DNA of 64,000 nt, from positions 28,976 to 92,975 of the forward strand of contig JBAZRK010000001.1 of the NCBI GenBank assembly GCA_041663005.1, written 5' to 3'. This stretch comes from Minisyncoccota bacterium. GTDB lineage: Bacteria > Patescibacteriota > Minisyncoccia > Phycocordibacterales > UBA9973. This document shows positions 1 through 64,000 of the stretch, piece by piece. The first letter of the stretch is position 1, and every line of letters starts with the position of its first letter. A program made the position numbers and the translations under genes. The notes under the pieces were generated by a model. The model saw nothing but the letters and a program-made list of their open reading frames with translations. It had not been told where the DNA came from and did not search any database.

Positions 1-1
1 C

Positions 2-1024
2 GTGAAAAAGCTCTGGGAAGGAGAGAAATTTAACAGCAAAATCCGAGTGCTCTGCAACGGCCCCAAGACTGACCAGTACCTGGACCTCGTGGAGGAATTG
101 CGAGGCAAAGGGATGAACATTGTCCCTATCATCGAAAGTATGGAAGAGATGGACCGAATTTTGAAGTATAAAGGCGACGTGGGTGTGCGGGTGGATTTGA
201 ATGTGAAAGCGGATACGCACTGGGATAAGAAGTTCGACCGCTTCGGGTTGTCCGAGAAAGATGTTTTGAGTTTGGGGAAGATTAAAAACCTCAAGATAAT
301 GCATTACCATATGGGTTCGCAGATCAAGACCCAGAAAAGTATCTTGGACGGAGTTAAGCATGGCTTTACCATTTATCGCGAACTGCAGAAAACTCACCCT
401 TCACTCGACACGCTCGACATAGGTGGTGGCTTCGGGGTTCCTTATGAGAAGAAGAAGTTTTATACCGCTAAGGGAGTTTCCAGTAAAATTATTAAAGTCT
501 TGAAAAATTTGTCCGACAAGTCGGGGATAAGGCATCCGAACTTGGCAGTAGAATGGGGTCAGTATATCGTTGCGCCGTCGCAGGTTACCATATACAGAGT
601 TATTTCTGAGAAATCCATCCCGAAAGCGAATGCTAAATCCTGGTACATAGTCGACGGGAGCTTTATGAATGACCTTAAAGACACCTGGGCCATACATCAG
701 AAGTGGCACACTATTCCGGCGAACAATATGAACGGCGCGCTAAGGACTGTGTGGCTCGCGGGTTCGACCTGTGATTCTGACGATAAATATACTGCCGGAG
801 GAAACTACATTCTCCTGCCTAAACTCCACGAGACGAAGGACCAGCTGGTGGCAATTTTAGACACGGGAGCATATCAAGATGCGCTATCCTCTCACCACTG
901 TCTGCTCTCAGCCCCTATGAAAATCATTGCTCAAGATGGAACAATTACCATAGCTCGTCGTCGAGAAAATCCTGATTCCATTGGTAAACTTTTCGGCTGG
1001 AACGGCTCCACTGGAAAACTATGA
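2..1024 (+). CDS. speA: biosynthetic arginine decarboxylase, C-terminal ~340 aa (5' part of gene lies upstream of window)
   Basis: ORF open to window edge; motifs CNGPK, MHYHMGSQ, LDIGGGFGVPYE, GSTCDSDD collinear with E. coli SpeA (CNGYK / LHFHLGSQ / FDVGGGLGVDYEG); Orn/DAP/Arg decarboxylase PLP fold. Confidence 0.8.
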   Translation: MKKLWEGEKFNSKIRVLCNGPKTDQYLDLVEELRGKGMNIVPIIESMEEMDRILKYKGDVGVRVDLNVKADTHWDKKFDRFGLSEKDVLSLGKIKNLKIMHYHMGSQIKTQKSILDGVKHGFTIYRELQKTHPSLDTLDIGGGFGVPYEKKKFYTAKGVSSKIIKVLKNLSDKSGIRHPNLAVEWGQYIVAPSQVTIYRVISEKSIPKANAKSWYIVDGSFMNDLKDTWAIHQKWHTIPANNMNGALRTVWLAGSTCDSDDKYTAGGNYILLPKLHETKDQLVAILDTGAYQDALSSHHCLLSAPMKIIAQDGTITIARRRENPDSIGKLFGWNGSTGKL

Positions 1025-1470
1025 AGAATAGTGTATTTATAATAATAATTTTTATACTGTGTGTCGGCTTTTTGGGTAGTTTGCCACCACGCAGTTTATT
1101 GCCGGAAAATATTCGTTATGCTGTGCTCGCTGGGCAGAGTGTGAAAGTTGAATTGGCTATAACAAAAGAAGCGCAAATTCGCGGACTCTCGGGGAGGAGC
1201 GGGCTTCCTGAGGGTGAAGGTATGCTTTTTATTTTTGACACCCCAAGCAAGAAAATATTCTGGATGAAAGATATGAATTTTGCGATTGATATGATATGGA
1301 TTACGGAAGGGAAGAAAGTTGTTTATATAGAAAAGAATGCCAGGCCGGAGTCCTACCCAGGGACGTATTTCGGGCCAGACACCCGTGTGAAATACGTACT
1401 CGAAGTGCCTGCCGGATTTGCCGACAAGTACAACCTGGAACCTGGCAATCCTGTCGTATTTACAGATTAG
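1021..1470 (+). CDS. DUF192 (COG1430) family protein with N-terminal signal/TM segment
   Basis: 149 aa; hydrophobic N-terminus; DUF192-like motif pattern (GEGMLFIF, FWMKDMNFAIDMIWI); 4-nt overlap with speA stop. Confidence 0.6.
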   Translation: MKNSVFIIIIFILCVGFLGSLPPRSLLPENIRYAVLAGQSVKVELAITKEAQIRGLSGRSGLPEGEGMLFIFDTPSKKIFWMKDMNFAIDMIWITEGKKVVYIEKNARPESYPGTYFGPDTRVKYVLEVPAGFADKYNLEPGNPVVFTD

Positions 1471-1492
1471 AACATTTATAGTATATTATTCG

Positions 1493-1897
1493 GAGCCTTG
1501 TGCTTTGATAGCTACTCTCCGTTTCGGCGGAGGGAGGAAAGTCCGAACACACAGCTCCGCAAGGAGTTAAACGTAGCGGGTAACGCCCGCCGCCCGCAAG
1601 GGCCGAGGTGCGAACAGTGACGAACCGATTCAGTTCGGGTGAAACGGCAAAATCCTTACGCGTGTGCAAGATCGTGCTCCAATTTTGCCTGCCATAGGCA
1701 GCTGCAAAATTGAGAGTCTTGAGCGAAGCCGAAAGGCCCTTCGATAAACTCAGGATGCTCAATTAATGCAACCACCTACGGTGGGCATAATTGGCAGAGA
1801 ATCGCTTGATCCGCCTGGTAACAGGCGTGACAGATAAATTGCTATCGCTCGATGTAATATCAAGCCACAGAATTCGGCTTATAAAGCGCAAGGCCCA
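1493..1897 (+). ncRNA. rnpB: RNase P RNA, bacterial type A
   Basis: Conserved RNase P motifs read directly: GGAGGAAAGUCCGAAC (P4 5' strand/CR-I), GGUAACGCC (CR-II), GGGUGAAACGG (CR-IV), ACAGAAUUCGGCUUAUA (CR-V/P4 3' strand); P1 helix gccuugugc(1495-1503)/gcgcaaggc(1885-1893); followed by intrinsic terminator. Confidence 0.9.
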
Positions 1898-1902
1898 AAT
1901 AT

Positions 1903-1936
1903 GAAAAATCCCCTAGAAATAGGGGATTTTTCTATT
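1903..1936 (+). terminator. intrinsic terminator after rnpB
   Basis: aaaaatcccctagaaataggggatttttc: 8-bp GC-containing stem plus T-run. Confidence 0.75.
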
Positions 1937-1963
1937 GAACTGGCGATAGGAGCCCTTAAAACT

Positions 1964-1991
1964 TGCATTTTTAAATAGAATATGCTATACT
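1964..1991 (+). promoter_or_regulatory. sigma70-like promoter (TTGCAT-16/17-TATACT)
   Basis: ttgcat at 1964-1969, tatact at 1986-1991; lies ~60 nt upstream of a GC hairpin terminator. Confidence 0.4.
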
Positions 1992-2048
1992 ATGGAAGTG
2001 AGTGTGAGGTTGATCCTTACATTTATCGTAAACAACATAAGTGCCGCA

Positions 2049-2083
2049 AAACCCCGCCGCAAGGCGGGGTTTTGTTTTGTTTT
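2049..2083 (+). terminator. intrinsic terminator / attenuator hairpin upstream of EamA-like gene
   Basis: aaaaccccgccgcaaggcggggttttgttttgtttt: 7-bp G/C stem, T-rich tail; sits between promoter at 1964-1991 and a second TATAAT (2098-2103) preceding the 2112 start. Confidence 0.6.
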
Positions 2084-2111
2084 AAATATCGTTGCGAGGT
2101 ATAATTTACAT

Positions 2112-2561
2112 ATGTATATCATTTACGCATTGCTCGGGGCTGTTATGGCGAGCATGGGGACAATCTTTGCAAAGTTGGGGCTCAAGGGTGTGGACGCAAA
2201 TTTACTCACTGCGATTCGGGGTATAGTGATGGCTATTATAGTTTCTATCGCAGCGCTTTCTTTTGGCAAGCTTACAATGCCCGCAGTACAATCGCTATCT
2301 CCAAGGCAGTGGCTCTTTGTGGTGCTCTCCGGCTTGGGCGGCGCTTTGTCTTGGATATTTTTCTATCAAGCGCTATCTGTGGGTCCCACGGTCGCCGTCA
2401 CGGTCATAGATAAACTTTCTGTAGTTATCACCGCAATTCTCGCAATCTTCGTCCTGGCGGAAGGTATGACCATCCAATCGGGGATTGGGCTCGCTTTAGT
2501 CTTCCTCGGTACGCTTTTGGTGTCTGTGCCTTGGGAAAAAATAAAAGGATTATTTTTTTGA
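2112..2561 (+). CDS. small DMT/EamA-family membrane protein (single EamA domain, 4 TM)
   Basis: 149 aa from ATG 2112 (upstream in-frame extension to 1992 crosses a promoter and terminator so is unlikely translated); hydrophobic profile and EamA-like motif ...FFYQALSVGPTVAVTVIDKLSVVITAILAIFVLAE. Confidence 0.6.
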   Translation: MYIIYALLGAVMASMGTIFAKLGLKGVDANLLTAIRGIVMAIIVSIAALSFGKLTMPAVQSLSPRQWLFVVLSGLGGALSWIFFYQALSVGPTVAVTVIDKLSVVITAILAIFVLAEGMTIQSGIGLALVFLGTLLVSVPWEKIKGLFF

Positions 2562-2586
2562 ATTATTAAAAATTAATAAAATAAAG

Positions 2587-3441
2587 ATGATCACCAAAGA
2601 ATTAGAAAGATACATTATTCAAGCAAAAGCTCAGGGAATGACTGAAGCGCAAATTCGCCAGAACCTTATGGGGAGCGGAGGTTGGAGTCCTGCTGACCTA
2701 GATCAAGCCTTTAGTGTTTTTAGCGGAGGTGGTATTTCTGGGGGAACTGTTGTTGCCGGGGGCGCAACTGTTGGTGCAAAAAGTTATTTAGGCTGGGTGA
2801 TAGGAGCAATCCTCATATTAGGGGCAGTCGGCGGAGGTGGTTATTATTTTTTGAATCTTTCCAATAACCCAGGTTCATCTAGTTCAGAATTTAACGCAAG
2901 CACCGGTCAATTAAATTCATCAGAGGAAGATTTAGCTGCAGAAGGTTTGGGGCAAACACCGACTAACCCAGTACCAGGCACTTTAACAGAAAGCAAGCCT
3001 TCAAATACTTTTGGAGTAGAAAAAGATTGTGGAATTGCGTTGAATGATGATGAGTTTAATGATAAGGGAGCTTGCATGGGTCTGGCCCTAGCCACTTGTT
3101 CTCTAGCTAAGATAGCTCAAGGTCCTACCACCGAAAGGCTTACCATTACTATTAAACCAGAAGGAAACTCTTGCATATTATCAGCCTCTTCGAATGTAGA
3201 GGTTTCAGGTTTTGAACTCAAAACCTGCAAATTTTCAAATTCTTCCTTAAGCACACTAAGGTCAGAGTTACTTAATCTTAAGCAACGCGTTAACCCCTCT
3301 TTTAAAGGGGGTGCTATGGATGAATCCATTAATACCGATATTTTTCTAAGAATTTTTGAGGCGACGTTGGATGAAAAAGCATTGAAGAGTTTACAAACCG
3401 GCACTATTTCTTTCTCAAAAATGGATGTGAGTTGCCAGTAA
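2587..3441 (+). CDS. single-pass membrane protein, paralog family member A: conserved N-terminal cytoplasmic module + TM + Cys-rich ectodomain ending FSKMDVSCQ
   Basis: 284 aa; N-term MITKELERYIIQAKAQGMTEAQIRQNLMGSGGWSPADLDQAF, Gly-rich TM, ectodomain KDCG..ACMG..C..IKPEG..C..CKF...FSKMDVSCQ shared with the next gene. Confidence 0.75.
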   Translation: MITKELERYIIQAKAQGMTEAQIRQNLMGSGGWSPADLDQAFSVFSGGGISGGTVVAGGATVGAKSYLGWVIGAILILGAVGGGGYYFLNLSNNPGSSSSEFNASTGQLNSSEEDLAAEGLGQTPTNPVPGTLTESKPSNTFGVEKDCGIALNDDEFNDKGACMGLALATCSLAKIAQGPTTERLTITIKPEGNSCILSASSNVEVSGFELKTCKFSNSSLSTLRSELLNLKQRVNPSFKGGAMDESINTDIFLRIFEATLDEKALKSLQTGTISFSKMDVSCQ

Positions 3442-3470
3442 GAAATTATTATTAATTATTAACTAATTTT

Positions 3471-4355
3471 ATGATCACACCGGAATTAGAAAATTACATA
3501 AAACAATCTCGTGTGCAAGGAGTGCCCGATGCTCAAATCCGCCAGAATCTTATGGCAAGTGGGGGCTGGAGTGAAGGTGATTTAAATGAAGCGTTTGGAG
3601 GTTTTCAAACACCCATACCAACCCCAGTAGCAGCCGTAGGCATAGCCGCGTCCAGTCATTTGCCACTAATCTTTGGCATAATTGGAGTGTTGATTTTAGT
3701 TGGTGGAGGATTTTTGGGCTATCAATATTATTTAAAATATAAATTTTCACACTCTATAATGGTTTTCGATATGCCGTCTGATGAGAAAGTAAATGAACCG
3801 TCAAACACCACACAAGAAAATCCGCCCATAGAGCCAGAAGAGAGTTCGGGGTTTAGTGGGTTAATGTCTGGTGAAAAAGACTGTGGAACAGCTTTTATTT
3901 ACAGTAAAGATTATGATTTTAATAAAGCTAGCACAGACCTTCAAAACGCTACGAATATTAGAGAGGGTAATGCTTGTATGGGACGAGCTTTTTCTCCCTG
4001 CACGCCTGCAAAGTTAAAGGTATCGTTTTCCGACCCACAATTCGGTACGTCATACTACACAATTAAGCCAGAAGGAGATTTCTGTGTTCTTAATTTTTCA
4101 GAAGAAAATACCGTCAAATCAAATCAGGCACCATACAAATCTTGTAAGTTTTTAAATTCGGATATACCAGAAGTAAAAGCTGACCTCCAAAAAGTCCAAA
4201 ATTCTATGGGGATTATGGGGGCTGATGCCGAGCTTGCGACCAATGCCACGTTCTTTATGTTTGTCTCTACCACTTTATATAACGCAGAAAGTTTAAAACA
4301 AACTAAATCCATAATTGGGGTGGATTTCTCAAAAATGGATGTGAGTTGCCAGTAA
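3471..4355 (+). CDS. single-pass membrane protein, paralog family member B (tandem duplicate of previous gene)
   Basis: 294 aa; N-term MITPELENYIKQSRVQGVPDAQIRQNLMASGGWSEGDLNEAF; same six-Cys ectodomain pattern and identical C-terminus FSKMDVSCQ. Confidence 0.75.
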   Translation: MITPELENYIKQSRVQGVPDAQIRQNLMASGGWSEGDLNEAFGGFQTPIPTPVAAVGIAASSHLPLIFGIIGVLILVGGGFLGYQYYLKYKFSHSIMVFDMPSDEKVNEPSNTTQENPPIEPEESSGFSGLMSGEKDCGTAFIYSKDYDFNKASTDLQNATNIREGNACMGRAFSPCTPAKLKVSFSDPQFGTSYYTIKPEGDFCVLNFSEENTVKSNQAPYKSCKFLNSDIPEVKADLQKVQNSMGIMGADAELATNATFFMFVSTTLYNAESLKQTKSIIGVDFSKMDVSCQ

Positions 4356-4485
4356 ATCAAGCAAAGCTAATCCCTGGAGTCAGTTAACAGCTTTAGTTAT
4401 CCACAGTTTATTTTATATTAGTTAGGTATATAATTATGCTAAATTATAGTATTTTTATATTAATTATTAACTAATTTAATTAAAT

Positions 4486-5928
4486 ATGGATAACACATCC
4501 ACACGGGCAGGGCTGAAGAACTTTTTAGAAATTCCTTACGATACGCTCGAGGCGATGAACTTGAGAGCTAAGGCCCTTGCCGAGAAAGCGAGCGGGGCGG
4601 TGCTTGAGAAAGAATACCGAGCTTATCTCGCGAAAGAGAAACGAATAAAAGCAGTGACACTCTGCTTTACGGACCTAGAAGGGCGCTTCCATATGCTCGA
4701 CTACGATAAAAAATTTTTACTTAATTCAGCCGACAACCTGACCTTCGACGGGTCATCGATTCGTGGATTTTCCGAACAGCACGAGTCCGACCTGCGCCTG
4801 TCTGTGGACTGGGGCAGTATCCGATTTCTTCCCGCAGATATTTTCGGCCCTGGGAAAGTCGTGATGTTTGTGGATGTTTTAGATCGTGACCGCAAGCAAT
4901 ATATTTCTGATTTCCGCGGGCAGTTGAAAATGTATACTGCAACACTTAAAAAGAAGAGCGGACTTACTGCCTTTGCAGCGGCCGAAGTGGAGGGCTTCCT
5001 CGTGGATGGGGCTAATGCTGAGCAAGAATATGAAAAGAAAGGATTTACCCTTATTTCTACAGGGGGATATTACCATTCATTGCCACTGGACCGCTTGCGT
5101 CAATTCATTGACAGAGCGGCGGAAGCTCAGCGAGCGATGGGTTTCCTAAATGAAAAAGACCATCCGGAAGTGGCGCCCTCGCAGTTCGAAATGAATTTCT
5201 CTTATAGCGACATCATCCGTGCCGCGGACAATATTCAACTTTATAAGCTTGTGTGCCGTCAGGTGGCGGACAATCTCGGGATGACAGCGACATTCTTGCC
5301 GAAGCCGGTGGTGGGCATTAACGGTTCGGGAATGCATATCAATTTTTCTCTGGCAAAAAATGGCAAAAATATTTTCTATAGCGCCAAAGGTAAAGAAGGC
5401 TTGTCGGACATTGCCTGGGATTTCATTTCCCGACTTCTAAACCACGCGCCTGACATATGTCTCGCTTTCAACTCGAGCGTAAATGCTTATCGCCGATTGG
5501 ACCCGCATTTTGAAGCACCGAATCAGATAAAAGTATCACCGATAGATCGCGGATCAATGATTCGTATTCCAGTAGGGAACGAGAAAACAACACGAATAGA
5601 AGTGCGCTCTGTGGCACCTGACTCGAATCCTTACCTCGCCCTTTACACTATTCTCCGCACGGGGTTAGAAGGAAAGCCTCTAGTGAAAGACAAGGATAAA
5701 CGCGAACGAGTGCGTGTGTTACCGGACAACATTAATGACGCCATCAAGCTTTTCAAAGCGAGCGATTTCATTGGACGAATTTTAAGTGCGCCAAACCAGT
5801 GGAAATATGCAGAGTTCAAGCAAATGGCTGCAGACCGTAGCCCGAAGGCCCTGGGTGCTACCATCAAACCGTCGGAAATAATCTATCACCACGAAGTGAC
5901 CAACCAGGTCCTATGGCACGAGTTTTAG
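4486..5928 (+). CDS. glutamine synthetase family protein (GlnA-like; could alternatively be a gamma-glutamyl-amine ligase)
   Basis: 480 aa; beta-grasp N-domain (CFTDLEGRFH), catalytic-domain motifs PSQFEMNF and GSGMHINFSL resembling GS PGQFEI / GSGMHxHxSL. Confidence 0.75.
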   Translation: MDNTSTRAGLKNFLEIPYDTLEAMNLRAKALAEKASGAVLEKEYRAYLAKEKRIKAVTLCFTDLEGRFHMLDYDKKFLLNSADNLTFDGSSIRGFSEQHESDLRLSVDWGSIRFLPADIFGPGKVVMFVDVLDRDRKQYISDFRGQLKMYTATLKKKSGLTAFAAAEVEGFLVDGANAEQEYEKKGFTLISTGGYYHSLPLDRLRQFIDRAAEAQRAMGFLNEKDHPEVAPSQFEMNFSYSDIIRAADNIQLYKLVCRQVADNLGMTATFLPKPVVGINGSGMHINFSLAKNGKNIFYSAKGKEGLSDIAWDFISRLLNHAPDICLAFNSSVNAYRRLDPHFEAPNQIKVSPIDRGSMIRIPVGNEKTTRIEVRSVAPDSNPYLALYTILRTGLEGKPLVKDKDKRERVRVLPDNINDAIKLFKASDFIGRILSAPNQWKYAEFKQMAADRSPKALGATIKPSEIIYHHEVTNQVLWHEF

Positions 5929-6004
5929 TGGTGGACCCGAGGAGACTCGAACTCCTTACCCCCTCATTGCAAATGAGGTGCTCTACCAGATGAGCTACGG
6001 GCCC
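5929..6004 (-). tRNA. tRNA-Ala (anticodon UGC)
   Basis: Reverse complement GGGCCCGUAGCUCAUCUGGUAGAGCACCUCAUUUGCAAUGAGGGGGUAAGGAGUUCGAGUCUCCUCGGGUCCACCA: cloverleaf with 7-bp acceptor, G3:U70 Ala identity pair, anticodon loop UUUGCAA, discriminator A73, encoded CCA; abuts glnA-family stop codon. Confidence 0.9.
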
Positions 6005-6044
6005 GTTAATTAAACTTTGCCTATTCTAACGTATTTTACTGATA

Positions 6045-7115
6045 ATGCAAATTACTGTTCCCTATGCTAGTCTAAAAAGCATAATGGCCTACGAATTTTA
6101 TACCAACTCACAGAAGACCTGGACGGCAATGTTTCAAGCGATTGAGAACGCTAGAAGCTCTGTTTACTTGGAAACATATATATTTCTCGACGACTTGCAC
6201 AAATTTGATTTCCTGCGGTTGTTTCAAAAGAAAGCAGAGCAGGGAGTAAGGGTGCGCATTGTGCTTGATGCGTTCGGTAGTAGAGAATTGCCCAAGAAAT
6301 CAGTAGAAGAGCTTAAGGCGAGCGGGGTGGAAGTATTTTTTTACAGCCAGCTCTTGCACAGGATTCATAGGAAAATATTGATAATCGATGACAATACCGC
6401 TTTCATTGGCGGAGTCAATTTCCACGAAGTTGCGCGAACCTGGAATGATTTAACTATTCTTATTCGCGGTGTCTTAGTGAAGTCTATATTGCGCTCCTTT
6501 GCGAAGGTCTATGTCGAATGTGGGGGGCGAGACCCGCTAATTTTGAAAGAAAACAAAAAGCTCATCCTGGACAAAGCACGCAACTGGCTGGTGGAGCATT
6601 TCCCGGAAAACAAAAGCGCGACACTGAAGAAAGTTTATAAAAAAGCGTTAAGCAAAGCGGAGAGCCACGTGATACTAGTGACGCCTTACTTAATGCCCAG
6701 GCGGTGGTTCGTGAGAGCGCTCCACCAGGCGGTGCTTCGTGGGGTCCGGGTAGATGTCTTGGTGCCGAAAGTTTCCAATCACATTTGGGGTGACAGCATA
6801 GGAGCCTTTTTTATGCATAGACTTGCGCTCCTAGGGGTAAACTTTTATCTCGAGCCCGAGATGAACCATGCCAAAGGTATGCTCATCGATGATAGCGAAG
6901 GTCTGGTGGGCTCGAACAATCTCGACTTCTTTTCTTTCGATCTCAATTCAGAAGTTTGTGTTTTCTTAAGGGATCCAGAAGCGGTACAAAGGCTTGCGGA
7001 AATAATAGTAGGCTGGCAGAAGAAGGCAGAGCTTTTCAACCCGGACACCTATAAACCAAAATTTATCGATTACATTATCTCGCCTCTAGTGCGAATTCTC
7101 TCGCGAATTTTCTAA
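6045..7115 (+). CDS. phospholipase D / cardiolipin-synthase-like protein with two HKD motifs
   Basis: 356 aa; HRKILIIDDNTAFIGGVNF and HAKGMLIDDSEGLVGSNNLD = two HxKxxxxD motifs; start may be at downstream Met (6084). Confidence 0.75.
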   Translation: MQITVPYASLKSIMAYEFYTNSQKTWTAMFQAIENARSSVYLETYIFLDDLHKFDFLRLFQKKAEQGVRVRIVLDAFGSRELPKKSVEELKASGVEVFFYSQLLHRIHRKILIIDDNTAFIGGVNFHEVARTWNDLTILIRGVLVKSILRSFAKVYVECGGRDPLILKENKKLILDKARNWLVEHFPENKSATLKKVYKKALSKAESHVILVTPYLMPRRWFVRALHQAVLRGVRVDVLVPKVSNHIWGDSIGAFFMHRLALLGVNFYLEPEMNHAKGMLIDDSEGLVGSNNLDFFSFDLNSEVCVFLRDPEAVQRLAEIIVGWQKKAELFNPDTYKPKFIDYIISPLVRILSRIF

Positions 7116-7219
7116 TTTTGTAATATTAAAGCTTCCGAAGCGTCAAATATAGTGACGAGTCGAAAAGTATGCGCGCAGGAAATGCGAGCAAATTATTTAT
7201 TAGCTTAATTAATTGAAAA

Positions 7220-7759
7220 ATGAAAAAAACAACAATTGGAATTTTCGTCGAGCGAAATGATGCGGAAAAATTTATAAACTACGTTCACAATGAAATCAAA
7301 ATTCCCCACGAAGACATTTCTTACATCTATAAAGATGTACTAGGGATTGAAAGGGAAGTTGATACTGAAGAAATAAGCTCGCTTACCACAGCCGAGGGTG
7401 CTGAGAAAGGGGCGAAGACTGGAGCTGTCGTGGGAGCCTTGGGCGGCATCGCTGCCGTCGCGGGCGTCATACCTATAGTCGGGATGCTTTTTGCTGCAGG
7501 GCCCTTGATTGCGGCCATTGGGATTACCGGGGCATTGGGCACTACAGCAGCCGGGGCGGTGACTGGGGCGGCCATAGGGGGCATTATAGGAGCACTAGCT
7601 AACCTTGGGGTGGGTAAAGAGCGAGCCAAGGATTATGAAGACAGGGTTCTCTCCGGCAACATCCTAGTTGCGGTTAACTCAGAACAAGAGAAGGACGTAG
7701 AGGATGCAATGGCGAAACACAATGCCCTTGAGGTGGAGACATATGTGCCGAGTGTATAA
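7220..7759 (+). CDS. glycine-zipper membrane protein (general-stress-protein-like, DUF1269/YflT-like; name tentative)
   Basis: 179 aa; central GxxxG/AxxxG-rich hydrophobic segment flanked by charged N and C domains. Confidence 0.55.
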   Translation: MKKTTIGIFVERNDAEKFINYVHNEIKIPHEDISYIYKDVLGIEREVDTEEISSLTTAEGAEKGAKTGAVVGALGGIAAVAGVIPIVGMLFAAGPLIAAIGITGALGTTAAGAVTGAAIGGIIGALANLGVGKERAKDYEDRVLSGNILVAVNSEQEKDVEDAMAKHNALEVETYVPSV

Positions 7760-7792
7760 ATTCTTATAATTAAAATAGCAGAGGAAACGCCC

Positions 7793-7840
7793 AGCTCGCA
7801 AGGTATCTTGCGAGCTGGGCGTTGTTTTTTGTCGTTTTTC
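7793..7840 (+). terminator. intrinsic terminator
   Basis: cccagctcgcaag gtatc ttgcgagctggg (13-bp stem) followed by cgttgttttttgtcg. Confidence 0.75.
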
Positions 7841-7881
7841 TGCTAAGATGTTAGAAGTTCTTTCAACAATTAAAAATACAT

Positions 7882-7953
7882 TCCGGGGTAGCTCAGCGGT
7901 AGAGCGGTCGCCTGTTAAGCGATTGGTCGTAGGTTCGATCCCTACCCCCGGAG
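7882..7953 (+). tRNA. tRNA-Asn (anticodon GUU)
   Basis: UCCGGGGUAGCUCAGCGGUAGAGCGGUCGCCUGUUAAGCGAUUGGUCGUAGGUUCGAUCCCUACCCCCGGAG: acceptor UCCGGGG/CCCCGGA, anticodon loop CUGUUAA, T-loop UUCGAUC, discriminator G; 3' end overlapped by the stop region of the recombinase ORF. Confidence 0.85.
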
Positions 7954-9426
7954 CCCAATAGGTTGGTTAGAAGTTGCAAGTATCTTGTCAAAGGGAGAAC
8001 GCATTGAAAACACTAGGTTTTTTCCTTCTAACTGACAGTTCTGAAGTAGAAAATTAAGAAGTTGCCTTTTTTCAGGCACTTCAGAACTCTTGAAAATCTC
8101 AAGGGCCCTTTTTGCTATGTTTAGTATTGTATTTGCAATCAAATAAAACTCTTCATCTGCTTCAGAGTGGATGCTCATATCAGTCAAAATAGCACTTTGT
8201 CTTTCTTTGAACTCTTTCAATTTCTTGTCATACATTTCATCTGTAATACGACCATCTAATTTGTCGTCATACATTTTACTTATGCGGTCCTCAATTTGAT
8301 CGTATTCTTTCTTTAGGTTTGTCATATGGAACTTATGAAAACTAGCTTCACTTTTGCCCATAGAGCGTAATCCTTCAGTTATCTCTCTGATACGCTCATC
8401 AGGCATTTCTAAGCCCTCTAGGACCTTATAAACGGGCTTTAGAAGCACATTCTCAGGCACATAGTCCCGTTTACATTCCTTACGATAATTAGTGCAACTA
8501 TAGTAAATATAGGTCTTGCCGTTCTTCTTAACTTTGATTTCAGGGCTTATACCGCAACCACATTTTGAACACTTAATAAGCCCTCTAAAAATGAATGGCT
8601 TAGCTGAGTATTGAAAAGGTTTCTTATTGTAGCTCAATCTAACATCTTGGCATTTATCAAAAAGGTCCTTGCTGATGATTGGTTTATATTTATGAGTGTT
8701 GGTTTTCCCTTTATAAAGCATAACGCCATAATAGAAAGGATTTTGTAGTATATGAGCAATCATACTAACTGAAAGCATTTTTCCATTTGAACTTTTAAGC
8801 CCATATTCAAAAATCAGCTTTCTTAATTGATGATGAGAGCTGTTGCCAGTTGCATATACTTCAAACATTTTCTTGATTAGTGGTGCATCGTGTTCGTCTA
8901 ATTCTATATCTTGTTTATCTTCAATGTTCGTAAAGTTTCTGTATCCTCTAGGTGCTTTTCCTGACCATTCGTGATTATCAAACTTCTGCCAAATACTACG
9001 CTTTACATCATCAGAAAGTCGGTTTAGATATTGTTTAGCTAAGAATACTTTAGCTTCCCACATAAACATTTGATTACCTGTAGCATCTTTGTTTATGAAG
9101 AAACCGTCTTTTACGAAATGGATTTCAAGCCCTTCATTTTTACGCATCTCGTCAAGGTCCACAGCATCCTTGAAGTTTCTAGTTGCTCGGTCCACATTTT
9201 CACAGAGTAAAACCTTTATATTATTTTTTCTAATATGTTCAAGAACTTCTTCAAACTTTCTGCGGATTTTTGGACCAGCACTTTCAGAGAAGCAAAACTC
9301 TTTTTCTATTTCAAAATCTCTTTTGATTGCATATTTCCGTAAACTATCAATTTGAGCAGGGAGTGAGTGTCCTGTTTCTTCTTGCTCTTTAGTTGATACT
9401 CTTGCGAGAACTACAGCTTTTATCAT
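7942..9426 (-). CDS. large serine recombinase (resolvase/invertase catalytic domain + recombinase domain + Zn-ribbon)
   Basis: 494 aa; N-terminal VVLARVSTKEQ catalytic-Ser motif; C-terminal CSKCGCG...YYSCTNY zinc ribbon and coiled-coil tail typical of phiC31-type integrases. Confidence 0.85.
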   Translation of the reverse strand: MIKAVVLARVSTKEQEETGHSLPAQIDSLRKYAIKRDFEIEKEFCFSESAGPKIRRKFEEVLEHIRKNNIKVLLCENVDRATRNFKDAVDLDEMRKNEGLEIHFVKDGFFINKDATGNQMFMWEAKVFLAKQYLNRLSDDVKRSIWQKFDNHEWSGKAPRGYRNFTNIEDKQDIELDEHDAPLIKKMFEVYATGNSSHHQLRKLIFEYGLKSSNGKMLSVSMIAHILQNPFYYGVMLYKGKTNTHKYKPIISKDLFDKCQDVRLSYNKKPFQYSAKPFIFRGLIKCSKCGCGISPEIKVKKNGKTYIYYSCTNYRKECKRDYVPENVLLKPVYKVLEGLEMPDERIREITEGLRSMGKSEASFHKFHMTNLKKEYDQIEDRISKMYDDKLDGRITDEMYDKKLKEFKERQSAILTDMSIHSEADEEFYLIANTILNIAKRALEIFKSSEVPEKRQLLNFLLQNCQLEGKNLVFSMRSPFDKILATSNQPIGLRG

Positions 9427-10763
9427 AGGTCAAATAAATTAGTTTCAAAATCTTTTCTTGCTTCTTCTTTTTGTAATTCAATCTTTCTTTTTATGTCGCT
9501 TATCTCTTCTCTTAAAGAGATTATTTTATTTACTATTTTTTCTTGAGTTTTTATATCAGGAAGTGGAATTGGGAAGCTAAGATATTCTTGACCATTTATG
9601 TTGGGCTGTCCAGATACTCTTTGTTTAGAGTTTATCCATAACTTAAAAGGTTTTGTTTTTGAGTAGAAAAATATAAAATCAGAATTAGCGATTTTAGGGT
9701 TTATTCTATACCTAACTAAATATCCAGCATAGATACATTTACCAAAATGATTTTTATATAAAAATGTTTTTCCAACAGTATTACCTGATCTAGCTATAAG
9801 AAGGTCGTTATCCTCTAAAAGATACTGTTTATCAAACTTTTCGCTTGAAACAATTTCATCATTAAGTGAACCGTCTTCATTTATATCTGTAATTCTTACA
9901 TACCTTGTATCTGTTATTTTATCCGATGCTCTTGAGTTAGAGCCATATTTAGGTTTATCTAAAAGAGTAGTTCCAAAACTAACAATATCAAACTTTGATG
10001 ATTTCATTATTTCTTTTTTATTCCAAAAATCCCATCTATCTAATTCTTTGAAATTAGTAAGATAAAATCTTTTATTTTTTAGTTTTTCTTCAATACTTAT
10101 TCCCAATTCCTCTGATAGATAATCTTCAATTTTTTCATTAAGTTCATCTACTTTCTGTTCTAATTTTCTTACTTGAACTAATTCTTTATCATACTTGGCT
10201 ACTAGAGATTTTTGAGTAGGTATAGACGGAAGGGGTATTTCTATATTACTAAGCAGGTCAAAAGATAGGTTTTGTCTAACTGAACCCTTCGTTGATTTCT
10301 TTACTAGATGATTGAAAGTATTTGTTTTGAATAGTCGGAAGAAGAAATCATTATCTAGTTTGTCTTCTAGGCAACTAAATACAACATAAGCATTACTTAT
10401 ATACTCATATTTTTGATTTTCAGTTTTGATACCAACAGAGCCAACATTTACACGATATGGATTATAGGCAATCCAGTTTGTTTTCATTATCTTGTATGGC
10501 TGGTTTATTTTTGAACCTTTCTCTAGGTAAGCATCAAATACGCCTGTCTTGTTATTTACTCCCAAAATACCAAACTCTTGATCTGGAAAATCTTTCAGTT
10601 TTACTTTCTCTGTCTGTTCGTTTAAGACCAAGCTGAGTTTTACAAAGTCATACTTTGATTTAAGGTTATTGGTAGCATAACTTTTTACATCCCAGTTTAG
10701 CCAATTACTAAAAGACACAGTTTGAAGGTATTTGTATTCAGTTTTTTCTTTTACTGATGACAT
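9423..10763 (-). CDS. hsdS: type I restriction-modification specificity subunit
   Basis: 446 aa; two target-recognition halves separated and followed by conserved coiled-coil repeats (TQKSLVAKYDKELVQVRKLEQKVDELNEKIEDYL... and TQEKIVNKIISLREEISDIKRKIELQKEEARK); 4-nt overlap with recombinase start. Confidence 0.8.
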   Translation of the reverse strand: MSSVKEKTEYKYLQTVSFSNWLNWDVKSYATNNLKSKYDFVKLSLVLNEQTEKVKLKDFPDQEFGILGVNNKTGVFDAYLEKGSKINQPYKIMKTNWIAYNPYRVNVGSVGIKTENQKYEYISNAYVVFSCLEDKLDNDFFFRLFKTNTFNHLVKKSTKGSVRQNLSFDLLSNIEIPLPSIPTQKSLVAKYDKELVQVRKLEQKVDELNEKIEDYLSEELGISIEEKLKNKRFYLTNFKELDRWDFWNKKEIMKSSKFDIVSFGTTLLDKPKYGSNSRASDKITDTRYVRITDINEDGSLNDEIVSSEKFDKQYLLEDNDLLIARSGNTVGKTFLYKNHFGKCIYAGYLVRYRINPKIANSDFIFFYSKTKPFKLWINSKQRVSGQPNINGQEYLSFPIPLPDIKTQEKIVNKIISLREEISDIKRKIELQKEEARKDFETNLFDL

Positions 10764-10764
10764 A

Positions 10765-12888
10765 TTACTTTGTTTTTTTATACTTACGATATTCTTTTAC
10801 AACATCAATAAGCTCATTTTCACACTTTTCGCCTGTAGTTGTAATACCAGCTTTTTCAACTTCAGCTATTGGGATTTGGTAATCAAACTTTGTTTTGATT
10901 TCTTGTTTGATTTCATTATCAATCGTGCTGTTTAGAGTATTAAGTTCTTTTTTCTTTGTCTTTTTTACTTCGCCTTTTAGGTCCTTAACTTCTTTTTCCA
11001 ATTTCTCTAATTCTTTTTGGTATTTTGCTCTAATAGAGTTATTAGCTTCTTCTTTTATCTTTTCATACTTTTTACTTTCTGCATCAGTAAACTTTTGTAA
11101 GAATACCAAGCTTGGTTTTACTGTAGCCCCACTAGCTATAAATACATCTTGAGGAATAGAAACGATAAGATCTATTTTCGCTCTACCTTCAAAGTATTCA
11201 CGGACCTTTTGCAAGTTAGGATTATTCAAAAATCCTTCAGGTAATACAACTGCCATTTTTCCGCCTTTCTTAAGTATTCTTAAGTAGCGTTCCATAAATA
11301 GAACTTCGGTAAGTGTTGAGAAGTTTCCAGTTTCGTATGTATCAATAAGATTTTTACCTATATTCCTCTCTAGGTTTCTAATTGCTTCTAAACCTTCTTC
11401 GCCAAATCTCTTTTGAATATAACTTTCTTTTCCTGCATATTTATTATCATTTTCAGTTATTTTTTGGTCCTTATTTACTCTTGAGCCAAAGGGTGGGTTA
11501 GTAAGAACTATGTCAAAGCGATTTTCAAATATACCTCCAACATCTAGTAAGCCGTCATTATGATGAACTCCTCCGTGTCCATCGCCGTGCATAATCATAT
11601 TCATTTTACTTGTTCTAGCCATTCTAGGGTTAGCATCAGAACCATAAATACATTTATGAGAAAGGTCATACAATCTTGAACCTTCGGTTTGATTATCTAA
11701 TTCTTTGTTTAGCTTTTTGAACTCTGTTTCAACAACTGCATCAATTTTTTCCTTTTCGGTATCATTTGATTTTTGATACTTTTCATCAAAGTATTTTTTC
11801 TTTATTTCTTCTTTTTTATTTAGAATATCATCTTCAATCTTTTCTCTTACATAATCAAACGCCTTAATAAGAAATCCTCCTGAGCCACAACAAGGGTCGC
11901 AAATCAGATCGCCTTCCTTTGGGTCCACAATATCAATCATAAAATCAACTATGGTTCTTGGTGTAAAGAATTGACCAAGTTCACCTCTAAAGGTTTTACC
12001 TAAGAATTGTTCAAAAGCTATACCTTTTACATCATCACCAGTATCAGAAAGGTTGTATCTTTCAAGTTCTTTCACTATTTGCTCAAAGCTATTTTCACGG
12101 ATTTTGATTTCTTCATTAGCTTCAAAGAGTTCATCTTTCTCAAAATCTTCTTTTGTCTTTTCAAATAGGACCTGATAGAAAGGTTTTGAGTTCTTAGATG
12201 CTGTTTCATCATATCCTTTTTTAAGTTCGTTGAAACGACTTATTGAGAATACCTTCTTTCCTTGCTGTCTTTCATATCTAATTTTTATAAACAAGATTTT
12301 ACTTATCTCATCAAAAGCACCTTCAGGGGATAGTTTGTCATTATTTCTAATTATATTGTGGCACTTGAAAAGTAGTTTTGAAAACTCATCTCTAGTAAAT
12401 ACTTTTGTTTCTTCAGCTAATTCTTTGAGCTTTTCTTCATCATTTACATCACTTGCTTTCGGTATGTTTACAATTTCATTCAAATCAACAGGGAGCTTAT
12501 TCTCAAGCATTTGAAAATACTTTGTTTCTGCATTGTTGTGAGTTATGAAAAACTTGGCTCTAGCCCAAGAAGCATAGTTATTACCTTGATAGTAATCTTC
12601 AGGGTGTATAACGACATTGTCTGACTTACATTCAACTACAATGAAAGCATTTGTTTTACTTAGTTTTTCTTCTTTTGATTTCCAAATTACAATATCCGCT
12701 CTTGATTTTCCTTGTCCTCTTTGGCTGTTATTTACTTGAAGTTCTTCATCCATTTGCTCAAGTGAATATCCGTAATCATTTACAAGTGTGCAAATATAAT
12801 TTTGTCGGACCTCTTCTTCAGGGGTATAAGAAAGCCACTTGTTTCTTAGAGGAGAGAATATCTTATTGTTTTCCATTTGTATTTTCAT
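10765..12888 (-). CDS. hsdM: type I RM N6-adenine DNA methyltransferase subunit with extra N-terminal HsdR-N/Mrr-like domain
   Basis: 707 aa; motif I DPCCGSGGFL, motif IV LTNPPFG; N-terminal ~130 aa (RADIVIWKS...NAFIVVECKSDN) matches HsdR N-terminal (PD-(D/E)xK-like) module pattern. Confidence 0.85.
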   Translation of the reverse strand: MKIQMENNKIFSPLRNKWLSYTPEEEVRQNYICTLVNDYGYSLEQMDEELQVNNSQRGQGKSRADIVIWKSKEEKLSKTNAFIVVECKSDNVVIHPEDYYQGNNYASWARAKFFITHNNAETKYFQMLENKLPVDLNEIVNIPKASDVNDEEKLKELAEETKVFTRDEFSKLLFKCHNIIRNNDKLSPEGAFDEISKILFIKIRYERQQGKKVFSISRFNELKKGYDETASKNSKPFYQVLFEKTKEDFEKDELFEANEEIKIRENSFEQIVKELERYNLSDTGDDVKGIAFEQFLGKTFRGELGQFFTPRTIVDFMIDIVDPKEGDLICDPCCGSGGFLIKAFDYVREKIEDDILNKKEEIKKKYFDEKYQKSNDTEKEKIDAVVETEFKKLNKELDNQTEGSRLYDLSHKCIYGSDANPRMARTSKMNMIMHGDGHGGVHHNDGLLDVGGIFENRFDIVLTNPPFGSRVNKDQKITENDNKYAGKESYIQKRFGEEGLEAIRNLERNIGKNLIDTYETGNFSTLTEVLFMERYLRILKKGGKMAVVLPEGFLNNPNLQKVREYFEGRAKIDLIVSIPQDVFIASGATVKPSLVFLQKFTDAESKKYEKIKEEANNSIRAKYQKELEKLEKEVKDLKGEVKKTKKKELNTLNSTIDNEIKQEIKTKFDYQIPIAEVEKAGITTTGEKCENELIDVVKEYRKYKKTK

Positions 12889-12896
12889 AATAGTTT

Positions 12897-13088
12897 TTAT
12901 TGTGTGCTTGTTTTCTTTAAGAATGCTTCAAAGTCCGACCTATCTATACGAAACTCTTTTCCTATCTTATGTGCCTTGAGTTTCTTTTTGTCTATGTAGC
13001 GATAAATTGTCATTATGTTTAGCCCCAATTTATCTGCTAAATCTTTGGCGGTGTAGAAATCTTTTTCTTTCATATGTTTTTTATTCAT
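12897..13088 (-). CDS. excisionase-family helix-turn-helix DNA-binding protein
   Basis: 63 aa; YTAKDLADKLGLNIMTIYRYIDKKKLKAHKIGKEFRIDRSDFEAFL matches excisionase/MerR-type HTH pattern (..LS..T.YR.I..G.L.A.K.G...RI...D...F). Confidence 0.65.
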   Translation of the reverse strand: MNKKHMKEKDFYTAKDLADKLGLNIMTIYRYIDKKKLKAHKIGKEFRIDRSDFEAFLKKTSTQ

Positions 13089-13106
13089 AGTTATATTTAT
13101 AATACT

Positions 13107-14243
13107 TTACTTTTCTTTACAAGGCAAATCTTGAAGAGTGGATAAACGGAATGGTTCAAAGTCCTTTAAGCTATGCTCTATTTGCCTTACCCAAGCGTGG
13201 TATGTTTTACCTGAAATATCATCAAGAAACTTCAAATCTTCTGCTATACGATACCAAGTCCGAGTTGTAGCGTATCTTTCAATAATGGATCTAGTATCTC
13301 TTATACCTTCCTTGCTAAGAGCCCTAAGTCCTACTAAGTAAATTGCATCTACTGGCTTTATTTTCGGCTTATTTTTGAAGATAGTATCTAGCGTTTTCTT
13401 TGGATTACTTTCTACATCAAACAAGAATAAGTTTTTACCTGTTATTAGTTCGGTCCAGTAATTGAGAAGTATTTTTTGACAAAGTTCTTTATTGAAAACC
13501 TCCTTAAAGGTTGGTTTTTCCTTGAACCCTAAACTTTTTAGAGTGGCATTCATTTTTACTTTTTTTGCAAGTCTAACTTCTATTCGTAATACTTCTTTTT
13601 TATCTTTTTTAATTAAGGTATCAAACAAGGAAAGTTGGACCGAGTTTTGGTCTTTATCCATTGCTCTTTTGTCTGGTTTTTTAAGGTCCTGAACTTTGTC
13701 ATAAACAACAAGCGAGTGTGAGTTCGTATAGAACTGAAGAGAGTGTCCGCTATTTCTGAAACTATCACGATTAAGGTCCATTTTCTTACTAACATCAATC
13801 TTGTGTAGTTCAGTAATAACAAAACTTGAAGTATAACCTTCTGTTAGTTCTATGTTTTTGGAGGGGTGGAAAGCAGATACTTTCGCATTTCTCAAATCTT
13901 CGTGAGATACGCCAACTAACATATCAAGCATTGCTTCGTGTAGAGCAGATATAACTTTTTCAAAGTCCTTTTCTTCAACTTCATCAACATTGTTTCCGTA
14001 TAGCATTTTGGCTACAGAGAACTCTATCTTCAGCGGTATTTCATCGCCGTTTCTTGTCATTCTTTTCATTAGGGTTAGGCGTGGCTTGTAAGTTCCTTGT
14101 TTTTTATCTGTAGCGGTTGGATTGTTTACGCATTTCACTAAGTAATTTCCTGACATCTTAAGAATGTTCGCATTCGGTGTAAATGCTTCAGGTCTGAGCT
14201 TATAGGATCCTCTAGGGATTGTTAGGATTACTGTATCTAGCAT
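13107..14243 (-). CDS. uncharacterised island protein, possibly a replication-initiation (Rep_trans/CRI-like) protein
   Basis: 378 aa; N-terminal MLDTVILTIPRGSYKL resembles start of rolling-circle/phage replication initiator families; no other recognisable motifs; assignment tentative. Confidence 0.35.
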   Translation of the reverse strand: MLDTVILTIPRGSYKLRPEAFTPNANILKMSGNYLVKCVNNPTATDKKQGTYKPRLTLMKRMTRNGDEIPLKIEFSVAKMLYGNNVDEVEEKDFEKVISALHEAMLDMLVGVSHEDLRNAKVSAFHPSKNIELTEGYTSSFVITELHKIDVSKKMDLNRDSFRNSGHSLQFYTNSHSLVVYDKVQDLKKPDKRAMDKDQNSVQLSLFDTLIKKDKKEVLRIEVRLAKKVKMNATLKSLGFKEKPTFKEVFNKELCQKILLNYWTELITGKNLFLFDVESNPKKTLDTIFKNKPKIKPVDAIYLVGLRALSKEGIRDTRSIIERYATTRTWYRIAEDLKFLDDISGKTYHAWVRQIEHSLKDFEPFRLSTLQDLPCKEK

Positions 14244-14446
14244 ATTTTTCTTTTACATATAAATGCGGATTTACTCTTTTATCAACCTTAAGAAGCAAGG
14301 CAAAAAAACCTAATACATTGTCTTGCTCTGTTTCGCTAAGTTCTTTTAACGACCAGTCCGTATTCAATTTTTCTTTGTTTTCTTCGGACATAAAAAAACC
14401 TATAAGGTTATGCTTATAGATTATTCTTATGCTTGTTTACAAAAGT

Positions 14447-16042
14447 TTATAAACTTTTGCGGACCTTTATATATTTTGGATTTATGGATATTGTCTTAGT
14501 TGTTATTTCAAGAAAATCCTTAATAGTAGTTTCTTGGGCTATGGTCCTATTTACTGCTTTTCCTGCTTGATAAGCTTTGTTTTTCTTTATCTTTTCGCCA
14601 AAAGAGTAGCCCCAATCTTCTTGTATTTCATCATTAGCCCAAGTTTTAGAAACATCTTTGAATAAGGTTCTCATTAGTTTATGCGGATCGCTTTCTTCTT
14701 TTTTGGCAATAAGTATTTCTTTTCCTGCAAAAATAAGTTTACGGTTTTTATCATCAAAAATAGGATTTTTATCAATCTTAATTTCTTTGACTGGTTCGGT
14801 TGTTTTTCTCTTATTACTTAATCTTACTTTGAAAAGATAACCTCTATCATATAAATCAAATAAATGTTTAGGACCATATGAAAAATCTTCAATAGTAAGA
14901 TAACCTTCTCTTTCTAAGGAAAGCATAGCGTGAACAAACAAAAACAAATCCTTTATTTTGTCTTTATCGTTCAATGGGACCAGTTTTACAGTGTTGTCTG
15001 TATAGTCGCCAATATACTCAGGTTCAAAGAATGGGTGTCCTATTTCTAGGTCATTTCTTTGATACTCTTCATATTTTCCTTCAATATGTTTTACAAGCAT
15101 ATCCCTTTGTTTTTTGAAGCCAAAAAATTGAGTATGCAAAGGCGTTGAAAGTCCTTTAGAAAAGAAAGTTCCAGTTAGTCCTTTTTTACTAGTTCCGTCT
15201 AATTCATCTCTTTCAAAAGAGGTTATATATTTATCTAAAAACGCTTCTAGTTTCGTGGTGTTTTTTATAGCCAATCCAAACTCAGCGTATTCAAAAATAA
15301 GTTTTGCTAATCTTGTTTGAGTATCTTCATAAAATGCTGTTTTTTCTGTAAGAGCATTTATTTTGAATTGTTCTTTGTTGTGCCTGAAATATATACTTAA
15401 AAACCCTTCAGCTTCTTTCGTGGTCCATTTACTGCCGTCATACTCAGTAATAAGTTTGTTTATTATTTCAATAAAATCTTTATCAGATTTTTTATTAAGA
15501 ATTGCTTCTTGATATTCTCTTACTGGGGGATTAGCTAATTTTGTAAATAACACTTGATCGTCTATGTTGTTTTTTCTTTTTCTACTTATCAATTCATCTA
15601 GGAATTGTTTTTGCTCTTTTGTTAGATATTTTAAGATTTCCTTATCTTTAGGGTTTTCTAAGTAATCATTCATTGAACCTCTAACATCATCGGTAAGAAA
15701 TCCTCCTTCAACCAAGCTATAATCAGCATTCGCATATACAATAAAACCTTTTTCATCAAGAAGTTTTCCTATCTCTAAAAGATAACGCAAGACAAAAGGA
15801 GAACCCATAAGAGAATCTATTCTCTTCATTGATTGCTCATATGAATTACTTATATCTTCTTCTAGTGTAGCAATTTCACTAGGTTGTTTTGGGATCTGTA
15901 TAGGCGTAAACTTTTGGTTGGGTGTAAATAATCCGCTATTATCAGTAGATATTCTTTTATATCTAAAAAGCCAATACAAAATAAGAAGCTCTTTTTCATC
16001 TAAGTATTTTTTGTCCTTATTTTCTATATCTAAGGGGTTCAT
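14447..16042 (-). CDS. hypothetical protein (531 aa), no recognisable domain
   Basis: Long uninterrupted ORF, AT-rich island codon usage, first gene of the co-oriented island operon; no Walker, nuclease or MTase motifs seen by eye. Confidence 0.55.
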   Translation of the reverse strand: MNPLDIENKDKKYLDEKELLILYWLFRYKRISTDNSGLFTPNQKFTPIQIPKQPSEIATLEEDISNSYEQSMKRIDSLMGSPFVLRYLLEIGKLLDEKGFIVYANADYSLVEGGFLTDDVRGSMNDYLENPKDKEILKYLTKEQKQFLDELISRKRKNNIDDQVLFTKLANPPVREYQEAILNKKSDKDFIEIINKLITEYDGSKWTTKEAEGFLSIYFRHNKEQFKINALTEKTAFYEDTQTRLAKLIFEYAEFGLAIKNTTKLEAFLDKYITSFERDELDGTSKKGLTGTFFSKGLSTPLHTQFFGFKKQRDMLVKHIEGKYEEYQRNDLEIGHPFFEPEYIGDYTDNTVKLVPLNDKDKIKDLFLFVHAMLSLEREGYLTIEDFSYGPKHLFDLYDRGYLFKVRLSNKRKTTEPVKEIKIDKNPIFDDKNRKLIFAGKEILIAKKEESDPHKLMRTLFKDVSKTWANDEIQEDWGYSFGEKIKKNKAYQAGKAVNRTIAQETTIKDFLEITTKTISINPKYIKVRKSL

Positions 16043-16083
16043 ATATACTTTACTTTACTTTACTTTTAGATATAATTCAATAG

Positions 16084-16871
16084 TGGAAAATCAAAAATAC
16101 AGATTATACATAGATGAGTCGGGCACTCATAAATACAGTAATTCTACTGACATCAAAGAACGCTATTTGTGTTTATTAGGGGTGATAATTTCTTCTGAGC
16201 ACAATCAAAACTTTATTTCTCCAAAATGGGAAGAGTTAAGAAATATATTTACACAAGATGCTGATTTTCCGCCTGTCTTTCATTATGTAGATGTTGTAAG
16301 TGGGAATAATGGGTTTGGAAAACTATCTGAACAAAATACCAGAGAAACATTTAATCAAAAGTATTTAGAACTCTTAAAAGATGGCGAATATACCATTTGT
16401 TGTGTTGTATTAGATAAAAAAACACATATTGAAACATATAATACCTCAGCTATGCATCCGTATCATTATTGCCTAAATGTTCTCTTGGAAAGATATGTAA
16501 GGTTTTTATCAAGTAAAAATGCAAGTGGTGATGTTTTAGCTGAAGCCAGAGGAAAAAAAGAAGATAATTTACTTCGTTCAGAGTTTGAGAGATTTTATGA
16601 ACACGGAACATCTTTTCTGGAAGCTGATATTGTAAAAAAGCGATTGACGAGCCATAAGCTAAAACTCAAAACTAAGGAAGCTAAAATTGCTGGTTTAGAA
16701 ATTGCAGATATGTTGGCTACGCCAATGAAGTATCTGACACTTAAAAAATATAAGAAAATAGATGCTCTGAGTGATAATTTTACAAAAACTGTATTAGATA
16801 CTGTTTTCTCTAAAGTTCGTAAAAGTCCCTTTACTGGTTCTACTCAAGGTTATGGGATCAAGCTAATATAA
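16084..16871 (+). CDS. DUF3800 family protein
   Basis: Probable GTG start at 16084 just after TATAAT (16070-16075); N-terminal YRLYIDESGT motif characteristic of DUF3800; annotated ORF extension to 15918 overlaps divergent gene and is rejected. Confidence 0.5.
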
Positions 16872-17111
16872 ATAGAAAAACCAGCTTTCGCTGGTCCTCT
16901 ACGACGCTCTTACGAGACATCCCACTCCAATAAATGGATTACTTTTATTATACCAGTTTTAAGCTCAAAATGATAGGAAAAACTTTTTGGTGTGTATAAC
17001 TTATTATATAGCCACTGGTCTTTGTAAAAGCCCTAAAATACCGCTAAAGCCCAATTCTTTCTGTATTTCTTTCCAATTGATAGTTCTGAACTCGGACAAT
17101 ACAGGGAGCAA

Positions 17112-17146
17112 TGTTAAAATCTTAAGTCCACGAAAGTGGGCTTAAG
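17112..17146 (-). terminator. hairpin terminator downstream of PP-loop gene (possibly bidirectional)
   Basis: cttaagtccacgaaagtgggcttaag stem-loop flanked by A/T runs on both sides. Confidence 0.4.
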
Positions 17147-17151
17147 ATTTT

Positions 17152-18459
17152 TTAGTTTACCAAGACCCTTTTCTCCATTTCATCAAAATTGTAGTTCGCA
17201 GGAAAGTGTTTTAGAAAAAGCTCGATCGCCGGTTCGCCTGCATATTCTTTACTCTCTGCTGCATAATGCATTGCGAGAATCATCTCTTCCGGTTCACCGA
17301 CACAGTCCAGTGGTTTAAACCCTTCGATGCCTAGGATGCGGCGAAAGAGTGGTAGCAAACGCAAGTTTTCATAAAGGTTGGCCCCGAAGATACTGACCAC
17401 TTCTTTTTTTGGGAGATATGCCGAAAAGCAGGCAAAGAGGAATACACATTTAGGACACCGTTTGCACCAGTATGCCCGACGCCGTAGAAGCTGCTCCGGG
17501 CGCGAAAGCCAAAAATAGTTATTGCAGCTGGTAACGTGGTGGAGATACTGCGGATACTGCACGAAGCGACGCACAATTTCTAGCTCGCTGTACTTTCGCA
17601 AAAGCGATTTTGTGGAAATGTCGGGTGTTATGTAGCGTTGTATGTAATCATTAACCATTTTTTCTGCCTCGGATGATTTACACCATTGATGATTAACTTC
17701 AAGTCCGCGGTAGGTGAGATTGCCGAAATCAGCGCTTCGTTCGTTTGAGAATACGATGGAATTGTAGCCTAGAAGTTCAGCTAGTAACGCAGCAACGAAG
17801 CTGAAAGTTGAAACTGACGGATAGGCGTTAGAAATTCCAAAAATGGACATTATAAAGTCGCTGGATGAATCGCGGCGGCGAGTTACGGTAATTGTTTTCG
17901 CGCCCACGAGCGCGCCAATGCGCTTGTGTGCTGGGGTTGGAGCAAAAGCGAAAAAGTCGAACGGTGCACCTGACCCCTTCAACATTTCAGCGGAGAGGAT
18001 AGAATCTTTGCCTGCGCCATTTAGAAGAAGAGCTCTCGCTGGCCGGGGGAAACGCGCGGGCGTAGGCGCAGGAAGAGATTCATCATAGGGGAAGGAGATA
18101 ACATTATGAAAATCCATCTTCATATCGTAGAAGAATTCTCCGAGTCCATTCAAATATAGCGAGTCCCAGAAATGGGCTTGCTCACGCGTTAACGTAAAGT
18201 CCTGAATGCGGATGTTCCTCGTCGGGAAGAGGCACCAGTAGTTAATACCGAGCATTAGGAGAAGCGCCTGAAGCGTAGGCTCGAGAACTTCCTTCGGAAC
18301 ATTGCCCCATGATTCCGGAGGGATGTCCTTGAGTATAAGCTTATCGGTAAAAGTTTTCGTAATCCCAAATTTAAATTGTACTTTGTAGGTAAAGGTGATG
18401 ATTGAACTAGTAGGGTCCACTTTATATGTGCCGAAAGTAAAAGATGACGGATGCAACAT
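17152..18459 (-). CDS. PP-loop (adenine nucleotide alpha-hydrolase) superfamily ATPase with C-terminal CxxC Zn-ribbon-like motifs; function unknown
   Basis: 435 aa; LLLNGAGKDS resembles SGGxDS PP-loop; WCKRCPKC plus additional Cys; GC-rich relative to neighbouring island. Confidence 0.6.
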   Translation of the reverse strand: MLHPSSFTFGTYKVDPTSSIITFTYKVQFKFGITKTFTDKLILKDIPPESWGNVPKEVLEPTLQALLLMLGINYWCLFPTRNIRIQDFTLTREQAHFWDSLYLNGLGEFFYDMKMDFHNVISFPYDESLPAPTPARFPRPARALLLNGAGKDSILSAEMLKGSGAPFDFFAFAPTPAHKRIGALVGAKTITVTRRRDSSSDFIMSIFGISNAYPSVSTFSFVAALLAELLGYNSIVFSNERSADFGNLTYRGLEVNHQWCKSSEAEKMVNDYIQRYITPDISTKSLLRKYSELEIVRRFVQYPQYLHHVTSCNNYFWLSRPEQLLRRRAYWCKRCPKCVFLFACFSAYLPKKEVVSIFGANLYENLRLLPLFRRILGIEGFKPLDCVGEPEEMILAMHYAAESKEYAGEPAIELFLKHFPANYNFDEMEKRVLVN

Positions 18460-18542
18460 TTTTACATCATAACATAGCCCAGAGGTTAAGTTTTCCTGAT
18501 ATAATGCCTAGACGAACGTAATTTTCGGTTCGGATTAATTAT

Positions 18543-18782
18543 ATGAAAATAGAAGTACTTGGCTCAGGATGTGCGACTTGTAAAAAATTGTTTGAAATAA
18601 CAGAGAAAGCTGTGAGCGAGCTAGGGCTCGACACAGAAGTTGCCTACATAACAGATATTCAAAAGATTGTGGCTATGGGCCTGATGCAGAGCCCGGTTTT
18701 AGCTATCAACGGTAAGCCGGTTCTCGTCGGCTTTACTTCTGACATAGAAAAAATCAAAAAGCTAGTAGAAGAAAATAAATAA
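18543..18782 (+). CDS. small thioredoxin-fold protein (CxxC, redox-active disulfide protein-2-like)
   Basis: 79 aa; MKIEVLGSGCATCKK; conserved pairing with downstream DUF318 permease. Confidence 0.7.
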   Translation: MKIEVLGSGCATCKKLFEITEKAVSELGLDTEVAYITDIQKIVAMGLMQSPVLAINGKPVLVGFTSDIEKIKKLVEENK

Positions 18783-18785
18783 TTT

Positions 18786-19751
18786 ATGAGCATTTTCTAC
18801 CCAATAAAACTCCTTGCCGATTGGCTTACTTACTCTGTACTATCCATCACCCCTGACACACTTTTAGGAGAGGCAGTAAACTTTTTCATATATGACAACT
18901 TAAAAATATTTATACTGATGGCGGTTATTATATTTTCTGTTTCTATAATTCGGTCATATTTGCCACCAGAAAAAATACGGGTCTTGCTTTCGCATAAAAA
19001 TAAATACACAGGCAACATTGCTGCCTCGCTCTTGGGCATAATTACACCCTTTTGTTCTTGCTCAGCGATACCTTTATTCTTGGGGTTTATTCAAGCTGGG
19101 GTGCCACTCGGCACCACCTTCTCTTTCCTAGTGGCCTCGCCGATGATAAACGAGATAGCGCTCGTTCTTCTCTTGGGAATGTTCGGCTGGAAAATAGCTC
19201 TGATGTATATAGCAAGCGGGCTCATAATTTCAATCTTTTCGGGAATTATAATTGGAAAAATGAAAGTAGAAAATTTAGTGGAGCCATTTGTATATCAAAA
19301 TTCTATAAATGGAAATGTGGAATTGCCACCGATGACCAAGACAGAGAGAATTATTTATGCCAGAGATTATACTTTAGATATTCTTAAAAAAGTTTGGCTT
19401 TATATTTTAATCGGGATTGGCATTGGGGCTTGGATACACGGGTATGTCCCGGCAGATTTCTTGGCACAGTATGCCGGAAGTGATAAATGGTACGCTGTGT
19501 CCTTGGCTGTCCTAATCGGTATACCTCTGTATTCGAACGCCGCGGGAGTTATACCTCTTGTTTCTGCCTTGACCGAAAAGGGGGTTGCTATGGGTACGAC
19601 TCTTGCTTTTATGATGTCTATCACCGCATTATCTTTGCCTGAGTTTATGATTCTTAAAAAAGTAATGAAAATAAAATTGATTTTTATTTTTGCTGGAATA
19701 GTTGCGCTTGGCATTACCCTTACAGGGTATCTCTTTAATGCAGTGTTATAA
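18786..19751 (+). CDS. DUF318/ArsP-like permease with CxC motif
   Basis: 321 aa polytopic membrane protein; TPFCSCSAIPLF motif typical of the two-Cys permease family. Confidence 0.7.
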   Translation: MSIFYPIKLLADWLTYSVLSITPDTLLGEAVNFFIYDNLKIFILMAVIIFSVSIIRSYLPPEKIRVLLSHKNKYTGNIAASLLGIITPFCSCSAIPLFLGFIQAGVPLGTTFSFLVASPMINEIALVLLLGMFGWKIALMYIASGLIISIFSGIIIGKMKVENLVEPFVYQNSINGNVELPPMTKTERIIYARDYTLDILKKVWLYILIGIGIGAWIHGYVPADFLAQYAGSDKWYAVSLAVLIGIPLYSNAAGVIPLVSALTEKGVAMGTTLAFMMSITALSLPEFMILKKVMKIKLIFIFAGIVALGITLTGYLFNAVL

Positions 19752-19772
19752 GTTCTTGCTATAATAGTATTA

Positions 19773-20021
19773 ATGAAGAAAAATACACGAGCTGGCGCAG
19801 TGCATAGCGCCCCGGCTGATTTAAGAAAAATGCTTAATGCCGACAAAGCGGCAGGAGAGGCGTGGAAAGATATTACTCCACTTGCTCGGAACGAGTGGAT
19901 TTGCTGGATTACGTCGCCAAAGAAACCCGAAACTCGAAAACAGCACATAGATAGGGCTCGGTCAGAACTTAAAAACGGAAAGCGCCGACCCTGCTGCTGG
20001 GCCGGGTGTCCGCATCGCTAA
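19773..20021 (+). CDS. YdeI/OmpD-associated (OmdA) family protein
   Basis: 82 aa; pattern ...RNEWICWITSPKKPETRKQHIDRARSEL...RRPCCWAGCPH resembles OmdA domain; tentative. Confidence 0.45.
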   Translation: MKKNTRAGAVHSAPADLRKMLNADKAAGEAWKDITPLARNEWICWITSPKKPETRKQHIDRARSELKNGKRRPCCWAGCPHR

Positions 20022-20208
20022 AAGGTAGCTCGAGTGTTATAATTTATCTATGCGTAATAAAATATCCGAACTTAACCAATCTTTTTTGTTTATGCTCGCG
20101 TTTACTATTATCAGCTCCTTGATTGCGTTTCACTTAATTACCAAAGCGTACGATACTGTCTTTGCGGTCTCACAGTTTGAAATCGCGCAATAATTTTCTC
20201 CCTGCTTT

Positions 20209-20763
20209 TTATTTTTTAGAGCTTTCCAGGGTGGACATATAATAAAATAGTCCACCTATTATTGAGAGCATTAGAATAAGCCATGCTACGAAGAGAAAAG
20301 GTCGAACGCCTGTAACCGGGAGAGTGGGTATGAACTCTGCGCCGAGAACCTGGCCGTCGCCATTGGGGCCAGTAGAAGCACCTAGCACATCGCCGTTGCT
20401 ACCCCCGCTGCTTCCCCCACTACTACTGCTACCGCTAGAACTTCCTCCTCCACCACCACCACTACCACCACCACTACCTCCGGTGACTGTTCCGGAAATA
20501 GAGTTCCCGACGTTTCCGCCGATGCTTCCTCCTGAAGATGATCCTCCGATGCCCCCACCAATACTGCCGCCAACGGATGAGCCTCCTACTCCGCCACCCA
20601 GACTTCCTCCGACGGAAGAGCCCCCGACTGAGCCCCCGACTCCTCCATTTACTTCAGCCGCATCTGCCCGGAGACTCAAACTACCATTTGAGCTTACTAA
20701 GGCTACCAGGGTTGCGAATATAATAATCCCTCCAAATATTGCTAATTTTTTAATTATTTTCAT
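20209..20763 (-). CDS. secreted Gly/Ser-rich low-complexity protein with C-terminal LPVTG sortase-type cell-wall sorting signal
   Basis: 184 aa; N-terminal signal/TM; ~110 aa of GGS/GGV repeats; C-terminus LPVTG + hydrophobic stretch + SSKK charged tail. Confidence 0.7.
   Translation of the reverse strand: MKIIKKLAIFGGIIIFATLVALVSSNGSLSLRADAAEVNGGVGGSVGGSSVGGSLGGGVGGSSVGGSIGGGIGGSSSGGSIGGNVGNSISGTVTGGSGGGSGGGGGGSSSGSSSSGGSSGGSNGDVLGASTGPNGDGQVLGAEFIPTLPVTGVRPFLFVAWLILMLSIIGGLFYYMSTLESSKK
20380..20660. repeat. low-complexity GGN/TCC-rich coding repeats (Gly/Ser repeats of LPVTG protein)
   Basis: Imperfect tandem triplet repeats (ccacc, gctacc, ggaag units) visible directly. Confidence 0.7.
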
Positions 20764-20892
20764 AAAATATTTTTAAACTTTTAAGTATTTTTAAAGTATT
20801 CGATATGATTCGACCAAACCTGTAAGTATTGAGCCGAAGCAGTCGCGCTTTTATTACCACAGCTGAAATGAAATGGTGTTATAATCGGCAAT

Positions 20893-21411
20893 ATGCTTAT
20901 GGAACCAAAATCCGAAAACAAAAAGCTCATTATTATGATTGTAGCTATCATTGTGCTGGCCCTGGGGATTTATATTCTATCTCAGAGATTTTCCGCCACG
21001 ACCGAGAATAAGCAAGAAAACGTTATTCCGCCCGAAGTGCAAAATGCCCCACTCGAGCTTTATACTAAATACGTAACTGCCGTTGACTGGCCGCCGTTTG
21101 TGCGGACAGAAGACGAAGCCTTTACTTGTACGGAAGCTGGCACTCCGACGGAGCGGGCAGGAGGCACGGAGCTTAAAACTATCAATGGTCGGACTTATTG
21201 TGTGACGGAGGTGACCGAAGGCGCGGCCGGGAGCACATATACGCAGTACGCCTATGCTTTCCCTAAAGATAATAAAACTATGATTGCTACCTTTAGTCTC
21301 AAGTTTGTGCAATGTGCTAACTATGACGAACCGGAAAGGTCTGACTGCGCCGGCGAGCAGGCGGGATTTAATGTCGACATTTTAGCCGACAGCTACGCCC
21401 AGGGTCTCTAA
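20893..21411 (+). CDS. hypothetical membrane-anchored protein
   Basis: 172 aa; N-terminal TM (LIIMIVAIIVLALGIYIL), four Cys in ectodomain; no recognisable family. Confidence 0.5.
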   Translation: MLMEPKSENKKLIIMIVAIIVLALGIYILSQRFSATTENKQENVIPPEVQNAPLELYTKYVTAVDWPPFVRTEDEAFTCTEAGTPTERAGGTELKTINGRTYCVTEVTEGAAGSTYTQYAYAFPKDNKTMIATFSLKFVQCANYDEPERSDCAGEQAGFNVDILADSYAQGL

Positions 21412-21447
21412 GCAGAATTTGCCGGCGGAAATGATATAATTAAGTTT

Positions 21448-21846
21448 ATGAAAGGCTTCAACGCTAATATCGAACAAGAAACAATAGCTAACGAAAATTT
21501 TCGCAAAGTTTTGTACACTGCGAAACACAGTCAGCTCGTGCTGATGAGCCTAAACGTGGGCGAAGAAATCGGAATGGAGGTTCATCCCGACAACGACCAA
21601 TTTTTTCGAATTGAAGCAGGCGAGGGGAGCTGTATCATTGACGACAACGTGTATGCTCTAAGTGACGGCTCTGCCATAGTAGTGCCCGCCGGAAGTGAAC
21701 ACAACGTCATCAACACTTCGCCTACTCAAAAGTTGAAACTATACACTATCTATTCCCCAGCACATCATAAGGATGGAGTCATCCATAAAACCAAAGCCGA
21801 TGCGGAGTCCGACGATGAAGAATTTGACGGCAAGACTACGGAGTAA
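21448..21846 (+). CDS. cupin-domain protein
   Basis: 132 aa; cupin motifs G(X)5HxH-like (EIGMEVHPDNDQFF...GSEHNVIN). Confidence 0.6.
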   Translation: MKGFNANIEQETIANENFRKVLYTAKHSQLVLMSLNVGEEIGMEVHPDNDQFFRIEAGEGSCIIDDNVYALSDGSAIVVPAGSEHNVINTSPTQKLKLYTIYSPAHHKDGVIHKTKADAESDDEEFDGKTTE

Positions 21847-21951
21847 AGCTATCCTTATGGCTCAAATTTAAGCCAATCTACCCTAACGATATAGGTCTTT
21901 TTTGCGGTCCTTTTTATCCCCTTATTGTGCACACCCTTGTGCACCTTTTTC

Positions 21952-21981
21952 ATTGACACACCTACAGTAGAGTTTTAATCT
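21952..21981 (+). promoter_or_regulatory. sigma70-like promoter (TTGACA-17-TAATCT) preceded by palindrome gtgcacacccttgtgcac
   Basis: cattgacacacctacagtagagttttaatct 30 nt upstream of the 22012 start. Confidence 0.4.
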
Positions 21982-22011
21982 GAAGTTTATTAATAACATT
22001 TACCATAAATT

Positions 22012-24171
22012 ATGAAAAAATTGAATTTGATGTCTCGTTTAGGTTTGTTAGGAACCGCGATGCTTATAGCAGTGGGCGGTTTTTTTGTGGCAGAAAAAGC
22101 TTTAGCAGTTACAGCAAATATTAATCATTTGGCTATAACCACCGAAGCGCAAACAATTTCTGTTAGTGTGGCTTCAAGCGTCATTACTGTACAGACAAGA
22201 AATGCTGAAGACACAGCAGAGCAGTTGGATACGAGTGGGACAACTGTCTCATTAGCTAGTTCCTCGGCTACCGGAGAATTTTCCAGTAATAGTGAAACGT
22301 GGGAAGCCGTGACGACCCTGGGAATGAATAATGGTACAGCTAACAGAAACTTTTATTACAAAGATTCCGTTCCTGGAACTTACACAATTACAATAAGCGC
22401 AGATGGTTGGACTGAAGCTACCCAAAGTATAGTTGTAGAAGGCGACGTTCCACCTGCCGCAGGTCCGGTTTTTATTGATGATAACACCAATGGAACATTT
22501 GATGAAGGAGAAAGTGATTTTGAAACTATTCAAGAAGCCGTTGATGCGGCGAATCCTGGTGATACCACAGGCGACACCATAGTTGTAACAGCAGGAACTT
22601 ACGACAGTTTTTCAGTGGTTGATAAATCCGACCTTACTATCTCCGGTGCAGGTCAGGGTGAGACAATAATAGAACCGACCACTTTAGTGACCACTAGCAC
22701 TGCGCATAAATATACTGCAAATATGCTGGCTTCAGTATTTGTAAATGGATCGACGGGCATAACCATTCAGAATATGACAATCAAGTCAAACGATCAAACT
22801 CCTGGCTCAGGAGGTCCTGACGCAATAGTCTTTTGGAATGCCTCTACGGGCACAATAGGGAATTGCGACATAACCGGTGTTTATACGATAAATGGGGTAC
22901 AGAGCGGCCAAGGTATCGCGATAGATGCGAGCGGCAGTCAAGCATCCGACCTTAGTGTTGAGGACTCTAACATAAGTGGATTCCAGAAGAACGGGATAGA
23001 AGCCATTGATGGCAACGGGGCAACATCCGGCGCCACGGACACAATTACAATTTCAATTAATGGTGGGAGCATAACTGGTGCCGGCCCGACCGATGCAATC
23101 GCACAGAATGGTGTGCTGGCTTGGAACCGTGGCGGGGGCGGAGTGTCGGCTTCCATAGATGGAACTGAGATTTCCGGTTTTAGCTATACTGGTGACGCTA
23201 CGGCTGCTGGAGTTCTGGCCTACGGTGGCGGCAACATTATGGTAAACAATTCCACATTAACTAATAATCAGCTGAATGTTTCTAATGTCGATAGTCCGCA
23301 AATAGATGCGAGCAAAAATTATTGGGGTAGCGAAGACGGTCCGGTCGCCGAAAGCATCGAGGGCGATGTAATATTTTCTCCTTGGTTTTCGGATGCGGAT
23401 ATGACTGAGCTCTCAACCACTCTGGCAACTACACTTCCGGTAACAGTAGGAGCCTTAACCATAGATATACCTGACGATATAACGATAACAGGTGATGAAA
23501 ACTGGGACGGCTTACTTGAAACACCTACTGCAACTACAGTGACCTTGGATATTCCCGGCTTTAATACCGACGTAAGTTCTGCGATTGCCCTCGGTTCAAG
23601 TTTATATGATCTTACTTTTGACAAGGCGGTAAAGCTTACATTCGCAGGACAAGCTGGCAAGCATATCGGCTGGTACGATGCCGCTGGTGACTTCACTGAA
23701 ATTACTGACGACTGTAATGCAACGGGCGGAGATGACCAAGCACTACAAACAGCTCAACTTGGAGGAGAGGCCTCATGTAAGATGGATGTGGGTGAAAACC
23801 TAATTGTTTTTACCAAGCACTTTTCTACATTTCTTACTTACACAACCGAAGCGGAAAGTGCTGGAAGCAGTAGCGGTAGTCGACGAAACTCAACTGCTCC
23901 TTCAACTCCTGGACAGATTCTCGGTGCAGAGACTGGTCCAGATGAAAGCTTCGTTTTCACTCTTTCTTTGAAAATGGGCCCACCATATCAAAACCAGGCA
24001 GAAGTTATGGAACTTCAGAAATTCTTAAATGCCGCTGGGTTTGGACCGCTAGTTATAGATGGAAAGTTCGGTCCATTGACGAAAGATGCACTGGTTAAAT
24101 TCCAGTTGGCGAATGGATTGGTGGGGGACGGAGTGGTAGGTCCTTTGACTCGAGCGGTTCTAAACAAGTAA
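22012..24171 (+). CDS. secreted right-handed beta-helix (pectate-lyase-fold) protein with C-terminal peptidoglycan-binding domain
   Basis: 719 aa; signal peptide; Gly/Asn/Thr-rich repeats typical of parallel beta-helix; C-terminal LQKFLNAAGFGPLVIDGKFGPLTKDALVKFQLANGLVGDGVVGPLT = PG_binding_1 pattern. Confidence 0.7.
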   Translation: MKKLNLMSRLGLLGTAMLIAVGGFFVAEKALAVTANINHLAITTEAQTISVSVASSVITVQTRNAEDTAEQLDTSGTTVSLASSSATGEFSSNSETWEAVTTLGMNNGTANRNFYYKDSVPGTYTITISADGWTEATQSIVVEGDVPPAAGPVFIDDNTNGTFDEGESDFETIQEAVDAANPGDTTGDTIVVTAGTYDSFSVVDKSDLTISGAGQGETIIEPTTLVTTSTAHKYTANMLASVFVNGSTGITIQNMTIKSNDQTPGSGGPDAIVFWNASTGTIGNCDITGVYTINGVQSGQGIAIDASGSQASDLSVEDSNISGFQKNGIEAIDGNGATSGATDTITISINGGSITGAGPTDAIAQNGVLAWNRGGGGVSASIDGTEISGFSYTGDATAAGVLAYGGGNIMVNNSTLTNNQLNVSNVDSPQIDASKNYWGSEDGPVAESIEGDVIFSPWFSDADMTELSTTLATTLPVTVGALTIDIPDDITITGDENWDGLLETPTATTVTLDIPGFNTDVSSAIALGSSLYDLTFDKAVKLTFAGQAGKHIGWYDAAGDFTEITDDCNATGGDDQALQTAQLGGEASCKMDVGENLIVFTKHFSTFLTYTTEAESAGSSSGSRRNSTAPSTPGQILGAETGPDESFVFTLSLKMGPPYQNQAEVMELQKFLNAAGFGPLVIDGKFGPLTKDALVKFQLANGLVGDGVVGPLTRAVLNK

Positions 24172-24195
24172 ATTATTAAAGTTTTACTTCACAAA

Positions 24196-24230
24196 ACCCC
24201 ACCTGTACAGGCGGGGTTTTGTTTGTTACA
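24196..24230 (+). terminator. intrinsic terminator
   Basis: aaaaccccacctgtacaggcggggttttgtttg. Confidence 0.65.
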
Positions 24231-24238
24231 ATACGCGA

Positions 24239-25246
24239 ATGAAAAAATGGCTCAAGAAGCATTTTATTCCCCACCCAGAAAATGACCATCGGCCGCACCT
24301 ACTCCGCGCCGATACTGCCAGGAACACTATCCTCGTAGTGCTTTTTTTTGAAATCACTCTCTTTGTTATTCCGGCGCTATTAAATTTGAATCTTTCCGGG
24401 GGTATGGCTGCGGTGCTGCCTGCTGTTTTAGGAAACCTGACGAATGAAGAGAGACAAGAGCTCAACCTGCCGACGCTTACAGTGAACCCCCTACTCGAGC
24501 AAGCAGCACAAATGAAAGCCCAAGATATGGCAGATAAGGGTTACTTCGCGCACACGAGCCCCGAAGGCAAGACACCCTGGTACTGGATGGAAGTAGCGGG
24601 ATATAAATACCAATACGCCGGAGAAAACTTGGCCGTAAACTTTCGGGATTCGGAAGACGTAACCCGCGCCTGGCTCGCGAGCCCTACCCACCGAGCCAAT
24701 ATTGTGAAAGGCAACTACACAGAGATGGGGACAGGTATAGCTCGAGGGAAATATAATGGCAAGGCCACTGTTTTTGTAGCACAAGTGTATGCCAACCCGA
24801 TGCCAGCGCCTATCGCCAAAGAAATTATTCCCGTCAATGTGCCGGTGCGCGCTTTCGTAGCCACTCCTACAATCAAACCGCAAGTGTTAGGCACCGAGAC
24901 AGTAGCACAAGCCCTAGAGAAGAATACTGATGTTGCCGAGACTCCGATTAAAGAGGAATTAAAATTCGAGGCTAAAGTTTCCGAAGAGCCATCGCCTTGG
25001 CACGAGTTTATGGCTTCGCCGCGTAATACGACCAATACAATTCTTATAGTCATTTCAGGCGTTATGGCTCTAGCCCTATTCTTCTACTTGGCACTTCGAA
25101 TGAAAGAACACGAAACAGATCTCGTAAACAATGGCCTCACAGTGCTAGCCATCGCGCTCGCGGTTATGATAGGTAACTACTATTTGACCTTCAACAATAT
25201 GACCGTAACTGCAAGTTACGATTACGCGCTCGAAGACACAATCTAA
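24239..25246 (+). CDS. CAP/SCP/PR1-like (YkwD-type) domain protein with N- and C-terminal TM segments
   Basis: 335 aa; CAP motifs GYFAHTSPEGK, YAGENLA, ASPTHRANIV..YTEMGTG; C-terminal hydrophobic helices. Confidence 0.7.
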   Translation: MKKWLKKHFIPHPENDHRPHLLRADTARNTILVVLFFEITLFVIPALLNLNLSGGMAAVLPAVLGNLTNEERQELNLPTLTVNPLLEQAAQMKAQDMADKGYFAHTSPEGKTPWYWMEVAGYKYQYAGENLAVNFRDSEDVTRAWLASPTHRANIVKGNYTEMGTGIARGKYNGKATVFVAQVYANPMPAPIAKEIIPVNVPVRAFVATPTIKPQVLGTETVAQALEKNTDVAETPIKEELKFEAKVSEEPSPWHEFMASPRNTTNTILIVISGVMALALFFYLALRMKEHETDLVNNGLTVLAIALAVMIGNYYLTFNNMTVTASYDYALEDTI

Positions 25247-25386
25247 CTCCTATCAATATGAAAACTGGTAACGTACCTGAATATACCAGACCGATCTGCG
25301 AGTTCTAAACACCTATTCTGGCGTGTCTTTTGCTGTCGAGGTATAATAAAGTTGGTTTTTTACTAATTAATTTTAAAAGATAAAAT

Positions 25387-26934
25387 ATGATTACTCCCGA
25401 ACTTGAAAGTTATATTAAACAAGCTCGCATACAAGGTTTAAGTGATATGCAAATTCACCAAAACCTCCTCTCGGGTGGTTGGAGCGAAGCAGATTTAAAG
25501 GAAGCTGGAATTTCTTCCCCGGAAAATTCAGTTCCAACTTCATTTCAAGCTCCTATGTCTGCCATCCGGCCACATTTAATCCAGCAGACAACTACACCCG
25601 GTATGTATATACAGAAAAAGAGCCACGCAGGACTTTACGCCCTACTGATAATTATCTTTGTTCTTCTCGGCGCCGGAGGCGGATATGCTTACTACAAGCA
25701 TATTTGGCCTTTCCAAAACGAACTTACTGATCAGTCGAGGGAGGGTGGCGTTCAAGTATCGACAGAACCCATCAATTCTGAGGCTCAGAAACAATTTTTT
25801 TCGAACGAATACTATTCGCTGACATACCCTGGCCTTTGGACCCACAATGACAAAGACGGGGTAGATTATTTCCGCGCCCCCGTCGAGGAAAATTTTACCG
25901 CCAACCTGAGCGTCGCGCGCATCTCTCCGATGGCACCCGGCACCACGATAAAACAAATAGCCGAAGCTTCTAAGGCGGCATGGGCCTCTGAGACACCGTC
26001 CTATTTGGTTTTAAGCGAGAATGAAACGGTAACTACAGAGGGAGATCCGGCTTACGAAATAGTGTTCACCTTCACGGATGCTTCCCATGGGGATTTAAAA
26101 ATAACCCAGAAACAATATATGGTTTTGGTAGGGAGTGATTATTTTGTACTGACTTCTACTGCCACCCCAGGGTTGTTTGAGAAATATGCTGAAGATTTTA
26201 AGGCCATTGAACAGTCTTTCCTCATCAAAGCTCTTCCAGTTGAGCAAGAGGTCGCCGCACCCAAAGCAGAACCCGGCGCCTTTTGCGCCAAAGAACCCGT
26301 GGGGCTCACTATTTGGTACTCCGGAGGAAATCTCGTAGATTATAAAAACCTAAACACGCTTCTCCCTAAAGGAAAAGTAATATTTGCTCCAGGGAAAATA
26401 GACACCGCTTTTGGATTCGATGGCCTGACGGGTTATCTCCAAGGCGGAAGTAACAAAAACAACGATCCTACTTCGGCGGGCAGTATTATGGCTTGGGTCA
26501 AAGTTAATTCCCTACCTTCTGCGTCCCATATTATGCAAATTGTGGGCAAGGGTAGTGAGGGCAAGGATTTCGATCTTCAAATCAACAAGGACAATAAATT
26601 TCACTTTTATGTCGGAGCAGGCACTGACGTAGCGTCGGACACAGTAGTGAAGACGGGGAGTTGGTATCTCGTGGCGGGAACATGGGATTCTTCTGGGCTC
26701 AAGATGTATGTTAATGGGGTATTAGAAGAAGATAAGGCTGTGAAGGTTTCTCGCCTCGCGAGTGGTCAAAATCTTAGAATTGGCAGCCACCCATCTTTCC
26801 CAGGCAGGTTTTTCAACGGTGCTATCAGCGAAATAATGATCGCAACCAAGGCGATAACCGCAGAAGAAATAAAAGCAGTGTATGACGCGGGGTCAAAAGG
26901 CGTGTGTCGCCCAGAAACTCCCCCCAAGATATAA
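25387..26934 (+). CDS. paralog family member C: conserved N-terminal module + TM + LamG/concanavalin-A-like lectin domain
   Basis: 515 aa; N-term MITPELESYIKQARIQGLSDMQIHQNLLSGGWSEADLKEA (same module as 2587 and 3471 genes); C-terminal GSWYLVAGTWDSSGLKMYVNGVL typical of Laminin_G_3 fold. Confidence 0.75.
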   Translation: MITPELESYIKQARIQGLSDMQIHQNLLSGGWSEADLKEAGISSPENSVPTSFQAPMSAIRPHLIQQTTTPGMYIQKKSHAGLYALLIIIFVLLGAGGGYAYYKHIWPFQNELTDQSREGGVQVSTEPINSEAQKQFFSNEYYSLTYPGLWTHNDKDGVDYFRAPVEENFTANLSVARISPMAPGTTIKQIAEASKAAWASETPSYLVLSENETVTTEGDPAYEIVFTFTDASHGDLKITQKQYMVLVGSDYFVLTSTATPGLFEKYAEDFKAIEQSFLIKALPVEQEVAAPKAEPGAFCAKEPVGLTIWYSGGNLVDYKNLNTLLPKGKVIFAPGKIDTAFGFDGLTGYLQGGSNKNNDPTSAGSIMAWVKVNSLPSASHIMQIVGKGSEGKDFDLQINKDNKFHFYVGAGTDVASDTVVKTGSWYLVAGTWDSSGLKMYVNGVLEEDKAVKVSRLASGQNLRIGSHPSFPGRFFNGAISEIMIATKAITAEEIKAVYDAGSKGVCRPETPPKI

Positions 26935-27061
26935 TCCGGCCTAGATTTTAGTCCACAAATAACTAAAAAGTAAACATGTTCGAGAAGTGGACGAACTAGA
27001 ATAATTATGTACTTTCTGCTATACTTTGAATCTGTTGAAATTTATTAGTTAAATTTATATT

Positions 27062-27175
27062 ATGGCAAAAAGAGGAACGACATTGAGCCCAAAGAACAAG
27101 TCCAGGCATTCTCATAAGACCAAGAAACGACTGGCAATTAAACACGAGATGCTAGTGAAAAAAGCAAAGAGGTAA
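27062..27175 (+). CDS. small basic protein (37 aa), possibly ribosomal-protein-like
   Basis: MAKRGTTLSPKNKSRHSHKTKKRLAIKHEMLVKKAKR; directly followed by a strong intrinsic terminator; weak resemblance to the NNRSHALNATKRRF region of bL28; below ORF-track length cutoff. Confidence 0.3.
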   Translation: MAKRGTTLSPKNKSRHSHKTKKRLAIKHEMLVKKAKR

Positions 27176-27185
27176 ATCGACAAAC

Positions 27186-27226
27186 TAAAATCACCCTTCG
27201 ATAAACTCAGGGTGATTTTAGTTTTT
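27186..27226 (+). terminator. intrinsic terminator
   Basis: aaaatcaccc ttcgataaactca gggtgatttt agttttt. Confidence 0.65.
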
Positions 27227-27255
27227 AGTATCGGCCATACTATATTGTTTTAGTT

Positions 27256-27468
27256 TTAAACGTATTCAACGTCATACATAGCTAGCGCTTCTTCAACGCA
27301 AGCCGAGCAGATACCAAATCGAACAGAAACTTTTTCATCAGCATCTTTTTCGAGTAGGTAGTCGGGTCTTTCGAAGTGCCACCTGTTGTCATACTTGAAA
27401 GCATAACACTTGCGGCACATTTCTAGTAAGTCGGTATTTAGAACTTGTTCCTTATGTTCCTTTAACAT
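27256..27468 (-). CDS. small Cys-containing hypothetical protein (CxxC...CxxC)
   Basis: 70 aa; CRKC and CSAC pairs suggest a Zn-ribbon; no family recognised. Confidence 0.4.
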   Translation of the reverse strand: MLKEHKEQVLNTDLLEMCRKCYAFKYDNRWHFERPDYLLEKDADEKVSVRFGICSACVEEALAMYDVEYV

Positions 27469-27760
27469 TTTGGTTGTTCCTCACTAGAGGAGGGCAAGTT
27501 ATTTGTAATTTATTCGTATTAAGCGACTATATTTTGTAGCAGATGCCAATTAGCCCATCTCTACAAATCTTAATACAATTTTAATATTAACTTTTTATAA
27601 ATATGATTGTCAACACGCAAAATATACATATTGGGCATATTCTGTGAATAAATTGTGCATAACTTTAATAAGAATTTAACATAAAGCATAATATTGTTTT
27701 AATCAAAGATGAAAGGAGAATATTGCAAAAGATAAAAAAGAATGGTATTATTTTGCCACT

Positions 27761-28429
27761 ATGACAATTTTAGTAATTGAAGACGAAGTAAAACTGGCTG
27801 AAGTGCTTAGAAAGGCACTTGTTGGCCAGCGCTATACCGTTGAAGTGGCGCATGACGGCGAGGCGGGTTTCAATAAGGCGCTAAAGAATAATTATGGATT
27901 AATAATCCTAGACCTGATGCTACCGAAAAAAGACGGCATGGATGTCTGTCGAGAGCTTAGAGAGCGACACATTCATACGCCTATCGTAATGCTCACAGCA
28001 AAAGGAGTCCTAGAAGATAGGGTGCAGGGACTTGATGTCGGAGCGGATGATTATATTATGAAGCCATTCGAAATGGAAGAATTGTTCGCGCGAGTGCGAG
28101 CGGTGTTGCGCAGAAGGAAAGTAAGTGACCCGCTTGTTCTAAAAGTTGCCGATTTAGTAATGGACACGAAGTCACACGAAGTCACCCGCGCCGGGAAAAA
28201 GGTTGCCCTAACTCCCAAAGAATATAAAATTTTAGATACTCTAATGCGCCAGAGTGGAGAGGCGCTATCTCGTGACCAGCTTATTAAAGAAGCCTGGGGC
28301 AATGACTTCAAGGAAGACAATCACGAGCTCAACGTGCATATGAGATATTTACGTACTAAGGTGGACAAAGGGAATTCTAAGCCGTTAATCCAGACAGTAA
28401 GGGGAGTGGGCTACATAATTAAAGAGTAA
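27761..28429 (+). CDS. OmpR-family two-component response regulator (REC + winged helix)
   Basis: 222 aa; ILVIEDE, DLMLP...DG, KP fold motifs; C-terminal wHTH (LTPKEYKILDTLMRQ, RYLRTKVD); no histidine kinase adjacent. Confidence 0.85.
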   Translation: MTILVIEDEVKLAEVLRKALVGQRYTVEVAHDGEAGFNKALKNNYGLIILDLMLPKKDGMDVCRELRERHIHTPIVMLTAKGVLEDRVQGLDVGADDYIMKPFEMEELFARVRAVLRRRKVSDPLVLKVADLVMDTKSHEVTRAGKKVALTPKEYKILDTLMRQSGEALSRDQLIKEAWGNDFKEDNHELNVHMRYLRTKVDKGNSKPLIQTVRGVGYIIKE

Positions 28430-28477
28430 TATTAAATTTATATTAACTCTTTACACAGGATTATTAACAGTCCTTGT

Positions 28478-29173
28478 TTGACGTGCTATAATGAAAATAT
28501 GGAACACTCAAAAAACAGTTGGGCTTGGGTTATCGGTGGGGCAGTTTTAATATTTACACTAGCATTTTTCTTCGGAGCTCGAGGCTTCTCAGACCAAGGG
28601 TCTTATGTGGAAGTTAAAGGTCTATCAGAGCGAATTGTTAAAGCCGATGTGGCTATTTGGTCGCTTAACTTTGAGGTAAAGTCTAATGATGTAGATAGCC
28701 TTTATGCCGGAATTGCCAAAAATACGGAGGCGATTAAGTCATTCCTGACTGCGAAAGGTTTCGAGGAAGCAGAAATTAACATTGCTCCAGTAAACATTTA
28801 CCAAGATACTTACCGTGACGCTTTGTTCCGATACAATTCGAATACACAGCTTTCCGTATATACCAAGAAAGTTGACCTAGTTCGCTCCGCCTCGAAAGAT
28901 ACTTTACTCTTAGTCAAACAAGGAGTTACCTTGAATCAAAATTCCATTGCTTTTGAATTCTCCGATATAAATTCAATAAAGCCGGAAATGCTAGCAGAAG
29001 CAATCAAGAACGCCAAAGCGTCCGCGGAGCAGTTTGCCACAGAGGCGGGTTCGGGTCTGGGGAAAATCACCCGAGGCAATCAGGGAGTTTTCGACATTTC
29101 CGACAAGGACCCAGGTTCGCCGGAATACAAGAAAATCCGAGTGGTTTCAACTTTGAGATTTTTACTTAAGTAG
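28478..29173 (+). CDS. SIMPL/DUF541 domain protein (periplasmic, signal-anchored)
   Basis: 231 aa; N-terminal TM; DUF541-like pattern through C-terminal QGVFDISDKD...IRVVSTLRF. Confidence 0.6.
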   Translation: MTCYNENMEHSKNSWAWVIGGAVLIFTLAFFFGARGFSDQGSYVEVKGLSERIVKADVAIWSLNFEVKSNDVDSLYAGIAKNTEAIKSFLTAKGFEEAEINIAPVNIYQDTYRDALFRYNSNTQLSVYTKKVDLVRSASKDTLLLVKQGVTLNQNSIAFEFSDINSIKPEMLAEAIKNAKASAEQFATEAGSGLGKITRGNQGVFDISDKDPGSPEYKKIRVVSTLRFLLK

Positions 29174-29175
29174 AC

Positions 29176-29625
29176 GTGCAAAATCAGAATAAAAAAATAG
29201 TGATGGTGAGTGGAGGTTTTGACCCGGTACATATCGGGCACGTGCGGCTATTCCAGGAAGCGAAGAAGTTGGGTGATGAGCTCGTGGTTGTAATAAACAA
29301 CGACAACTGGCTTCGCTTCAAGAAAGGTTTCGCGTTTATGTCGGAAATGGACCGAAAGGAAATTGTCGAATCATTTCGGTTCGTTGATCGTGTTCACATC
29401 ACTAGCCACGAAGAAGAAACGACTGATATATCCGTATGTCGTGAGATAGAGCTTATTCGGCCGCATATATTTGCCAATGGCGGAGATAGAAAGCAGGACA
29501 ACATTCCAGAATACGAACTCTGCAACCGCCTAGGCATCGAAATGGTTTTCAATGTAGGCGACGGCGGTAAAATCCGAAGTTCTTCTGAACTTGTTTTGAA
29601 AGCAAAAGAATTAATCAAAAAATAA
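29176..29625 (+). CDS. cytidylyltransferase-fold nucleotidyltransferase, RfaE domain II / RibL-like (sugar-1-phosphate or FMN adenylyl/cytidylyl-transferase)
   Basis: 149 aa, GTG start; GGFDPVHIGHVRLFQEAKKLGDELVVVINND matches G.FD..H.GHV..L..A..LGD.L.V..N.D signature of HldE domain II. Confidence 0.7.
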   Translation: MQNQNKKIVMVSGGFDPVHIGHVRLFQEAKKLGDELVVVINNDNWLRFKKGFAFMSEMDRKEIVESFRFVDRVHITSHEEETTDISVCREIELIRPHIFANGGDRKQDNIPEYELCNRLGIEMVFNVGDGGKIRSSSELVLKAKELIKK

Positions 29626-29626
29626 G

Positions 29627-30394
29627 ATGCTGCCAGATAAAAAAATTATTGCTTTTGACGTGGATGGTACCCTGACGGCAAGCAAAACTTTAATTACCGA
29701 CAGTATGGCGGCGTTGATAAAGAAATTAATAAAAGAAAGAGTGGTCGTTGCCATTGCTGGTGGGAGCTTCGAACAAATGAAGACTCAGTTTTTGCCGCCG
29801 TTTGTAAACGATAGTTCTATGTTGCCTTATATCAAGAATTTTACCTTACTACCTACGAGTGGCAGTCAGCGGTACGAGTATGATGAGAAGACGAAAGAAT
29901 GGCTTTTGACTGACAAAGAACCCTTGTCCGAAGAGGTAAAAGCCAGAGCCATAAGTTTACTGGAAGAAGTCATTCTTAATCCCGAATACGAGATACCCCC
30001 TAATCCTTATGGCAAGATTATTGAAGACAGAGATACTCAGATTACCTTTACTCCGAACGGTCAGCAGGCGCCTGTGGACGTAAAATTGCGTTTTGACCCC
30101 GATAGGCGCAAACGGCAAAAAATAAAAGAAATGCTTGAGCCACATTTATCGGAGGTTACTATTTTAATTAATGGGACTTCGAGCATAGACATTCTGCCGA
30201 AAGGTTTTAATAAAGCTGTGGGAATGAATAGATTTCTAAAGAAAGCAGGACTAGAGAAATCCGATGTAATTTTCGTTGGTGACGGGCTTTTCCCGGGAGG
30301 AAACGATTATTCTATATATGAAGACGGTTTTGAAACCATAGCAGTTAAAAGTCCAACAGAGACTGAGGCACTTATAGCGGGGTGGATTGGTTAA
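29627..30394 (+). CDS. eukaryotic-type phosphomannomutase (HAD-IIB, PMM family)
   Basis: 255 aa; FDVDGTLT HAD motif I; C-terminal FVGDGLFPGGNDYSIYEDGFETIAVKSPTET aligns with PMM GDKTMPGGNDHEIF...V..PEDT. Confidence 0.7.
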   Translation: MLPDKKIIAFDVDGTLTASKTLITDSMAALIKKLIKERVVVAIAGGSFEQMKTQFLPPFVNDSSMLPYIKNFTLLPTSGSQRYEYDEKTKEWLLTDKEPLSEEVKARAISLLEEVILNPEYEIPPNPYGKIIEDRDTQITFTPNGQQAPVDVKLRFDPDRRKRQKIKEMLEPHLSEVTILINGTSSIDILPKGFNKAVGMNRFLKKAGLEKSDVIFVGDGLFPGGNDYSIYEDGFETIAVKSPTETEALIAGWIG

Positions 30395-30424
30395 AAAAGC
30401 TTTTTGGGTTTATAATTAAAACAT

Positions 30425-30775
30425 ATGGAGGAAATCAAGCCATTTGAAGTTGTGCGTCCTTGGGGAAAATTCAGGCAATTCTCATCTAACGTTGTTAGTT
30501 CTGTGAAAATTCACGATGTTAGTCCCCTGGGTAAGTCGAGTCTCCAGAGCCACGGTAAGCGAGCGGAATTCTGGCATATTATTAGTGGTAGCGGGACGGT
30601 ACAAATAGACGAAAAGGAGCATATGGCTCACGCTGGGGATGAATTTGTAGTTTCACAAGGTATGAAACATCGCTGGACCGGAGGTCCTGAGGGGATGAAG
30701 GTTTTAGAAATAATGACGGGGGACTTCGTGGAAGATGACGAGGTTCGTTATGACGACAAATATGGCCGCGCTTAA
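30425..30775 (+). CDS. cupin-type mannose-6-phosphate isomerase (type II PMI C-terminal-domain-like)
   Basis: 116 aa; VVRPWGKF, AEFWHIISGSGTV, HRW.G cupin motifs as in ManC/PMI cupin domains. Confidence 0.6.
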   Translation: MEEIKPFEVVRPWGKFRQFSSNVVSSVKIHDVSPLGKSSLQSHGKRAEFWHIISGSGTVQIDEKEHMAHAGDEFVVSQGMKHRWTGGPEGMKVLEIMTGDFVEDDEVRYDDKYGRA

Positions 30776-31988
30776 AATGCAAAAGCCCCGACGCCCAAAG
30801 GGATCGGGGTCCCGACTGAAAACGTCGGGAAAAAAAGTAATAAAGAAGAAAAGTGTTGCCGTAAAAAAGAAAACGGTTAAGGTAAAGGTAGCAATAAAGA
30901 AAAAGATAATTGCCAAGAAAGTCATACGAAAGACTCCGGCTAAATCGCGAGCGAAAATTTTAAAGAAAAAAATTTCACTGCTTGAGCTGCAAAGGTCCAA
31001 GAAGAACCCAATAATTATGCCAGACAGTAGTCGCTACTGGGAATCGAAAGCCGCCTTTAATCCGAGTGCCATAGTGCACGATGGCAAAGTCCATATTATT
31101 TATCGGGCGATAGGCGAGAGCGATGTTTCGGTTCTGGGTTATGTGGACAGCCGCGACGGTCTTTCTTTCGATAAAAACTCCAAAATGTTGGCCTACTGGA
31201 GCAAGAAGAAACCCGCAATATATATTTCCGATCCAAAAGTTTTGTATTCTTCCGGCGGTGGTTGGGGAGGAGGATGTGAAGATCCGAGGCTCACACTTCT
31301 TGGCGACAGGGTTTATATGCTCTACACTCTGTTTGACGGCTGGGGGTCGCTGCGAATCGCTATGACCTCAATAAGCTTGAATGATTTCATCAACAAACGT
31401 TTCAACTGGAGAGAGCCGGTGCTAATTTCTCCTCCGGGCGAGATACATAAAAATTGGGTTTTGTTCCCGGAGAAGATTGGCGGTAAGTACGCCATTATGC
31501 ACAGCTTCGCGCCGAAGATTCTAATCGATTACTTTGATAGTTTGGACGAGCTAGACGGTAAAAAGTTTATTAAGAGTAACAATACTCGACCAATCGACAA
31601 GACTCGCACCTGGGACAGCTGGTTCCGTGGCGTGGGTCCTTCTCCCATTAAAACGAAATATGGATGGCTCATAATTTACCAAGCCATGAATCATCTAAAC
31701 CCGGACCGTTACCGCATTGGCGCCATGCTTTTGGACATCAAAGACCCGACGCGAGTTCTTTATCGTTCAAATGAGCCGATTCTTGAGCCCGAGGAATGGT
31801 ATGAGAACGAAGGATACAAGAGTGGGGTGGTGTATTCGTGTGGGGCAGTGGTGAAAGATAGAACGCTCTTTGTGTACTACGGTGGCGCCGACAAGGTTTC
31901 ATGTGTGGCTACTGCAGACTTAGATAAGTTCTTAAAAGAGCTTGTGCGAACCGGAACGACGAAATTAAAAAGTAGCGCTAAAAAATAA
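30762..31988 (+). CDS. GH130-family beta-mannoside phosphorylase/hydrolase with ~90-aa Lys-rich N-terminal extension
   Basis: ~408 aa (start 30762 or 30777; overlaps upstream stop); K-rich tail KKVIKKKSVAVKKKTVKVKVAIKKKIIAKKVIRK; GH130 core (AFNPSAIVHDGKVHIIYRAIG, CEDPRLT, YGGADK). Confidence 0.75.
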   Translation: MAALKMQKPRRPKGSGSRLKTSGKKVIKKKSVAVKKKTVKVKVAIKKKIIAKKVIRKTPAKSRAKILKKKISLLELQRSKKNPIIMPDSSRYWESKAAFNPSAIVHDGKVHIIYRAIGESDVSVLGYVDSRDGLSFDKNSKMLAYWSKKKPAIYISDPKVLYSSGGGWGGGCEDPRLTLLGDRVYMLYTLFDGWGSLRIAMTSISLNDFINKRFNWREPVLISPPGEIHKNWVLFPEKIGGKYAIMHSFAPKILIDYFDSLDELDGKKFIKSNNTRPIDKTRTWDSWFRGVGPSPIKTKYGWLIIYQAMNHLNPDRYRIGAMLLDIKDPTRVLYRSNEPILEPEEWYENEGYKSGVVYSCGAVVKDRTLFVYYGGADKVSCVATADLDKFLKELVRTGTTKLKSSAKK

Positions 31989-31997
31989 AAAGAATTC

Positions 31998-33926
31998 ATG
32001 TTTGTTGTAAAAAGGTCTCACCACAATCCGATTTTAGTACCGTACAAAGACCATTATTGGGAGGCGTATGCCTCTTTTAATATGAGTGTCGAGAAGCGAG
32101 GGCGAACGTTCTATGGGGTGTACCGGGCTATGAGCGCTGAAGATAAAATGCAGAACCCATCCCGAATCTCAAGTATCGGCTTAGGGAAAAGTTCAGACGG
32201 CGTTCATTTTAAAGATTGTGTTTCGTTTATATCACCCAAAGAAGAGTGGGAAAAATATGGATGCGAAGATCCGCGTTTGACGTATTTCGAAGGTAATTAT
32301 TATATTTTTTATACAGCCTTATCGAAATATCCTTTCGAGGCAGAGGGAATTAAGGTTGCGGTCGCCGTCTCGAAGGATATGAAAACAATCAAAGAGCGAC
32401 ATCTAGTGACACCTTTTAACGCTAAGGCTATGGTGCTTTTCCCCGAGCGGGTCAACGGCAAGGTTACGGCGATTCTCACAATGCATACAGATTCTCCGCC
32501 GTCTAGAATTGTGGTGGCTCAAGCAGATGAGGTTAAAGAATTTTGGGATCAGAGATTTTGGGAAAAATGGAACGAAAATATCGACCGTCACACCATTGAC
32601 CCGAGGAGGTTCCCGTCTGACCACGTAGAAGTCGGCGCTGTGCCTGTAAAAACTAAGGCCGGCTGGCTCCTCCTCTATTCTCACATTCAGAACTATTTTC
32701 CAACTGGCGAAAACTTAGAACGAATTTTCGGTATCGAAGCCGTGTTACTCGATTTGCATAACCCCGAACATATAATTGGACGTACGGAGGGTCCCATTTT
32801 GGCGCCTCAGGAGCCTTATGAGATGATAGGTCACGTACCTGACGTGATTTTCCCCACCGGAGCGGTCTTAAAAAAGGATAAACTTTTTATTTATTACGGA
32901 GCCGCTGATACTACCACTTGTGTCGCCCATGTGAATTTATCCGATTTGGTTGAAACAATGCGTCCGGAAGATATAAATTCGATGTATCGCTTCCGACGTT
33001 ACGAGGAAAATCCAATTATCGAGCCAGATCCGTCCCACGAATGGGAGGCTCAGGCAACCTTTAACCCTGCAGCTTTGAAAATTGGAAATACGATACATAT
33101 TCTCTATAGAGCACTTTCACCCGACAACACTTCGGTCATAGGTTATGCCAGTACAAACGACGGCGTACATATCCGCGAGCGGGACGCGGTGCCTGTGTAT
33201 ATACCCCGGGAGGATTTCGAAGCCAAGAAAGTCCCCGGTGGGAATTCCGGATGCGAAGATCCGCGCTTAGTGAAAATAGGTAAGATTATTTATATGTGCT
33301 ATACGGCTTACGATGGTATAAATTTGCCTAGAGTCGCTGTGACGTCGATATCAGAGAAAGATTTTGTAAATAAAAATTGGAATTGGGAAAAGCCAATTGT
33401 TATTACTCCGGCTGGCTTTGACGACAAGGACGCTTCTATTTTTCCGGAGCGAATCAATGGCAAATATTTCATTATCCATCGAGTGGGCGGAGAGATTTGT
33501 GGAGATTACCTGGAGTCTCTTGATTTTCACCACGAAACAGTTGATAAATGTATTCGGATTTTCGGTCCAAGATTAAACGCGTGGGATAGCTCTAAGGTTG
33601 GAATCTCTGCTCCACCTATGAAAACCAAGCACGGCTGGCTCTTGCTCTACCACGGAATTTCTAAAAATCACAATACGTATCGCGTTGGGGCGGCGTTACT
33701 TTCCTTGAAGGATCCGTCCATAGTGCTGGCGCGAACAACTGACCCTATATTTGAGCCAGAAGAACAGTATGAAAAGGAGGGAATAATTCGTAACGTGGTT
33801 TTCCCTTGTGGTATGGTAGAGAAAAATAAATTGCTCTATGTTTACTACGGTGGAGCTGACAAAGTAGTAGGAGTAGCGACTATTCACCTTGATACGCTCC
33901 TTAAGACGCTTTCGCGCGATCTTTAG
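31998..33926 (+). CDS. tandem double GH130 protein (two GH130 modules fused)
   Basis: 642 aa; module 1 (SFNMSV...YRAMS, CEDPRLTYF, YGAADT) and module 2 from ~aa 325 (TFNPAALKIGNTIHILYRALS, CEDPRLVKI, YGGADK). Confidence 0.8.
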   Translation: MFVVKRSHHNPILVPYKDHYWEAYASFNMSVEKRGRTFYGVYRAMSAEDKMQNPSRISSIGLGKSSDGVHFKDCVSFISPKEEWEKYGCEDPRLTYFEGNYYIFYTALSKYPFEAEGIKVAVAVSKDMKTIKERHLVTPFNAKAMVLFPERVNGKVTAILTMHTDSPPSRIVVAQADEVKEFWDQRFWEKWNENIDRHTIDPRRFPSDHVEVGAVPVKTKAGWLLLYSHIQNYFPTGENLERIFGIEAVLLDLHNPEHIIGRTEGPILAPQEPYEMIGHVPDVIFPTGAVLKKDKLFIYYGAADTTTCVAHVNLSDLVETMRPEDINSMYRFRRYEENPIIEPDPSHEWEAQATFNPAALKIGNTIHILYRALSPDNTSVIGYASTNDGVHIRERDAVPVYIPREDFEAKKVPGGNSGCEDPRLVKIGKIIYMCYTAYDGINLPRVAVTSISEKDFVNKNWNWEKPIVITPAGFDDKDASIFPERINGKYFIIHRVGGEICGDYLESLDFHHETVDKCIRIFGPRLNAWDSSKVGISAPPMKTKHGWLLLYHGISKNHNTYRVGAALLSLKDPSIVLARTTDPIFEPEEQYEKEGIIRNVVFPCGMVEKNKLLYVYYGGADKVVGVATIHLDTLLKTLSRDL

Positions 33927-35164
33927 AGTTCGGATATATCTCTTGCCGAAAGTAGATTTATGGTCCACTCGATGGCGACTCGTAGTTTTTTGCGTAAAGA
34001 GATAAATTTAAACAAATAAACTGTTCGCCAAATCCACCACGCTAACTTCCCATAAAAAGTGAAGCCCTTCACTTCACCGGCTGCCATCCACTGGCCCAGG
34101 GAGAGCATAGAGCCCAAGTGCTTGTATCTAAATTCCTTCGGCGGTAGTTCAGACAATATGAGGCTGATGTTTTGAGCCAATGTGCGGGCCTCTTGTTCCG
34201 CCACTTGAGCTAGGGCAGGCAAGTATCCGTTATTGTCTTTGAATGCGGCAAGGTCGCCAATCGCAAAAATATTTTTATGATTTGTTAATGCGAAAAATTT
34301 GTCAACAATTAAACGCCCATCGGCGGTTGCTTCTGTTTTCTGGTCGAACTCTGGAGCGTTACCTCTAACTCCCCCTACCCAGATCACAGTTTCGCTTTCT
34401 AGTTTTTGACCATCGGCTAAGCCGATAAAATCTACCCCAACTTCTGTCACCGAGCTTTCAAGCATAACATTGACACCCTTTTTCCTGAGAACTTGTAAAC
34501 TTTTTTGCCTGATTTTTTCACCGAATTGGGCTAAAAGCTCCTTGTCTCGGTGGATGAGCACCAGGGAAACATATTTTAAAACTCCGTATCTATAGTAGCG
34601 AGAAAACGTATCTTGAATTAACTCGGCTAGTTCGGCAACAAGCTCAACTCCCGTGGGACCACCACCTACCACCACAAAGCGAAGCATCTTGTGTTTTTTA
34701 TCCTCGTCCGCTACTTGAGAGGCGTGTTCTATTTGGGAGATGACGCGATTTTTAATATTTATAGCGTCTTCAATTGATTTTAAGGTGTAGGAATATTGCT
34801 CGGCACCAGGTATTCCATAGAAATTAGTTGTTGCGCCGGTGGCGAGCACCAAGTAGTCATAAAGTACGGCACCGTCTTTGGTTGTTACTGTTTGGTTTAC
34901 AGTATCTATAAACTGAGCTTTCCCAAGATAAAATTTATTCAAGCAACAACCCAATACTTTACGTATCGGCTCTACGATATTACTGCGATTTAATCCGCCG
35001 GTGGCAACTTCGTGAAGTAGGGGAGTAAAAAGGAAATAATTTTTCTCGCTTATAAGTGAGAGCTCTATATTTTTGGTGTTGTGAGCAAATTTGTGCAAAT
35101 ATTTCAGGGCATATATACCGCCAAATCCGTTGCCCACAATTACTACCCTTACCGGTTTTTCCAT
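33923..35164 (-). CDS. ndh: type II NADH dehydrogenase (NDH-2) / FAD-dependent pyridine nucleotide-disulfide oxidoreductase
   Basis: 413 aa; VRVVIVGNGFGGIYA and RFVVVGGGPTGVE Rossmann motifs, FAIGDLAAF. Confidence 0.75.
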   Translation of the reverse strand: MEKPVRVVIVGNGFGGIYALKYLHKFAHNTKNIELSLISEKNYFLFTPLLHEVATGGLNRSNIVEPIRKVLGCCLNKFYLGKAQFIDTVNQTVTTKDGAVLYDYLVLATGATTNFYGIPGAEQYSYTLKSIEDAINIKNRVISQIEHASQVADEDKKHKMLRFVVVGGGPTGVELVAELAELIQDTFSRYYRYGVLKYVSLVLIHRDKELLAQFGEKIRQKSLQVLRKKGVNVMLESSVTEVGVDFIGLADGQKLESETVIWVGGVRGNAPEFDQKTEATADGRLIVDKFFALTNHKNIFAIGDLAAFKDNNGYLPALAQVAEQEARTLAQNISLILSELPPKEFRYKHLGSMLSLGQWMAAGEVKGFTFYGKLAWWIWRTVYLFKFISLRKKLRVAIEWTINLLSARDISEL

Positions 35165-35202
35165 AATTTCTATTCTAACATAAAAAATGATATCATTACC
35201 GG

Positions 35203-35835
35203 ATGACAGAATCGGTTGTATGGGTTCAGTCTTTCATTGCTAATTATTCAGCTTGGAAGTACGTGATAATTTTTCTAGGAGCAGCTTTTGGTGGCGAGCC
35301 TGCCGTATTAGTGCTGTCCTTTCTTGCCGCACAAGGGATATTCCCCTTGGCCCCATACATAGCTGTGAGCTTTCTTGGTGTATTTTCTTCTGATTGTCTG
35401 TATTTTTTTCTGGGAAGGACGGCAATTGCCAAGAAAGCCATCGAACATAGATATGCGACTAAAACAATTTCGGTAATTATTGAAGTTATAAATCGGCTTT
35501 CTAGGGGCAGGCATACAATTGCCTTTATAATGGCAAAGTTCGTCATAGGTACCAGGGCTGTTCTTATTATGTATGTAAGTAAAACAGGGCTTTCTTTGGG
35601 AAAATTCATGCGACATAATTTACCGGCGATCGTGATTTGGCTCGTTATCGTTAGTGCTACGGGCTACCTGTCGGGTTTAGGTTTTGCTCACATTTCGAAA
35701 ACCATCGAGAATGTATATGCCGGTATCGGATTTGTGTTGTTAATTTTAATAATTCTTATGGCAATCCAGCGCTGGTTCAATAAGACAATTGAAAAGGAAG
35801 AAGAGAAAGTTTTGGAAGAAGAAAATATGATATAA
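35203..35835 (+). CDS. DedA/SNARE-associated family membrane protein
   Basis: 210 aa; multiple TM helices, DedA-like pattern; tentative. Confidence 0.5.
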   Translation: MTESVVWVQSFIANYSAWKYVIIFLGAAFGGEPAVLVLSFLAAQGIFPLAPYIAVSFLGVFSSDCLYFFLGRTAIAKKAIEHRYATKTISVIIEVINRLSRGRHTIAFIMAKFVIGTRAVLIMYVSKTGLSLGKFMRHNLPAIVIWLVIVSATGYLSGLGFAHISKTIENVYAGIGFVLLILIILMAIQRWFNKTIEKEEEKVLEEENMI

Positions 35836-35843
35836 TTAAAAAT

Positions 35844-36236
35844 ATGCAAATAAATTTACAGAGTAAAAATATTGAATTAACCGACGAGATAAAAAATTAT
35901 GCCGAGAAGCGAGTAACTAATTTAGACAAGCTGCTTTCTGGCCTGGCATCCGAAGAAGCCCAGGCTACACTAGAGGTATCTCGGAATACATTACACCATA
36001 AAGCCGGCGATGTTTTTCACGCCGACTGCTCCTTGACTCTTCAAGGCAAACACTTTTATGCTTCGAGCGACAACGAGGATCTTTATACCGCCATCGATAA
36101 CGTTAAGGACACGTTATTTAACGACATAAACAAAACCAAGGGTCGTGAGCAGACTCTTTTGGTTCGTGGAGCTCGAAGTGTCAAAAAAATGCTGAAGGGT
36201 CTCTCTGACCGCAATCCTTTTACTTCGAAATATTAA
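35844..36236 (+). CDS. hpf: ribosome hibernation promoting factor / RaiA family
   Basis: 130 aa; MQINLQSKNIELTDEIKNYAEKRV matches HPF N-terminus (MQINIQGHNIELTDALREYV). Confidence 0.8.
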   Translation: MQINLQSKNIELTDEIKNYAEKRVTNLDKLLSGLASEEAQATLEVSRNTLHHKAGDVFHADCSLTLQGKHFYASSDNEDLYTAIDNVKDTLFNDINKTKGREQTLLVRGARSVKKMLKGLSDRNPFTSKY

Positions 36237-37078
36237 TTTCGGTTGAATTCCTCCCAGGTTATCTCCTTTCTTCCTTCCGGGATAACTTTTTTGATTGTGA
36301 AAGTATTATTTTCCAGTACCGCATCAGTGATAATTATTCGTTTTCCATTTTCAAAAAGGAAGGTCCGAGGCCAGTGGGCATAAGCACGGAATTTGTTGTA
36401 ATTCGTAACAGGGTCGGCACTTAAATTTATCAGGCCGTCTTCTTTTTTAATTTTTTTACAATGAGTTGCCAGCTTTTCATCTTGTGGTGCTTCTTTTATA
36501 TCACCAGCTATTATTTTCGGTAATGTTTCTACAAGTAGTTCGCCTCCAGCTTTAATTAAAGCTAAACGGAGTTCGGGTGCGGTTTGGTCAGGCAAGATTT
36601 CAAGCTTCTTGCTTGCGATTATCGGTCCCGCATCCATTTGATATACCATTTTCTGGATTGTGACTCCTGTCGTGCTATCTCCGTTTAAGATCGCCGTTTC
36701 GACAGGGGAAGCGCCACGATATTTAGGCAACAGGGAATAGTGAATATTTATTGAACCGTATTTTGGTATTTTTAAAATTTCTTCTGGCAATATTTTGCCA
36801 TAGGCTACGATTATAAATAGGCAGTTAGGTCCTAGGCATCTAAGCTTTAGCTCGTTATAAAATATTTCATCAAGTTTCTCGGGTTGAAGGTAAGATATAT
36901 TATTTTCTTCCGCCCAGACTTTAACCGGAGAGGGAGTTAGGAGCATTTTACGCCCGGATCTGGCATCCGGAGAGGTAACAATAATACTAGGCAAATAACC
37001 TGCTTGCTTCAATGTTTCCAGGGTATCGCTCGCCACGTTCGGTGTGCCAAAAAATGCAAATGTAAATTGACTAGACAT
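36233..37078 (-). CDS. fmt: methionyl-tRNA formyltransferase
   Basis: 281 aa; N-terminal formyl-transferase domain (FAFFGTPNVASDTLETL...IVTSPD, SINIHYSLLPKYRGASPV) and C-terminal Fmt domain. Confidence 0.85.
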   Translation of the reverse strand: MSSQFTFAFFGTPNVASDTLETLKQAGYLPSIIVTSPDARSGRKMLLTPSPVKVWAEENNISYLQPEKLDEIFYNELKLRCLGPNCLFIIVAYGKILPEEILKIPKYGSINIHYSLLPKYRGASPVETAILNGDSTTGVTIQKMVYQMDAGPIIASKKLEILPDQTAPELRLALIKAGGELLVETLPKIIAGDIKEAPQDEKLATHCKKIKKEDGLINLSADPVTNYNKFRAYAHWPRTFLFENGKRIIITDAVLENNTFTIKKVIPEGRKEITWEEFNRN

Positions 37079-37093
37079 TATTTTTTTATTGAA

Positions 37094-37651
37094 TTACTTA
37101 ACTGGAAGTTCTTCCTTGATATCCTTAGCGTGGTCTATGAACAAGATTCCTTTCAGGTGGTCTGTTTCGTGCTGGAAAATTTGAGCCAATAGCCCTGATG
37201 CACCGCGCGTAAACTTCTTGCCATTTTCGTCATACGCTACTACCGTAGCTTTTTTTGAGCGCAAAGCCTTACCGTACAACCAGCGGACGGACAGACAGCC
37301 TTCAGGTAGCCACTCCTTGTCACGGGACAATTTGGAAATTTGCGGGTTAATGAATATTAAATCCTTTATCTTAACTTTTTTTGCTTTTTCCGCCACTTCT
37401 TCACCCGCTAGAATTTTTTCAGCGCGCGCCCGAGCGAAGTCAGGAGCAAATATTTTTCCCGATACCACGAAAATTTGCAAAGAATATCCGATCTGCGGAG
37501 CCGCTATGGCTACACCATCATCTTGACTTTTCAGGGCTGCGGACATCTCGCTGAGAATTTTTTTAATTTTTTCTTTCTTTATTTCACTGACAGGCACCTC
37601 TTGGGCTTGTTTACGAAGCACCTTTTCTGTTTGTTGAAGAATTTTCTTCAT
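37094..37651 (-). CDS. def: peptide deformylase
   Basis: 185 aa; GIGLAAPQ-like (VAIAAPQIG), EGCLS, QHETDHL motifs. Confidence 0.9.
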   Translation of the reverse strand: MKKILQQTEKVLRKQAQEVPVSEIKKEKIKKILSEMSAALKSQDDGVAIAAPQIGYSLQIFVVSGKIFAPDFARARAEKILAGEEVAEKAKKVKIKDLIFINPQISKLSRDKEWLPEGCLSVRWLYGKALRSKKATVVAYDENGKKFTRGASGLLAQIFQHETDHLKGILFIDHAKDIKEELPVK

Positions 37652-37653
37652 AG

Positions 37654-38961
37654 TTACTTGAGGTTTTTTAGATACTCGAGAAGCTTGGTGAGTTTGACGG
37701 TATCTTGAGATCTGTTGGACATATCACGCACGATAACAGCATTTTCTAATGCCTCTTTTACTCCGAAGATTATCGCATAAGGGATAGCCAGACGTTCAGC
37801 AATGGCTAATTGTGACCCTAGACTGTCTTTCGACAAGGATTGTGCAATAGGAATGTGAGCTTTTCGTAAAATTTCGATAACGTTTAGGCTCTTGAGCTTG
37901 GCATCAGCCCCCAATTGAATGAAATATATTTTCGGCTTTTTCATAATGCGAGGCGCGAGCTTCTTGTACCAAGGCGCCGCGACAATTCTGTCTACGCCGA
38001 TAGACATTCCTACTGCTGGGACGTCGCGCTTGCTGCCGACTTGGCGTGCCAGATAGTCATAGCGTCCACCGCCGGCGAGCGCCAATAGCGTGCCACCTTC
38101 GCCAGCCTCCTTCTCCATAATTTCAAAAACAGTGCGGGTATAGTAAGAGAGTCCTCGTACCAGGTTCTTGTTTATGTTGTATGGTATACCCATCTCCTCC
38201 AGATATTCCAGCACTTCCTTGAAGTGTTTCTTGCATGAAGCGCACAGGAAAGAAATTGAGTCCGGGGCACCTTCGTTTATTTCTTTTGTTTTTTCTTCTT
38301 TGGAATCAAGGATGCGAAGGGGATTAGTTTTCAATCGTTCGCGGTCTACGGACGGCAAACTGCTTAAATGCTTTTTATAGTAATTTGAAAGTTCCTTCAA
38401 GTAGACATTTCGGCATTCCTTGTCGCCGATAGAATTTATATCAATAGACAAGTCGGTTGCTCCGGCATCCTCGAGGATACACATACCTGCCTTGATGGTA
38501 AGGGCGTCTAGGATGCTCTTGTCGCTTCCTAGACAGTCTAAATCAAATTGGTAAAACTGTCGGTATCGGCCGCGTTGTGGTTTATCGTGGCGAAAGACTG
38601 GTCCGTATTGGTAGAACATTACTGGTTGTGGTTGGTTCTGCATTCCGTGCTCGATATAAGCACGCATAAGCGGAGCAGTGTGTTCTGGGCGAAGTGCTAG
38701 ATGGTCGCCCCCTTTTGTTTTTAGATTGTAAATTTCCTTGTCGACTATGTCTGTGCCTTGTCCGATGCCTCCGGTGATAAGGTCTTCGTGTTCAAGCATT
38801 GGAGTATCGATAGGTTTGAATCCGTAGTAGACGGCCACCTCCTGCGCCTTCTCGAAAAATCCCTGAAAAGCGTAATACTCTTCGTTCATAATGTCTCGCA
38901 TACCTTTCGGGGTTGCGAGTTCGGCGGCCTTACTTTTCGGAGCGCGTGTTAGTTTTTTCAT
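37654..38961 (-). CDS. hisS: histidyl-tRNA synthetase
   Basis: 435 aa; PKGMRD N-terminal motif, class II aaRS core, C-terminal anticodon-binding domain. Confidence 0.85.
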   Translation of the reverse strand: MKKLTRAPKSKAAELATPKGMRDIMNEEYYAFQGFFEKAQEVAVYYGFKPIDTPMLEHEDLITGGIGQGTDIVDKEIYNLKTKGGDHLALRPEHTAPLMRAYIEHGMQNQPQPVMFYQYGPVFRHDKPQRGRYRQFYQFDLDCLGSDKSILDALTIKAGMCILEDAGATDLSIDINSIGDKECRNVYLKELSNYYKKHLSSLPSVDRERLKTNPLRILDSKEEKTKEINEGAPDSISFLCASCKKHFKEVLEYLEEMGIPYNINKNLVRGLSYYTRTVFEIMEKEAGEGGTLLALAGGGRYDYLARQVGSKRDVPAVGMSIGVDRIVAAPWYKKLAPRIMKKPKIYFIQLGADAKLKSLNVIEILRKAHIPIAQSLSKDSLGSQLAIAERLAIPYAIIFGVKEALENAVIVRDMSNRSQDTVKLTKLLEYLKNLK

Positions 38962-38966
38962 AATAC

Positions 38967-39527
38967 TTATTTTTCTTCTTTATAATCGCCCGGTAAAATA
39001 TTGATTTTATCAAACGGCAAGAGGCGTATGAAGGCCTTGCCAGTGAGAAGCTCTTTTTTTACAGCACCCCAATAACGAGAATCAGAACTTGCGCCCCTGT
39101 TGTCTCCCATTACGAAGTATTCGTTATCTTTTAACTCGAAGTGCGTTTCGCTATTGCTCTTATTTTTAACAAAAGGTTGATTTAAGACAAGCCCATTCTT
39201 GTGGTCATTATTTTTAATCGTGACCGTGCTGCCATCTATGTCCACGGTTTCGTTTGGCAAACCGATAATTCTTTTTATGAAAAACTTACTTGGGTCAGCG
39301 GGGTAGCGGAATACCACCACGTCATATCTCTCGGGCGCACCAAGTCGATAGGAAATTTTATCTACTATGAGGTAGTCTCCGTTTTCAAAAGTGGGAAACA
39401 TAGATGACCCTGAAACTATGAAGGGCTCGGCCACGAATGCGCGAATGGGCACCACAATAAGTAAAGCTAAAAAAGCGAAGCGCAGTAGCTCCCAAAAAGA
39501 TTGCCAACCTGATTTTTTCTCTTCCAT
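38967..39527 (-). CDS. lepB: signal peptidase I
   Basis: 186 aa; N-terminal TM, catalytic GSSMFPT (Ser) and GDNRGASSDSRYWG motifs. Confidence 0.85.
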   Translation of the reverse strand: MEEKKSGWQSFWELLRFAFLALLIVVPIRAFVAEPFIVSGSSMFPTFENGDYLIVDKISYRLGAPERYDVVVFRYPADPSKFFIKRIIGLPNETVDIDGSTVTIKNNDHKNGLVLNQPFVKNKSNSETHFELKDNEYFVMGDNRGASSDSRYWGAVKKELLTGKAFIRLLPFDKINILPGDYKEEK

Positions 39528-39623
39528 TCGGACATCATAGCATAAAACATTCTTGACATTATGGGAAGTTTTGTTTTCTAATTAAAAGTATAGCTATTAA
39601 AAATAATATGGTATCATTCTAAT

Positions 39624-40151
39624 ATGAAATTAGTAGTAGGGCTTGGAAATCCGGGCGAAGAATATGAGAAAACTCGTCATAATACGGGGCGAATTTTAGT
39701 TGGGTTAATTGAGAAGAAATGGGAAGGCCCCAAGGTGAAATTCATAACGCCCGACACGTTTATGAATAATTCGGGTAAAGCAGTGACGACATTCGTAAAA
39801 TCAAAAAAAGATCTCAAAGACTTGGTTGTTGTCTACGACGACATCGATCTTCCTATTGGCAAAATTAAAATTTCTTTCAACAGGTCATCCGGCGGGCACA
39901 ACGGGCTGGGCTCTATAATTAAATCTCTCAAGTCAGAAGAATTTGTGCGTATACGAATTGGCATAGCCCCAACAACTCCTTCCGGTAAAATCCGAAAGCC
40001 TTCCGGGGAGAAAGAGGTGCTTAAATTCCTACTGGGAGAATTTAAAAAGTCTGAGTTTGAAACTATAAAAAAGCTTTCTAAAAAAGTGAGTGATGCAATT
40101 GAGTGTATTTTCTCCGAGAGTAAAGAGAAGGCAATGAGCTTGTATAATTAA
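39624..40151 (+). CDS. pth: peptidyl-tRNA hydrolase
   Basis: 175 aa; MKLVVGLGNPGEEYEKTRHNTG signature. Confidence 0.9.
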   Translation: MKLVVGLGNPGEEYEKTRHNTGRILVGLIEKKWEGPKVKFITPDTFMNNSGKAVTTFVKSKKDLKDLVVVYDDIDLPIGKIKISFNRSSGGHNGLGSIIKSLKSEEFVRIRIGIAPTTPSGKIRKPSGEKEVLKFLLGEFKKSEFETIKKLSKKVSDAIECIFSESKEKAMSLYN

Positions 40152-43100
40152 ATTTCCTTCACGGCCTCGAGGATAATGCTTTTTTCACCGTTTCGATTGG
40201 AAACTTTCCCTGAGAGAGCGATGCATTTTTCGGGAACCAAGATGTCCACAGAGGTTTGATATAGACGAGGGAAGGCTACAGCCTCGATTGAATCAGTCAG
40301 GTCGGATATTTTCAAGAAAGCCATCCGCTCGTTATTTTTTGTTATCACTACTCTGGCGGTTTCGATGATGCCGCCAAGGGTAACCGGCAGACCGTTACCC
40401 ATTTCTTCTTTTATCTTTTTGATATTTATGGTCCTTTTTTCTAATTTATCGCGCAAGCGTTCTAGTGGGTGCCCTGAGATGTAGAGACCTAGGAGTTCCT
40501 TTTCCCACGCTAACTTCTCCGCTTGTGTGGCTTCGGTGGCAGGCTGAAGCTTGAACTCCGGGGCTTGCACTGATGTAGCGCCACCGAAAAGCGAGGTTTG
40601 GGCGCCGTTTTGCTTGCCGTTTTCGTGGTTATACTCGAGCATCGCTTCGAGATTGCCAAGGAGTATGCCACGGTCGCCCCATTCGTCCATACTGCCGGAT
40701 TTTATCATAGCTTCCATAGATTTTTTATTCAAATTTTTATGCTTGATACGATCGAGGAAATTGGTGATTGATTGAAATTTACCGTTTAGCTTTCTTTCTT
40801 CGATGATGGCGTCGGCGATATCAGTCCCCAAGTTTTTAATCGTATAAAAGCCGAACCTTATGCGCTCGCTTTTGTTGGTTTTGGCAATTGGAATGTTCGT
40901 GTCTTTCGGCAAACAGGAAAAGCCGCCGTAACTTTCATTGATGTCAGGTGGCAGGACGGGGATTTTCATATTTTTGCATTCCTCTATAATCTCGGCTATT
41001 TTTTCTACATCACCTGATTCAGCCGTAAGAATTGCTGCCATATATTCCACAGGGTAATGCGCTTTCATATATGCCGTCTCGTAGGCAACCTTGCCGTAGC
41101 TTGCCGCGTGTGCCTTATTGAACCCGTAGGCCTGGAACGGCTCGAAGAGTTTCCACAATTTTTCTGCGAACTCTGGAGTTTGTCCGTTCTGGATGATACC
41201 TTTCGTAAATTTTTCTCTCTGCGCGGCCATTTCTTTTGGAATTTTCTTTCCAACAGCCTTGCGGAATTTGTCCGCTTCTTCCCAGGTGTAACCGGCAAGT
41301 TCTATGGCGCAGAAAAGCAGGTCGTCCTGATACACAATGAGCCCGTGGGACTCCGCGAGGAATTTCTTCATTCGAGGGTCCATATATTTAACCAGGCGGG
41401 GATTGTGCTTCCTTTTAATGTATTCCGGAATTGTTTCCATCGGACCTGGGCGGTAGAGCGCAACCATAGCATTGATGTCATGAATCGTAGTGGGCTTGAG
41501 CTCTTTCAAGTAGCGGGTCATTCCCGCGCCGTTTAACTGGAAAAGTCCTTCTGTCTGCCCGTTGGCCAGAAGTTCGAAAGTTTTCTTGTCATCTAGTGGA
41601 ATTCGAGTTAAATCTATATTTACTCCGTAAAATTTTCGTACTAGACGTACCGCATCGGCGAGTATGGCCAGGTTACGAATACCCAAGAAGTCGAATTTCA
41701 GAAGTCCGGCCTCCTCAGCACTGTACATATCGTACTGAGTAATTATTTTTCCGCCCTTCGGGTCTAACTGAGTGGGCATATACTCGTAAATCGGCTTAGG
41801 TGCTATAACTACGCCGGCGGCGTGCACGGAAATGTGTCGGACACAGCCTTCAAGTTTCTTTGCGAGGTCTATGATTTCTTTGGTGTCTTTTTCCTTTTCG
41901 TAGGCTTCTTTGAGCTCGGGGACTATTTCCATGGCGTGGTCTATGGTCATTGGCATTCCTTGCGAACCCATAGGAATCATTTTAGAAATGCGGTCACCTA
42001 CGGCATAGGGGTAGGCTAGGGCTCGAGCAACGTCACGCACCGCACCGCGCGCCATCATCGTTCCGAAAGTACCGATCTGGGCCACATTCGCTTCACCATA
42101 TTTTTGTTTCACATATTCAATCATCTCATCCCGCCTGTTGTCAGCGAAGTCCATATCTATATCGGGAGCCGAAGGTCGGAAAGGGTTTAAAAATCTTTCA
42201 AACGGGAGCTTGTATTCCAAAGGGTTAATATTTGTAATCCCCAGAAGATACGTAACCATAGAGCCGGCAACCGAGCCTCGAATTGCGGTCAGAATGCCGT
42301 GTGCCTTGGCATAATCCAGTAGGTCGTCTACCACTAGGAAGTATGGAGAATAACCTTTAGTGAAAATTATCTGGAGTTCGTACTCGATGCGTTCTTTGAT
42401 TTCGGTAGTTTCTTTTATATTTAAATTTTTCAGCCCCTCGTAAGTAAGTTCTCGGAGTTTTTCATCATATGTTTTTCCTTGTTCCACTTTGAAATCCGGG
42501 AAAACCCACTTTCCAAGTTCGAGCTCGAGGTCACACATTGCTGCCACCTTGTTTGTATTTTCCACCGCGTCGGGGACATCTTTGAAAAGTTCCATCGCCT
42601 CTTTGCTGTTAACGAAATGGTATTCTTCGTTACCGAAAGAAAATTTATTTTCATCCTTAATATCCGAGTTAGTTTGGATAGCCAGAAGAGTCTCGTGGGC
42701 TTTGCGGTCGTCTCGCATAGGATAATGCGAGTCCATTGTAGCGACTAACGGTACGCCCAACTTTTTACTTAAGGCGATAATACCTTCACGCACGTTTTCC
42801 GCACCATCGACTCCGGACTGCTTCTGCTGAATTTCCAGGAAATAATTCTCTTTGCCGAAAATTTCTTGGTGCTCGGCTATGACAGCTTCAGCTTTTTGAA
42901 AATCTTTACCTGAAAGTGCGCGCCCTAATTCTCCGCCTAAGCATCCGGAAAGTGCGATGATACCATCGGAATACTTGCGTAAAATTTCTTTATCCATTCG
43001 TGGCTTGTAGTAAAAGCCCTCGATATGCGAAATTGTGACCAGGCGCATCAGGTTTTTATAACCGGTCAAATTTTTTGCAAGCAAAGTCAGATGAAATCTT

Positions 43101-43366
43101 TTATTATCGATACCGGGATCTTTGTCCGCGCGGCCACGGTTGGCCACATAGGCTTCGACGCCGATGATCGGCTTAATTCCAGCCGCCTTCGCTAGTTTAT
43201 AGAATTCAACGGCGCCATACATATTGCCATGGTCGGTAATAGCCAGCGCCGGCATTCCGTACTCTTTAGCCAAATTTATCAAAGTTTCAAGCTTAGAAAG
43301 CCCGTCGAGTAGGGAATAGTGCGAGTGGGTGTGCAGATGCACGAATTTTGCTTTTTCTTCCGCCAT
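40148..43366 (-). CDS. dnaE: DNA polymerase III alpha subunit
   Basis: ~1072 aa from Met at 43366 (MAEEKAKFVHLHTHSHYSLLDG PHP domain); polymerase core and OB-fold follow; upstream in-frame extension to 43477 overlaps gap start and is rejected. Confidence 0.9.
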   Translation of the reverse strand: MAEEKAKFVHLHTHSHYSLLDGLSKLETLINLAKEYGMPALAITDHGNMYGAVEFYKLAKAAGIKPIIGVEAYVANRGRADKDPGIDNKRFHLTLLAKNLTGYKNLMRLVTISHIEGFYYKPRMDKEILRKYSDGIIALSGCLGGELGRALSGKDFQKAEAVIAEHQEIFGKENYFLEIQQKQSGVDGAENVREGIIALSKKLGVPLVATMDSHYPMRDDRKAHETLLAIQTNSDIKDENKFSFGNEEYHFVNSKEAMELFKDVPDAVENTNKVAAMCDLELELGKWVFPDFKVEQGKTYDEKLRELTYEGLKNLNIKETTEIKERIEYELQIIFTKGYSPYFLVVDDLLDYAKAHGILTAIRGSVAGSMVTYLLGITNINPLEYKLPFERFLNPFRPSAPDIDMDFADNRRDEMIEYVKQKYGEANVAQIGTFGTMMARGAVRDVARALAYPYAVGDRISKMIPMGSQGMPMTIDHAMEIVPELKEAYEKEKDTKEIIDLAKKLEGCVRHISVHAAGVVIAPKPIYEYMPTQLDPKGGKIITQYDMYSAEEAGLLKFDFLGIRNLAILADAVRLVRKFYGVNIDLTRIPLDDKKTFELLANGQTEGLFQLNGAGMTRYLKELKPTTIHDINAMVALYRPGPMETIPEYIKRKHNPRLVKYMDPRMKKFLAESHGLIVYQDDLLFCAIELAGYTWEEADKFRKAVGKKIPKEMAAQREKFTKGIIQNGQTPEFAEKLWKLFEPFQAYGFNKAHAASYGKVAYETAYMKAHYPVEYMAAILTAESGDVEKIAEIIEECKNMKIPVLPPDINESYGGFSCLPKDTNIPIAKTNKSERIRFGFYTIKNLGTDIADAIIEERKLNGKFQSITNFLDRIKHKNLNKKSMEAMIKSGSMDEWGDRGILLGNLEAMLEYNHENGKQNGAQTSLFGGATSVQAPEFKLQPATEATQAEKLAWEKELLGLYISGHPLERLRDKLEKRTINIKKIKEEMGNGLPVTLGGIIETARVVITKNNERMAFLKISDLTDSIEAVAFPRLYQTSVDILVPEKCIALSGKVSNRNGEKSIILEAVKEI

Positions 43367-43402
43367 TTTGCCTATAATAGCACATTTTGCTACAATAATA
43401 TT

Positions 43403-44425
43403 ATGAAAAAAATACGAGTAGGTATTAATGGTTTTGGAAGAATAGGGCGTGCTTTTCTCAAGGTTGCCTGGGAACATCCGGAAGTTGAAGTAGTCGCCCT
43501 AAATGACTTGGGCAGCGTAGACAATATGGCTTACCTTTTGAAATACGACACTGTCTACGGAAAATGGGGTCATGAAATTAAAACAGAAGGGGACAGTTTA
43601 GTTATCGATGGAGCGAAAGTCAAAGTTCTGGCAGAAAAGGACCCTAGCAAGCTTCCTTGGAAAGATTTAAATATTGATGTAGTTGTGGAGTCAACCGGAC
43701 TTTTTACTAATTATGAAAAAGCTCAAGCGCACATCGTTGCCGGAGCGAAAAAAGTTGTAATCTCCGCCCCAGCGAAAGGTGACAGTACCGTTAAGGGTGA
43801 AATGATTCTCTTGGGTGTCAACGAAGACAAATTCGGCGCAAGTGACATAACTTCCAACGCTTCCTGCACTACTAACGCCGCTTCGCCTCTCATTGCGATT
43901 TTGCACCAAGCTTTAGGGGTAGAGAAAGCTTTACTCAATACCGTGCACGGATACACGGCTTCACAAGCACTGATCGACGGCCCAAGCAAAAAAGATTTAC
44001 GTGAAGGTAGGGCAGCAGCCCAGAACCTTGTGCCATCCTCGACCGGGGCAGCTATCGCCGTGGCTAAAGTGTTCCCAGAACTCACTGGTCTCTTTGACGG
44101 CATATCTATCCGTGTGCCGGTGCCAGCTGGATCTATCGTGGATATAACTTTCATTTCCAAGAAAGATACAACCGCTGAAGAAGTGAATGAAATCCTCAAA
44201 AAAGCGGCAAAGGATCCTCGCTGGGAAAAACTTTTCGCGGTAACCGAAGAACCTTTAGTCTCAAGCGATATACTTGGAAGCCATTACGGCTCTATCGCGG
44301 ACCTCAAGATGACCCGCGTGGTTGGCGGCAATCTAGTTAAGGTGATGGGCTGGTATGACAACGAAATGGGGTACACTCACACTCTCGTCGACCACGTCCT
44401 CAAAACCGCTGCGACGATAAAATAA
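43403..44425 (+). CDS. gap: glyceraldehyde-3-phosphate dehydrogenase
   Basis: 340 aa from MKKIRVGINGFGRIGR; active-site ASCTTNA; upstream in-frame extension rejected. Confidence 0.9.
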   Translation: MKKIRVGINGFGRIGRAFLKVAWEHPEVEVVALNDLGSVDNMAYLLKYDTVYGKWGHEIKTEGDSLVIDGAKVKVLAEKDPSKLPWKDLNIDVVVESTGLFTNYEKAQAHIVAGAKKVVISAPAKGDSTVKGEMILLGVNEDKFGASDITSNASCTTNAASPLIAILHQALGVEKALLNTVHGYTASQALIDGPSKKDLREGRAAAQNLVPSSTGAAIAVAKVFPELTGLFDGISIRVPVPAGSIVDITFISKKDTTAEEVNEILKKAAKDPRWEKLFAVTEEPLVSSDILGSHYGSIADLKMTRVVGGNLVKVMGWYDNEMGYTHTLVDHVLKTAATIK

Positions 44426-44426
44426 A

Positions 44427-44642
44427 ATGAAACAAAAAATATATTGGTTGCGGGGTCTGATTGGAGGAGTAATTGCTTATGTGCTTTTTTTGTTTATTCT
44501 TTATATATGTTTAAGTAGGCTTGGAGGTGGAGATGGGGAATATGCGTTTGGTCTGATACTTCCAATAATCGCCCCTTTCCTTCTACCTGTTATTCCTCTG
44601 GGGGCATTCATTGGTTGGTTCTATGGAAGAAAGATAAATTAA
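44427..44642 (+). CDS. small hydrophobic membrane protein (71 aa)
   Basis: Two predicted TM helices; no family recognised. Confidence 0.4.
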   Translation: MKQKIYWLRGLIGGVIAYVLFLFILYICLSRLGGGDGEYAFGLILPIIAPFLLPVIPLGAFIGWFYGRKIN

Positions 44643-44718
44643 TACTCGATTAACCATTGTGATTTTCTTTATAACACTTGAAATCTCCTAGTCAAAGATA
44701 TAATGCGCAAATTTCTTA

Positions 44719-44745
44719 ATATACAATATATAGTATACTAAGGAA
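44719..44745 (+). promoter_or_regulatory. 27-nt palindromic repeat copy A (TATAC-N8-GTATA) upstream of TrpR-like gene
   Basis: tatacaatatatagtatactaaggaat; near-identical copy at 45177-45203. Confidence 0.5.
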
Positions 44746-44753
44746 TATAAGAT

Positions 44754-45164
44754 ATGCCGCACATTTCTTCCAAAAAACTGAAGAAGGATACGCTAAGTAG
44801 GTTGTATGGCCAGTTTAGTGACGCTTTTGAAAAGTCAGCGCGTAAATCACAAGCAAAATTTTTCCTAGGTGATCTTCTGACTAAGACCGAAAAAATAATG
44901 CTCGCGAAAAGATTTGCAGTTATTTATCTATTATCTCAAGATGTGCCGATGTCTTATATTGCAGAGTCATTAGGTATGAGCTACACTACCGTTTTTAAGA
45001 TGTCACTAAAATATGATATTGGGAAATACTCTGCACTGCTTCGTTCTGTTGAACAAGAAAAAGTAGAGATATGGAAAATCTTGGAGAAGATTTTACGGGC
45101 AGGTCTGCCACCCCGAGCGGGAAGGGGGAGGTGGCGATTTTTGTATGATAACACTAAAAAGTAA
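44754..45164 (+). CDS. TrpR/YerC-like helix-turn-helix protein
   Basis: 136 aa; LTKTEKIMLAKRFAVIYLLSQDVPMSYIAESLGMSYTTVFK pattern of Trp-repressor-like family; SD aaggaa 10 nt upstream. Confidence 0.55.
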   Translation: MPHISSKKLKKDTLSRLYGQFSDAFEKSARKSQAKFFLGDLLTKTEKIMLAKRFAVIYLLSQDVPMSYIAESLGMSYTTVFKMSLKYDIGKYSALLRSVEQEKVEIWKILEKILRAGLPPRAGRGRWRFLYDNTKK

Positions 45165-45176
45165 TTTAAAAATTAG

Positions 45177-45203
45177 TATACAATATATCGTATACTAAAG
45201 AAT
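45177..45203 (+). promoter_or_regulatory. 27-nt palindromic repeat copy B (AGTATAC-N8-GTATACT) downstream of TrpR-like gene
   Basis: tatacaatatatcgtatactaaagaat; 25/27 identical to copy A. Confidence 0.5.
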
Positions 45204-45337
45204 TAGGTAGATAGAGTATTGTTAATATTAAAAATTTAACAGATTTTACAAAAAGATTATTTTGCTACATAAATCGCAAAAAAGTTAATTTTTGCGTGTT
45301 TTAAACATAGAATATGAGTGGAAAAGGAGAGCACGAA

Positions 45338-45565
45338 ATGTGTAATTATGTAGAACCTCGCACAGTTGGCAAGACGGTAGTACTCGGCGCGGAAGCGTGC
45401 CGAAGCGAGGGCAGCCGCAAGCGCGTGTTCGTCCCCGAGGTGCGTGATTCGAGGGCGCTTCGTCCTTCCGCGCCTTCGTGGATCACTGAGTTCAAAGGCC
45501 GCGCGCCCAACGGAGACATTGTTATTGTCCCCGTCGGAACCGTGTTTGATGTCATCGAAGGATGA
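45338..45565 (+). CDS. small ORF (75 aa) inside anomalous GC-rich segment, preceded by strong SD (AGGAGA-7-ATG)
   Basis: GC ~65% over 45340-45600 versus 35-45% nearby; strong RBS unusual for this genome; protein MCNYVEPRTVGKTVVLGAEAC... has no recognised family; could instead be a structured RNA. Confidence 0.3.
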   Translation: MCNYVEPRTVGKTVVLGAEACRSEGSRKRVFVPEVRDSRALRPSAPSWITEFKGRAPNGDIVIVPVGTVFDVIEG

Positions 45566-45621
45566 CATACCGCGGAGGACGGATTCCTTCACCCCGCCGG
45601 ACGCAAGTGCCGGCTTTACTT

Positions 45622-46536
45622 TTATTTAAAATAATTTTTGGAAAGATATGCGCGACCGGAGTCACCGAAAAGCATAACTACCACGTCGCCCCGTTTTAAC
45701 TTCCTTAAATATTTCTCTGTGGCATATGATACGGCGCCGGAGCCGGTGCCGCCTAGAAGGCCGTATTTTCGCGCCATTGTTTTCATCATACCGAGGCCCT
45801 CATTATCCGAGACAGGGATAAACTCATCTATAATTTTTTCATTAAGACAAGGTGTTTCGAAATCTATACCTATGCCTTCCATCCGGTAGGGCTTTGGGTG
45901 GCCCCGAGTAGAGTGAAACGAAGTATCTACGTCGACCGCTATTATTTTGATTTTCGGATTTTTTTCTTTTAAAAATTTTCCAGCGCCTGATATTGTGCCA
46001 CCAGTGCCGCCCGCTGCGATAAAGTGGGTAATCTTACCTTTTGTCTGTCGCCAGATTTCAGGTCCCAGATTTTTATAATGAGCTTTTGGGTTGGAGAGAT
46101 TAAAATATTGATTGGGCATAAAAGAATTTGGTACTTCCTTTAGCAGTTTTTCTGCGACGCTGTGCCGACTCCGAGGGTCGTGAATATCGACGGCCGGGCA
46201 ATGAATGACCTTGGCGCCGTAGGCTTCGATAGCCTTTATTTTTTCCTCGCTCATAGCAGGGGAGGCCGTAATAACTACTTTATATCCCTTGACTGCGCCA
46301 ATCATCGCGCAAGCTACGCCCTGATTGCCGGATGAGGATTCAATGAGGGTGCCACCAGGTTTTAAGTTACCTTTTTTCTCGGCTTCTTCAATCATAAAAA
46401 GCGCCGAGCGGTCCTTTATACTGCCACCGGGGTTTAGATATTCGAGCTTGGCGAAAATCTTTGCCGAGGACTTGAAGGGGACTGGCACGATAGGCGTATT
46501 GCCTATAAAATCTAGTAAATTGTTTCTATTTTTCAT
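45622..46536 (-). CDS. cysteine synthase family PLP enzyme (CysK/CysM/CBS-like)
   Basis: 304 aa; GNTPIVPV, PLP-lysine motif GGSIKDRSAL, SSGNQGVACA, Gly-rich GTGGT loop. Confidence 0.8.
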   Translation of the reverse strand: MKNRNNLLDFIGNTPIVPVPFKSSAKIFAKLEYLNPGGSIKDRSALFMIEEAEKKGNLKPGGTLIESSSGNQGVACAMIGAVKGYKVVITASPAMSEEKIKAIEAYGAKVIHCPAVDIHDPRSRHSVAEKLLKEVPNSFMPNQYFNLSNPKAHYKNLGPEIWRQTKGKITHFIAAGGTGGTISGAGKFLKEKNPKIKIIAVDVDTSFHSTRGHPKPYRMEGIGIDFETPCLNEKIIDEFIPVSDNEGLGMMKTMARKYGLLGGTGSGAVSYATEKYLRKLKRGDVVVMLFGDSGRAYLSKNYFK

Positions 46537-46629
46537 ATTTAAACGATATCGCCAAAACTAAGCGGTGTGAAGTTTTACAACACTCATATTGCAATTGTGA
46601 CTTTTTGTAAAATCTGTTAGAATATAGAA

Positions 46630-47286
46630 ATGATCAAAATTCAGCCAATTGTGCGGGAAATTGTGAAAAAAGAGTTTGAGGCCTACCTGGCGCTCACTAA
46701 TGGTTATATGAATATGTCGAGTTATGCGTACCGCATCAAACCCAAAGTTGAGGAGCTCACCAAGAAACAAGTGACAATCACAAGCTTGGTCGTTTCTCTT
46801 TCGCGCTTGCGTAAAGAATTTAAAAAAGCGAAGCCCCTGATTCACGATGTACATATAACCAACATAACCACTAAGCTGCCATTAACGGAGCTAGCATATG
46901 ACAACAGCCCGGCGCTTAATCGAGAGCTAGAATCTTTACAGAAAAATATTTCTGCGTCGCACGAAGACTTTTTCACCGTTACTAAGGGCTTGACGGAAGT
47001 TGACATTATTTGCTCCTCAAGTCTCGAGAAGAAAGTGCTAAAACATTTCAAAATAAAACCAAAAATCATAAATCATAATTTCGCGGCCGTCGGCGTGGCT
47101 TACGGTCCGGAAGTTTTCGGAACCCCGAACGTATTTTTCTCGCTTCTCTCGGTAACTTCTCGCGCCCGGATCAATATCGAGGAATTAGTGTCGACACCCA
47201 CAGAGCTTGTTTTCATTGTAGCGGAGAAAGATTTTGCCCAGACGGTGGCACTTTTCTCAGAATTGCATAGACAAACCAATCAATGA
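46630..47286 (+). CDS. hypothetical protein with C-terminal ACT-like segment
   Basis: 218 aa; no confident family. Confidence 0.45.
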   Translation: MIKIQPIVREIVKKEFEAYLALTNGYMNMSSYAYRIKPKVEELTKKQVTITSLVVSLSRLRKEFKKAKPLIHDVHITNITTKLPLTELAYDNSPALNRELESLQKNISASHEDFFTVTKGLTEVDIICSSSLEKKVLKHFKIKPKIINHNFAAVGVAYGPEVFGTPNVFFSLLSVTSRARINIEELVSTPTELVFIVAEKDFAQTVALFSELHRQTNQ

Positions 47287-47298
47287 TATACTCTTGAT

Positions 47299-47790
47299 AT
47301 GAAAATTTACATCGGCGCCGACCACACTGGATTTGAGCTGAAGGATAAATTGAAAACCTATCTCACCGAGCTTGGGCTCGGGTACGAAGTTGTCGACAAA
47401 GGTCCATTTACTTATGATGCATCGGACGATTATCCCGATTTCATCAGACCGGTGGCGGAAGCTGTGGCTAAGGATGAAGGAAGTTTTGGCGTGGTGTTAG
47501 GAGGCTCGGGCCAGGGAGAAGCTATGGCCGCTAACCGCGTGCCAGGAGCCAGGGCCGCGGTTTTTTATGCAGAAGCAGTTGCGGCAGCTGCTATTGATGT
47601 GTCTGGTACTAAAAGCAGTGATCCGTACGAAATAATTAAGCTGGCTCGGATTCATAATAACGCCAACATCATATCTTTAAGTATGAGATTTCTTTCTGAA
47701 GACCAGATAAAATTTGCGATAGAGCTTTTCCTTAAGACTCCTTTTCCCGGAGAAGCGAGACATATTAAGAGAATCCAGAAGCTTGGTTAA
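47299..47790 (+). CDS. rpiB: ribose-5-phosphate isomerase B
   Basis: 163 aa; MKIYIGADHTGFELK, GGSGQGEAMAANRVPGARAA as in RpiB/LacAB. Confidence 0.85.
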   Translation: MKIYIGADHTGFELKDKLKTYLTELGLGYEVVDKGPFTYDASDDYPDFIRPVAEAVAKDEGSFGVVLGGSGQGEAMAANRVPGARAAVFYAEAVAAAAIDVSGTKSSDPYEIIKLARIHNNANIISLSMRFLSEDQIKFAIELFLKTPFPGEARHIKRIQKLG

Positions 47791-47792
47791 AT

Positions 47793-48596
47793 ATGGAAAA
47801 CAAATCTCAAGAACTTGAAATCGCAATCAAGGCAGCGCTAGAGGCTGGCGTTATTTTGGAGAAATATTTCGAGACGGAAATTTTGAAAGAATTTAAAGAG
47901 GACAATACACCTGTCACGCTCGCCGACAACGAGTGCGAGGCGGCAATTAAGAAAATAATTTTAGAAGCTTTCCCCACCCATTCCATTCTTGGAGAAGAAA
48001 CGGGGATGACTGAAAATGGAAGCGAATATGTCTGGAACATAGATCCGATTGATGGAACCCGAAATTTTATGAACGGCATTCCCATCTTTGCCGTGTCGGT
48101 AGCTTTGGTGAAAAATGATCAAGTTGTCGTCGGCGTTATTCATAACCCCATAACCCATTCACTGTTCTATGCTGAGAAGGGCAGAGGCGCGTATTTCAAC
48201 GACAAGCAGATATTTGTTTCAAAAGACGGCCGTGAACACGCAATGATAAGTATCTCACCGGGAAAGAAGACCGACCCAGCCAAGCTCCTGTTTCGGGAGC
48301 TTTATTATAATTTTAAACAAGGGGTGGTAAGCTCGGTAAGAAATTTTGGCTGTACAGCTATGGAGCTTGCTTATGTGGCGCGCGGAGCGCTAGAGGCCAA
48401 CGTACAGCTGGGACTATCCACGTATGATTTTGCCGCGGGGGTGCTTCTGATAGAAGAAGCGGGTGGTACTATTACCAAGCACGATGGCGGGCTGTGGCAG
48501 TTTCCGGATGGTGAATTTATCGCTTCTAACGGACTTTTCCATGATGTTTTAGTGGAAGAAATTAAAAAGCAGAAAGAGAAATTAAATATTAAGTAA
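47793..48596 (+). CDS. inositol monophosphatase family protein
   Basis: 267 aa; WNIDPIDGT metal-binding motif and downstream GxxD elements. Confidence 0.8.
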   Translation: MENKSQELEIAIKAALEAGVILEKYFETEILKEFKEDNTPVTLADNECEAAIKKIILEAFPTHSILGEETGMTENGSEYVWNIDPIDGTRNFMNGIPIFAVSVALVKNDQVVVGVIHNPITHSLFYAEKGRGAYFNDKQIFVSKDGREHAMISISPGKKTDPAKLLFRELYYNFKQGVVSSVRNFGCTAMELAYVARGALEANVQLGLSTYDFAAGVLLIEEAGGTITKHDGGLWQFPDGEFIASNGLFHDVLVEEIKKQKEKLNIK

Positions 48597-48600
48597 AAAT

Positions 48601-49302
48601 ATGAAAGCTATTACCCCGGCAATTTTAGATAAGGATTTCGATGAGATAAAAAACAAGCTTGCGTTTATGCGTGGGCGAACCAGGTGCGTGCAGATTGATT
48701 TCTGTGATGGAGCGTTTGTGCCGAGCACCACTTGGCCTTTCGCTTCGGGCGGATTGGAGGATATTAATTTCAGGAAAATAGTGAACGAAGAAGAGGGTAT
48801 GCCTTACTGGGAAGATTTCGATTTTGAGTTCGATATGATGGTGATGGATGCAGTAGAGAATTTCGACATCTATATGAAGCTGGGGCCGAAAAGAATAATT
48901 TTCCACTTGGCAGCCCAGAAAAACTTGGCCGAATTTGAAGAATTTTTGGAGGGGATAGACAATTATGTACGTGATAACGTTGAAATTGGCGTGGCGGTGC
49001 TTCCTAATACGGATTTGTCGATGCTAGGTAGCTTGATAGGTAAGGTGGATTTCGTGCAATGTATGGGTATTGATAAGATTGGCTTTCAAGGGCAAGCTTT
49101 CAACCCTGTAATACTGGAAAAGATTAAATTTCTGAAAGATAAGTTCCCCGGTTTGCCGGTGGCTGTTGACGGCAGCGTGAATTTGGATACTGCTGAGGAT
49201 ATTATAGCTGCAGGCGCGGACAGGTTGGGGGTAGGGAGTGCCATATGGAAGGCTCCGGACCCGATAGGAGCTTTGGAAAAATTTGAAAGTCTGATACAAT
49301 AA
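48601..49302 (+). CDS. rpe: ribulose-phosphate 3-epimerase
   Basis: 233 aa; ITPAILDKDF and QIDFCDGAFVPS align with Rpe SxLSADF / HxDVMDGHFVPN; C-terminal VDGSVN..GA. Confidence 0.7.
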   Translation: MKAITPAILDKDFDEIKNKLAFMRGRTRCVQIDFCDGAFVPSTTWPFASGGLEDINFRKIVNEEEGMPYWEDFDFEFDMMVMDAVENFDIYMKLGPKRIIFHLAAQKNLAEFEEFLEGIDNYVRDNVEIGVAVLPNTDLSMLGSLIGKVDFVQCMGIDKIGFQGQAFNPVILEKIKFLKDKFPGLPVAVDGSVNLDTAEDIIAAGADRLGVGSAIWKAPDPIGALEKFESLIQ

Positions 49303-49308
49303 AAAGTA

Positions 49309-50184
49309 ATGGCATTTTTGTCTGAAGAGAAAACAAAAGAACTTGCGAATAAAGCGAACGACATTCGTATGTCTATTATTACGATGCTAGCGGCTGCGAA
49401 GAGCGGACACACGGCTGGACCGCTTGGAATGTCAGACATATTTGCACTTTTTTATTTTCATATATTGAAACACGACCCTAAGAACCCGACCTGGCCGGAG
49501 CGCGACAGAGTGATACTTTCAAACGGTCACATTTGTCCCGTTTTGTATGCCGCAATGGCTCATTCGGGATATTTCCCTGTGGAAGAATTGCAAACTTTAA
49601 GAAAGCTGGGCAGCCGCTTGCAAGGTCATCCGCACCGCGAATTTCTACCAATGCTTGAAACTTCGTCAGGCCCACTCGGCTCCGGTCTTTCTCAGGCTGT
49701 GGGTATGGCTCTCGCTGATAAAATTGATAAAAAGGACAAAGGGAGATTTATTTACTGCTTTATGGGAGACGGGGAATTAGACGAAGGAAATATCTGGGAA
49801 GCGGCAATGCTCGCCGGTAAATATAAATTAGGAAATATTATCTCCGTTATAGACAGGAACAATATTCAGATTGAGGGCGTAACTGAAGAAGTTCTTCCGC
49901 TTGAACCTCTGCAATCCAAGTGGCGAAGTTTCGGCTGGCACGTGATAGAAGTTTCAGGGCACGATTTTCGTGCATTGAACGAAGCTGTAGAAGAAGCTCA
50001 AGCGATTTTCGATAAGCCTATCGTACTTATTGCGCACACGATTCCAGGCAAAGGCGTGTCTTTTATGGAAGGAGATTATAGATGGCACGGCAATCCGCCT
50101 GGTTCGATAGAACCAGCAGGTGCGCCTCCTAAGTCTGAACAAGTCAAAGTCGCACTTGAAGAACTTCAAGCAAATAGATTTTAA
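49309..50184 (+). CDS. transketolase, N-terminal (TPP-binding) subunit of split enzyme
   Basis: 291 aa; GHTAGPLGMSDIFALFYFHILKHDPKNPTWPERDRVILSNGH matches TktA N-terminus. Confidence 0.85.
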   Translation: MAFLSEEKTKELANKANDIRMSIITMLAAAKSGHTAGPLGMSDIFALFYFHILKHDPKNPTWPERDRVILSNGHICPVLYAAMAHSGYFPVEELQTLRKLGSRLQGHPHREFLPMLETSSGPLGSGLSQAVGMALADKIDKKDKGRFIYCFMGDGELDEGNIWEAAMLAGKYKLGNIISVIDRNNIQIEGVTEEVLPLEPLQSKWRSFGWHVIEVSGHDFRALNEAVEEAQAIFDKPIVLIAHTIPGKGVSFMEGDYRWHGNPPGSIEPAGAPPKSEQVKVALEELQANRF

Positions 50185-50187
50185 AAT

Positions 50188-51186
50188 ATGTTAAATCCAG
50201 ACTTAAAACTTAATCCGAAAATTTTTAACGCCGACGTTGAGCAAATACCCACGCGCAAAGGCTTCGGGCAGGGACTCTTGGCTGCCGGAGAAGCGGATCC
50301 TAATATTGTCGGACTTTGTGCTGATTTAACCGAGAGCACGCAGATGCATCTCTTCGCGGCAAAGTTTCCAGAGAGATTTGTGCAAGTTGGGGTCGCAGAA
50401 CAAAATCTAGTCACTGTGGCGGCCGGAATGGCTGCGATGGGAAAAATTCCTTTCTGTTCTTCATACGCAATGTTTTCTCCGGGGCGCAACTGGGAACAGA
50501 TACGAACAACAGCTTCCTATAATGACCAGCCTGTTAAAGTCGTGGGCTCTCACTCTGGAATTTCCGTGGGGCCTGACGGGGGAACGCACCAAGCGCTAGA
50601 AGACATAGCTCTTATGCGCATACTTCCGAATATGGATGTGGTTTCGCCCTGCGACGCCATTGAAGCAAAAAAGGCAACGCTTGCAATCGCGAAAACGAAA
50701 AAGCCGGCCTACATAAGACTGGTCCGAGAGAAAACGCCGGTGGTTACTACAGAAGAAACACCATTTGCGTTAGGTAAAGCTGAAATTTACTGGATGCCGG
50801 ACAATGGACTCGCCCAAGTGGGGATTATCGTGACCGGAGGATTAGTTTGCAAAGCATTGTTTGCTGCCAAAGAGCTCGAAGCTGAAGGAGTGAAAACGAA
50901 AGTTCTCAACTTGGCCACGATTAAACCTCTTGATACTGAGGCGATTATTGCGCTTGCAAAAGAATGTAAAAAAATTGTTACTGTAGAGGAGCACCAAGTA
51001 GCCGGAGGGATGGGTAGTGCCGTAGCGGAAACACTAGCGCAAAATTATCCGGTACCTATTGAATTCGTCGGCGTGCACGACCTTTTCGGACAGTCTGGTA
51101 CCCCCGATGAACTTATTGAACACTATGGAATGGGTAAAGACGCTATCAAAGAAGCGGTAAAGAAAATTCTCGCTAGAAAAGCTTAG
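50188..51186 (+). CDS. transketolase, C-terminal (pyrimidine-binding + C-terminal domain) subunit
   Basis: 332 aa; VGVAEQN motif, GxHxG region (GSHSGISVGPDGGTHQ). Confidence 0.85.
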   Translation: MLNPDLKLNPKIFNADVEQIPTRKGFGQGLLAAGEADPNIVGLCADLTESTQMHLFAAKFPERFVQVGVAEQNLVTVAAGMAAMGKIPFCSSYAMFSPGRNWEQIRTTASYNDQPVKVVGSHSGISVGPDGGTHQALEDIALMRILPNMDVVSPCDAIEAKKATLAIAKTKKPAYIRLVREKTPVVTTEETPFALGKAEIYWMPDNGLAQVGIIVTGGLVCKALFAAKELEAEGVKTKVLNLATIKPLDTEAIIALAKECKKIVTVEEHQVAGGMGSAVAETLAQNYPVPIEFVGVHDLFGQSGTPDELIEHYGMGKDAIKEAVKKILARKA

Positions 51187-51189
51187 CTT

Positions 51190-52188
51190 TTATATTTTAT
51201 TCACTTTGTAGCTCTCAGGGGCGTTTTTTAAATATTCCTCAATTTTGTCAGGAGTCAGGAGTCCGACGTTGGCGCCGACTTTCTGGACAACCGCCATAGA
51301 ATTTATCCCCGCCCAAGCCAGGGCTTCTGGTAAAGTTTTACCAAGAGCTAGCGCTGAAGTGATTGTAGAAGAAAAGGCATCGCCTGCGCCTGTGCGGGAA
51401 TACGGCGGTTTCGGGTCAGGATAGATGGGCGTTTGCCAATAATCAACGCCATCATAGGCGTATGCACCTTTAGGGCCGTCAGTAATGACTACAGTTTTAG
51501 GTCCTAGTTTATGTATCTCGGATAAAAGCTCTTTAATTTCTTTTTCTTTTCCTCCTAAAATTTTTTCTGCTTCTTCCACGTTACAGAAGAAAAGTTTCGA
51601 GAGCTTATAGAATCGGGTGAGTTTTTCCGCGCCAAGTTTTATTTCAAATTTACCAGGCTGGAAAGCCAAATTTATCTCGGGATGTTTCTCTAAATAATCT
51701 GCTACTTTGTTGTGAAAGTCTGGGTATGCTGTTTCGTTAACCGAACTAAAGTATATCCATTTAGGACTGCCAATTGGAGGCAAGATATATTCATAATTTT
51801 GATGTTTTATGAGAATAGTGCGCTCAGGCCCATACCACAGCACGTAGTGGTAGTTAGTTTTCATTCCCGCATTTACGCGCACGAAATCCATCACAACATT
51901 ATTTTTCTTAAACTCCGCTATACAGTCTTCTCCCTCGCGGTCTTCTCCCAAGTTAGTTACAATGCCGGTTTTGAGCCCCAGTCGGGCAGCCGAGATGGCG
52001 GCATTGGCAGCGTTACCTACGGCGGGTATTACGAAAACGTCCTCATATTCAACCTTTTCCGCGAAAGGAATAGCTATTTCATAGCTTGGAGTATCAGGTT
52101 CGCCCAGGATTTCTGCCTTTTTAAGCTTAATAAACGCATCTATGACCGTATCCCCAATAGACAGGAATTCTATTTTATTTTCATTCAT
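51190..52188 (-). CDS. PfkB-family carbohydrate kinase (ribokinase-like)
   Basis: 332 aa; C-terminal RTGAGDAFSS anion-hole motif, N-terminal GG pattern. Confidence 0.8.
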   Translation of the reverse strand: MNENKIEFLSIGDTVIDAFIKLKKAEILGEPDTPSYEIAIPFAEKVEYEDVFVIPAVGNAANAAISAARLGLKTGIVTNLGEDREGEDCIAEFKKNNVVMDFVRVNAGMKTNYHYVLWYGPERTILIKHQNYEYILPPIGSPKWIYFSSVNETAYPDFHNKVADYLEKHPEINLAFQPGKFEIKLGAEKLTRFYKLSKLFFCNVEEAEKILGGKEKEIKELLSEIHKLGPKTVVITDGPKGAYAYDGVDYWQTPIYPDPKPPYSRTGAGDAFSSTITSALALGKTLPEALAWAGINSMAVVQKVGANVGLLTPDKIEEYLKNAPESYKVNKI

Positions 52189-52222
52189 GATATTATTTTA
52201 ACATAAAAAGTAACCTAATAAA

Positions 52223-53629
52223 ATGTCTAAAAAACTAATTTTAGTTTTGACGATGGGTATATTTTTCTCGGGTTTTAGTGTGGCTAACGCAGCGTTGGTG
52301 ATTAATGAATTTGTATCCGATCCTGATTCGGGGTCGGAATGGATTGAGCTCAAGAATGATTCTTCTTCGGAAATAAATCTTGACGGTTGGAGTTGGACGG
52401 AGCTAGCAAGTCCTGGCGGAGATACGGAGCACGAAAGCTCGCAGAAAAATTTAAGTGGTACTGTGTCAGCGAACGGATTTTTCGTATTCGAAATGTCGAG
52501 CGCGCTCAACAATGCCGGTGATTCTATCGGCCTTTATAACGGCGGGAATTTAGTAGATAGAGTTAGTTTCGGCACTGTGGCCGGATATTCGAAAAATTTA
52601 GATGCTTCCGCCAAGGGTAAGTCAGGGGCGCTAGTTTCTGGCAACTGGCAGACCAACCAAGTGCCAACTAAGGGCGGGGCCAATGCTTCCGGAGGTTCTT
52701 CAGAGAATAACAGTGAAGATAATAATGATAGTAACTCGTCTCAGGGCAGTAGCAGTTCATCGGACACCCCCGCAACTGTAGCAACTCCTGCGAAAATAAA
52801 AACAGAAGTTACTGTCCGCAGTGTTGCCTATGTCGGTATTCCACAATCATTCCAGGGGAAAGTTATGCAGGGCGGGACGCAGTTGTCTCACGGGCGATAC
52901 TTTTGGAATTTTGGAGATGGTGATTTTCGTGAGGTTAAAGTCATAAATACTGACAAGTTTACGCATACTTATTATTATCCTGGTGACTATACTATAGTAT
53001 TCGAATATTACCCGGACCATTTTGCCGAAGAGCCCGAGGCTACCACGAAAATTAATATCAAAGTAATAAAGCCGGAGGTTACAATTTCGAGAGTTGGAGA
53101 CGCAAGTGATTTCTTTGTTGAGCTCATGAACAATACTTCTTACGATGTTGACTTATCTCTCTGGAAACTTTCGAGTCATAGCAAAAGTTTTACAATTCCA
53201 AAAAATACCAATATCTTTGCTAACAAAAAACTCATCATATCTGGTCGTACCAGCGGACTCAATATTTCCGATTTACCGGGGCTTAAACTTGTGTCTCCGG
53301 ACCAAGAAACTATTTTCGAATATTTTTCATACGCTCCGTCGGCAAAAGCTATACCGAAAGCTCCTAAATCCGTAGGGGTAAATAATTCACAAAATCTTAC
53401 GCCAGAACTAGTGCTAGGAGATGATGATACGAGCTTCCGCAATTTGGGTGCCAATGTCGCTCTCGCGGATGCAGGCGACGACTATGATACTTCAGGTTTA
53501 TTCTCGTCCTTAATTTGGCCCGTTGTCTTCCTAGGATTTATGAGCGTATCGGCTTATGCGGTCTATCTTGTGAGGCAGAAAAAAGCCTCACCTAATGCGA
53601 GCGATGAGTTTGAAATTTTAGATGAATAA
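52223..53629 (+). CDS. lamin-tail-domain (LTD) surface protein with signal peptide and C-terminal membrane anchor
   Basis: 468 aa; LVINEFVSDPDSGSEWIELKNDSSSEINLDGWSW = LTD signature; second LTD-like module (FFVELMNNTSYDVDLSLWKL); Ser-rich linker; C-terminal TM + KK. Confidence 0.7.
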   Translation: MSKKLILVLTMGIFFSGFSVANAALVINEFVSDPDSGSEWIELKNDSSSEINLDGWSWTELASPGGDTEHESSQKNLSGTVSANGFFVFEMSSALNNAGDSIGLYNGGNLVDRVSFGTVAGYSKNLDASAKGKSGALVSGNWQTNQVPTKGGANASGGSSENNSEDNNDSNSSQGSSSSSDTPATVATPAKIKTEVTVRSVAYVGIPQSFQGKVMQGGTQLSHGRYFWNFGDGDFREVKVINTDKFTHTYYYPGDYTIVFEYYPDHFAEEPEATTKINIKVIKPEVTISRVGDASDFFVELMNNTSYDVDLSLWKLSSHSKSFTIPKNTNIFANKKLIISGRTSGLNISDLPGLKLVSPDQETIFEYFSYAPSAKAIPKAPKSVGVNNSQNLTPELVLGDDDTSFRNLGANVALADAGDDYDTSGLFSSLIWPVVFLGFMSVSAYAVYLVRQKKASPNASDEFEILDE

Positions 53630-53690
53630 CTATTTATAGCATCCTAGCTTAAAAGTAGCTTCAGAGTTTAAATTCTGTTATATTTTAGGG

Positions 53691-55511
53691 ATGTGCGGAA
53701 TAGTAGGATATGTCGGGAAAAAGGAGGCCTTACCAATACTCATCGCTGGGTTGAGGGATTTGGAGTACCGCGGCTATGACTCCGCCGGGGTGGCAGTTTT
53801 AGACGGTAATAAAATTAATCGCGAAAGGGAAGTCGGCAAAGTCGATTTCTTGGTGAAAAAAATTAACCGCAAAGAACTCCTGGGCAGTACCGGTATTGCG
53901 CATACCCGCTGGGCGACCCACGGTGGCGTTACGGAAAAAAATGCTCACCCCCACTTGGTTGGACAAAACAAACTCGCAATAGTCCACAACGGCATCATCG
54001 AGAACTATCGAGAACTTAAAAAAGAACTAAAAGATCAGAATTTGGATTCCGAAACGGATTCGGAAATATTGGGGCGATTGATTTATGAAAATTATCAGGG
54101 CGATTTACTTAAAGCAGTAAAAAAAGTTTTACGGAAAGTGCGAGGCACCTACGGCCTCCTTGTTATTCACGCCGACCACCCGGACCAAATCGTGGCAGCG
54201 CGCTTAGGGAGCCCGCTCGTAGTAGGAATAGGTGATGGAGAATACTATATCGCCAGTGACGTGACCCCAATGCTACCTTTCACCAAGCAAGTGACATTTC
54301 TGGACGATGGTGAAGTGGCAGATATAAATTTATCCGGTTTTAAAATTTTTAATCTAAAAGACGAAGAAATTGACAAGGAGGTCACGGAGATAGACTGGAA
54401 CACGGAGCGGGCGCAGAAGGGAGGATATGAGAATTTTATGTTGAAAGAAATTTTCGATCAGCCGACGGTTTTCGAAGATGCTATTCGCGGACGTCTCGAT
54501 ATGAAGGAAGGCACCGCGAAACTCGGTGGACTCAATATGACCCTTGCCGAAATGCAAAAAATAAACCGCATAGTCTTGATTGCTTGCGGTACAGCTTACC
54601 ACGCCTGTCTGGTGGCGAAATATGCCTTCGAGCGACTCTCTGGAATTCCGACAGAAGTAGATGTTTCAAGCGAATTTCGTTACCGCGACCCAATTTTAGA
54701 TAAGAATACTTTAGTTTTCGGGGTATCGCAGTCCGGCGAAACTGCCGACACCATAATGGCGCTTCGAGAAGCTCGCAGGAAGGGAGGTGTCACCAGGGGT
54801 ATAGTTAACGTCATAGGCTCTACCATTGCGAGAGAAACCGGAGCAGGGACATATATCCACGCTGGGCCAGAACTATCCGTGGCTTCCACCAAGGCCTACA
54901 CCAATATGGTCGCAATCCTTTTACTCTATGCGCTGGAATTCGGCAGAATAAAGCATACGACTTTCTCTACGGGTCAGGAGATGATTCAAGGGCTCCTCGA
55001 GATTCCGGAAAAAATGAATAAAATTTTAGAACAGTCTGACAAGATTAAATCTCTGGCAGAGAAATACAAAGGGTACAGCGATTTTCTGTATTTGGGCCGA
55101 GGGATAAACTTTCCCGTAGCCCTAGAGGGGTCACTTAAGCTCAAAGAAGTAAGTTACATTCATAGTGAAGCTTACCCTGCCGGTGAGATGAAACACGGAG
55201 TAAACGCTCTATTGGCGCCCACGCTTCCCGTTATGGCCATTATGACCAAGAATCAAATTTATGAAAAAATGAAATCGAGCGTGGAAGAAGTCCGGGCGCG
55301 AAAGAGTAAAATAATTCTTATCGCCAGTGAAGGTGATACCGAGGCGCAAGAACTAGCAGGGGATGTAATTTATGTTCCAAAAACAATGGAACTTTTAGAA
55401 CCACTCCTCAATACCATTCCTTTGCAGCTTTTCGCTTATCATATGGCCGTAGCGCTCGGTCGCGACGTTGATCGACCACGCAACTTAGCAAAGAGTGTAA
55501 CGGTAGAATAA
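53691..55511 (+). CDS. glmS: glutamine--fructose-6-phosphate aminotransferase
   Basis: 606 aa; MCGIVGYVG Ntn-glutaminase start; two SIS domains; C-terminal ...LAKSVTVE. Confidence 0.9.
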   Translation: MCGIVGYVGKKEALPILIAGLRDLEYRGYDSAGVAVLDGNKINREREVGKVDFLVKKINRKELLGSTGIAHTRWATHGGVTEKNAHPHLVGQNKLAIVHNGIIENYRELKKELKDQNLDSETDSEILGRLIYENYQGDLLKAVKKVLRKVRGTYGLLVIHADHPDQIVAARLGSPLVVGIGDGEYYIASDVTPMLPFTKQVTFLDDGEVADINLSGFKIFNLKDEEIDKEVTEIDWNTERAQKGGYENFMLKEIFDQPTVFEDAIRGRLDMKEGTAKLGGLNMTLAEMQKINRIVLIACGTAYHACLVAKYAFERLSGIPTEVDVSSEFRYRDPILDKNTLVFGVSQSGETADTIMALREARRKGGVTRGIVNVIGSTIARETGAGTYIHAGPELSVASTKAYTNMVAILLLYALEFGRIKHTTFSTGQEMIQGLLEIPEKMNKILEQSDKIKSLAEKYKGYSDFLYLGRGINFPVALEGSLKLKEVSYIHSEAYPAGEMKHGVNALLAPTLPVMAIMTKNQIYEKMKSSVEEVRARKSKIILIASEGDTEAQELAGDVIYVPKTMELLEPLLNTIPLQLFAYHMAVALGRDVDRPRNLAKSVTVE

Positions 55512-55528
55512 ATTTAACTCCTTTTTAT

Positions 55529-56158
55529 ATGAAAATAATACCCAGAGAGAATGCGGAGAATTACTCACTGCCTTTACCCATTTTTAAATCCCTTCATATT
55601 GCGAATGCGATCTCAAAAGAGGGTAAGGAATTCGATGTACTGGTTGGTCTCGATAAAAAATATGTTGACCAGATGCGTGAGCTTTCTGCTTCTGAGGGCG
55701 ATACTGATTTACAGAATTTTACAGGCGACAGAAAACGGTTCGTGGAGGGAACCTATGAATATTGGTATAAGAAAAATCGTTCGATTTTTGCCTTGATTCA
55801 CAAACAGAATGATGACTTAGCGGCGATCATATGGTTCGGGCCAAAACCTCTTGGTAAGAAATCGCCGAAGTTTGGTATAAATGAAACGGAGATCAGTGAA
55901 GGTGAGCGCGATATGAAAAGCGAATGGCATACGATATCCTTCCGTTCTTACCCTAAATATCGCGGCAAGGGATTGATGAAAAGCTTCAGCCAGTTTGCCA
56001 TAGGTCTTTACAAGAGTCACTTACCTAATGCTAAACTTTGGACTGGAACCGACGACAGGAACGCAGCATTTATCCGGCTTATCACGGATTTAGGATTTAG
56101 CGTGGACGAAGAGAGTTCAGATTTAGGGGCGCATTGGCTTATTCTTAAGAAAATATGA
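55529..56158 (+). CDS. hypothetical protein, possible GNAT-fold acetyltransferase
   Basis: 209 aa; YPKYRGKGLMKSF resembles GNAT motif A (R/QxxGxG/A); otherwise unassigned. Confidence 0.4.
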   Translation: MKIIPRENAENYSLPLPIFKSLHIANAISKEGKEFDVLVGLDKKYVDQMRELSASEGDTDLQNFTGDRKRFVEGTYEYWYKKNRSIFALIHKQNDDLAAIIWFGPKPLGKKSPKFGINETEISEGERDMKSEWHTISFRSYPKYRGKGLMKSFSQFAIGLYKSHLPNAKLWTGTDDRNAAFIRLITDLGFSVDEESSDLGAHWLILKKI

Positions 56159-56169
56159 TAAGATAAAAT

Positions 56170-57126
56170 ATGCAACAAGGAGAAAAAATTCTAGTCATTG
56201 GGGCGTCAGGTATGGTGGGAGTTTCCTTAGTTTTAAAACTGCGTGAGAAATATGGCGGAGAGAATGTCATAGCCTCTGATATAAGAGAAGAGAACGCAGC
56301 CCTTAAGGATACTGGGCCTTATATAATCCTGGATGGTTTGGACGAAAATGGCGTAAAAGACATTATAAAAAAAGAAAAAATTTCCTCAGTGTATCTTTTA
56401 GCCGGGCTAATGTCTGCCGGTGCTGAGAAAAATCCGACCCTGGCCTGGAACCTTAATATGGGGGCGCTTAAGCTCTTACTCGACCTGGCGATAGAATTTA
56501 AATTTAAAATCTTTTGGCCTAGCTCAATCGCGGTTTTTGGACCAACGACTCCCCGGGACAATACTCCACAACACACCATACTTGAACCTTCTACTATATA
56601 CGGAGTTACCAAATACGCCGGCGAGCTCCTGTGTCAGTACTACTTTAAAAAATATGGGGTGGACGTGCGAAGTTTGCGTTACCCGGGGCTTATTAGCTGG
56701 AAGTCGGAGCCGGGGCCCGGTACTACTGAATATGCGGTAGAGATTTTCTATGGCGCCCTAAATGAGAAAAAGTTTACTTCTCCACTCAAAGCCGATTCAT
56801 ATCTACCTATGATGTATATGGAAGATGCTATCAGAGGCACACTTATGCTAATGGATGTACCAAGCGAACAAGTAAAAAACAGAATGAGCTACAATTTCTC
56901 GGCGATAAGCTTTTCTCCAGCCGAAATTGCCGCGGAGGTTAAAAAGCTTATGCCAGAGTTTGAAATCAAGTATGAACCGGATTTCCGTCAAGCTATTGCT
57001 GACAGCTGGCCGAAAAGTATAGATGATAGTGAAGCTCGCGCCGACTGGGGCTGGAAGCACGAGTACGATTTGCCGAAAATGGCGGAAGATATGATGAACA
57101 ATTTAAAAGTTAAACTAGGGAAATAG
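56170..57126 (+). CDS. tdh: NAD-dependent L-threonine 3-dehydrogenase (extended SDR / epimerase-like type)
   Basis: 318 aa; ILVIGASGMVG Rossmann, YGVTKYAGE catalytic YxxxK; immediately followed by kbl. Confidence 0.7.
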   Translation: MQQGEKILVIGASGMVGVSLVLKLREKYGGENVIASDIREENAALKDTGPYIILDGLDENGVKDIIKKEKISSVYLLAGLMSAGAEKNPTLAWNLNMGALKLLLDLAIEFKFKIFWPSSIAVFGPTTPRDNTPQHTILEPSTIYGVTKYAGELLCQYYFKKYGVDVRSLRYPGLISWKSEPGPGTTEYAVEIFYGALNEKKFTSPLKADSYLPMMYMEDAIRGTLMLMDVPSEQVKNRMSYNFSAISFSPAEIAAEVKKLMPEFEIKYEPDFRQAIADSWPKSIDDSEARADWGWKHEYDLPKMAEDMMNNLKVKLGK

Positions 57127-58352
57127 TGTATACAAAAAAATTACAAGATAGTTTAGAGAAAGATTTTGAAAACCTGAAGCAAGCAGGGAAGTTTAAGGTG
57201 GAGCGCGAGCTCGAGAGTGCCCAGGGCGCCGAGGTGGAAATTAAGGGAAAGGGCGTGCTTATGTTCGCGGCTAACAATTATTTGGGCCTGGCAAATGACG
57301 AAGCAATCAGGAAAGCTGCCGCTGAATCGATGAATAAATATGGTTTCGGACTTTCTTCGGTGCGCTTTATTTCTGGCACAGAGACAATACACAAAACGCT
57401 TGAAAAAAAGCTGGCGGAATTTTTAGGTACGGAAGACTCAATTTTATATTCGACTAACTTTATGTCGAATCTTGGATTTTTCGCTACCATAACCAACGAG
57501 GCTTTTGGCGGCGACGGCAAACACCTAGATGCGATTTATAGTGACGAACTTAACCACGCATCTATAATTGACGCCTTCAAGCTTTGCAAGCGAGAGAATG
57601 TCGTTAAGAGAATTTATCCCCACGGAGATGTCGCAGCTCTGGAGAAAATGCTTGAAGAAGATAAAGATAAGAGCTACAGATTTAAAATAATTGTTACCGA
57701 CGGGGTGTTCTCAATGGAAGGCTACCTTGCCGATTTGCCGAAACTTCACGCTCTCGCCGAGAAGTATGAAGCACTTCTGTTCGTGGATGATGCGCATGCT
57801 GTCGGGGTTTTAGGCGAAACAGGAGCTGGTACGCCCGAGCATTTCGGTCTGAAAGGCAAAATCGACGTTTTGTCGGGTACTTTCGGCAAAGCCCTCGGAG
57901 GTGCTGTCGGTGGATATATTGCAGGTAAAAAAGAAATTATCGAATTACTTCGCCAGAAATCACGCACCTATCTGTTTTCAAATTCTCTGCCACCATCCGT
58001 GGTCATTGCTTCTATGAAAGCGCTCGATCTCTTAAAGGAGCGACCGGAGCTTTTGAAAAAAGTAAAAGAAAATGCAGATTACTTCCGCACCAATGCCAAG
58101 AAATTAGGGTTTAATGTTCTAGAAGGCGAACACCCGATTGTGCCCGTAATGCTCGGGGATGCTGCCAAGACGCAAGAGATGAGCAAGAAACTTTTAGAGA
58201 AAGGAATTTTCGTCGTCGGGCTTTGGTTCCCGGTAGTTCCCGAGAACACTGCTCGTCTTCGTTTTCAAATTTCTGCTGCGCATACAAAGGAACAAATTGA
58301 CCGCGCCCTGGCAGTGTTGTCCGAGGCAGGGAAGGAGATGGAACTAATTTAA
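57126..58352 (+). CDS. kbl: 2-amino-3-ketobutyrate CoA ligase (glycine C-acetyltransferase)
   Basis: 408 aa; alpha-oxoamine synthase family (PLP-lysine region SGTFGKALGG); GTG start overlapping tdh stop. Confidence 0.8.
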   Translation: MYTKKLQDSLEKDFENLKQAGKFKVERELESAQGAEVEIKGKGVLMFAANNYLGLANDEAIRKAAAESMNKYGFGLSSVRFISGTETIHKTLEKKLAEFLGTEDSILYSTNFMSNLGFFATITNEAFGGDGKHLDAIYSDELNHASIIDAFKLCKRENVVKRIYPHGDVAALEKMLEEDKDKSYRFKIIVTDGVFSMEGYLADLPKLHALAEKYEALLFVDDAHAVGVLGETGAGTPEHFGLKGKIDVLSGTFGKALGGAVGGYIAGKKEIIELLRQKSRTYLFSNSLPPSVVIASMKALDLLKERPELLKKVKENADYFRTNAKKLGFNVLEGEHPIVPVMLGDAAKTQEMSKKLLEKGIFVVGLWFPVVPENTARLRFQISAAHTKEQIDRALAVLSEAGKEMELI

Positions 58353-58371
58353 GTTGTGATATACTCCCCGT

Positions 58372-58590
58372 ATGTTTAAAAATTTTTTAATGAAAAAGAT
58401 TCTTCGGCAGCAGGGTGTACCCGAAGCACAGATTGATGTGTTTATCAGTATGATGGAAAAGAACCCTGAGCTTTTTCAGAATATAGCCAAGGAGACGAAA
58501 GAAAAGATGGATGCGGGTATGGACCAGCAGACCGCATCGCTCGAAGTTACGAAGAAATACGAAGCCGAACTCCGAAAATTGGCAGAATAG
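58372..58590 (+). CDS. small hypothetical protein (72 aa)
   Basis: ORF followed by intrinsic terminator; no family recognised. Confidence 0.4.
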   Translation: MFKNFLMKKILRQQGVPEAQIDVFISMMEKNPELFQNIAKETKEKMDAGMDQQTASLEVTKKYEAELRKLAE

Positions 58591-58603
58591 ATTTTTAGAA
58601 TAA

Positions 58604-58636
58604 TAAAAAGCCCAGTAGAATGCTGGGCTTTTTTAG
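58604..58636 (+). terminator. intrinsic terminator
   Basis: aaaagcccagtagaatgctgggcttttttag. Confidence 0.75.
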
Positions 58637-58658
58637 TTTTCCACAGCTTGTTTGACAA

Positions 58659-58675
58659 ATACCCCCGGGGGGTAT
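58659..58675 (+). promoter_or_regulatory. CsoR-type operator palindrome ATACCCCCGGGGGGTAT between -35 (ttgaca 58652-58657) and -10 (tatgat 58675-58680)
   Basis: Perfect 17-bp GC-core palindrome matching known CsoR operator style (TACCC-N-GGGGTA); overlaps promoter of csoR-copA operon. Confidence 0.65.
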
Positions 58676-58687
58676 ATGATGGCTGTA

Positions 58688-58968
58688 TGCATACACACCA
58701 TTTAGATCAAGCATTAAAAAAACGGGCTCTGCATCGGGCCCACATTATTCGTGGCCAGATGGACGGACTTATTAAAGCTATTGAGACAGAAGTTTACTGT
58801 CCGCGATTATTGGAGCAGTCTCTAGCAATACAAAAATCGCTTATAAGTTTGGACGCCTATATGCTCGAGAACCACTTACGCACCCACGTAAAGCATATGC
58901 TCCACATGGGCGACGATGATAAGGCGGTCAAAGAATTGATTAAAATTTACAAGTTATCAAATAAATAA
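58688..58968 (+). CDS. csoR: CsoR/RcnR-family metal-sensing transcriptional repressor
   Basis: ~93 aa from ATG 58688 (ORF-track start 58648 lies within the promoter/operator); RIRGQ-like HRAHIIRGQMDGL, metal ligands YCPRLL..H..H..C pattern. Confidence 0.65.
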
Positions 58969-58971
58969 TTT

Positions 58972-61293
58972 ATGAGCTCACACAAAGTATACAAAGTAAA
59001 AGGAATGCATTGTGCGTCATGCTCGAGCATCATAGAGCGGACCGTGAAAAAGATTGAGGGGGTAGAAGAAATATCCGTAAATCCTGGCACGGAACAAGCC
59101 AAGATTTCTTTTGACAAAAATAAAACCAGTCCGGAAGTTTTTAACGAAAAACTAGAAAAGCTCGGGTATTCTTTCGTAATAAATAAAGATAATCACAACA
59201 TGCAGGGCATGTCCGCTCTAGAAATGAGTATGAGCGAAGATGAGCATGCAGCCCATTTAGGAATCAACCAATCTAAGGCGGAGAAGCTTGCCGAGCTGAA
59301 AGAAATGCGCAACAAAGTAATTTCTGTAATTCCACTAGCTATTTTTAGTGTATTTGTGATGGCCTGGGAAATTTTAATGAAATATAATTTTGTGCCTGAG
59401 ATGTCCGTTGTTTGGGAAGAATTTTTTCATCATTTGATGCCAATCATTGCCACATATGTTCTTTTCGTAGTGGGGAAGCCATACCTTTTAGGCTTTTACA
59501 GATTTTTGAAATATGGCAAAGCAAATATGGATACGCTAATAGGCATAGGTACATCTGTGGCATTCCTCTTTAGTTTTATCGTCACTGCATTTGAAGAAAC
59601 ACTCGCGCCCTATATCGATGTGTCGAGCACTTATTATGATGTGACTATAATTGTCATAGCTTTTATCGCGCTGGGGAAATATCTGGAAACTCGCTCCAAG
59701 ATGAAAACAGGCGATGCGATAGAGAAACTTTTAAATTTACAAGCGAAGACGGCACAAGTCATTCGCGAGGGCAAAGAAGTTGAAATACCCATTGAGCAAG
59801 TAATGCATGGAGATTTGATAATAGTAAAACCCGCAGGGAAAATCCCAGTAGACGGAGTAATTGTTTCCGGTGCTTCGTATGTAGATGAATCAATGGTGAC
59901 CGGTGAGCCTATGCCTGTCGGCAAAAAAGAAGGCGACAGTGTGGTTTCTGGAACGATGAACACTACAGGAGCTTTTACATTTAAAGCTACAAAAGTAGGC
60001 TCAGAAACTTTGCTGGCAAATATTATCAAAATGGTAGAAGAAGCCCAGGGAAGTAAAGCACCGATACAGGCACTTGCTGATAAAATTTCAAGTATATTTG
60101 TGCCCGTGGTTTTAGTTATTGCTGGTCTTACACTCGCCTTGTGGCTCATTATAGGTACGAAATATCTTGGGTTCGCACAAGCACTTTCATTTGGCTTGGT
60201 TTCTTTTGTGGGAATCTTGGTTATTGCTTGCCCTTGCGCGCTTGGGCTCGCGACACCGACAGCAATAATCGTAGGCGTGGGTAAGGGCGCAAAAGAGGGA
60301 ATTCTAATCAAAGATGCGGGGACATTGCAAAAACTTCATCAAGTAAATGCAGTAGTCGTGGATAAAACAGGCACACTTACTTTCGGTCGTCCCGAACTTG
60401 TCTCAATAAATAATTTTTCTAACAAAACAGACGAGGAGCTTGCGGCGATACTCGCAACCTTAGAAAATAAATCTGAACATCCTATTGCGCACGCTGTACT
60501 TAATTATGCCAAGGAAAAAAACATAGAAGTGGCTGCAGTGGAGAATTTTGAAATTATTAAAGGTAAAGGATTGAAAGGTTTTGTGGATGGAATAGAATAC
60601 TTCGCTGGAAACACAAAAATAGTTGAAGACTTAAAGATTACATTTAATAAGGACAGTATCGAAAAAGAAACACTTGAAGGTAAAACTCCTATAATCCTTG
60701 CGTCAAACAAAGAAGTGCTGGCTGTCGTAATGGTGGCTGATAAGGTAAAAGATGAAGCTATTGTCGCAGTGAAAAGTATGCACAAGCTCGGGATAAAAGT
60801 CGTTATGCTCACTGGCGACAATAAAAACACGGCAAATTATATTGCGAAGTTAATAGGCATTGATGAAGTCGTGGCAGAGGCAATGCCGGAAGATAAACTT
60901 AATAAAATAAAAGAACTACAAGCCGAGGGTAAAATTGTGGCTATGGCGGGAGATGGAGTGAATGATGCACCAGCGCTCGCGCAAGCAGATGTAGGCATAG
61001 CTATGGCGACGGGTACGGATGTGGCGATAGAGAGTGCAGGAATTACACTCCTTGGTGGAGATATTTCCAAACTTGTAAAAGCGATAAAGCTTTCGAAAAT
61101 AACAATGCGGGGCATAAAGCAAAACCTTTTCTGGGCTTTCGCGTATAATGTAATAGGTATACCACTTGCAGCAGGATTGTTCTATCCGATATTTGGCTGG
61201 TTACTCTCGCCAGTGTTCGCTGGCTTTGCGATGGCGATGTCTTCTGTTTCCGTGGTCGGGAATTCATTACGAATTAAAACTAAGAAATTATAA
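58972..61293 (+). CDS. copA: copper-translocating P1B-type ATPase
   Basis: 773 aa; N-terminal HMA (GMHCASCSS), TGEP, CPC ([11 protein letters not shown]), [17 protein letters not shown]. Confidence 0.9.
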
Positions 61294-61294
61294 T

Positions 61295-62302
61295 ATGAAA
61301 AAATATACACTACATGTTTCAGGAACACATTGTGCATCTTGTAAAATTTTGATTGAAGATGTTTTAGGAGAGCAGGATTTTATTGGGAAGGTGGACGTTA
61401 ACTTAAAGAAACAGACAGTTGATGTAGAAACCGAAAGCGAGAAAAGTATTGAAGATATTGCGGAACTTTTGACGAGTAAAATAAAACCGAATGGTTATAC
61501 TCTTTCAGTAGAAAAAATCACAGTAGAAAAAACCCCTGATGATGTTATCTGGAAAGCTATACCGATAGGCTTAATATTCCTAGGATTGTTTTTTATCCTT
61601 CAAAAATCAGGGATACTCAACTTCGGCCTGGGGGGAACAACGACGCCAACGGCAAGCTTTATCATCGGGCTCATCGCGTCTGTTTCTAGCTGTTTAGCTG
61701 TGGTGGGAGGATTGGTCCTGTCTCTGTCTGCAAAAATTTCTGAAGATGATGTTAGTGACAAGAAAACATTTTTGCTTTTCCATTTTGGAAGAATAGCGAG
61801 CTTCGCTCTGCTTGGAGGATTATTGGGGCTCTTAGGTAATGCAATAGGTATAAATTTCACATTCACTGCAATTCTCGGGCTTCTGGCGTCGCTCATTATG
61901 CTTTTCCTTGGTTTGAACCTGATGGGGGTGTTATCGAAAAATAAAATAACTTTGCCATCTGGAATATTTAATTTTTTCAGAAAAGTTGAACACAAGACCC
62001 TCACTCCATTAATTATTGGCTTTGCAACTTTCTTCCTACCGTGTGGATTCACACAGTCAATGCAATTTGTGGCACTTTCGAGCGGCTCGTTTATGGGTGG
62101 AATGTTGGTTATGTTTGCTTTCGCGCTAGGCACCTTGCCCGTCTTGGCGCTTCTGTCTTTTGGATCGGCGTCCTTTGCGCATTCAAAGCACGCGCCACTA
62201 TTCTTTAAATCTGCAGGAGTAGTAGTGGTGGGCCTAGGGTTGTTTGCTTTCATAGCTGGTCTAGCTGGTCTTGGAATTATTCCTCCACTCTTTAATATTT
62301 AA
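61295..62302 (+). CDS. HMA-domain-fused polytopic membrane protein (TauE/SafE- or DsbD-like permease fold)
   Basis: 335 aa from ATG 61295 (upstream in-frame extension overlaps copA); N-terminal GTHCASCKILIE metal-binding domain then ~8 TM helices with conserved FLPCGF. Confidence 0.6.
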   Translation: MKKYTLHVSGTHCASCKILIEDVLGEQDFIGKVDVNLKKQTVDVETESEKSIEDIAELLTSKIKPNGYTLSVEKITVEKTPDDVIWKAIPIGLIFLGLFFILQKSGILNFGLGGTTTPTASFIIGLIASVSSCLAVVGGLVLSLSAKISEDDVSDKKTFLLFHFGRIASFALLGGLLGLLGNAIGINFTFTAILGLLASLIMLFLGLNLMGVLSKNKITLPSGIFNFFRKVEHKTLTPLIIGFATFFLPCGFTQSMQFVALSSGSFMGGMLVMFAFALGTLPVLALLSFGSASFAHSKHAPLFFKSAGVVVVGLGLFAFIAGLAGLGIIPPLFNI

Positions 62303-62320
62303 CTTGCTATAATATATCTT

Positions 62321-62707
62321 ATGAATAAAATTGCCCTTATAATCCTAAGTATTGCCCTGGTCATTGTTTTCGCGATTATTTTTTCTGGTGGTTCGAAGAA
62401 GCAGATCATTTCCGTAAATAATGTCGAAATAAAAGATGGGATACAGTACATACGTATAGACGCGAAAGGAGGATATTCTCCAGCGGTCACGCTAGCGAAA
62501 GCAGGTATTCCTACTAAGCTACTTGTTCAAACAAATAACACATTCGATTGTTCGGCGGCGCTAGTGGTAAGGGATGCAGATTTCCAGGGTATATTACCCC
62601 AGAATGCAGAAACCGAAATTGACCTGGGCATAAAACAAGCGGGGGAGAAAGTTGAAGGCGTATGCGGAATGGGGATGTATAATTTTGAAATAAATTTCGA
62701 GGTTTGA
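62321..62707 (+). CDS. membrane-anchored cupredoxin-like small protein
   Basis: 128 aa; N-terminal TM; C-terminal CSAALVV...GVCGMGMYNFEINFEV resembles cupredoxin_1-type copper site; tentative. Confidence 0.45.
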   Translation: MNKIALIILSIALVIVFAIIFSGGSKKQIISVNNVEIKDGIQYIRIDAKGGYSPAVTLAKAGIPTKLLVQTNNTFDCSAALVVRDADFQGILPQNAETEIDLGIKQAGEKVEGVCGMGMYNFEINFEV

Positions 62708-62737
62708 AAATAGTGGCCTTTCTGTTATATTGCTCTT

Positions 62738-63727
62738 ATGTCATTGTCCATCGGAATTGTTGGTCTGCCGAATGTGGGTAAGTCCACGCTTTTTAATGCG
62801 CTTACGAAAAAGGGTGTGCCCGCAGAAAATTACCCTTTTTGTACCATTGACCCGTCGGTGGGGATTGTTCCGGTGCCTGATGATAGGCTCTGGAAACTTT
62901 CAGAATTTTCAAAATCTAAAAAAACCATACCAGCAGTAATTGAATTCGTGGACATTGCGGGGCTTGTGGCGGGTGCTTCGAAAGGCGAGGGGCTTGGAAA
63001 TAAATTTCTCTCTAACATTCGCGAAGTTGATGCTATTGCGCACGTGGTGCGAGTGTTTGAAGACCCATCAGTGATTCACGTTGCCAATAAAATAGACCCC
63101 ATGTCTGACATCGGTGTTATAAATCTTGAGTTGGTGCTTTCTGATATGGAGGTTGTTTCGAAAAGATTGGCAGGACTTCTTCGTGATGTAAAAAGGGGAG
63201 AGAAAGAAGCGGCACTCGAAGAAGATATTTTAAGAAAAGTGGAAAAAGTTCTAGAAGAAGGAAAAATGGCGACCGAGGCTGGTTTGAGCAGTGATGAGAA
63301 ATTAAAAATAAAATCCTTAAATCTCCTTACGTTGAAGCCGATGCTCTATGTGCTCAACACTTCTGAAGCCAACGAAAACCTGGAAGTAAATGCTCCAGGC
63401 GCTTTTGTAAAAGTCGATACTGTGTTTGAAAAAGGATTTGATGATTTGATAAAAGAAAGCTATAAACTTCTTGGACTTGAGACATTTCTCACAACAGGAG
63501 AAGATGAATCTCGTGCCTGGACTATTAAAATTGGCTCGACGGCACCAGTGGCTGGTATGGCAATTCACACTGATTTCAAGGATAAATTTATTCGCGCCGA
63601 AGTAATAAACTGGCAAGATTTACTCAATACTGGTTCATATGCAGGTGCCAGGTCCAAGGGTCTCGTACGTACCGAAGGCAAGGAGTATATAGTTAAAGAC
63701 GGGGATGTCATTGAATTTTTAATCTAA
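62738..63727 (+). CDS. ychF: ribosome-binding ATPase YchF (Obg-family)
   Basis: 329 aa; IGIVGLPNVGKSTLFNALT G1, DIAGLV G3, TGS-like C-terminal domain (YIVKDGDVIEF). Confidence 0.85.
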   Translation: MSLSIGIVGLPNVGKSTLFNALTKKGVPAENYPFCTIDPSVGIVPVPDDRLWKLSEFSKSKKTIPAVIEFVDIAGLVAGASKGEGLGNKFLSNIREVDAIAHVVRVFEDPSVIHVANKIDPMSDIGVINLELVLSDMEVVSKRLAGLLRDVKRGEKEAALEEDILRKVEKVLEEGKMATEAGLSSDEKLKIKSLNLLTLKPMLYVLNTSEANENLEVNAPGAFVKVDTVFEKGFDDLIKESYKLLGLETFLTTGEDESRAWTIKIGSTAPVAGMAIHTDFKDKFIRAEVINWQDLLNTGSYAGARSKGLVRTEGKEYIVKDGDVIEFLI

Positions 63728-63732
63728 GAACA

Positions 63733-64000
63733 TGGAAATTAAAATTTTTTATTCGAAAGATTGGTCGTTCGACCCTGCTCACGGTAAAACAGACTATGAA
63801 CTCGTAGACACCGGGGAAGGAGAAAAGTTGGAGCGATTTGGGCAGTACACATTTGTTCGACCGTTCGAGGACGCTGTCTGGCCCAAGACTCTACCAAAAA
63901 AAGATTGGGAAAAAGCCAATGGAAAATTTTGGAGTTCAAAACAGGGGGCAAAAGCAGGTTGGACCTTTTCCAATAAAATAACAGAAAAATGGGAAATGTC
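63733..64000 (+). CDS. 5' part of a probable class I SAM-dependent rRNA methyltransferase (RlmI/RlmK-like PUA-type N-terminus); truncated by window end
   Basis: Open to window edge; ELVDTGEGEKLERFGQYTFVRP resembles the ..SDGLPG..IDRFGNFLVLQ region of RlmI; weak. Confidence 0.35.

Follow-up and report, generated by a model that had tools for sequence, protein, structure and literature searches.

Two adjacent genes on the minus strand of the window (the whole analysed stretch of 64,000 nt from contig JBAZRK010000001.1 of a Minisyncoccota bacterium) encode proteins of 378 aa (13107-14243) and 531 aa (14447-16042). Both reading frames had been called in the initial annotation, and they are real genes because 528 and 84 homologous protein clusters, respectively, were found for them. 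The stretch that carries these genes has a low GC content of 31-33%, against about 45% in the flanks, and the GC content goes up again beyond about 17.0 kb, on the side of the far junction. As originally described, the genes downstream lie on the same strand in the order HTH_17, N6-adenine methyltransferase, HsdS and large serine recombinase. The ends of this island and the genes outside its replication unit are:

7881-7957, plus strand: tRNA-Asn(GTT), found with ARAGORN, the integration target; the island adjoins its 3' tip
7952-7959: candidate att core AGCCCAAT at the tRNA-side junction, proposed from local alignment and by analogy with the L041 core
7942-9426, minus strand: large serine recombinase of 494 aa, found in 71 of 80 loci (Pfam matches to Resolvase, Recombinase and Zn_ribbon_recom)
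9423-10763, minus strand: HsdS-like specificity subunit, cargo (Pfam Methylase_S; PADLOC Specificity_I, 316 bits)
10765-12888, minus strand: N6-adenine methyltransferase, 707 aa, cargo (Pfam N6_Mtase, 2.4e-33; PADLOC MTase_I, 1101 bits)
12897-13088, minus strand: HTH_17/excisionase-family small DNA-binding protein (Pfam HTH_17, 5.6e-14; TIGR01764)
16083-16871, plus strand (opposite to the other genes): DUF3800 gene, 262 aa, left-arm cargo (Pfam DUF3800, 3.6e-10)
17048-17055: candidate att core AGCCCAAT at the far junction, proposed from the alignment and the rise in GC past about 17.0 kb

Local alignment of positions 7943-7959 with 17039-17055 showed 13 of 17 identical nucleotides, including an exact core of 8 nt. 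The tRNA-side core is proposed by analogy with the 5-nt core (TGCTG) proven in the related locus L041. Together, the paired candidate cores would place the ends of the island at about 7,952 and 17,055 and therefore give it a length of about 9.1 kb. The 3' end of the recombinase gene (the last ~5 codons and the stop codon) lies inside the tRNA gene, past the predicted junction. The top NCBIfam matches of the recombinase were CcrB and XisF, both far below the cut-off. The DUF3800 gene is called in the source contig and was found in 4 of 80 other loci. No displaced tRNA fragment was found at the far end of the island, which has the candidate 8-nt core alone, and no circular or empty-site sequence was found for the window's own island. 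When an unoccupied site was sought via the neighbouring MurL protein, only occupied sites or truncated contigs were returned. The predicted empty-site 20-mer had a single match in JGI metagenomes, which was set aside as chance because the contig is unrelated, carries no tRNA and has no similarity to the window.

Relatives give evidence that such islands are mobile. In L041, two 100% identical copies of 6,441 nt are arranged head-to-tail, and the TGCTG core is present at attL, at the internal copy-copy junction and at attR. This locus has a recombinase at one end, a shared core and an attP-like junction. As a fully delimited 6.4-kb element, it contains only the backbone genes and CsoR, MauE and DUF305 cargo. 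A convergent tRNA gene was found to overlap the recombinase stop codon in 45 of 58 related loci, and junction repeats of 15-24 nt are present in a minority of other loci.

Relatives of the 378-aa protein, called Rep here, were found in at least 113 of 185,579 species-representative genomes. Nearly all of the 80 loci retained come from the Candidate Phyla Radiation (CPR), and the backbone gene order is kept across them whatever the cargo. The HTH_17 gene belongs to this backbone (71 of 80 loci) and heads the cargo-recombinase unit. The slot between it and the recombinase spans 0 to 6.5 kb and is empty in nine loci, where the two genes directly adjoin each other. Restriction-modification (RM) genes lie next to the backbone in most related elements. 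The enzymes in the slot include N6_N4, C5 and D12 methylases, Eco57I/MmeI-type enzymes and ResIII, along with the type II nucleases AlwI, HpaII, HaeII, Tsp45I, ThaI, CfrBI and BpuJI. Complete systems of type II, IIG, III or another kind, which bring their own nucleases, are found there, as are unknown small genes; modules of M and S only are also cargo in L065, L043 and L076. HsdM-like genes lie beside Rep in 8 of the 80 loci. The count obtained with a methylase-motif regular expression (31 of 51 loci) is an undercount, as in L047, which has a Pfam N6_N4 methylase lacking the motif, and therefore no exact per-locus frequency of RM systems is claimed. Within the mobile island, the RM genes are thus swappable cargo, and the two genes are not supported as the novel restriction partner that was among the first suggestions; their homologues do co-localise with RM genes in the gene-neighbourhood census, but as vector and cargo. 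Literature searches found no description of this island family. A tblastn search with Rep gave no match in 72,556 plasmid and 50,697 phage records, and the Rep family has two matches in 2.9 million viral contigs (IMG/VR) versus the 113 genome representatives.

The cargo of the window's own island had been described as an R-less type I RM system. M and S are present, and no HsdR/ResIII-like gene was found on the island or among window ORFs of at least 700 aa, so that the HsdR of a classical type I system (HsdR, HsdM and HsdS) is indeed missing; the description overlooks, however, an N-terminal HSDR_N_2 domain in the methylase (PD-(D/E)xK-like, E = 5.8e-23), in which a D65...E86-C-K88 pattern can be read. 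Assignment to the MADS defence system was rejected, with NCBIfam scores of 32.7 against 80 bits for MAD1, 289.9 against 720 for MAD2 and 60 against 400 for MAD5. MADS consists of eight mad genes, only three of which have counterparts here.

Upstream of the HTH_17 gene lie the two genes of interest and the elements that surround them:

13099-13127, minus strand: promoter P2, sigma-70-type, TTGCCT-17-TATTAT, from a promoter scan; directly before the HTH_17 gene
13107-14243, minus strand: Rep, 378 aa, a rolling-circle initiator of the Rep_trans/Phage_CRI superfamily as supported by fold and motifs
14212-14391, minus strand: conserved 59-aa ORF (ORF59), overlapping the Rep start by 32 nt
14392-14419, minus strand: terminator/attenuator-like hairpin, directly abutting the ORF59 ATG
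14435-14459, minus strand: palindrome CAAAAGTTT-AT-AAACTTTTG, centred on the stop codon of the 531-aa gene
14447-16042, minus strand: 531-aa protein, first gene of the replication unit, with an orphan N-terminus (about residues 1-420) and a winged helix
14465-14770, minus strand: part of the 531-aa gene that encodes the OmpR/PhoB-type winged helix at the C-terminus (residues about 425-526)
16049-16063, minus strand: GTAAAGTAAAGTAAA direct repeats within promoter P1, 21 nt ahead of the start codon of the 531-aa gene

Rep consists of a catalytic domain (about residues 1-245) and a helical C-terminal domain (about 250-370). The catalytic domain has the crescent-shaped TBP-like fold and opens the protein, starting from residue 1 (in the model, strands 2-9). 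Motif III of Rep_trans proteins is Y-x-K-x-x-E/D and is accompanied by acidic metal ligands (PMC6499999, PMC13107129). The Y181-D-K183-x-x-D186 of Rep fits this motif, with Tyr181 as the putative equivalent of RepDE Y191. Among 77 Rep relatives, Y181-D182-K183, D186, E74, E145 and E222 are invariant and D3 is near-invariant, which makes the first reading of this protein as one with no recognisable catalytic motifs wrong. E74, E145 and E222 are candidate metal ligands that follow, as far as sequence can tell, the order of RepDE D46, D142 and E214. By fold and motifs, the 378-aa protein is supported as a Rep_trans/Phage_CRI rolling-circle initiator with a predicted nicking activity, and the loose likeness of its N-terminus to such initiators that was noted at the outset is borne out.

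In sequence, the family has more affinity with the phage gene II family (Phage_CRI) than with Rep_trans. The motifs of the two families have been described as parallel (Carr et al.). PF05144 ('Replication-associated protein G2P N-terminal', of filamentous-phage gene II proteins) matches 13 of the 77 relatives and PF02486 matches 7. For PF05144, which has a Pfam gathering cut-off of 21.7 bits, relatives with identities of 87%, 81% and 73% reach 28.4, 28.0 and 25.2 bits; this is the only curated family whose threshold Rep relatives pass (28.4 bits for P0009). Another relative, P0064, covers profile positions 1-217 of 232, with position 1 aligned to its residue 3. The window's own Rep is below every Pfam and NCBIfam threshold and has no Pfam match at E <= 0.1. 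For Rep, neither Foldseek against the PDB nor a search of PDB sequences with a profile gave a match. Its identity to the pT181-family/pSTK1 initiators RepC, RepD, RepDE and RepSTK1 (PDB 4CWC, 4CIJ) is 10-13%, a likeness not detected by sequence against the PDB, and Rep differs from them in a longer insertion between Tyr181 and E222. Moreover, its gene is part of an integrated element that carries a serine recombinase, instead of a free plasmid, and the host belongs to the CPR instead of the Firmicutes. K-mer scans of the non-coding DNA gave no conserved nick-site candidate; no origin was identified.

The 531-aa protein was modelled with AF2 at a pLDDT of 82. Its C-terminal module has a four-stranded sheet, three helices and a C-terminal hairpin, the fold and topology of the OmpR/PhoB effector domains (Trans_reg_C). 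The protein thus has a winged-helix fold. It is not a response regulator: unlike the OmpR/PhoB proteins, it has no receiver domain, its N-terminal 420 residues are orphan and it has no Pfam match to Trans_reg_C (PF00486). No match to the protein was found in Pfam, PDB, PADLOC or PHROG; a profile search of PDB sequences with its family returned nothing, and a Pfam scan of its relatives (25-26 sequences) gave noise only. An exhaustive phmmer search with the N-terminal 425 residues against 1.84 billion representatives yielded 30 matches, all from the same family, and this region offers no functional clue. The winged-helix module is shuffled among different N-termini in relatives, and in roughly half of the related elements the gene at this position ends in another kind of DNA-binding domain. 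One alternative HTH-type C-terminus (13 loci) was considered as a relative of the module and found to be unrelated (hhalign probability 0.2%). The 531-aa protein appears to be an element-specific DNA-binding protein, and the DNA near its own gene provides candidate targets.

The gap between the two genes, first given as under 210 nt, is 203 nt long, but it holds ORF59, the hairpin and the palindrome. ORF59 occurs at the equivalent position in 46 of 80 loci (phmmer) and is annotated as a gene in three assemblies, including the source assembly; searches of Pfam, NCBIfam, PADLOC and PHROG gave no family match. The hairpin has a stem of 14419-14413 paired with 14406-14400, a CATAAC loop and a T7 run at 14398-14392. 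Of 63 loci, 38 have a hairpin and T-run at the ORF59 ATG, although the stem differs from one locus to another, and the 80-nt hairpin region of the window has a folding energy of -24.3 kcal/mol (z = -6.07). RNAalifold found no consensus for 35 hairpins because unequal loop lengths broke the alignment; the hairpins were scored singly. The palindrome, which can also be read as GTTTAT...GTAAAC half-sites, is proposed as a candidate binding site of the 531-aa protein. Repeats at this stop codon (7-9-nt repeats with a 10-11-nt period, or short inverted repeats) were counted in 40 of 63 loci, compared with 6 of 63 for the control and 3 of 63 for shuffled sequence. OmpR/PhoB domains recognise direct repeats in tandem, spaced by about 10-11 bp, and repeats like these lie at the stop codon in 22 related loci; the site in the window differs in being a palindrome. 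The repeat sequence co-varies with the subtype of the C-terminal module, and it is through this co-variation alone that the repeats are tentatively assigned to the 531-aa protein.

All these genes were originally described as co-transcribed. The shared strand stands; co-transcription is not demonstrable, and a conserved promoter before the HTH_17 gene in 66 related loci speaks against it. In the window, P2 has its -35 element (TTGCCT) at 13127-13122 and its -10 element (TATTAT) at 13104-13099, overlaps the Rep stop codon and holds a direct repeat, GTAAA-N5-GTAAA (13120-13106), in its 17-nt spacer. The consensus of the 66 loci is TTGc.A-T-GTAAAG-N4-GTAAAG-TATAAT. P1 has a TTGAAT 17 nt upstream of a -10-like hexamer, TAAAGT, and 41 related sites precede the equivalent of the 531-aa gene. 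Because P2 directly precedes the HTH_17 gene, the replication genes and the HTH_17-methylase-HsdS-recombinase genes are probably two transcription units. GTAAA-N5-GTAAA, present in both P1 and P2, is the strongest conserved DNA motif. As a rule, it cannot be the site of the 531-aa protein, being equally common with other C-terminal classes; since it does not track the winged-helix module, it is probably bound by another factor.

The reading we favour, and consider probable, is that the two genes form the head of a replication/control unit of an integrative plasmid-like element at tRNA-Asn, with RM as its swappable cargo. Direct support comes from Rep (its fold and motifs), from the winged-helix fold of the 531-aa protein, from the conserved gene order with its variable cargo, from the promoters and repeats, and from the attP-like junction of one relative and the tRNA targeting. 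The replication/maintenance role that was among the first suggestions gains from the same Rep fold and motifs and from a backbone kept in 80 loci with any cargo. From these data we infer Rep nicking, the DNA targets of each protein, replication of the excised form and where exactly the island ends in the window. In the proposed mechanism, the large serine recombinase would insert the ~9.1-kb element at the 3' tip of tRNA-Asn. After excision, Rep would use Tyr181 and a metal bound by the conserved acidic residues to nick one strand of the circle. It would remain covalently linked to the DNA, provide the primer from which host enzymes make the leading strand, and then reseal the DNA. The excised circle would thereby not be lost, and copies would be available for transfer or re-integration. 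The winged helix of the 531-aa protein would bind the palindrome or repeats straddling its own stop codon, just upstream of the hairpin before ORF59-rep, and from there may set Rep expression or mark the origin. The HTH_17-methylase-HsdS-recombinase genes would be a second unit with their own conserved promoter.

Rep could instead be primarily a conjugative relaxase, a divergent analogue of MOBT NicK, Orf20 and RelSt3, which we consider unlikely. In that case the island would act as an integrative mobilizable element and send ssDNA through a chromosomal MPF_FATA-type type IV secretion system (T4SS), with the 531-aa protein as an oriT-binding accessory factor. A replication function would be compatible with this role; NicK and Orf20 have both relaxase and replication roles, and an excised integrative element reportedly replicates by rolling circle. 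Rep and the MOBT relaxases of ICEBs1 (NicK), Tn916 (Orf20) and ICESt3 (RelSt3) have in common the Rep_trans fold, motif III and an integrated element, although the motif is Y-x-K-x-x-E in MOBT and Y-D-K-V-Q-D in Rep. In Patescibacteria, conjugation-type T4SS are widespread, with genes that are chromosomal and distant, and relaxases were almost undetected (one MOBT), which explicitly left room for 'very different relaxases' (PMC12102498). The element family is likewise widespread across CPR lineages, and its spread is unexplained by known vehicles because of its near-absence from the viral contigs and its absence from the plasmid and phage records. The defining architecture of MOBT, however, is an N-terminal HTH before the PF02486 domain. 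Rep lacks this HTH and has its catalytic domain from residue 1 with the helical domain after it, as in plasmid and phage initiators, and its sequence is closer to Phage_CRI. The element has no conjugation genes; no coupling protein or T4SS gene was found on the island or among the window's ten longest other ORFs, and no oriT was identified. The recombinase is a serine enzyme, whereas that of MOBT ICEs is a tyrosine enzyme. More doubtful still is the specific proposal that the Rep family is the 'very different relaxase' of PMC12102498 (a 2025 survey) and that a CPR-wide family of small tRNA-targeting islands, excised by the serine recombinase and nicked by the Phage_CRI-like enzyme, rides the chromosomal T4SS between ultra-small bacteria, mainly as vehicles for shuffling RM systems. 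Were this proposal true, the enigmatic CPR T4SS would gain a role in DNA transfer, and the radiation's main route for exchanging defence genes would be identified; the Rep family is a testable candidate for the missing relaxase of this system.

A defective or unusual filamentous (inovirus-like) prophage, with Rep as its gene II replication protein, is very improbable. The best sequence family, PF05144, was defined on filamentous-phage G2P, there is a weak PHROG 'replication protein' match, and inoviruses are small and able to integrate. Among the island ORFs, however, Pfam and PHROG showed no morphogenesis ATPase (pI/Zot), coat-like or ssDNA-binding gene, the delimited relative L041 has no morphogenesis or coat genes either, and the family is nearly confined to genomes in the counts given above, with none in the phage records. 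Least credible of all is that the two proteins work together with the HsdM/HsdS pair, which lacks an R subunit, as a new nuclease or effector, or that they form an anti-defence module protecting the element. In its favour are the close spacing and shared strand with the RM genes, the RM genes beside the backbone in most related elements and the orphan N-terminal 420 residues of the 531-aa protein. Against it, Rep and the DNA-binding gene are kept with type I-like, II, IIG, III, small-gene or no cargo, HsdM-like genes are as rare as stated, the conserved promoter divides the two units, the methylase has its own nuclease-like domain, the two proteins have no PADLOC matches and no PADLOC, PHROG or Pfam signal towards anti-defence, and their folds are those of a Rep_trans nickase and a DNA-binding winged helix.

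Taken singly, the two genes of the favoured replication/control unit are nothing unusual for a mobile island: one for an initiator of replication, the other for the DNA-binding protein that goes with it. At the family level, one backbone offers a dedicated slot for RM systems of every type, inserts at tRNA tips and has a serine recombinase whose reading frame crosses the attachment site. Tn4451/Tn4453 and SCC are also small elements with a large serine recombinase (TnpX or CcrAB), excised circles and exchangeable cargo, and the window's island resembles them in these respects and in the Xis-like gene by the recombinase. Their replication or relaxase proteins differ (Mob/Pre, Cch helicase), and to our knowledge they neither target tRNA 3' tips nor are dedicated RM carriers. 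The family provides a handle on the movement of defence genes among organisms whose genomes are tiny and whose culture is difficult, and compact parts for genetic tools in CPR: the recombinase, att sites, Rep and two conserved promoters.

The order of the two genes also has a parallel in copG-repB of pMV158, where a small repressor gene lies upstream of rep and is co-transcribed with it. In both systems a single unit has the gene of a DNA-binding protein immediately before that of the initiator, with repeats and hairpins between or around them, and by this analogy the 531-aa/Rep arrangement suggests copy-number control. The proteins differ: CopG has 45 aa and a ribbon-helix-helix fold, and RepB belongs to the HUH enzymes, whereas the upstream protein here has 531 aa and a winged helix, and a 59-aa ORF intervenes. 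The position of the 531-aa site and the hairpin is formally like that of the pT181 attenuator before repC.

The two genes lie in a 9-kb stretch of 31-33% GC, against about 45% in the flanks, according to the GC profile of the window. Outside this island the window is ordinary chromosome, with the DnaE, HisRS, GlmS, GlnA and MurL genes. The initial annotation had placed both ORFs at exactly the right coordinates, and both are genuine genes, with 528 (378-aa protein) and 84 (531-aa protein) homologous clusters. Where a homologue has a named source, the label is a CPR lineage (Parcubacteria, Paceibacterota, Minisyncoccia, Harrisonbacteria) or simply "bacterium". The island is laid out as follows.

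Features of the island in the window
7881-7957, tRNA-Asn(GTT), adjoining the low-GC stretch
7942-9426, minus strand, large serine recombinase, 494 aa, last in transcription order
9423-10763, minus strand, HsdS, 446 aa
10765-12888, minus strand, methyltransferase, 707 aa, with N-terminal HSDR_N_2
12897-13088, minus strand, HTH_17 protein, 63 aa
13107-14243, minus strand, Rep ORF, 378 aa
14212-14391, minus strand, ORF59, 59 aa
14447-16042, minus strand, 531-aa ORF, first in transcription order
16083-16871, plus strand, DUF3800 gene, opposite in strand, in the left arm of the island

The 378-aa protein (Rep) is predicted to be a rolling-circle nicking-joining enzyme. The window protein itself has no direct match in Pfam or NCBIfam and matches a PHROG "replication protein" weakly (E 8e-4). 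When each relative was scanned singly, PF05144 (Phage_CRI, G2P N-terminal) was found in 13 of 77 and PF02486 (Rep_trans) in 7 of 77. Relatives with 87%, 81% and 73% identity to the window protein score above the Pfam cut-off for PF05144. Y181-D182-K183 and D186 are invariant in the family alignment, as are E74, E145 and E222. Motif III in RelSt3 reads Y-x-K-x-x-E, and its residues Y252, K254 and E257 have been shown to matter (PMC6499999). The acidic metal ligands of RepDE are D46, D142 and E214 (PMC13107129). By sequence, Y181-D182-K183...D186 is motif III of the Rep family, and E74, E145 and E222 are candidates for the trio of acidic metal ligands. Because these residues are invariant, the protein has a recognisable catalytic centre, and the earlier view that it lacks catalytic motifs does not hold. 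Rep has an N-terminal catalytic domain followed by a helical C-terminal domain, the same layout as in plasmid and phage initiators, and belongs, as a divergent member, to a known superfamily.

The main rival reading is that Rep is a relaxase, which would be compatible with replication. MOBT relaxases, which serve MPF_FATA systems, have the same fold as Rep (PMC6499999), and a 2025 survey found such T4SS throughout Patescibacteria with almost no relaxases (PMC12102498). However, the N-terminal HTH that defines MOBT is not present in Rep, and the sequence affinity of Rep is with phage G2P. A relaxase is possible but unlikely. That the island is an inovirus prophage is very improbable, as it carries no recognisable morphogenesis genes and Rep has two matches in IMG/VR compared with 113 in genomes. 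No Rep relatives other than these two (L084 and L085) turned up among 2.9 million viral contigs, and both may stem from provirus calls overlapping an island.

The 113 loci with a Rep relative were obtained by scanning one genome per species. Eighty were fetched, nearly all from CPR genomes. Their gene order is constant: a 170-553-aa protein, ORF59 (46 of 80 loci), Rep (80), HTH_17 (71), a variable slot and a large serine recombinase (71). The slot is 0-6.5 kb long (median 2.1 kb) and is empty in nine loci. Methyltransferases dominate its 90 ORFs (N6_N4, 16; C5, 12; Eco57I-type, 11; N6_Mtase, 10; D12, 6). The other main occupants are ResIII helicase-nucleases (9) and named type II endonucleases, with a minority of unknown small genes, a Bro-N protein and a D-Ala-D-Ala ligase. 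HsdM-like genes accompany Rep in only 8 of the 80 loci and HsdS in 2, so the RM system of the window is one of many interchangeable cargos. Rep and the 531-aa gene are retained with or without an RM system. It had been proposed that the two proteins are restriction partners of the RM genes or an anti-defence module; with the backbone kept regardless of cargo, the neighbourhood census disfavours this, and it is the least probable reading.

HsdR is absent from the 64-kb window. The simpler explanation for the "missing R" is the N-terminal HSDR_N_2 domain of the methylase (PD-(D/E)xK-like; D65...E86-C-K88), which may cleave DNA. The methylase and HsdS could form a self-contained BcgI-like two-gene system, and pairs of M and S only recur as cargo (L065, L043, L076). 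Membership of MADS was rejected, the likeness lying only below the cut-offs. In about a dozen loci (L007, L009, L011, L020, L024, L032, L041, L044, L048, L065, L072, L080) Rep and HTH_17 are separated by 400-830 nt, against 18 nt in the window. The gap in L041 holds a 144-aa ORF without a family match. This gap may be a third variable position of the backbone.

No library searched contained a match to the 531-aa protein, an orphan that has a DNA-binding fold of a known type. A winged-helix module forms its C-terminal ~100 residues; the module is also attached, with 63-73% identity, to unrelated N-termini of ~390 aa, and an iterated profile places it at the end of the gene immediately before Rep in 42 loci. 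Upstream sequence was sufficient in 62 loci, each of which has an ORF at the position of the 531-aa gene; 34 of these ORFs carry the winged-helix module at their end and 13 another, unrelated HTH-like C-terminus. The 13 alternative products (L022, L023, L039, L042, L050, L051, L056-L058, L060, L063, L068, L077) are 220-320 aa long, with the C-terminal pattern ...RNDFIYENR.LPRKEIMELV...LDYGHIGKIISLEKKKRK. One member of this group has a weak DUF6965 match.

In 40 of 63 loci the stop codon of this first gene is straddled by short palindromes or by repeats of 7-9 nt that recur every 10-11 nt, compared with 6 of 63 in the control and 3 of 63 after shuffling. Because the repeat sequence varies together with the winged-helix subtype, the repeats are assigned to the 531-aa protein as its putative site. 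The window site is CAAAAGTTT-AT-AAACTTTTG (14459-14440, minus strand); TAAAGTTAG and TGTCTTAAG are examples from elements of different module and repeat subtypes. Immediately downstream of the repeats and directly before the ATG of ORF59 stands a hairpin followed by a T-run. The same arrangement, its stem varying from locus to locus, adjoins the ATG in 38 of 63 loci; the two hairpins of the window have a folding energy of -24.3 kcal/mol (z -6.1). ORF59, missed in the initial annotation, shares 32 nt with the start of Rep. Three assemblies annotate it as a gene, and it has no family match.

A second type of site is shared across the elements. In 1.27 Mb, the coding strand has 109 exact matches to GTAAA-N5-GTAAA and the opposite strand 5; an element typically has two copies, and 107 sites were counted in the related loci. 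In 66 loci one copy takes up the 17-nt spacer of a promoter close to consensus (TTGnnA...TATAAT) directly before HTH_17, and the window example (13127-13099, minus strand) overlaps the Rep stop. The second copy lies before the first gene in 41 loci (16049-16063, minus strand, in the window). Elements have the motif irrespective of the type of C-terminal module in their first protein, so its ligand is more likely a universal backbone factor, with the HTH_17 protein as a candidate. A divergent promoter-like site (16049-16076) before the DUF3800 gene overlaps the GTAAA repeats; DUF3800 genes are also found upstream of Rep in four other loci.

We infer the following enzymatic steps and DNA-protein pairings. 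The recombinase would cut the island out as a circle, which Rep would nick to start rolling-circle replication. The 531-aa protein would bind beside the terminator-like hairpin before ORF59-rep, where it may tune the supply of Rep or mark the origin. A second unit with its own promoter would express the HTH_17 protein, the cargo and the recombinase. Regulatory arrangements before rep include copG-repB of pMV158 and the repC attenuator of pT181, to which the 531-aa protein and the hairpin are likened. Among integrative rolling-circle elements, the family appears to be a variant not yet described in the literature searched. It is distinguished by its CPR-wide spread, a serine recombinase aimed at tRNA tips whose ORF crosses the attachment site, a dedicated RM cargo slot and two shared promoters. 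The result is ordinary at the level of genes and useful at the level of the family.

In 45 of 58 loci (L002-L074), the last 10-64 nt of the recombinase ORF overlap a tRNA gene of convergent orientation; in the window this overlap is 16 nt (7942-7957). The targets are tRNA-Asn (30), Ser (5), Gln (4), Arg (2), His (2), Trp (1) and Asp (1). Because the frame crosses the attachment site, the recombinase C-terminus should differ between integrated and excised or tandem forms. The two forms in L041 are 494 and 519 aa long. This locus (6772-19658) holds two 100% identical element copies of 6,441 nt, head-to-tail at tRNA-Gln. Three places share the 5-nt core TGCTG: the left junction, the internal junction and the 3' tip of the tRNA gene. 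The recombinase reading frame runs across the junction. This shows that an attP-type junction exists in nature, from tandem integration or a circular form captured by the assembler. The left arm of L041 carries genes for a CsoR-type repressor, MauE and DUF305, and 86 nt to the left of the element are duplicated 4.8 kb upstream at 95% identity.

The putative core of the window island is the 8-nt AGCCCAAT at 7952-7959 and 17048-17055; its presence at both ends would make the island ~9.1 kb long. The predicted attP is ...ACCGCTAA-AGCCCAAT-AGGTTGG... and the predicted attB ...CCGGAGCCCAAT-TCTTTCTG...; attempts to find an empty site for this island were unsuccessful. In a second sample (SRR18595301; L082 and L088), the assembly is interrupted between murL and the island, at a terminator hairpin with a 16-bp stem (17116-17151). 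This break, near window positions ~17114-17151, could be due to the inverted repeat alone or to a mixture of occupied and empty sites in the population.

Follow-up and report, generated by a model that had tools for sequence, protein, structure and literature searches.

The closest characterised enzymes to all three GH130 modules studied here belong to the cluster Teth514_1785-1796 of Thermoanaerobacter sp. X-514, in which Teth514_1788 is a β-1,2-oligomannan phosphorylase and Teth514_1789 a β-1,2-mannobiose phosphorylase (PMC4264767). In Roseburia intestinalis, GH130 phosphorylases are combined with a mutase and an isomerase (RiGH130_1, RiGH130_2, RiPgm and a PMI domain), and the ATP-sparing nature of this route into glycolysis was shown experimentally (PMC6385246). 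In the Bacteroides GH130_3 enzymes of the BT3780 type, the carboxylate bases E227 and E268 replace the phosphate ligands, and a signal peptide is usually present (PMC4599007). Finally, in the mannogen cycle of Leishmania, as reviewed in PMC10913872 and PMC12814180 (after Sernee 2019), several paralogous five-bladed propellers of family GT108 (MTP1-7) both synthesise and use up a cytosolic β-1,2-mannan, acting with PMI, PMM and GDP-Man pyrophosphorylase. According to these sources, the cycle is fed by the series Fru-6-P → Man-6-P → Man-1-P → NDP-Man, and changes of the phosphate-binding Arg split the GT108 paralogs into transferase-only and phosphorylase forms.

The stretch of DNA analysed here (the window) comprises 64 kb from a Candidatus Paceibacterota MAG, a source that makes the earlier remark about a reduced genome reasonable. 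Five same-strand ORFs fill positions 29176-33926 exactly (ORF listing), and the spacings between them are, in order, +1 nt, +30 nt, an overlap and +9 nt. The features are as follows:

29176-29625, plus strand: nucleotidyltransferase (NT), 149 aa
29627-30394, plus strand: HAD-IIB hexose-phosphate mutase of the PMM / PgmH family, 255 aa
30425-30775, plus strand: single-domain cupin of the type-II PMI C-terminal family, 116 aa
30735-31988, plus strand: single-module GH130 protein, ORF as listed, 417 aa
30762-30980, plus strand: N-terminal tail (rich in Lys, poor in acidic residues) of the single-module GH130 protein
30981-31988, plus strand: GH130 class A, with the β-1,2 signature and a remodelled phosphate site
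31998-33926, plus strand: two-module GH130 protein, 642 aa
31998-32972, plus strand: GH130 class N, residues 1-325 of the two-module protein
32973-33926, plus strand: GH130 class C, residues 326-642 of the two-module protein

The ORF listing and Pfam recovered in place the five ORFs and every domain named in the preliminary description. The true start of the single-module GH130 protein is at 30762, which gives 408 aa, as indicated by the NCBI annotation and by the conserved N-terminus (MAALK) of the orthologs. The five-gene unit recurs across Patescibacteria; the operon is conserved in Paceibacterota and is also present in other CPR lineages. The placing of the NT at the head of the locus was borne out, since every look-up begun from NT homologs recovered the order NT-HAD-cupin-GH130-GH130, with a spacing of 1 nt between the NT and HAD genes. 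The strong family matches and this conserved synteny indicate that the locus is not a chance pattern. The neighbourhood set (n = 24) consisted of 23 retrieved loci and one gene table without DNA. Non-orthologous displacement was observed in three slots: the mutase slot of L001 is occupied by a 540-aa α-D-phosphohexomutase (PF02878/79/80), the isomerase slot of L015 by a type-I PMI (PF20511+PF21621), and in L011 a true ManC, overlapping a triple-fused GH130 gene, lies in the place analogous to that of the NT. The flanks of the GH130 contexts are housekeeping genes (HPF, fmt, def).

The window and the Thermoanaerobacter cluster have in common that several intracellular GH130_6-type enzymes, none with a signal peptide, lie side by side and that they are linked to a Man-1-P-activating enzyme. 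However, the Thermoanaerobacter cluster encodes an ABC importer along with a GH5, a true ManC and a GT4, and each of its two GH130 enzymes is a canonical phosphorylase, whereas the locus in the window has no importer, holds PMI and mutase within the operon, and has a cytidylyltransferase-fold NT in place of ManC; moreover, the phosphate site is altered in two of its three modules, one of which is fused to the phosphorylase. The Roseburia locus differs by its β-1,4-specific GH130_1/_2 enzymes, secreted GH26, ABC transporter, epimerase, esterases and mutase of a different family; these transport and accessory genes are absent from the window, where the linkage signature is β-1,2. The mannogen system employs another family, its GDP-Man pyrophosphorylase has a fold unlike that of the NT, and the polymer is only putative in CPR. 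Membership of the window modules in GT108 was considered and rejected, as no GT108 MTP chain was found among the phmmer matches of the GH130 modules and the similarity is a distant structural one (Foldseek against 6Q50 and 6Q4X, TM ~0.62, 13-15% identity). We know of no hydrolase-like member of GT108.

The HAD protein matched PF03332 (eukaryotic PMM) with 47.5 bits (cut-off 22.4), TIGR01484 (HAD-IIB) with 81.1 bits (cut-off 41.8) and, above the curated Pfam cut-off, Hydrolase_3 with 56 bits. It aligns over its full length with L. lactis PgmH (4BND) and eukaryotic PMM1/PMM2, all of the HAD-IIB mutase family, and shares with them the DxDxT (here D11-V-D13-G-T) and GDxxxxD motifs. The name "eukaryotic-type phosphomannomutase" given earlier is correct as to the family and motif, but within the PDB the protein is nearer to the L. 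lactis α-phosphoglucomutase (113 bits) than to any PMM (at most 62 bits, the score of PMM2). Since PgmH is said to have been found glucose-specific by Neves and colleagues in 2006, sequence alone cannot settle the sugar specificity of the HAD protein, and its preference for mannose is deduced from the gene context, i.e., from the adjacent cupin PMI and the displacement of the HAD gene by a PGM/PMM-superfamily enzyme. On these grounds it would interconvert Man-1-P and Man-6-P. The cupin matched PF01050 (MannoseP_isomer) with 60.8 bits (cut-off 23.6) up to the end of the profile, and the RPWG motif and the Gln/His/Glu/His metal site (Q41-x-H43-x4-E48 and H82) are kept in 12 orthologs; its predicted reaction is Man-6-P ↔ Fru-6-P. 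HAD/PMM and PF01050 cupin genes accompany GH130 genes in distant lineages, and this, together with the refilling of the slots by unrelated enzymes of the same function, upholds the backbone GH130 → Man-1-P → Man-6-P → Fru-6-P proposed in the preliminary description.

The NT is assigned to the cytidylyltransferase fold by its match to PF01467 (CTP_transf_like, 47 bits, above the curated Pfam cut-off) and by a HIGH motif at residues 19-22 (H19-H22), and only its superfamily membership is established (PF01467, TIGR00125, HxGH). The label "RfaE-II-like" holds at this superfamily level and not beyond it: identity as RfaE domain II or HldC heptose-1-phosphate adenylyltransferase was rejected, as TIGR02199 (rfaE_dom_II) gave 81.7 bits and its equivalog cut-off is 181.5. 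The best PDB match was 3GLV (59 bits), followed by TagD. PF00483, the NTP_transferase fold of ManC, was sought in the NT with Pfam and gave no match, and the fold of the NT is unlike that of every known Man-1-P guanylyltransferase.

The GH130 profile PF04041 (cut-off 26) matched the 417-aa protein once (129 bits) and the 642-aa protein in two stretches (322 bits). The diagnostic positions were taken from PMC7660257 (Table 2), PMC4599007, PMC12814180 and PMC10913872; the sets used for scoring them comprised 130 two-module homologs, 120 class-A orthologs and, at ≤50% identity, 150 representatives. In β-1,2-specific GH130 enzymes, Glu replaces the Tyr that precedes the donor Asp, and Lys is found at the position of UhgbMP R150 (PMC7660257, Table 2; PMC12814180). 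This signature (the E-D pair and the Lys) is invariant in all three modules and in all homologs, and so is the donor Asp equivalent to UhgbMP D104 (D183 in class A, D91 in class N and D421 in class C; 120, 130 and 131 homologs, respectively). The Tyr103/Arg150 pair that marks the +1 subsite of β-1,4 and N-glycan-core enzymes is absent from all three modules, and identity as GH130_1/_2 β-1,4-mannoside or Man-GlcNAc phosphorylases was discarded for the lack of Y or R at the signature positions. In agreement with this, the PDB matches to UhgbMP and RaMP2 scored 69-91 bits, and those to the β-1,2 enzymes 140-206 bits; against Teth514_1788/1789 the three modules show 30-39% identity and Foldseek TM values of 0.86-0.88. 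Since all three carry the β-1,2 signature and none the β-1,4/N-glycan one, the modules do not differ in linkage. Hence, neither the N-glycan cores and β-mannans proposed earlier as substrates nor the proposal of three phosphorylases with several linkage specificities is borne out, the phosphate ligands R168/H231 being found only in the C-terminal module.

The three classes always co-occur. The arrangement of a separate A and an N-C protein was observed in the window and in L001-L007, L010, L015 and L019-L023; L011 has A-N-C in one protein, and L012 a C-N fusion with a separate A. Class C looks like a canonical β-1,2-mannoside phosphorylase by its residues (R371, E420, D421, K477, H494-R495, K533, H552, Y561 and D621), which do not vary across 131 sequences, the single exception being a Tyr at H552. 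The phosphate pair R495 (131/131) and H552 (130/131) falls at the UhgbMP R168/H231 positions, and K533 corresponds to the Lys of Teth514_1789. The best PDB matches of this module were Teth514_1789 (7FIP, 206 bits) and Teth514_1788 (9FJ8, 204 bits; Foldseek TM 0.88).

Class N keeps the donor Asp91 and the sugar subsites, but its phosphate ligands are gone (T164, S228 and F244). None of the 130 homologs has Arg at the R168 position (T82, S42, A6) or His at the H231 position (S125, A4, G1), and the loss of both holds in the representatives at ≤50% identity. E211, E247 and F244 are conserved in 130, 129 and 128 of the 130 homologs. Glu211 is at the base position of the GH130 β-1,2-mannosidases, where MAFFT L-INS-i, hmmalign and hhalign all align it with 4ONZ E247, which corresponds to BT3780 E268, and Glu247 is a second conserved Glu; no Glu was found in the class N alignment at the position of the second mannosidase base, E227. 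[quoted passage not shown] Class N makes up a separate clade, with 31% identity to GH130_3-like proteins and 33% to phosphorylases, and its AF2 model is a confident propeller. The N module is not decaying, as its conservation among orthologs (49-70% identity) matches that of C (52-72%).

In class A of the window, S257 stands at the phosphorylase Arg and Q316 at the His, and the invariant Arg298 is shifted by one position. Among the 120 orthologs, the R168 equivalent is never Arg (S98, A15, G6, N1), the H231 equivalent is H in 105 and Q in 15, and the shifted Arg, one position after the Uhgb_MS-R242 site, is present in all. The L2 loop is short, and the PDB match was Teth514_1788 (176 bits). 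Neither Glu of the mannosidase pair (E227, E268) occurs in class A or in class C. When the choice between Arg/His and Glu raised in the preliminary description was followed up, Arg/His was thus found in class C, N had lost the pair and carried one of the two mannosidase glutamates, and A lacked the full pair. The N-terminal tail of class A has, in the 120 orthologs, a median length of 52 aa, with 42% K+R and 2.4% D+E; its composition is kept and its sequence is not.

With a single phosphorylase-like module among the three, an internal make-and-break sugar cycle becomes possible, as opposed to plain feeding on outside mannan. Our preferred reading, which we hold tentatively, is that the locus encodes a cytoplasmic module that interconverts Fru-6-P and β-1,2-manno-oligosaccharides in a mannogen-like cycle, the substrate being likely self-made. 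PMI, mutase and NT would form a de novo pathway to activated mannose, while synthesis and recycling of the polymer would fall to the GH130 trio. Class C would catalyse the reversible phosphorolysis (Man-β-1,2)n + Pi ↔ (Man)n-1 + α-Man-1-P, and class N would be phosphate-independent, most likely a β-1,2-mannosidase for the trimming or finishing of chains. Class A, in which a phosphate contact is lost and the L2 loop is short, would lean to NDP-sugar transfer when placed on the published GH130/GT108 decision tree; such transfer might serve priming or elongation, with weak phosphorolysis, and the NT would supply the NDP-mannose. The least certain step is the origin of the polymer, which would most likely be self-made, as a small reserve or a hexose-phosphate/phosphate buffer, and not imported mannan. 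Several points weigh against this cycle. The class assignments rest on few aligned residues; class A keeps the K, the Y, usually the H and a nearby Arg, and could still be a phosphorylase; class N possesses a single one of the two mannosidase glutamates; the fold of the NT, as described above, is not that expected of a Man-1-P guanylyltransferase, and the NT, which is conserved like a housekeeping enzyme, could instead be a RibL-type FAD synthase. In addition, the Arg/His switch of GT108 is insufficient to predict phosphorylase versus transferase activity (PMC10913872), and GT activity in GH130 is possibly a curiosity, as its authors warn (PMC12814180).

A close rival, itself doubtful, is the catabolic salvage of imported β-1,2-manno-oligosaccharides by an ATP-free route to Fru-6-P, in which C (possibly also A) would act by phosphorolysis and N by hydrolysis, and the NT would divert part of the Man-1-P to an NDP-sugar. 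A GH130 phosphorylase with a phosphomutase and a PMI is the proven catabolic route of R. intestinalis (PMC6385246), and Teth514_1788/1789 sit in a cluster proposed for the salvage of β-1,2-mannosides into GDP-mannose (PMC4264767). Both of those loci, however, have import functions, and no sugar importer, binding protein or secreted glycanase or mannanase was found beside the cluster in the 24 neighbourhoods; the five proteins also lack signal peptides and TM segments, so that a host or environmental substrate, as first suggested, finds no backing here. The transporters may be encoded outside the 64 kb of this genome. In line with salvage, no accessory genes are linked to GH130 as consistently as PMI and mutase, and the window also holds lower glycolysis and pentose-phosphate genes. 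Nevertheless, the phosphate site is missing in two of the modules, an operon for catabolism alone would not need to begin with a nucleotidyltransferase, and the trio, which retains ~70% identity throughout Paceibacterota, also occurs in Levybacteria, though β-1,2-mannans are rare in nature. Such wide conservation of enzymes for a rare glycan is more in keeping with a universal than with a host-specific substrate.

It is improbable that the locus supplies an envelope glycan, i.e., that PMI, mutase and NT provide de novo NDP-mannose for a β-mannosylated surface glycan or glycolipid, with the GH130 modules as non-Leloir or weak Leloir β-1,2-mannosyl synthases and editors of the glycoconjugate and the Lys-rich tail keeping class A at the inner, anionic face of the membrane. 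The preservation of this polycationic tail in 120 orthologs would suit such a role, as would the ManC, 652-aa GT2, epimerase and sugar dehydrogenase genes directly upstream of A-N-C in L011 and the GT2 genes that adjoin GH130 genes in L012 and L014; but a flippase, a polyprenyl-phosphate transferase and a GT are absent from the operon of the window and from most Paceibacterota contexts, and the canonical phosphorylase module points to turnover and not to one-way export. All β-1,2 GH130 phosphorylases tested so far have some GDP-Man transferase activity (PMC12814180), but the GT activity of GH130 is weak in vitro.

Very improbable is a locus in which C is the sole enzyme, N and perhaps A are propellers without catalytic activity that bind chains or regulate, holding substrate or forming a dimer interface, and the NT is an unrelated housekeeping adenylyltransferase sharing the transcript (e.g., a RibL-type FAD synthase). 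In its favour, GH130 phosphorylases are dimers in which the partner's loop L2 shapes the active site (PMC12814180), the AF2 model of the 642-aa protein (all-β, two propellers, pLDDT 86, pTM 0.83) suggests a fixed N/C arrangement, extra modules that are clearly degenerate and lack the donor Asp occur in some relatives (L007, L008, L012, L014), and the NT is 70-89% identical over >100 Patescibacteria clusters, with weak FAD_syn matches and RibL as a precedent. Against it, N and A, unlike truly degenerate modules, show no variation at the donor Asp or at any -1/+1 subsite residue and have gained invariant residues of their own (E211/E247 in N, the shifted Arg in A), class N also occurs free-standing (320-345 aa), and ManC takes the NT slot in L011.

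We know of no report of β-1,2-mannan from any CPR bacterium. Extended beyond the window, the mannogen-like cycle that we prefer would mean that Paceibacterota and other CPR make, store and re-mobilise an intracellular β-1,2-mannan through a synthase-like A, a hydrolase-like N, the phosphorylase C and the NDP-mannose pathway of the operon with its non-canonical nucleotidyltransferase, a generalisation that we regard as rather unlikely at present. If it were true, two uncharacterised functional classes would be defined within GH130, minimal fermenters would have an ATP-neutral carbon and phosphate buffer, and the β-1,2-mannan of CPR would be the counterpart in bacteria of the mannogen of Leishmania.

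Five open reading frames occupy positions 29176-33926 of the window, and both the ORF listing and the Pfam search placed them, with their families, exactly where the preliminary description had:

29176-29625, forward strand: nucleotidyltransferase (NT), 149 aa, PF01467 CTP_transf_like above the curated cut-off
29627-30394, forward strand: HAD protein, 255 aa, Hydrolase_3 and eukaryotic PMM (PF03332), above curated cut-offs
30425-30775, forward strand: small cupin, 116 aa, type-II PMI cupin PF01050 above the curated cut-off
30735-31988, forward strand: single-module GH130 ORF, 417 aa, PF04041 once, above the curated cut-off
31998-33926, forward strand: two-module GH130 protein, 642 aa, PF04041 twice, above curated cut-offs

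The HIGH motif of NT (H19-H22), the DxDxT motif of the HAD protein (D11/D13) and three copies of the 'CEDPR' donor motif in the GH130 modules can be read directly in the sequence. The genes are tightly packed, with 1 nt between NT and HAD, 30 nt between HAD and cupin, an overlap between cupin and GH130, and 9 nt between the GH130 genes. The fourth gene probably begins at 30762 rather than 30735, because the NCBI model is 408 aa long and the orthologs open with 'MAALK...'. No convincing terminator was found inside the operon by the terminator scan, and no regulatory RNA within or before it at the Rfam gathering threshold. A SIMPL gene lies 2 nt upstream of NT, and the sole strong promoter-like site of the region precedes it. 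This site (28464-28499; TTAACA-17-TATAAT, extended TG, 11/12) lies so close to the SIMPL/DUF541 gene, with 7 nt separating its end from the first ATG (28499), that the mRNA of SIMPL may lack a leader, as perhaps may the transcript of the entire operon downstream. On the other side, the operon is followed by two genes:

33923-35164, reverse strand: NDH-2 gene, convergent, overlapping the GH130 stop by 4 nt
35203-35835, forward strand: DedA/VTT membrane protein gene, between the GH130 operon and HPF

Since relatives have HPF directly after the GH130 gene, this pair (33923-35835) represents a local two-gene insertion.

A scan of one genome per species retrieved ten related loci. When these were searched with the window proteins by tblastn, the single-module GH130 gene was found immediately 5′ of the two-module gene in nine of them, a Levybacteria genome included, and the presence of the NT, HAD and cupin genes in front of the pair varied. 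At the places reached from NT homologs, and not from GH130, the complete NT-HAD-cupin-GH130-GH130 string was observed in 5/5 cases, with the same 1-nt NT/HAD spacing and with HPF, fmt and def downstream of the GH130 genes. HAD/PMM and PF01050 cupin genes also flank GH130 genes among representatives at ≤50% identity, sometimes in a different order. Other neighbors recur: a divergent His_Phos_1 (histidine phosphatase/PGM-like) gene directly upstream of NT in loci L019-L022, and a FAD_binding_4/FAD-oxidase_C gene adjoining the cluster in two distant lineages (the context of protein P0245, and L017). One further locus (L009, CAZLZN010000010.1), on a contig binned as 'uncultured Gammaproteobacteria', carries a two-module GH130 gene with 49% identity to the window protein, adjoined by an IS1595-type transposase zinc-ribbon ORF and with no single-module partner nearby; it is either a mis-binned contig or a transfer.

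The three GH130 modules are referred to as class A (the single-module protein), class N (residues 1-325 of the 642-aa protein) and class C (residues 326-642). Diagnostic positions were taken from the literature (PMC7660257, Table 2; PMC4599007; PMC12814180; PMC10913872). They comprise the donor Asp; the UhgbMP residues R168 and H231 that bind phosphate, with K184, R202 and R242 of Uhgb_MS and a Tyr as further ligands; the two residues of the +1 subsite (Y/R where the linkage is beta-1,4, E/K where it is beta-1,2); and the two glutamates of the hydrolases, E227 and E268 in BT3780. Residue equivalences were obtained by counting within printed alignments, in which Uhgb_MS K184, R202 and R242 map to 'NKD', 'HR' and 'aRvG', and the 41-residue spacing of E206 and E247 in the solved structure 4ONZ is that of BT3780 E227/E268. 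The E-D plus K signature of beta-1,2 enzymes was present in all three modules and in every homolog examined, and none of the three modules carries the Y/R pair. Hence, neither the several linkage specificities nor the N-glycan cores proposed in the preliminary description are supported. The closest solved relatives of every module are the beta-1,2 enzymes Teth514_1788 (9FJ8) and Teth514_1789 (7FIP). The beta-1,4 enzyme UhgbMP seemed to be the best match of the N-terminal module only when the entire 642-aa protein was the query; searched alone, this module preferred the beta-1,2 enzymes (140 bits versus 91 bits for UhgbMP), which, with its E/K pair, ruled out a beta-1,4 or N-glycan reading.

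We then compared the phosphate sites, the Arg/His-versus-Glu comparison that bears on whether all three modules are phosphorylases, as had been proposed. The Arg/His pair is complete in class C alone. This module carries R371, E420, D421, K477, H494-R495, K533, H552, Y561 and D621, which were invariant in 131 sequences but for a single Tyr at H552, and K533 corresponds to the Lys of the proven phosphorylase Teth514_1789; judged by these residues, class C is predicted to be a canonical beta-1,2-mannoside phosphorylase. Class N retains Asp91 as the donor, with R43, E90, K143 and D304 at the subsites, but the Arg position is occupied by T164 (Arg in 0/130 homologs), the His position by S228, the R242 position by H209 and the Tyr position by F244 (128/130 homologs). 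Class N further possesses Glu211, which is invariant, and Glu247, which is nearly so (130 homologs). Glu211 aligns on the catalytic base of the hydrolases (4ONZ E247/BT3780 E268), whose mutation in BT3780 causes a 200-fold loss of activity; a Glu at the BT3780 E227 position is not present. A large MAFFT --auto alignment shifted the class N columns by two residues, and the placement of Glu211 rests on L-INS-i, hmmalign to the family HMM and profile-profile hhalign, which agree. In class A the Arg position is S257 in the window and Ser, Ala, Gly or Asn in 98, 15, 6 and 1 of the 120 orthologs, respectively (Arg in 0/120); the R242 position is hydrophobic and is followed by an invariant Arg298 (120/120), and the His position is His in 105/120 and Gln in 15/120, the window having Q316. 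Loop L2, which governs the access of nucleotide sugars to the site (PMC12814180), has the short length of the Teth514 enzymes in both class A and class C, and is extended by two residues in class N. In the published decision tree, a short L2 with four phosphate contacts indicates a phosphorylase whose transferase activity is weak; three contacts shift the call towards a transferase, and a base in the pocket indicates a hydrolase. By this scheme class C would be a phosphorylase, class A a transferase-leaning enzyme with weak phosphorylase activity, and class N a hydrolase; work on GT108, the family of the Leishmania mannogen enzymes, found such residues to be necessary but not sufficient (PMC10913872).

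Ortholog identity is about equal for N modules (49-70%) and C modules (52-72%), the mean identity between classes is 31-41%, and class N is no closer to GH130_3-like hydrolases than to phosphorylases. Searched with the N module, 1.8 billion representatives yielded 3078 HMMER matches, the best 150 of which were split into modules and scored at the diagnostic columns. Among these 150 we found ten N+C fusions, one fusion in the reverse order (C+N), one 971-aa A+N+C triple fusion with the order of the window genes, stand-alone class N proteins of 320-345 aa, and proteins joining a degenerate module to A or to C. Arrangements in the retrieved loci (x, degenerate module; semicolons separate loci, and 'then' separates genes) were A then N-C in L015; C-N then x-x-A in L012; x-C then N in L014; x-A′ then N-C in L007; and x-C′ then N-C in L008. 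The contexts thus present every combination, with all three classes nearby. A, N and C are read as a functional unit, and the natural A-N-C and C-N fusions point to physical cooperation. The N-C protein of L015 (4591-7680, P0242) has an extra, mostly helical C-terminal region of ~400 aa with no GH130 match. AlphaFold2 gave a confident two-propeller model of the 642-aa protein (pLDDT 86, pTM 0.83). Among solved structures the model is closest in fold to Teth514_1788/1789 (TM 0.86-0.88), with the GT108 enzymes of Leishmania as distant neighbors (TM about 0.62).

Class A has, in addition, an N-terminal tail of about 75 Lys-rich residues with almost no acidic ones (window 30762-30980). A polycationic tail is found in 120 orthologs (P0121-P0240; median 52 aa, K+R 42%, D+E 2.4%) and also in L001, L003-L006 and L010, its composition being conserved and its sequence not; L007 and L008 have an additional, degenerate GH130-like propeller in place of the tail. 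An artefact of an over-long ORF was ruled out, since the 120 orthologs have the tail and the common 'MAALK' start. Our guess is that it binds an anionic surface or polymer.

For the genes that precede the GH130 pair, the best available evidence of function comes from replacements. In L001 the place of the HAD protein, behind NT and ahead of the first GH130 gene, is taken by a 540-aa alpha-D-phosphohexomutase (PF02878/79/80). The position of the small cupin is held in L015 by a type-I PMI (PF20511 and PF21621), and in L011 the GH130 gene is overlapped at its start by a true ManC (PF00483 and ManC beta-helix). Because unrelated enzymes displace NT, mutase and isomerase in the same slots, these slots are read as a sugar-1-phosphate nucleotidyltransferase, a hexose-phosphate mutase and a Man-6-P isomerase, and the Man-1-P/Man-6-P/Fru-6-P backbone of the preliminary description is upheld. 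The best solved relative of the HAD protein is the L. lactis alpha-phosphoglucomutase 4BND (113 bits; PMMs, at most 62 bits). The cupin keeps its metal ligands (Q41/H43/E48/H82) and the RPWG motif in orthologs, and isomerase activity is predicted. NT had been called RfaE-II-like, but its score on that equivalog model (81.7 bits against a cut-off of 181.5) rules out membership, and its top structure match is 3GLV, an uncharacterised archaeal protein. It is 70-89% identical over more than 100 Patescibacteria clusters (P0391-P0510) and more conserved than the GH130 genes behind it. The archaeal FAD synthase RibL (PMC11423594) is one of the small proteins with this fold, and NT may serve a housekeeping function, for example FMN adenylylation as a RibL-type FAD synthase. 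Precomputed FAD_syn (PF06574) matches occur in several NT homologs.

What is established is a conserved cytoplasmic operon encoding a PMI, a hexose-phosphate mutase, NT and three differentiated beta-1,2-type GH130 modules, just one of them a canonical phosphorylase, with no uptake genes linked to it. Signal peptide-like and transmembrane stretches are absent from all five proteins, and no sugar importer, binding protein or secreted mannanase adjoins the cluster in the 64-kb window or in the other neighborhoods (23 retrieved loci and one gene table lacking DNA); an ABC permease does occur in one locus, at a distance of 4.5 kb and beyond unrelated genes, and a MacB-type exporter in another. GT2 genes adjoin the GH130 genes in L011, L012 and L014. 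Fru-6-P would be usable, since GAPDH, RpiB, Rpe, a split transketolase, a PfkB kinase and GlmS are encoded elsewhere in the window. We tentatively favor a reversible cycle resembling that of mannogen, the beta-1,2-mannan of Leishmania. PMI, mutase and NT would make Man-1-P and NDP-mannose from Fru-6-P, class A would prime or extend chains, class C would extend or phosphorolyse them depending on the Pi/Man-1-P ratio, and class N would trim them hydrolytically. The main rival, ATP-free salvage as in the preliminary description with its substrates corrected to beta-1,2-mannosides, is a serious if somewhat doubtful possibility: its gene logic is proven in Roseburia (PMC6385246) and proposed for Thermoanaerobacter (PMC4264767), but no import genes are linked, beta-1,2-mannans are rare, the operon is conserved phylum-wide and NT leads it. 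Supply of an envelope glycan is unlikely, and non-catalytic N and A modules combined with an unrelated NT are more unlikely still.

Other features of the window were recorded. A membrane-anchored concanavalin-A-like (Laminin_G_3) protein with a PsbP-like domain is encoded at 25387-26934, and in L007 a pilin-like (N_methyl) Laminin_G_3 protein (5046-5918) directly follows the GH130 gene; both are possible glycan-binding surface proteins. The bacterial RNase P RNA class A (1496-1897) scored barely at the Rfam gathering threshold (102.6 versus 100 bits), which suggests that the RNase P RNA of this CPR genome is divergent. A low-GC island (7881-16871; GC 0.31-0.33 versus about 0.44 elsewhere) begins at a tRNA gene and looks like an integrative element inserted there:

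7881-7957: tRNA-Asn(gtt), start of the island
7942-9426, reverse strand: serine recombinase
9423-10763, reverse strand: type I R-M specificity subunit
10765-12888, reverse strand: N6-methylase/HsdR_N fusion
13107-14243 and 14447-16042, reverse strand: two large ORFs with no Pfam match
15918-16871, forward strand: DUF3800 protein

The component families were known already, as was the pathway logic in Thermoanaerobacter, Roseburia and Leishmania. Our search of the literature on GH130 in Patescibacteria and on PMM/PMI in CPR found no study of the locus, only a passing remark that a CPR genome has GH130 genes lacking signal peptides (PMC7143001). We found nothing published that describes the operon, GH130 proteins with several modules, or class A or class N; a GH130 sequence-network study assigned all but one of the sizeable uncharacterised clusters to R/H-pair phosphorylases. 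Classes N and A represent natural experiments in converting a phosphorylase site to water or to another donor, and new GH130 enzymes of the synthase type would be of practical value, beta-mannoside synthesis being chemically hard. As these bacteria have few metabolic genes and yet keep the operon at ~70% identity across a phylum-level group, it is likely central to CPR life. If it encodes plain salvage, beta-1,2-mannosides would be a widespread and unrecognised nutrient of episymbiotic bacteria. The interest rises considerably if the polymer is endogenous: a make-and-break beta-1,2-mannoside system would amount to the first proposal of a storage or buffer polymer in CPR bacteria, and would parallel, independently and in bacteria, the mannogen cycle that is a virulence determinant of Leishmania.
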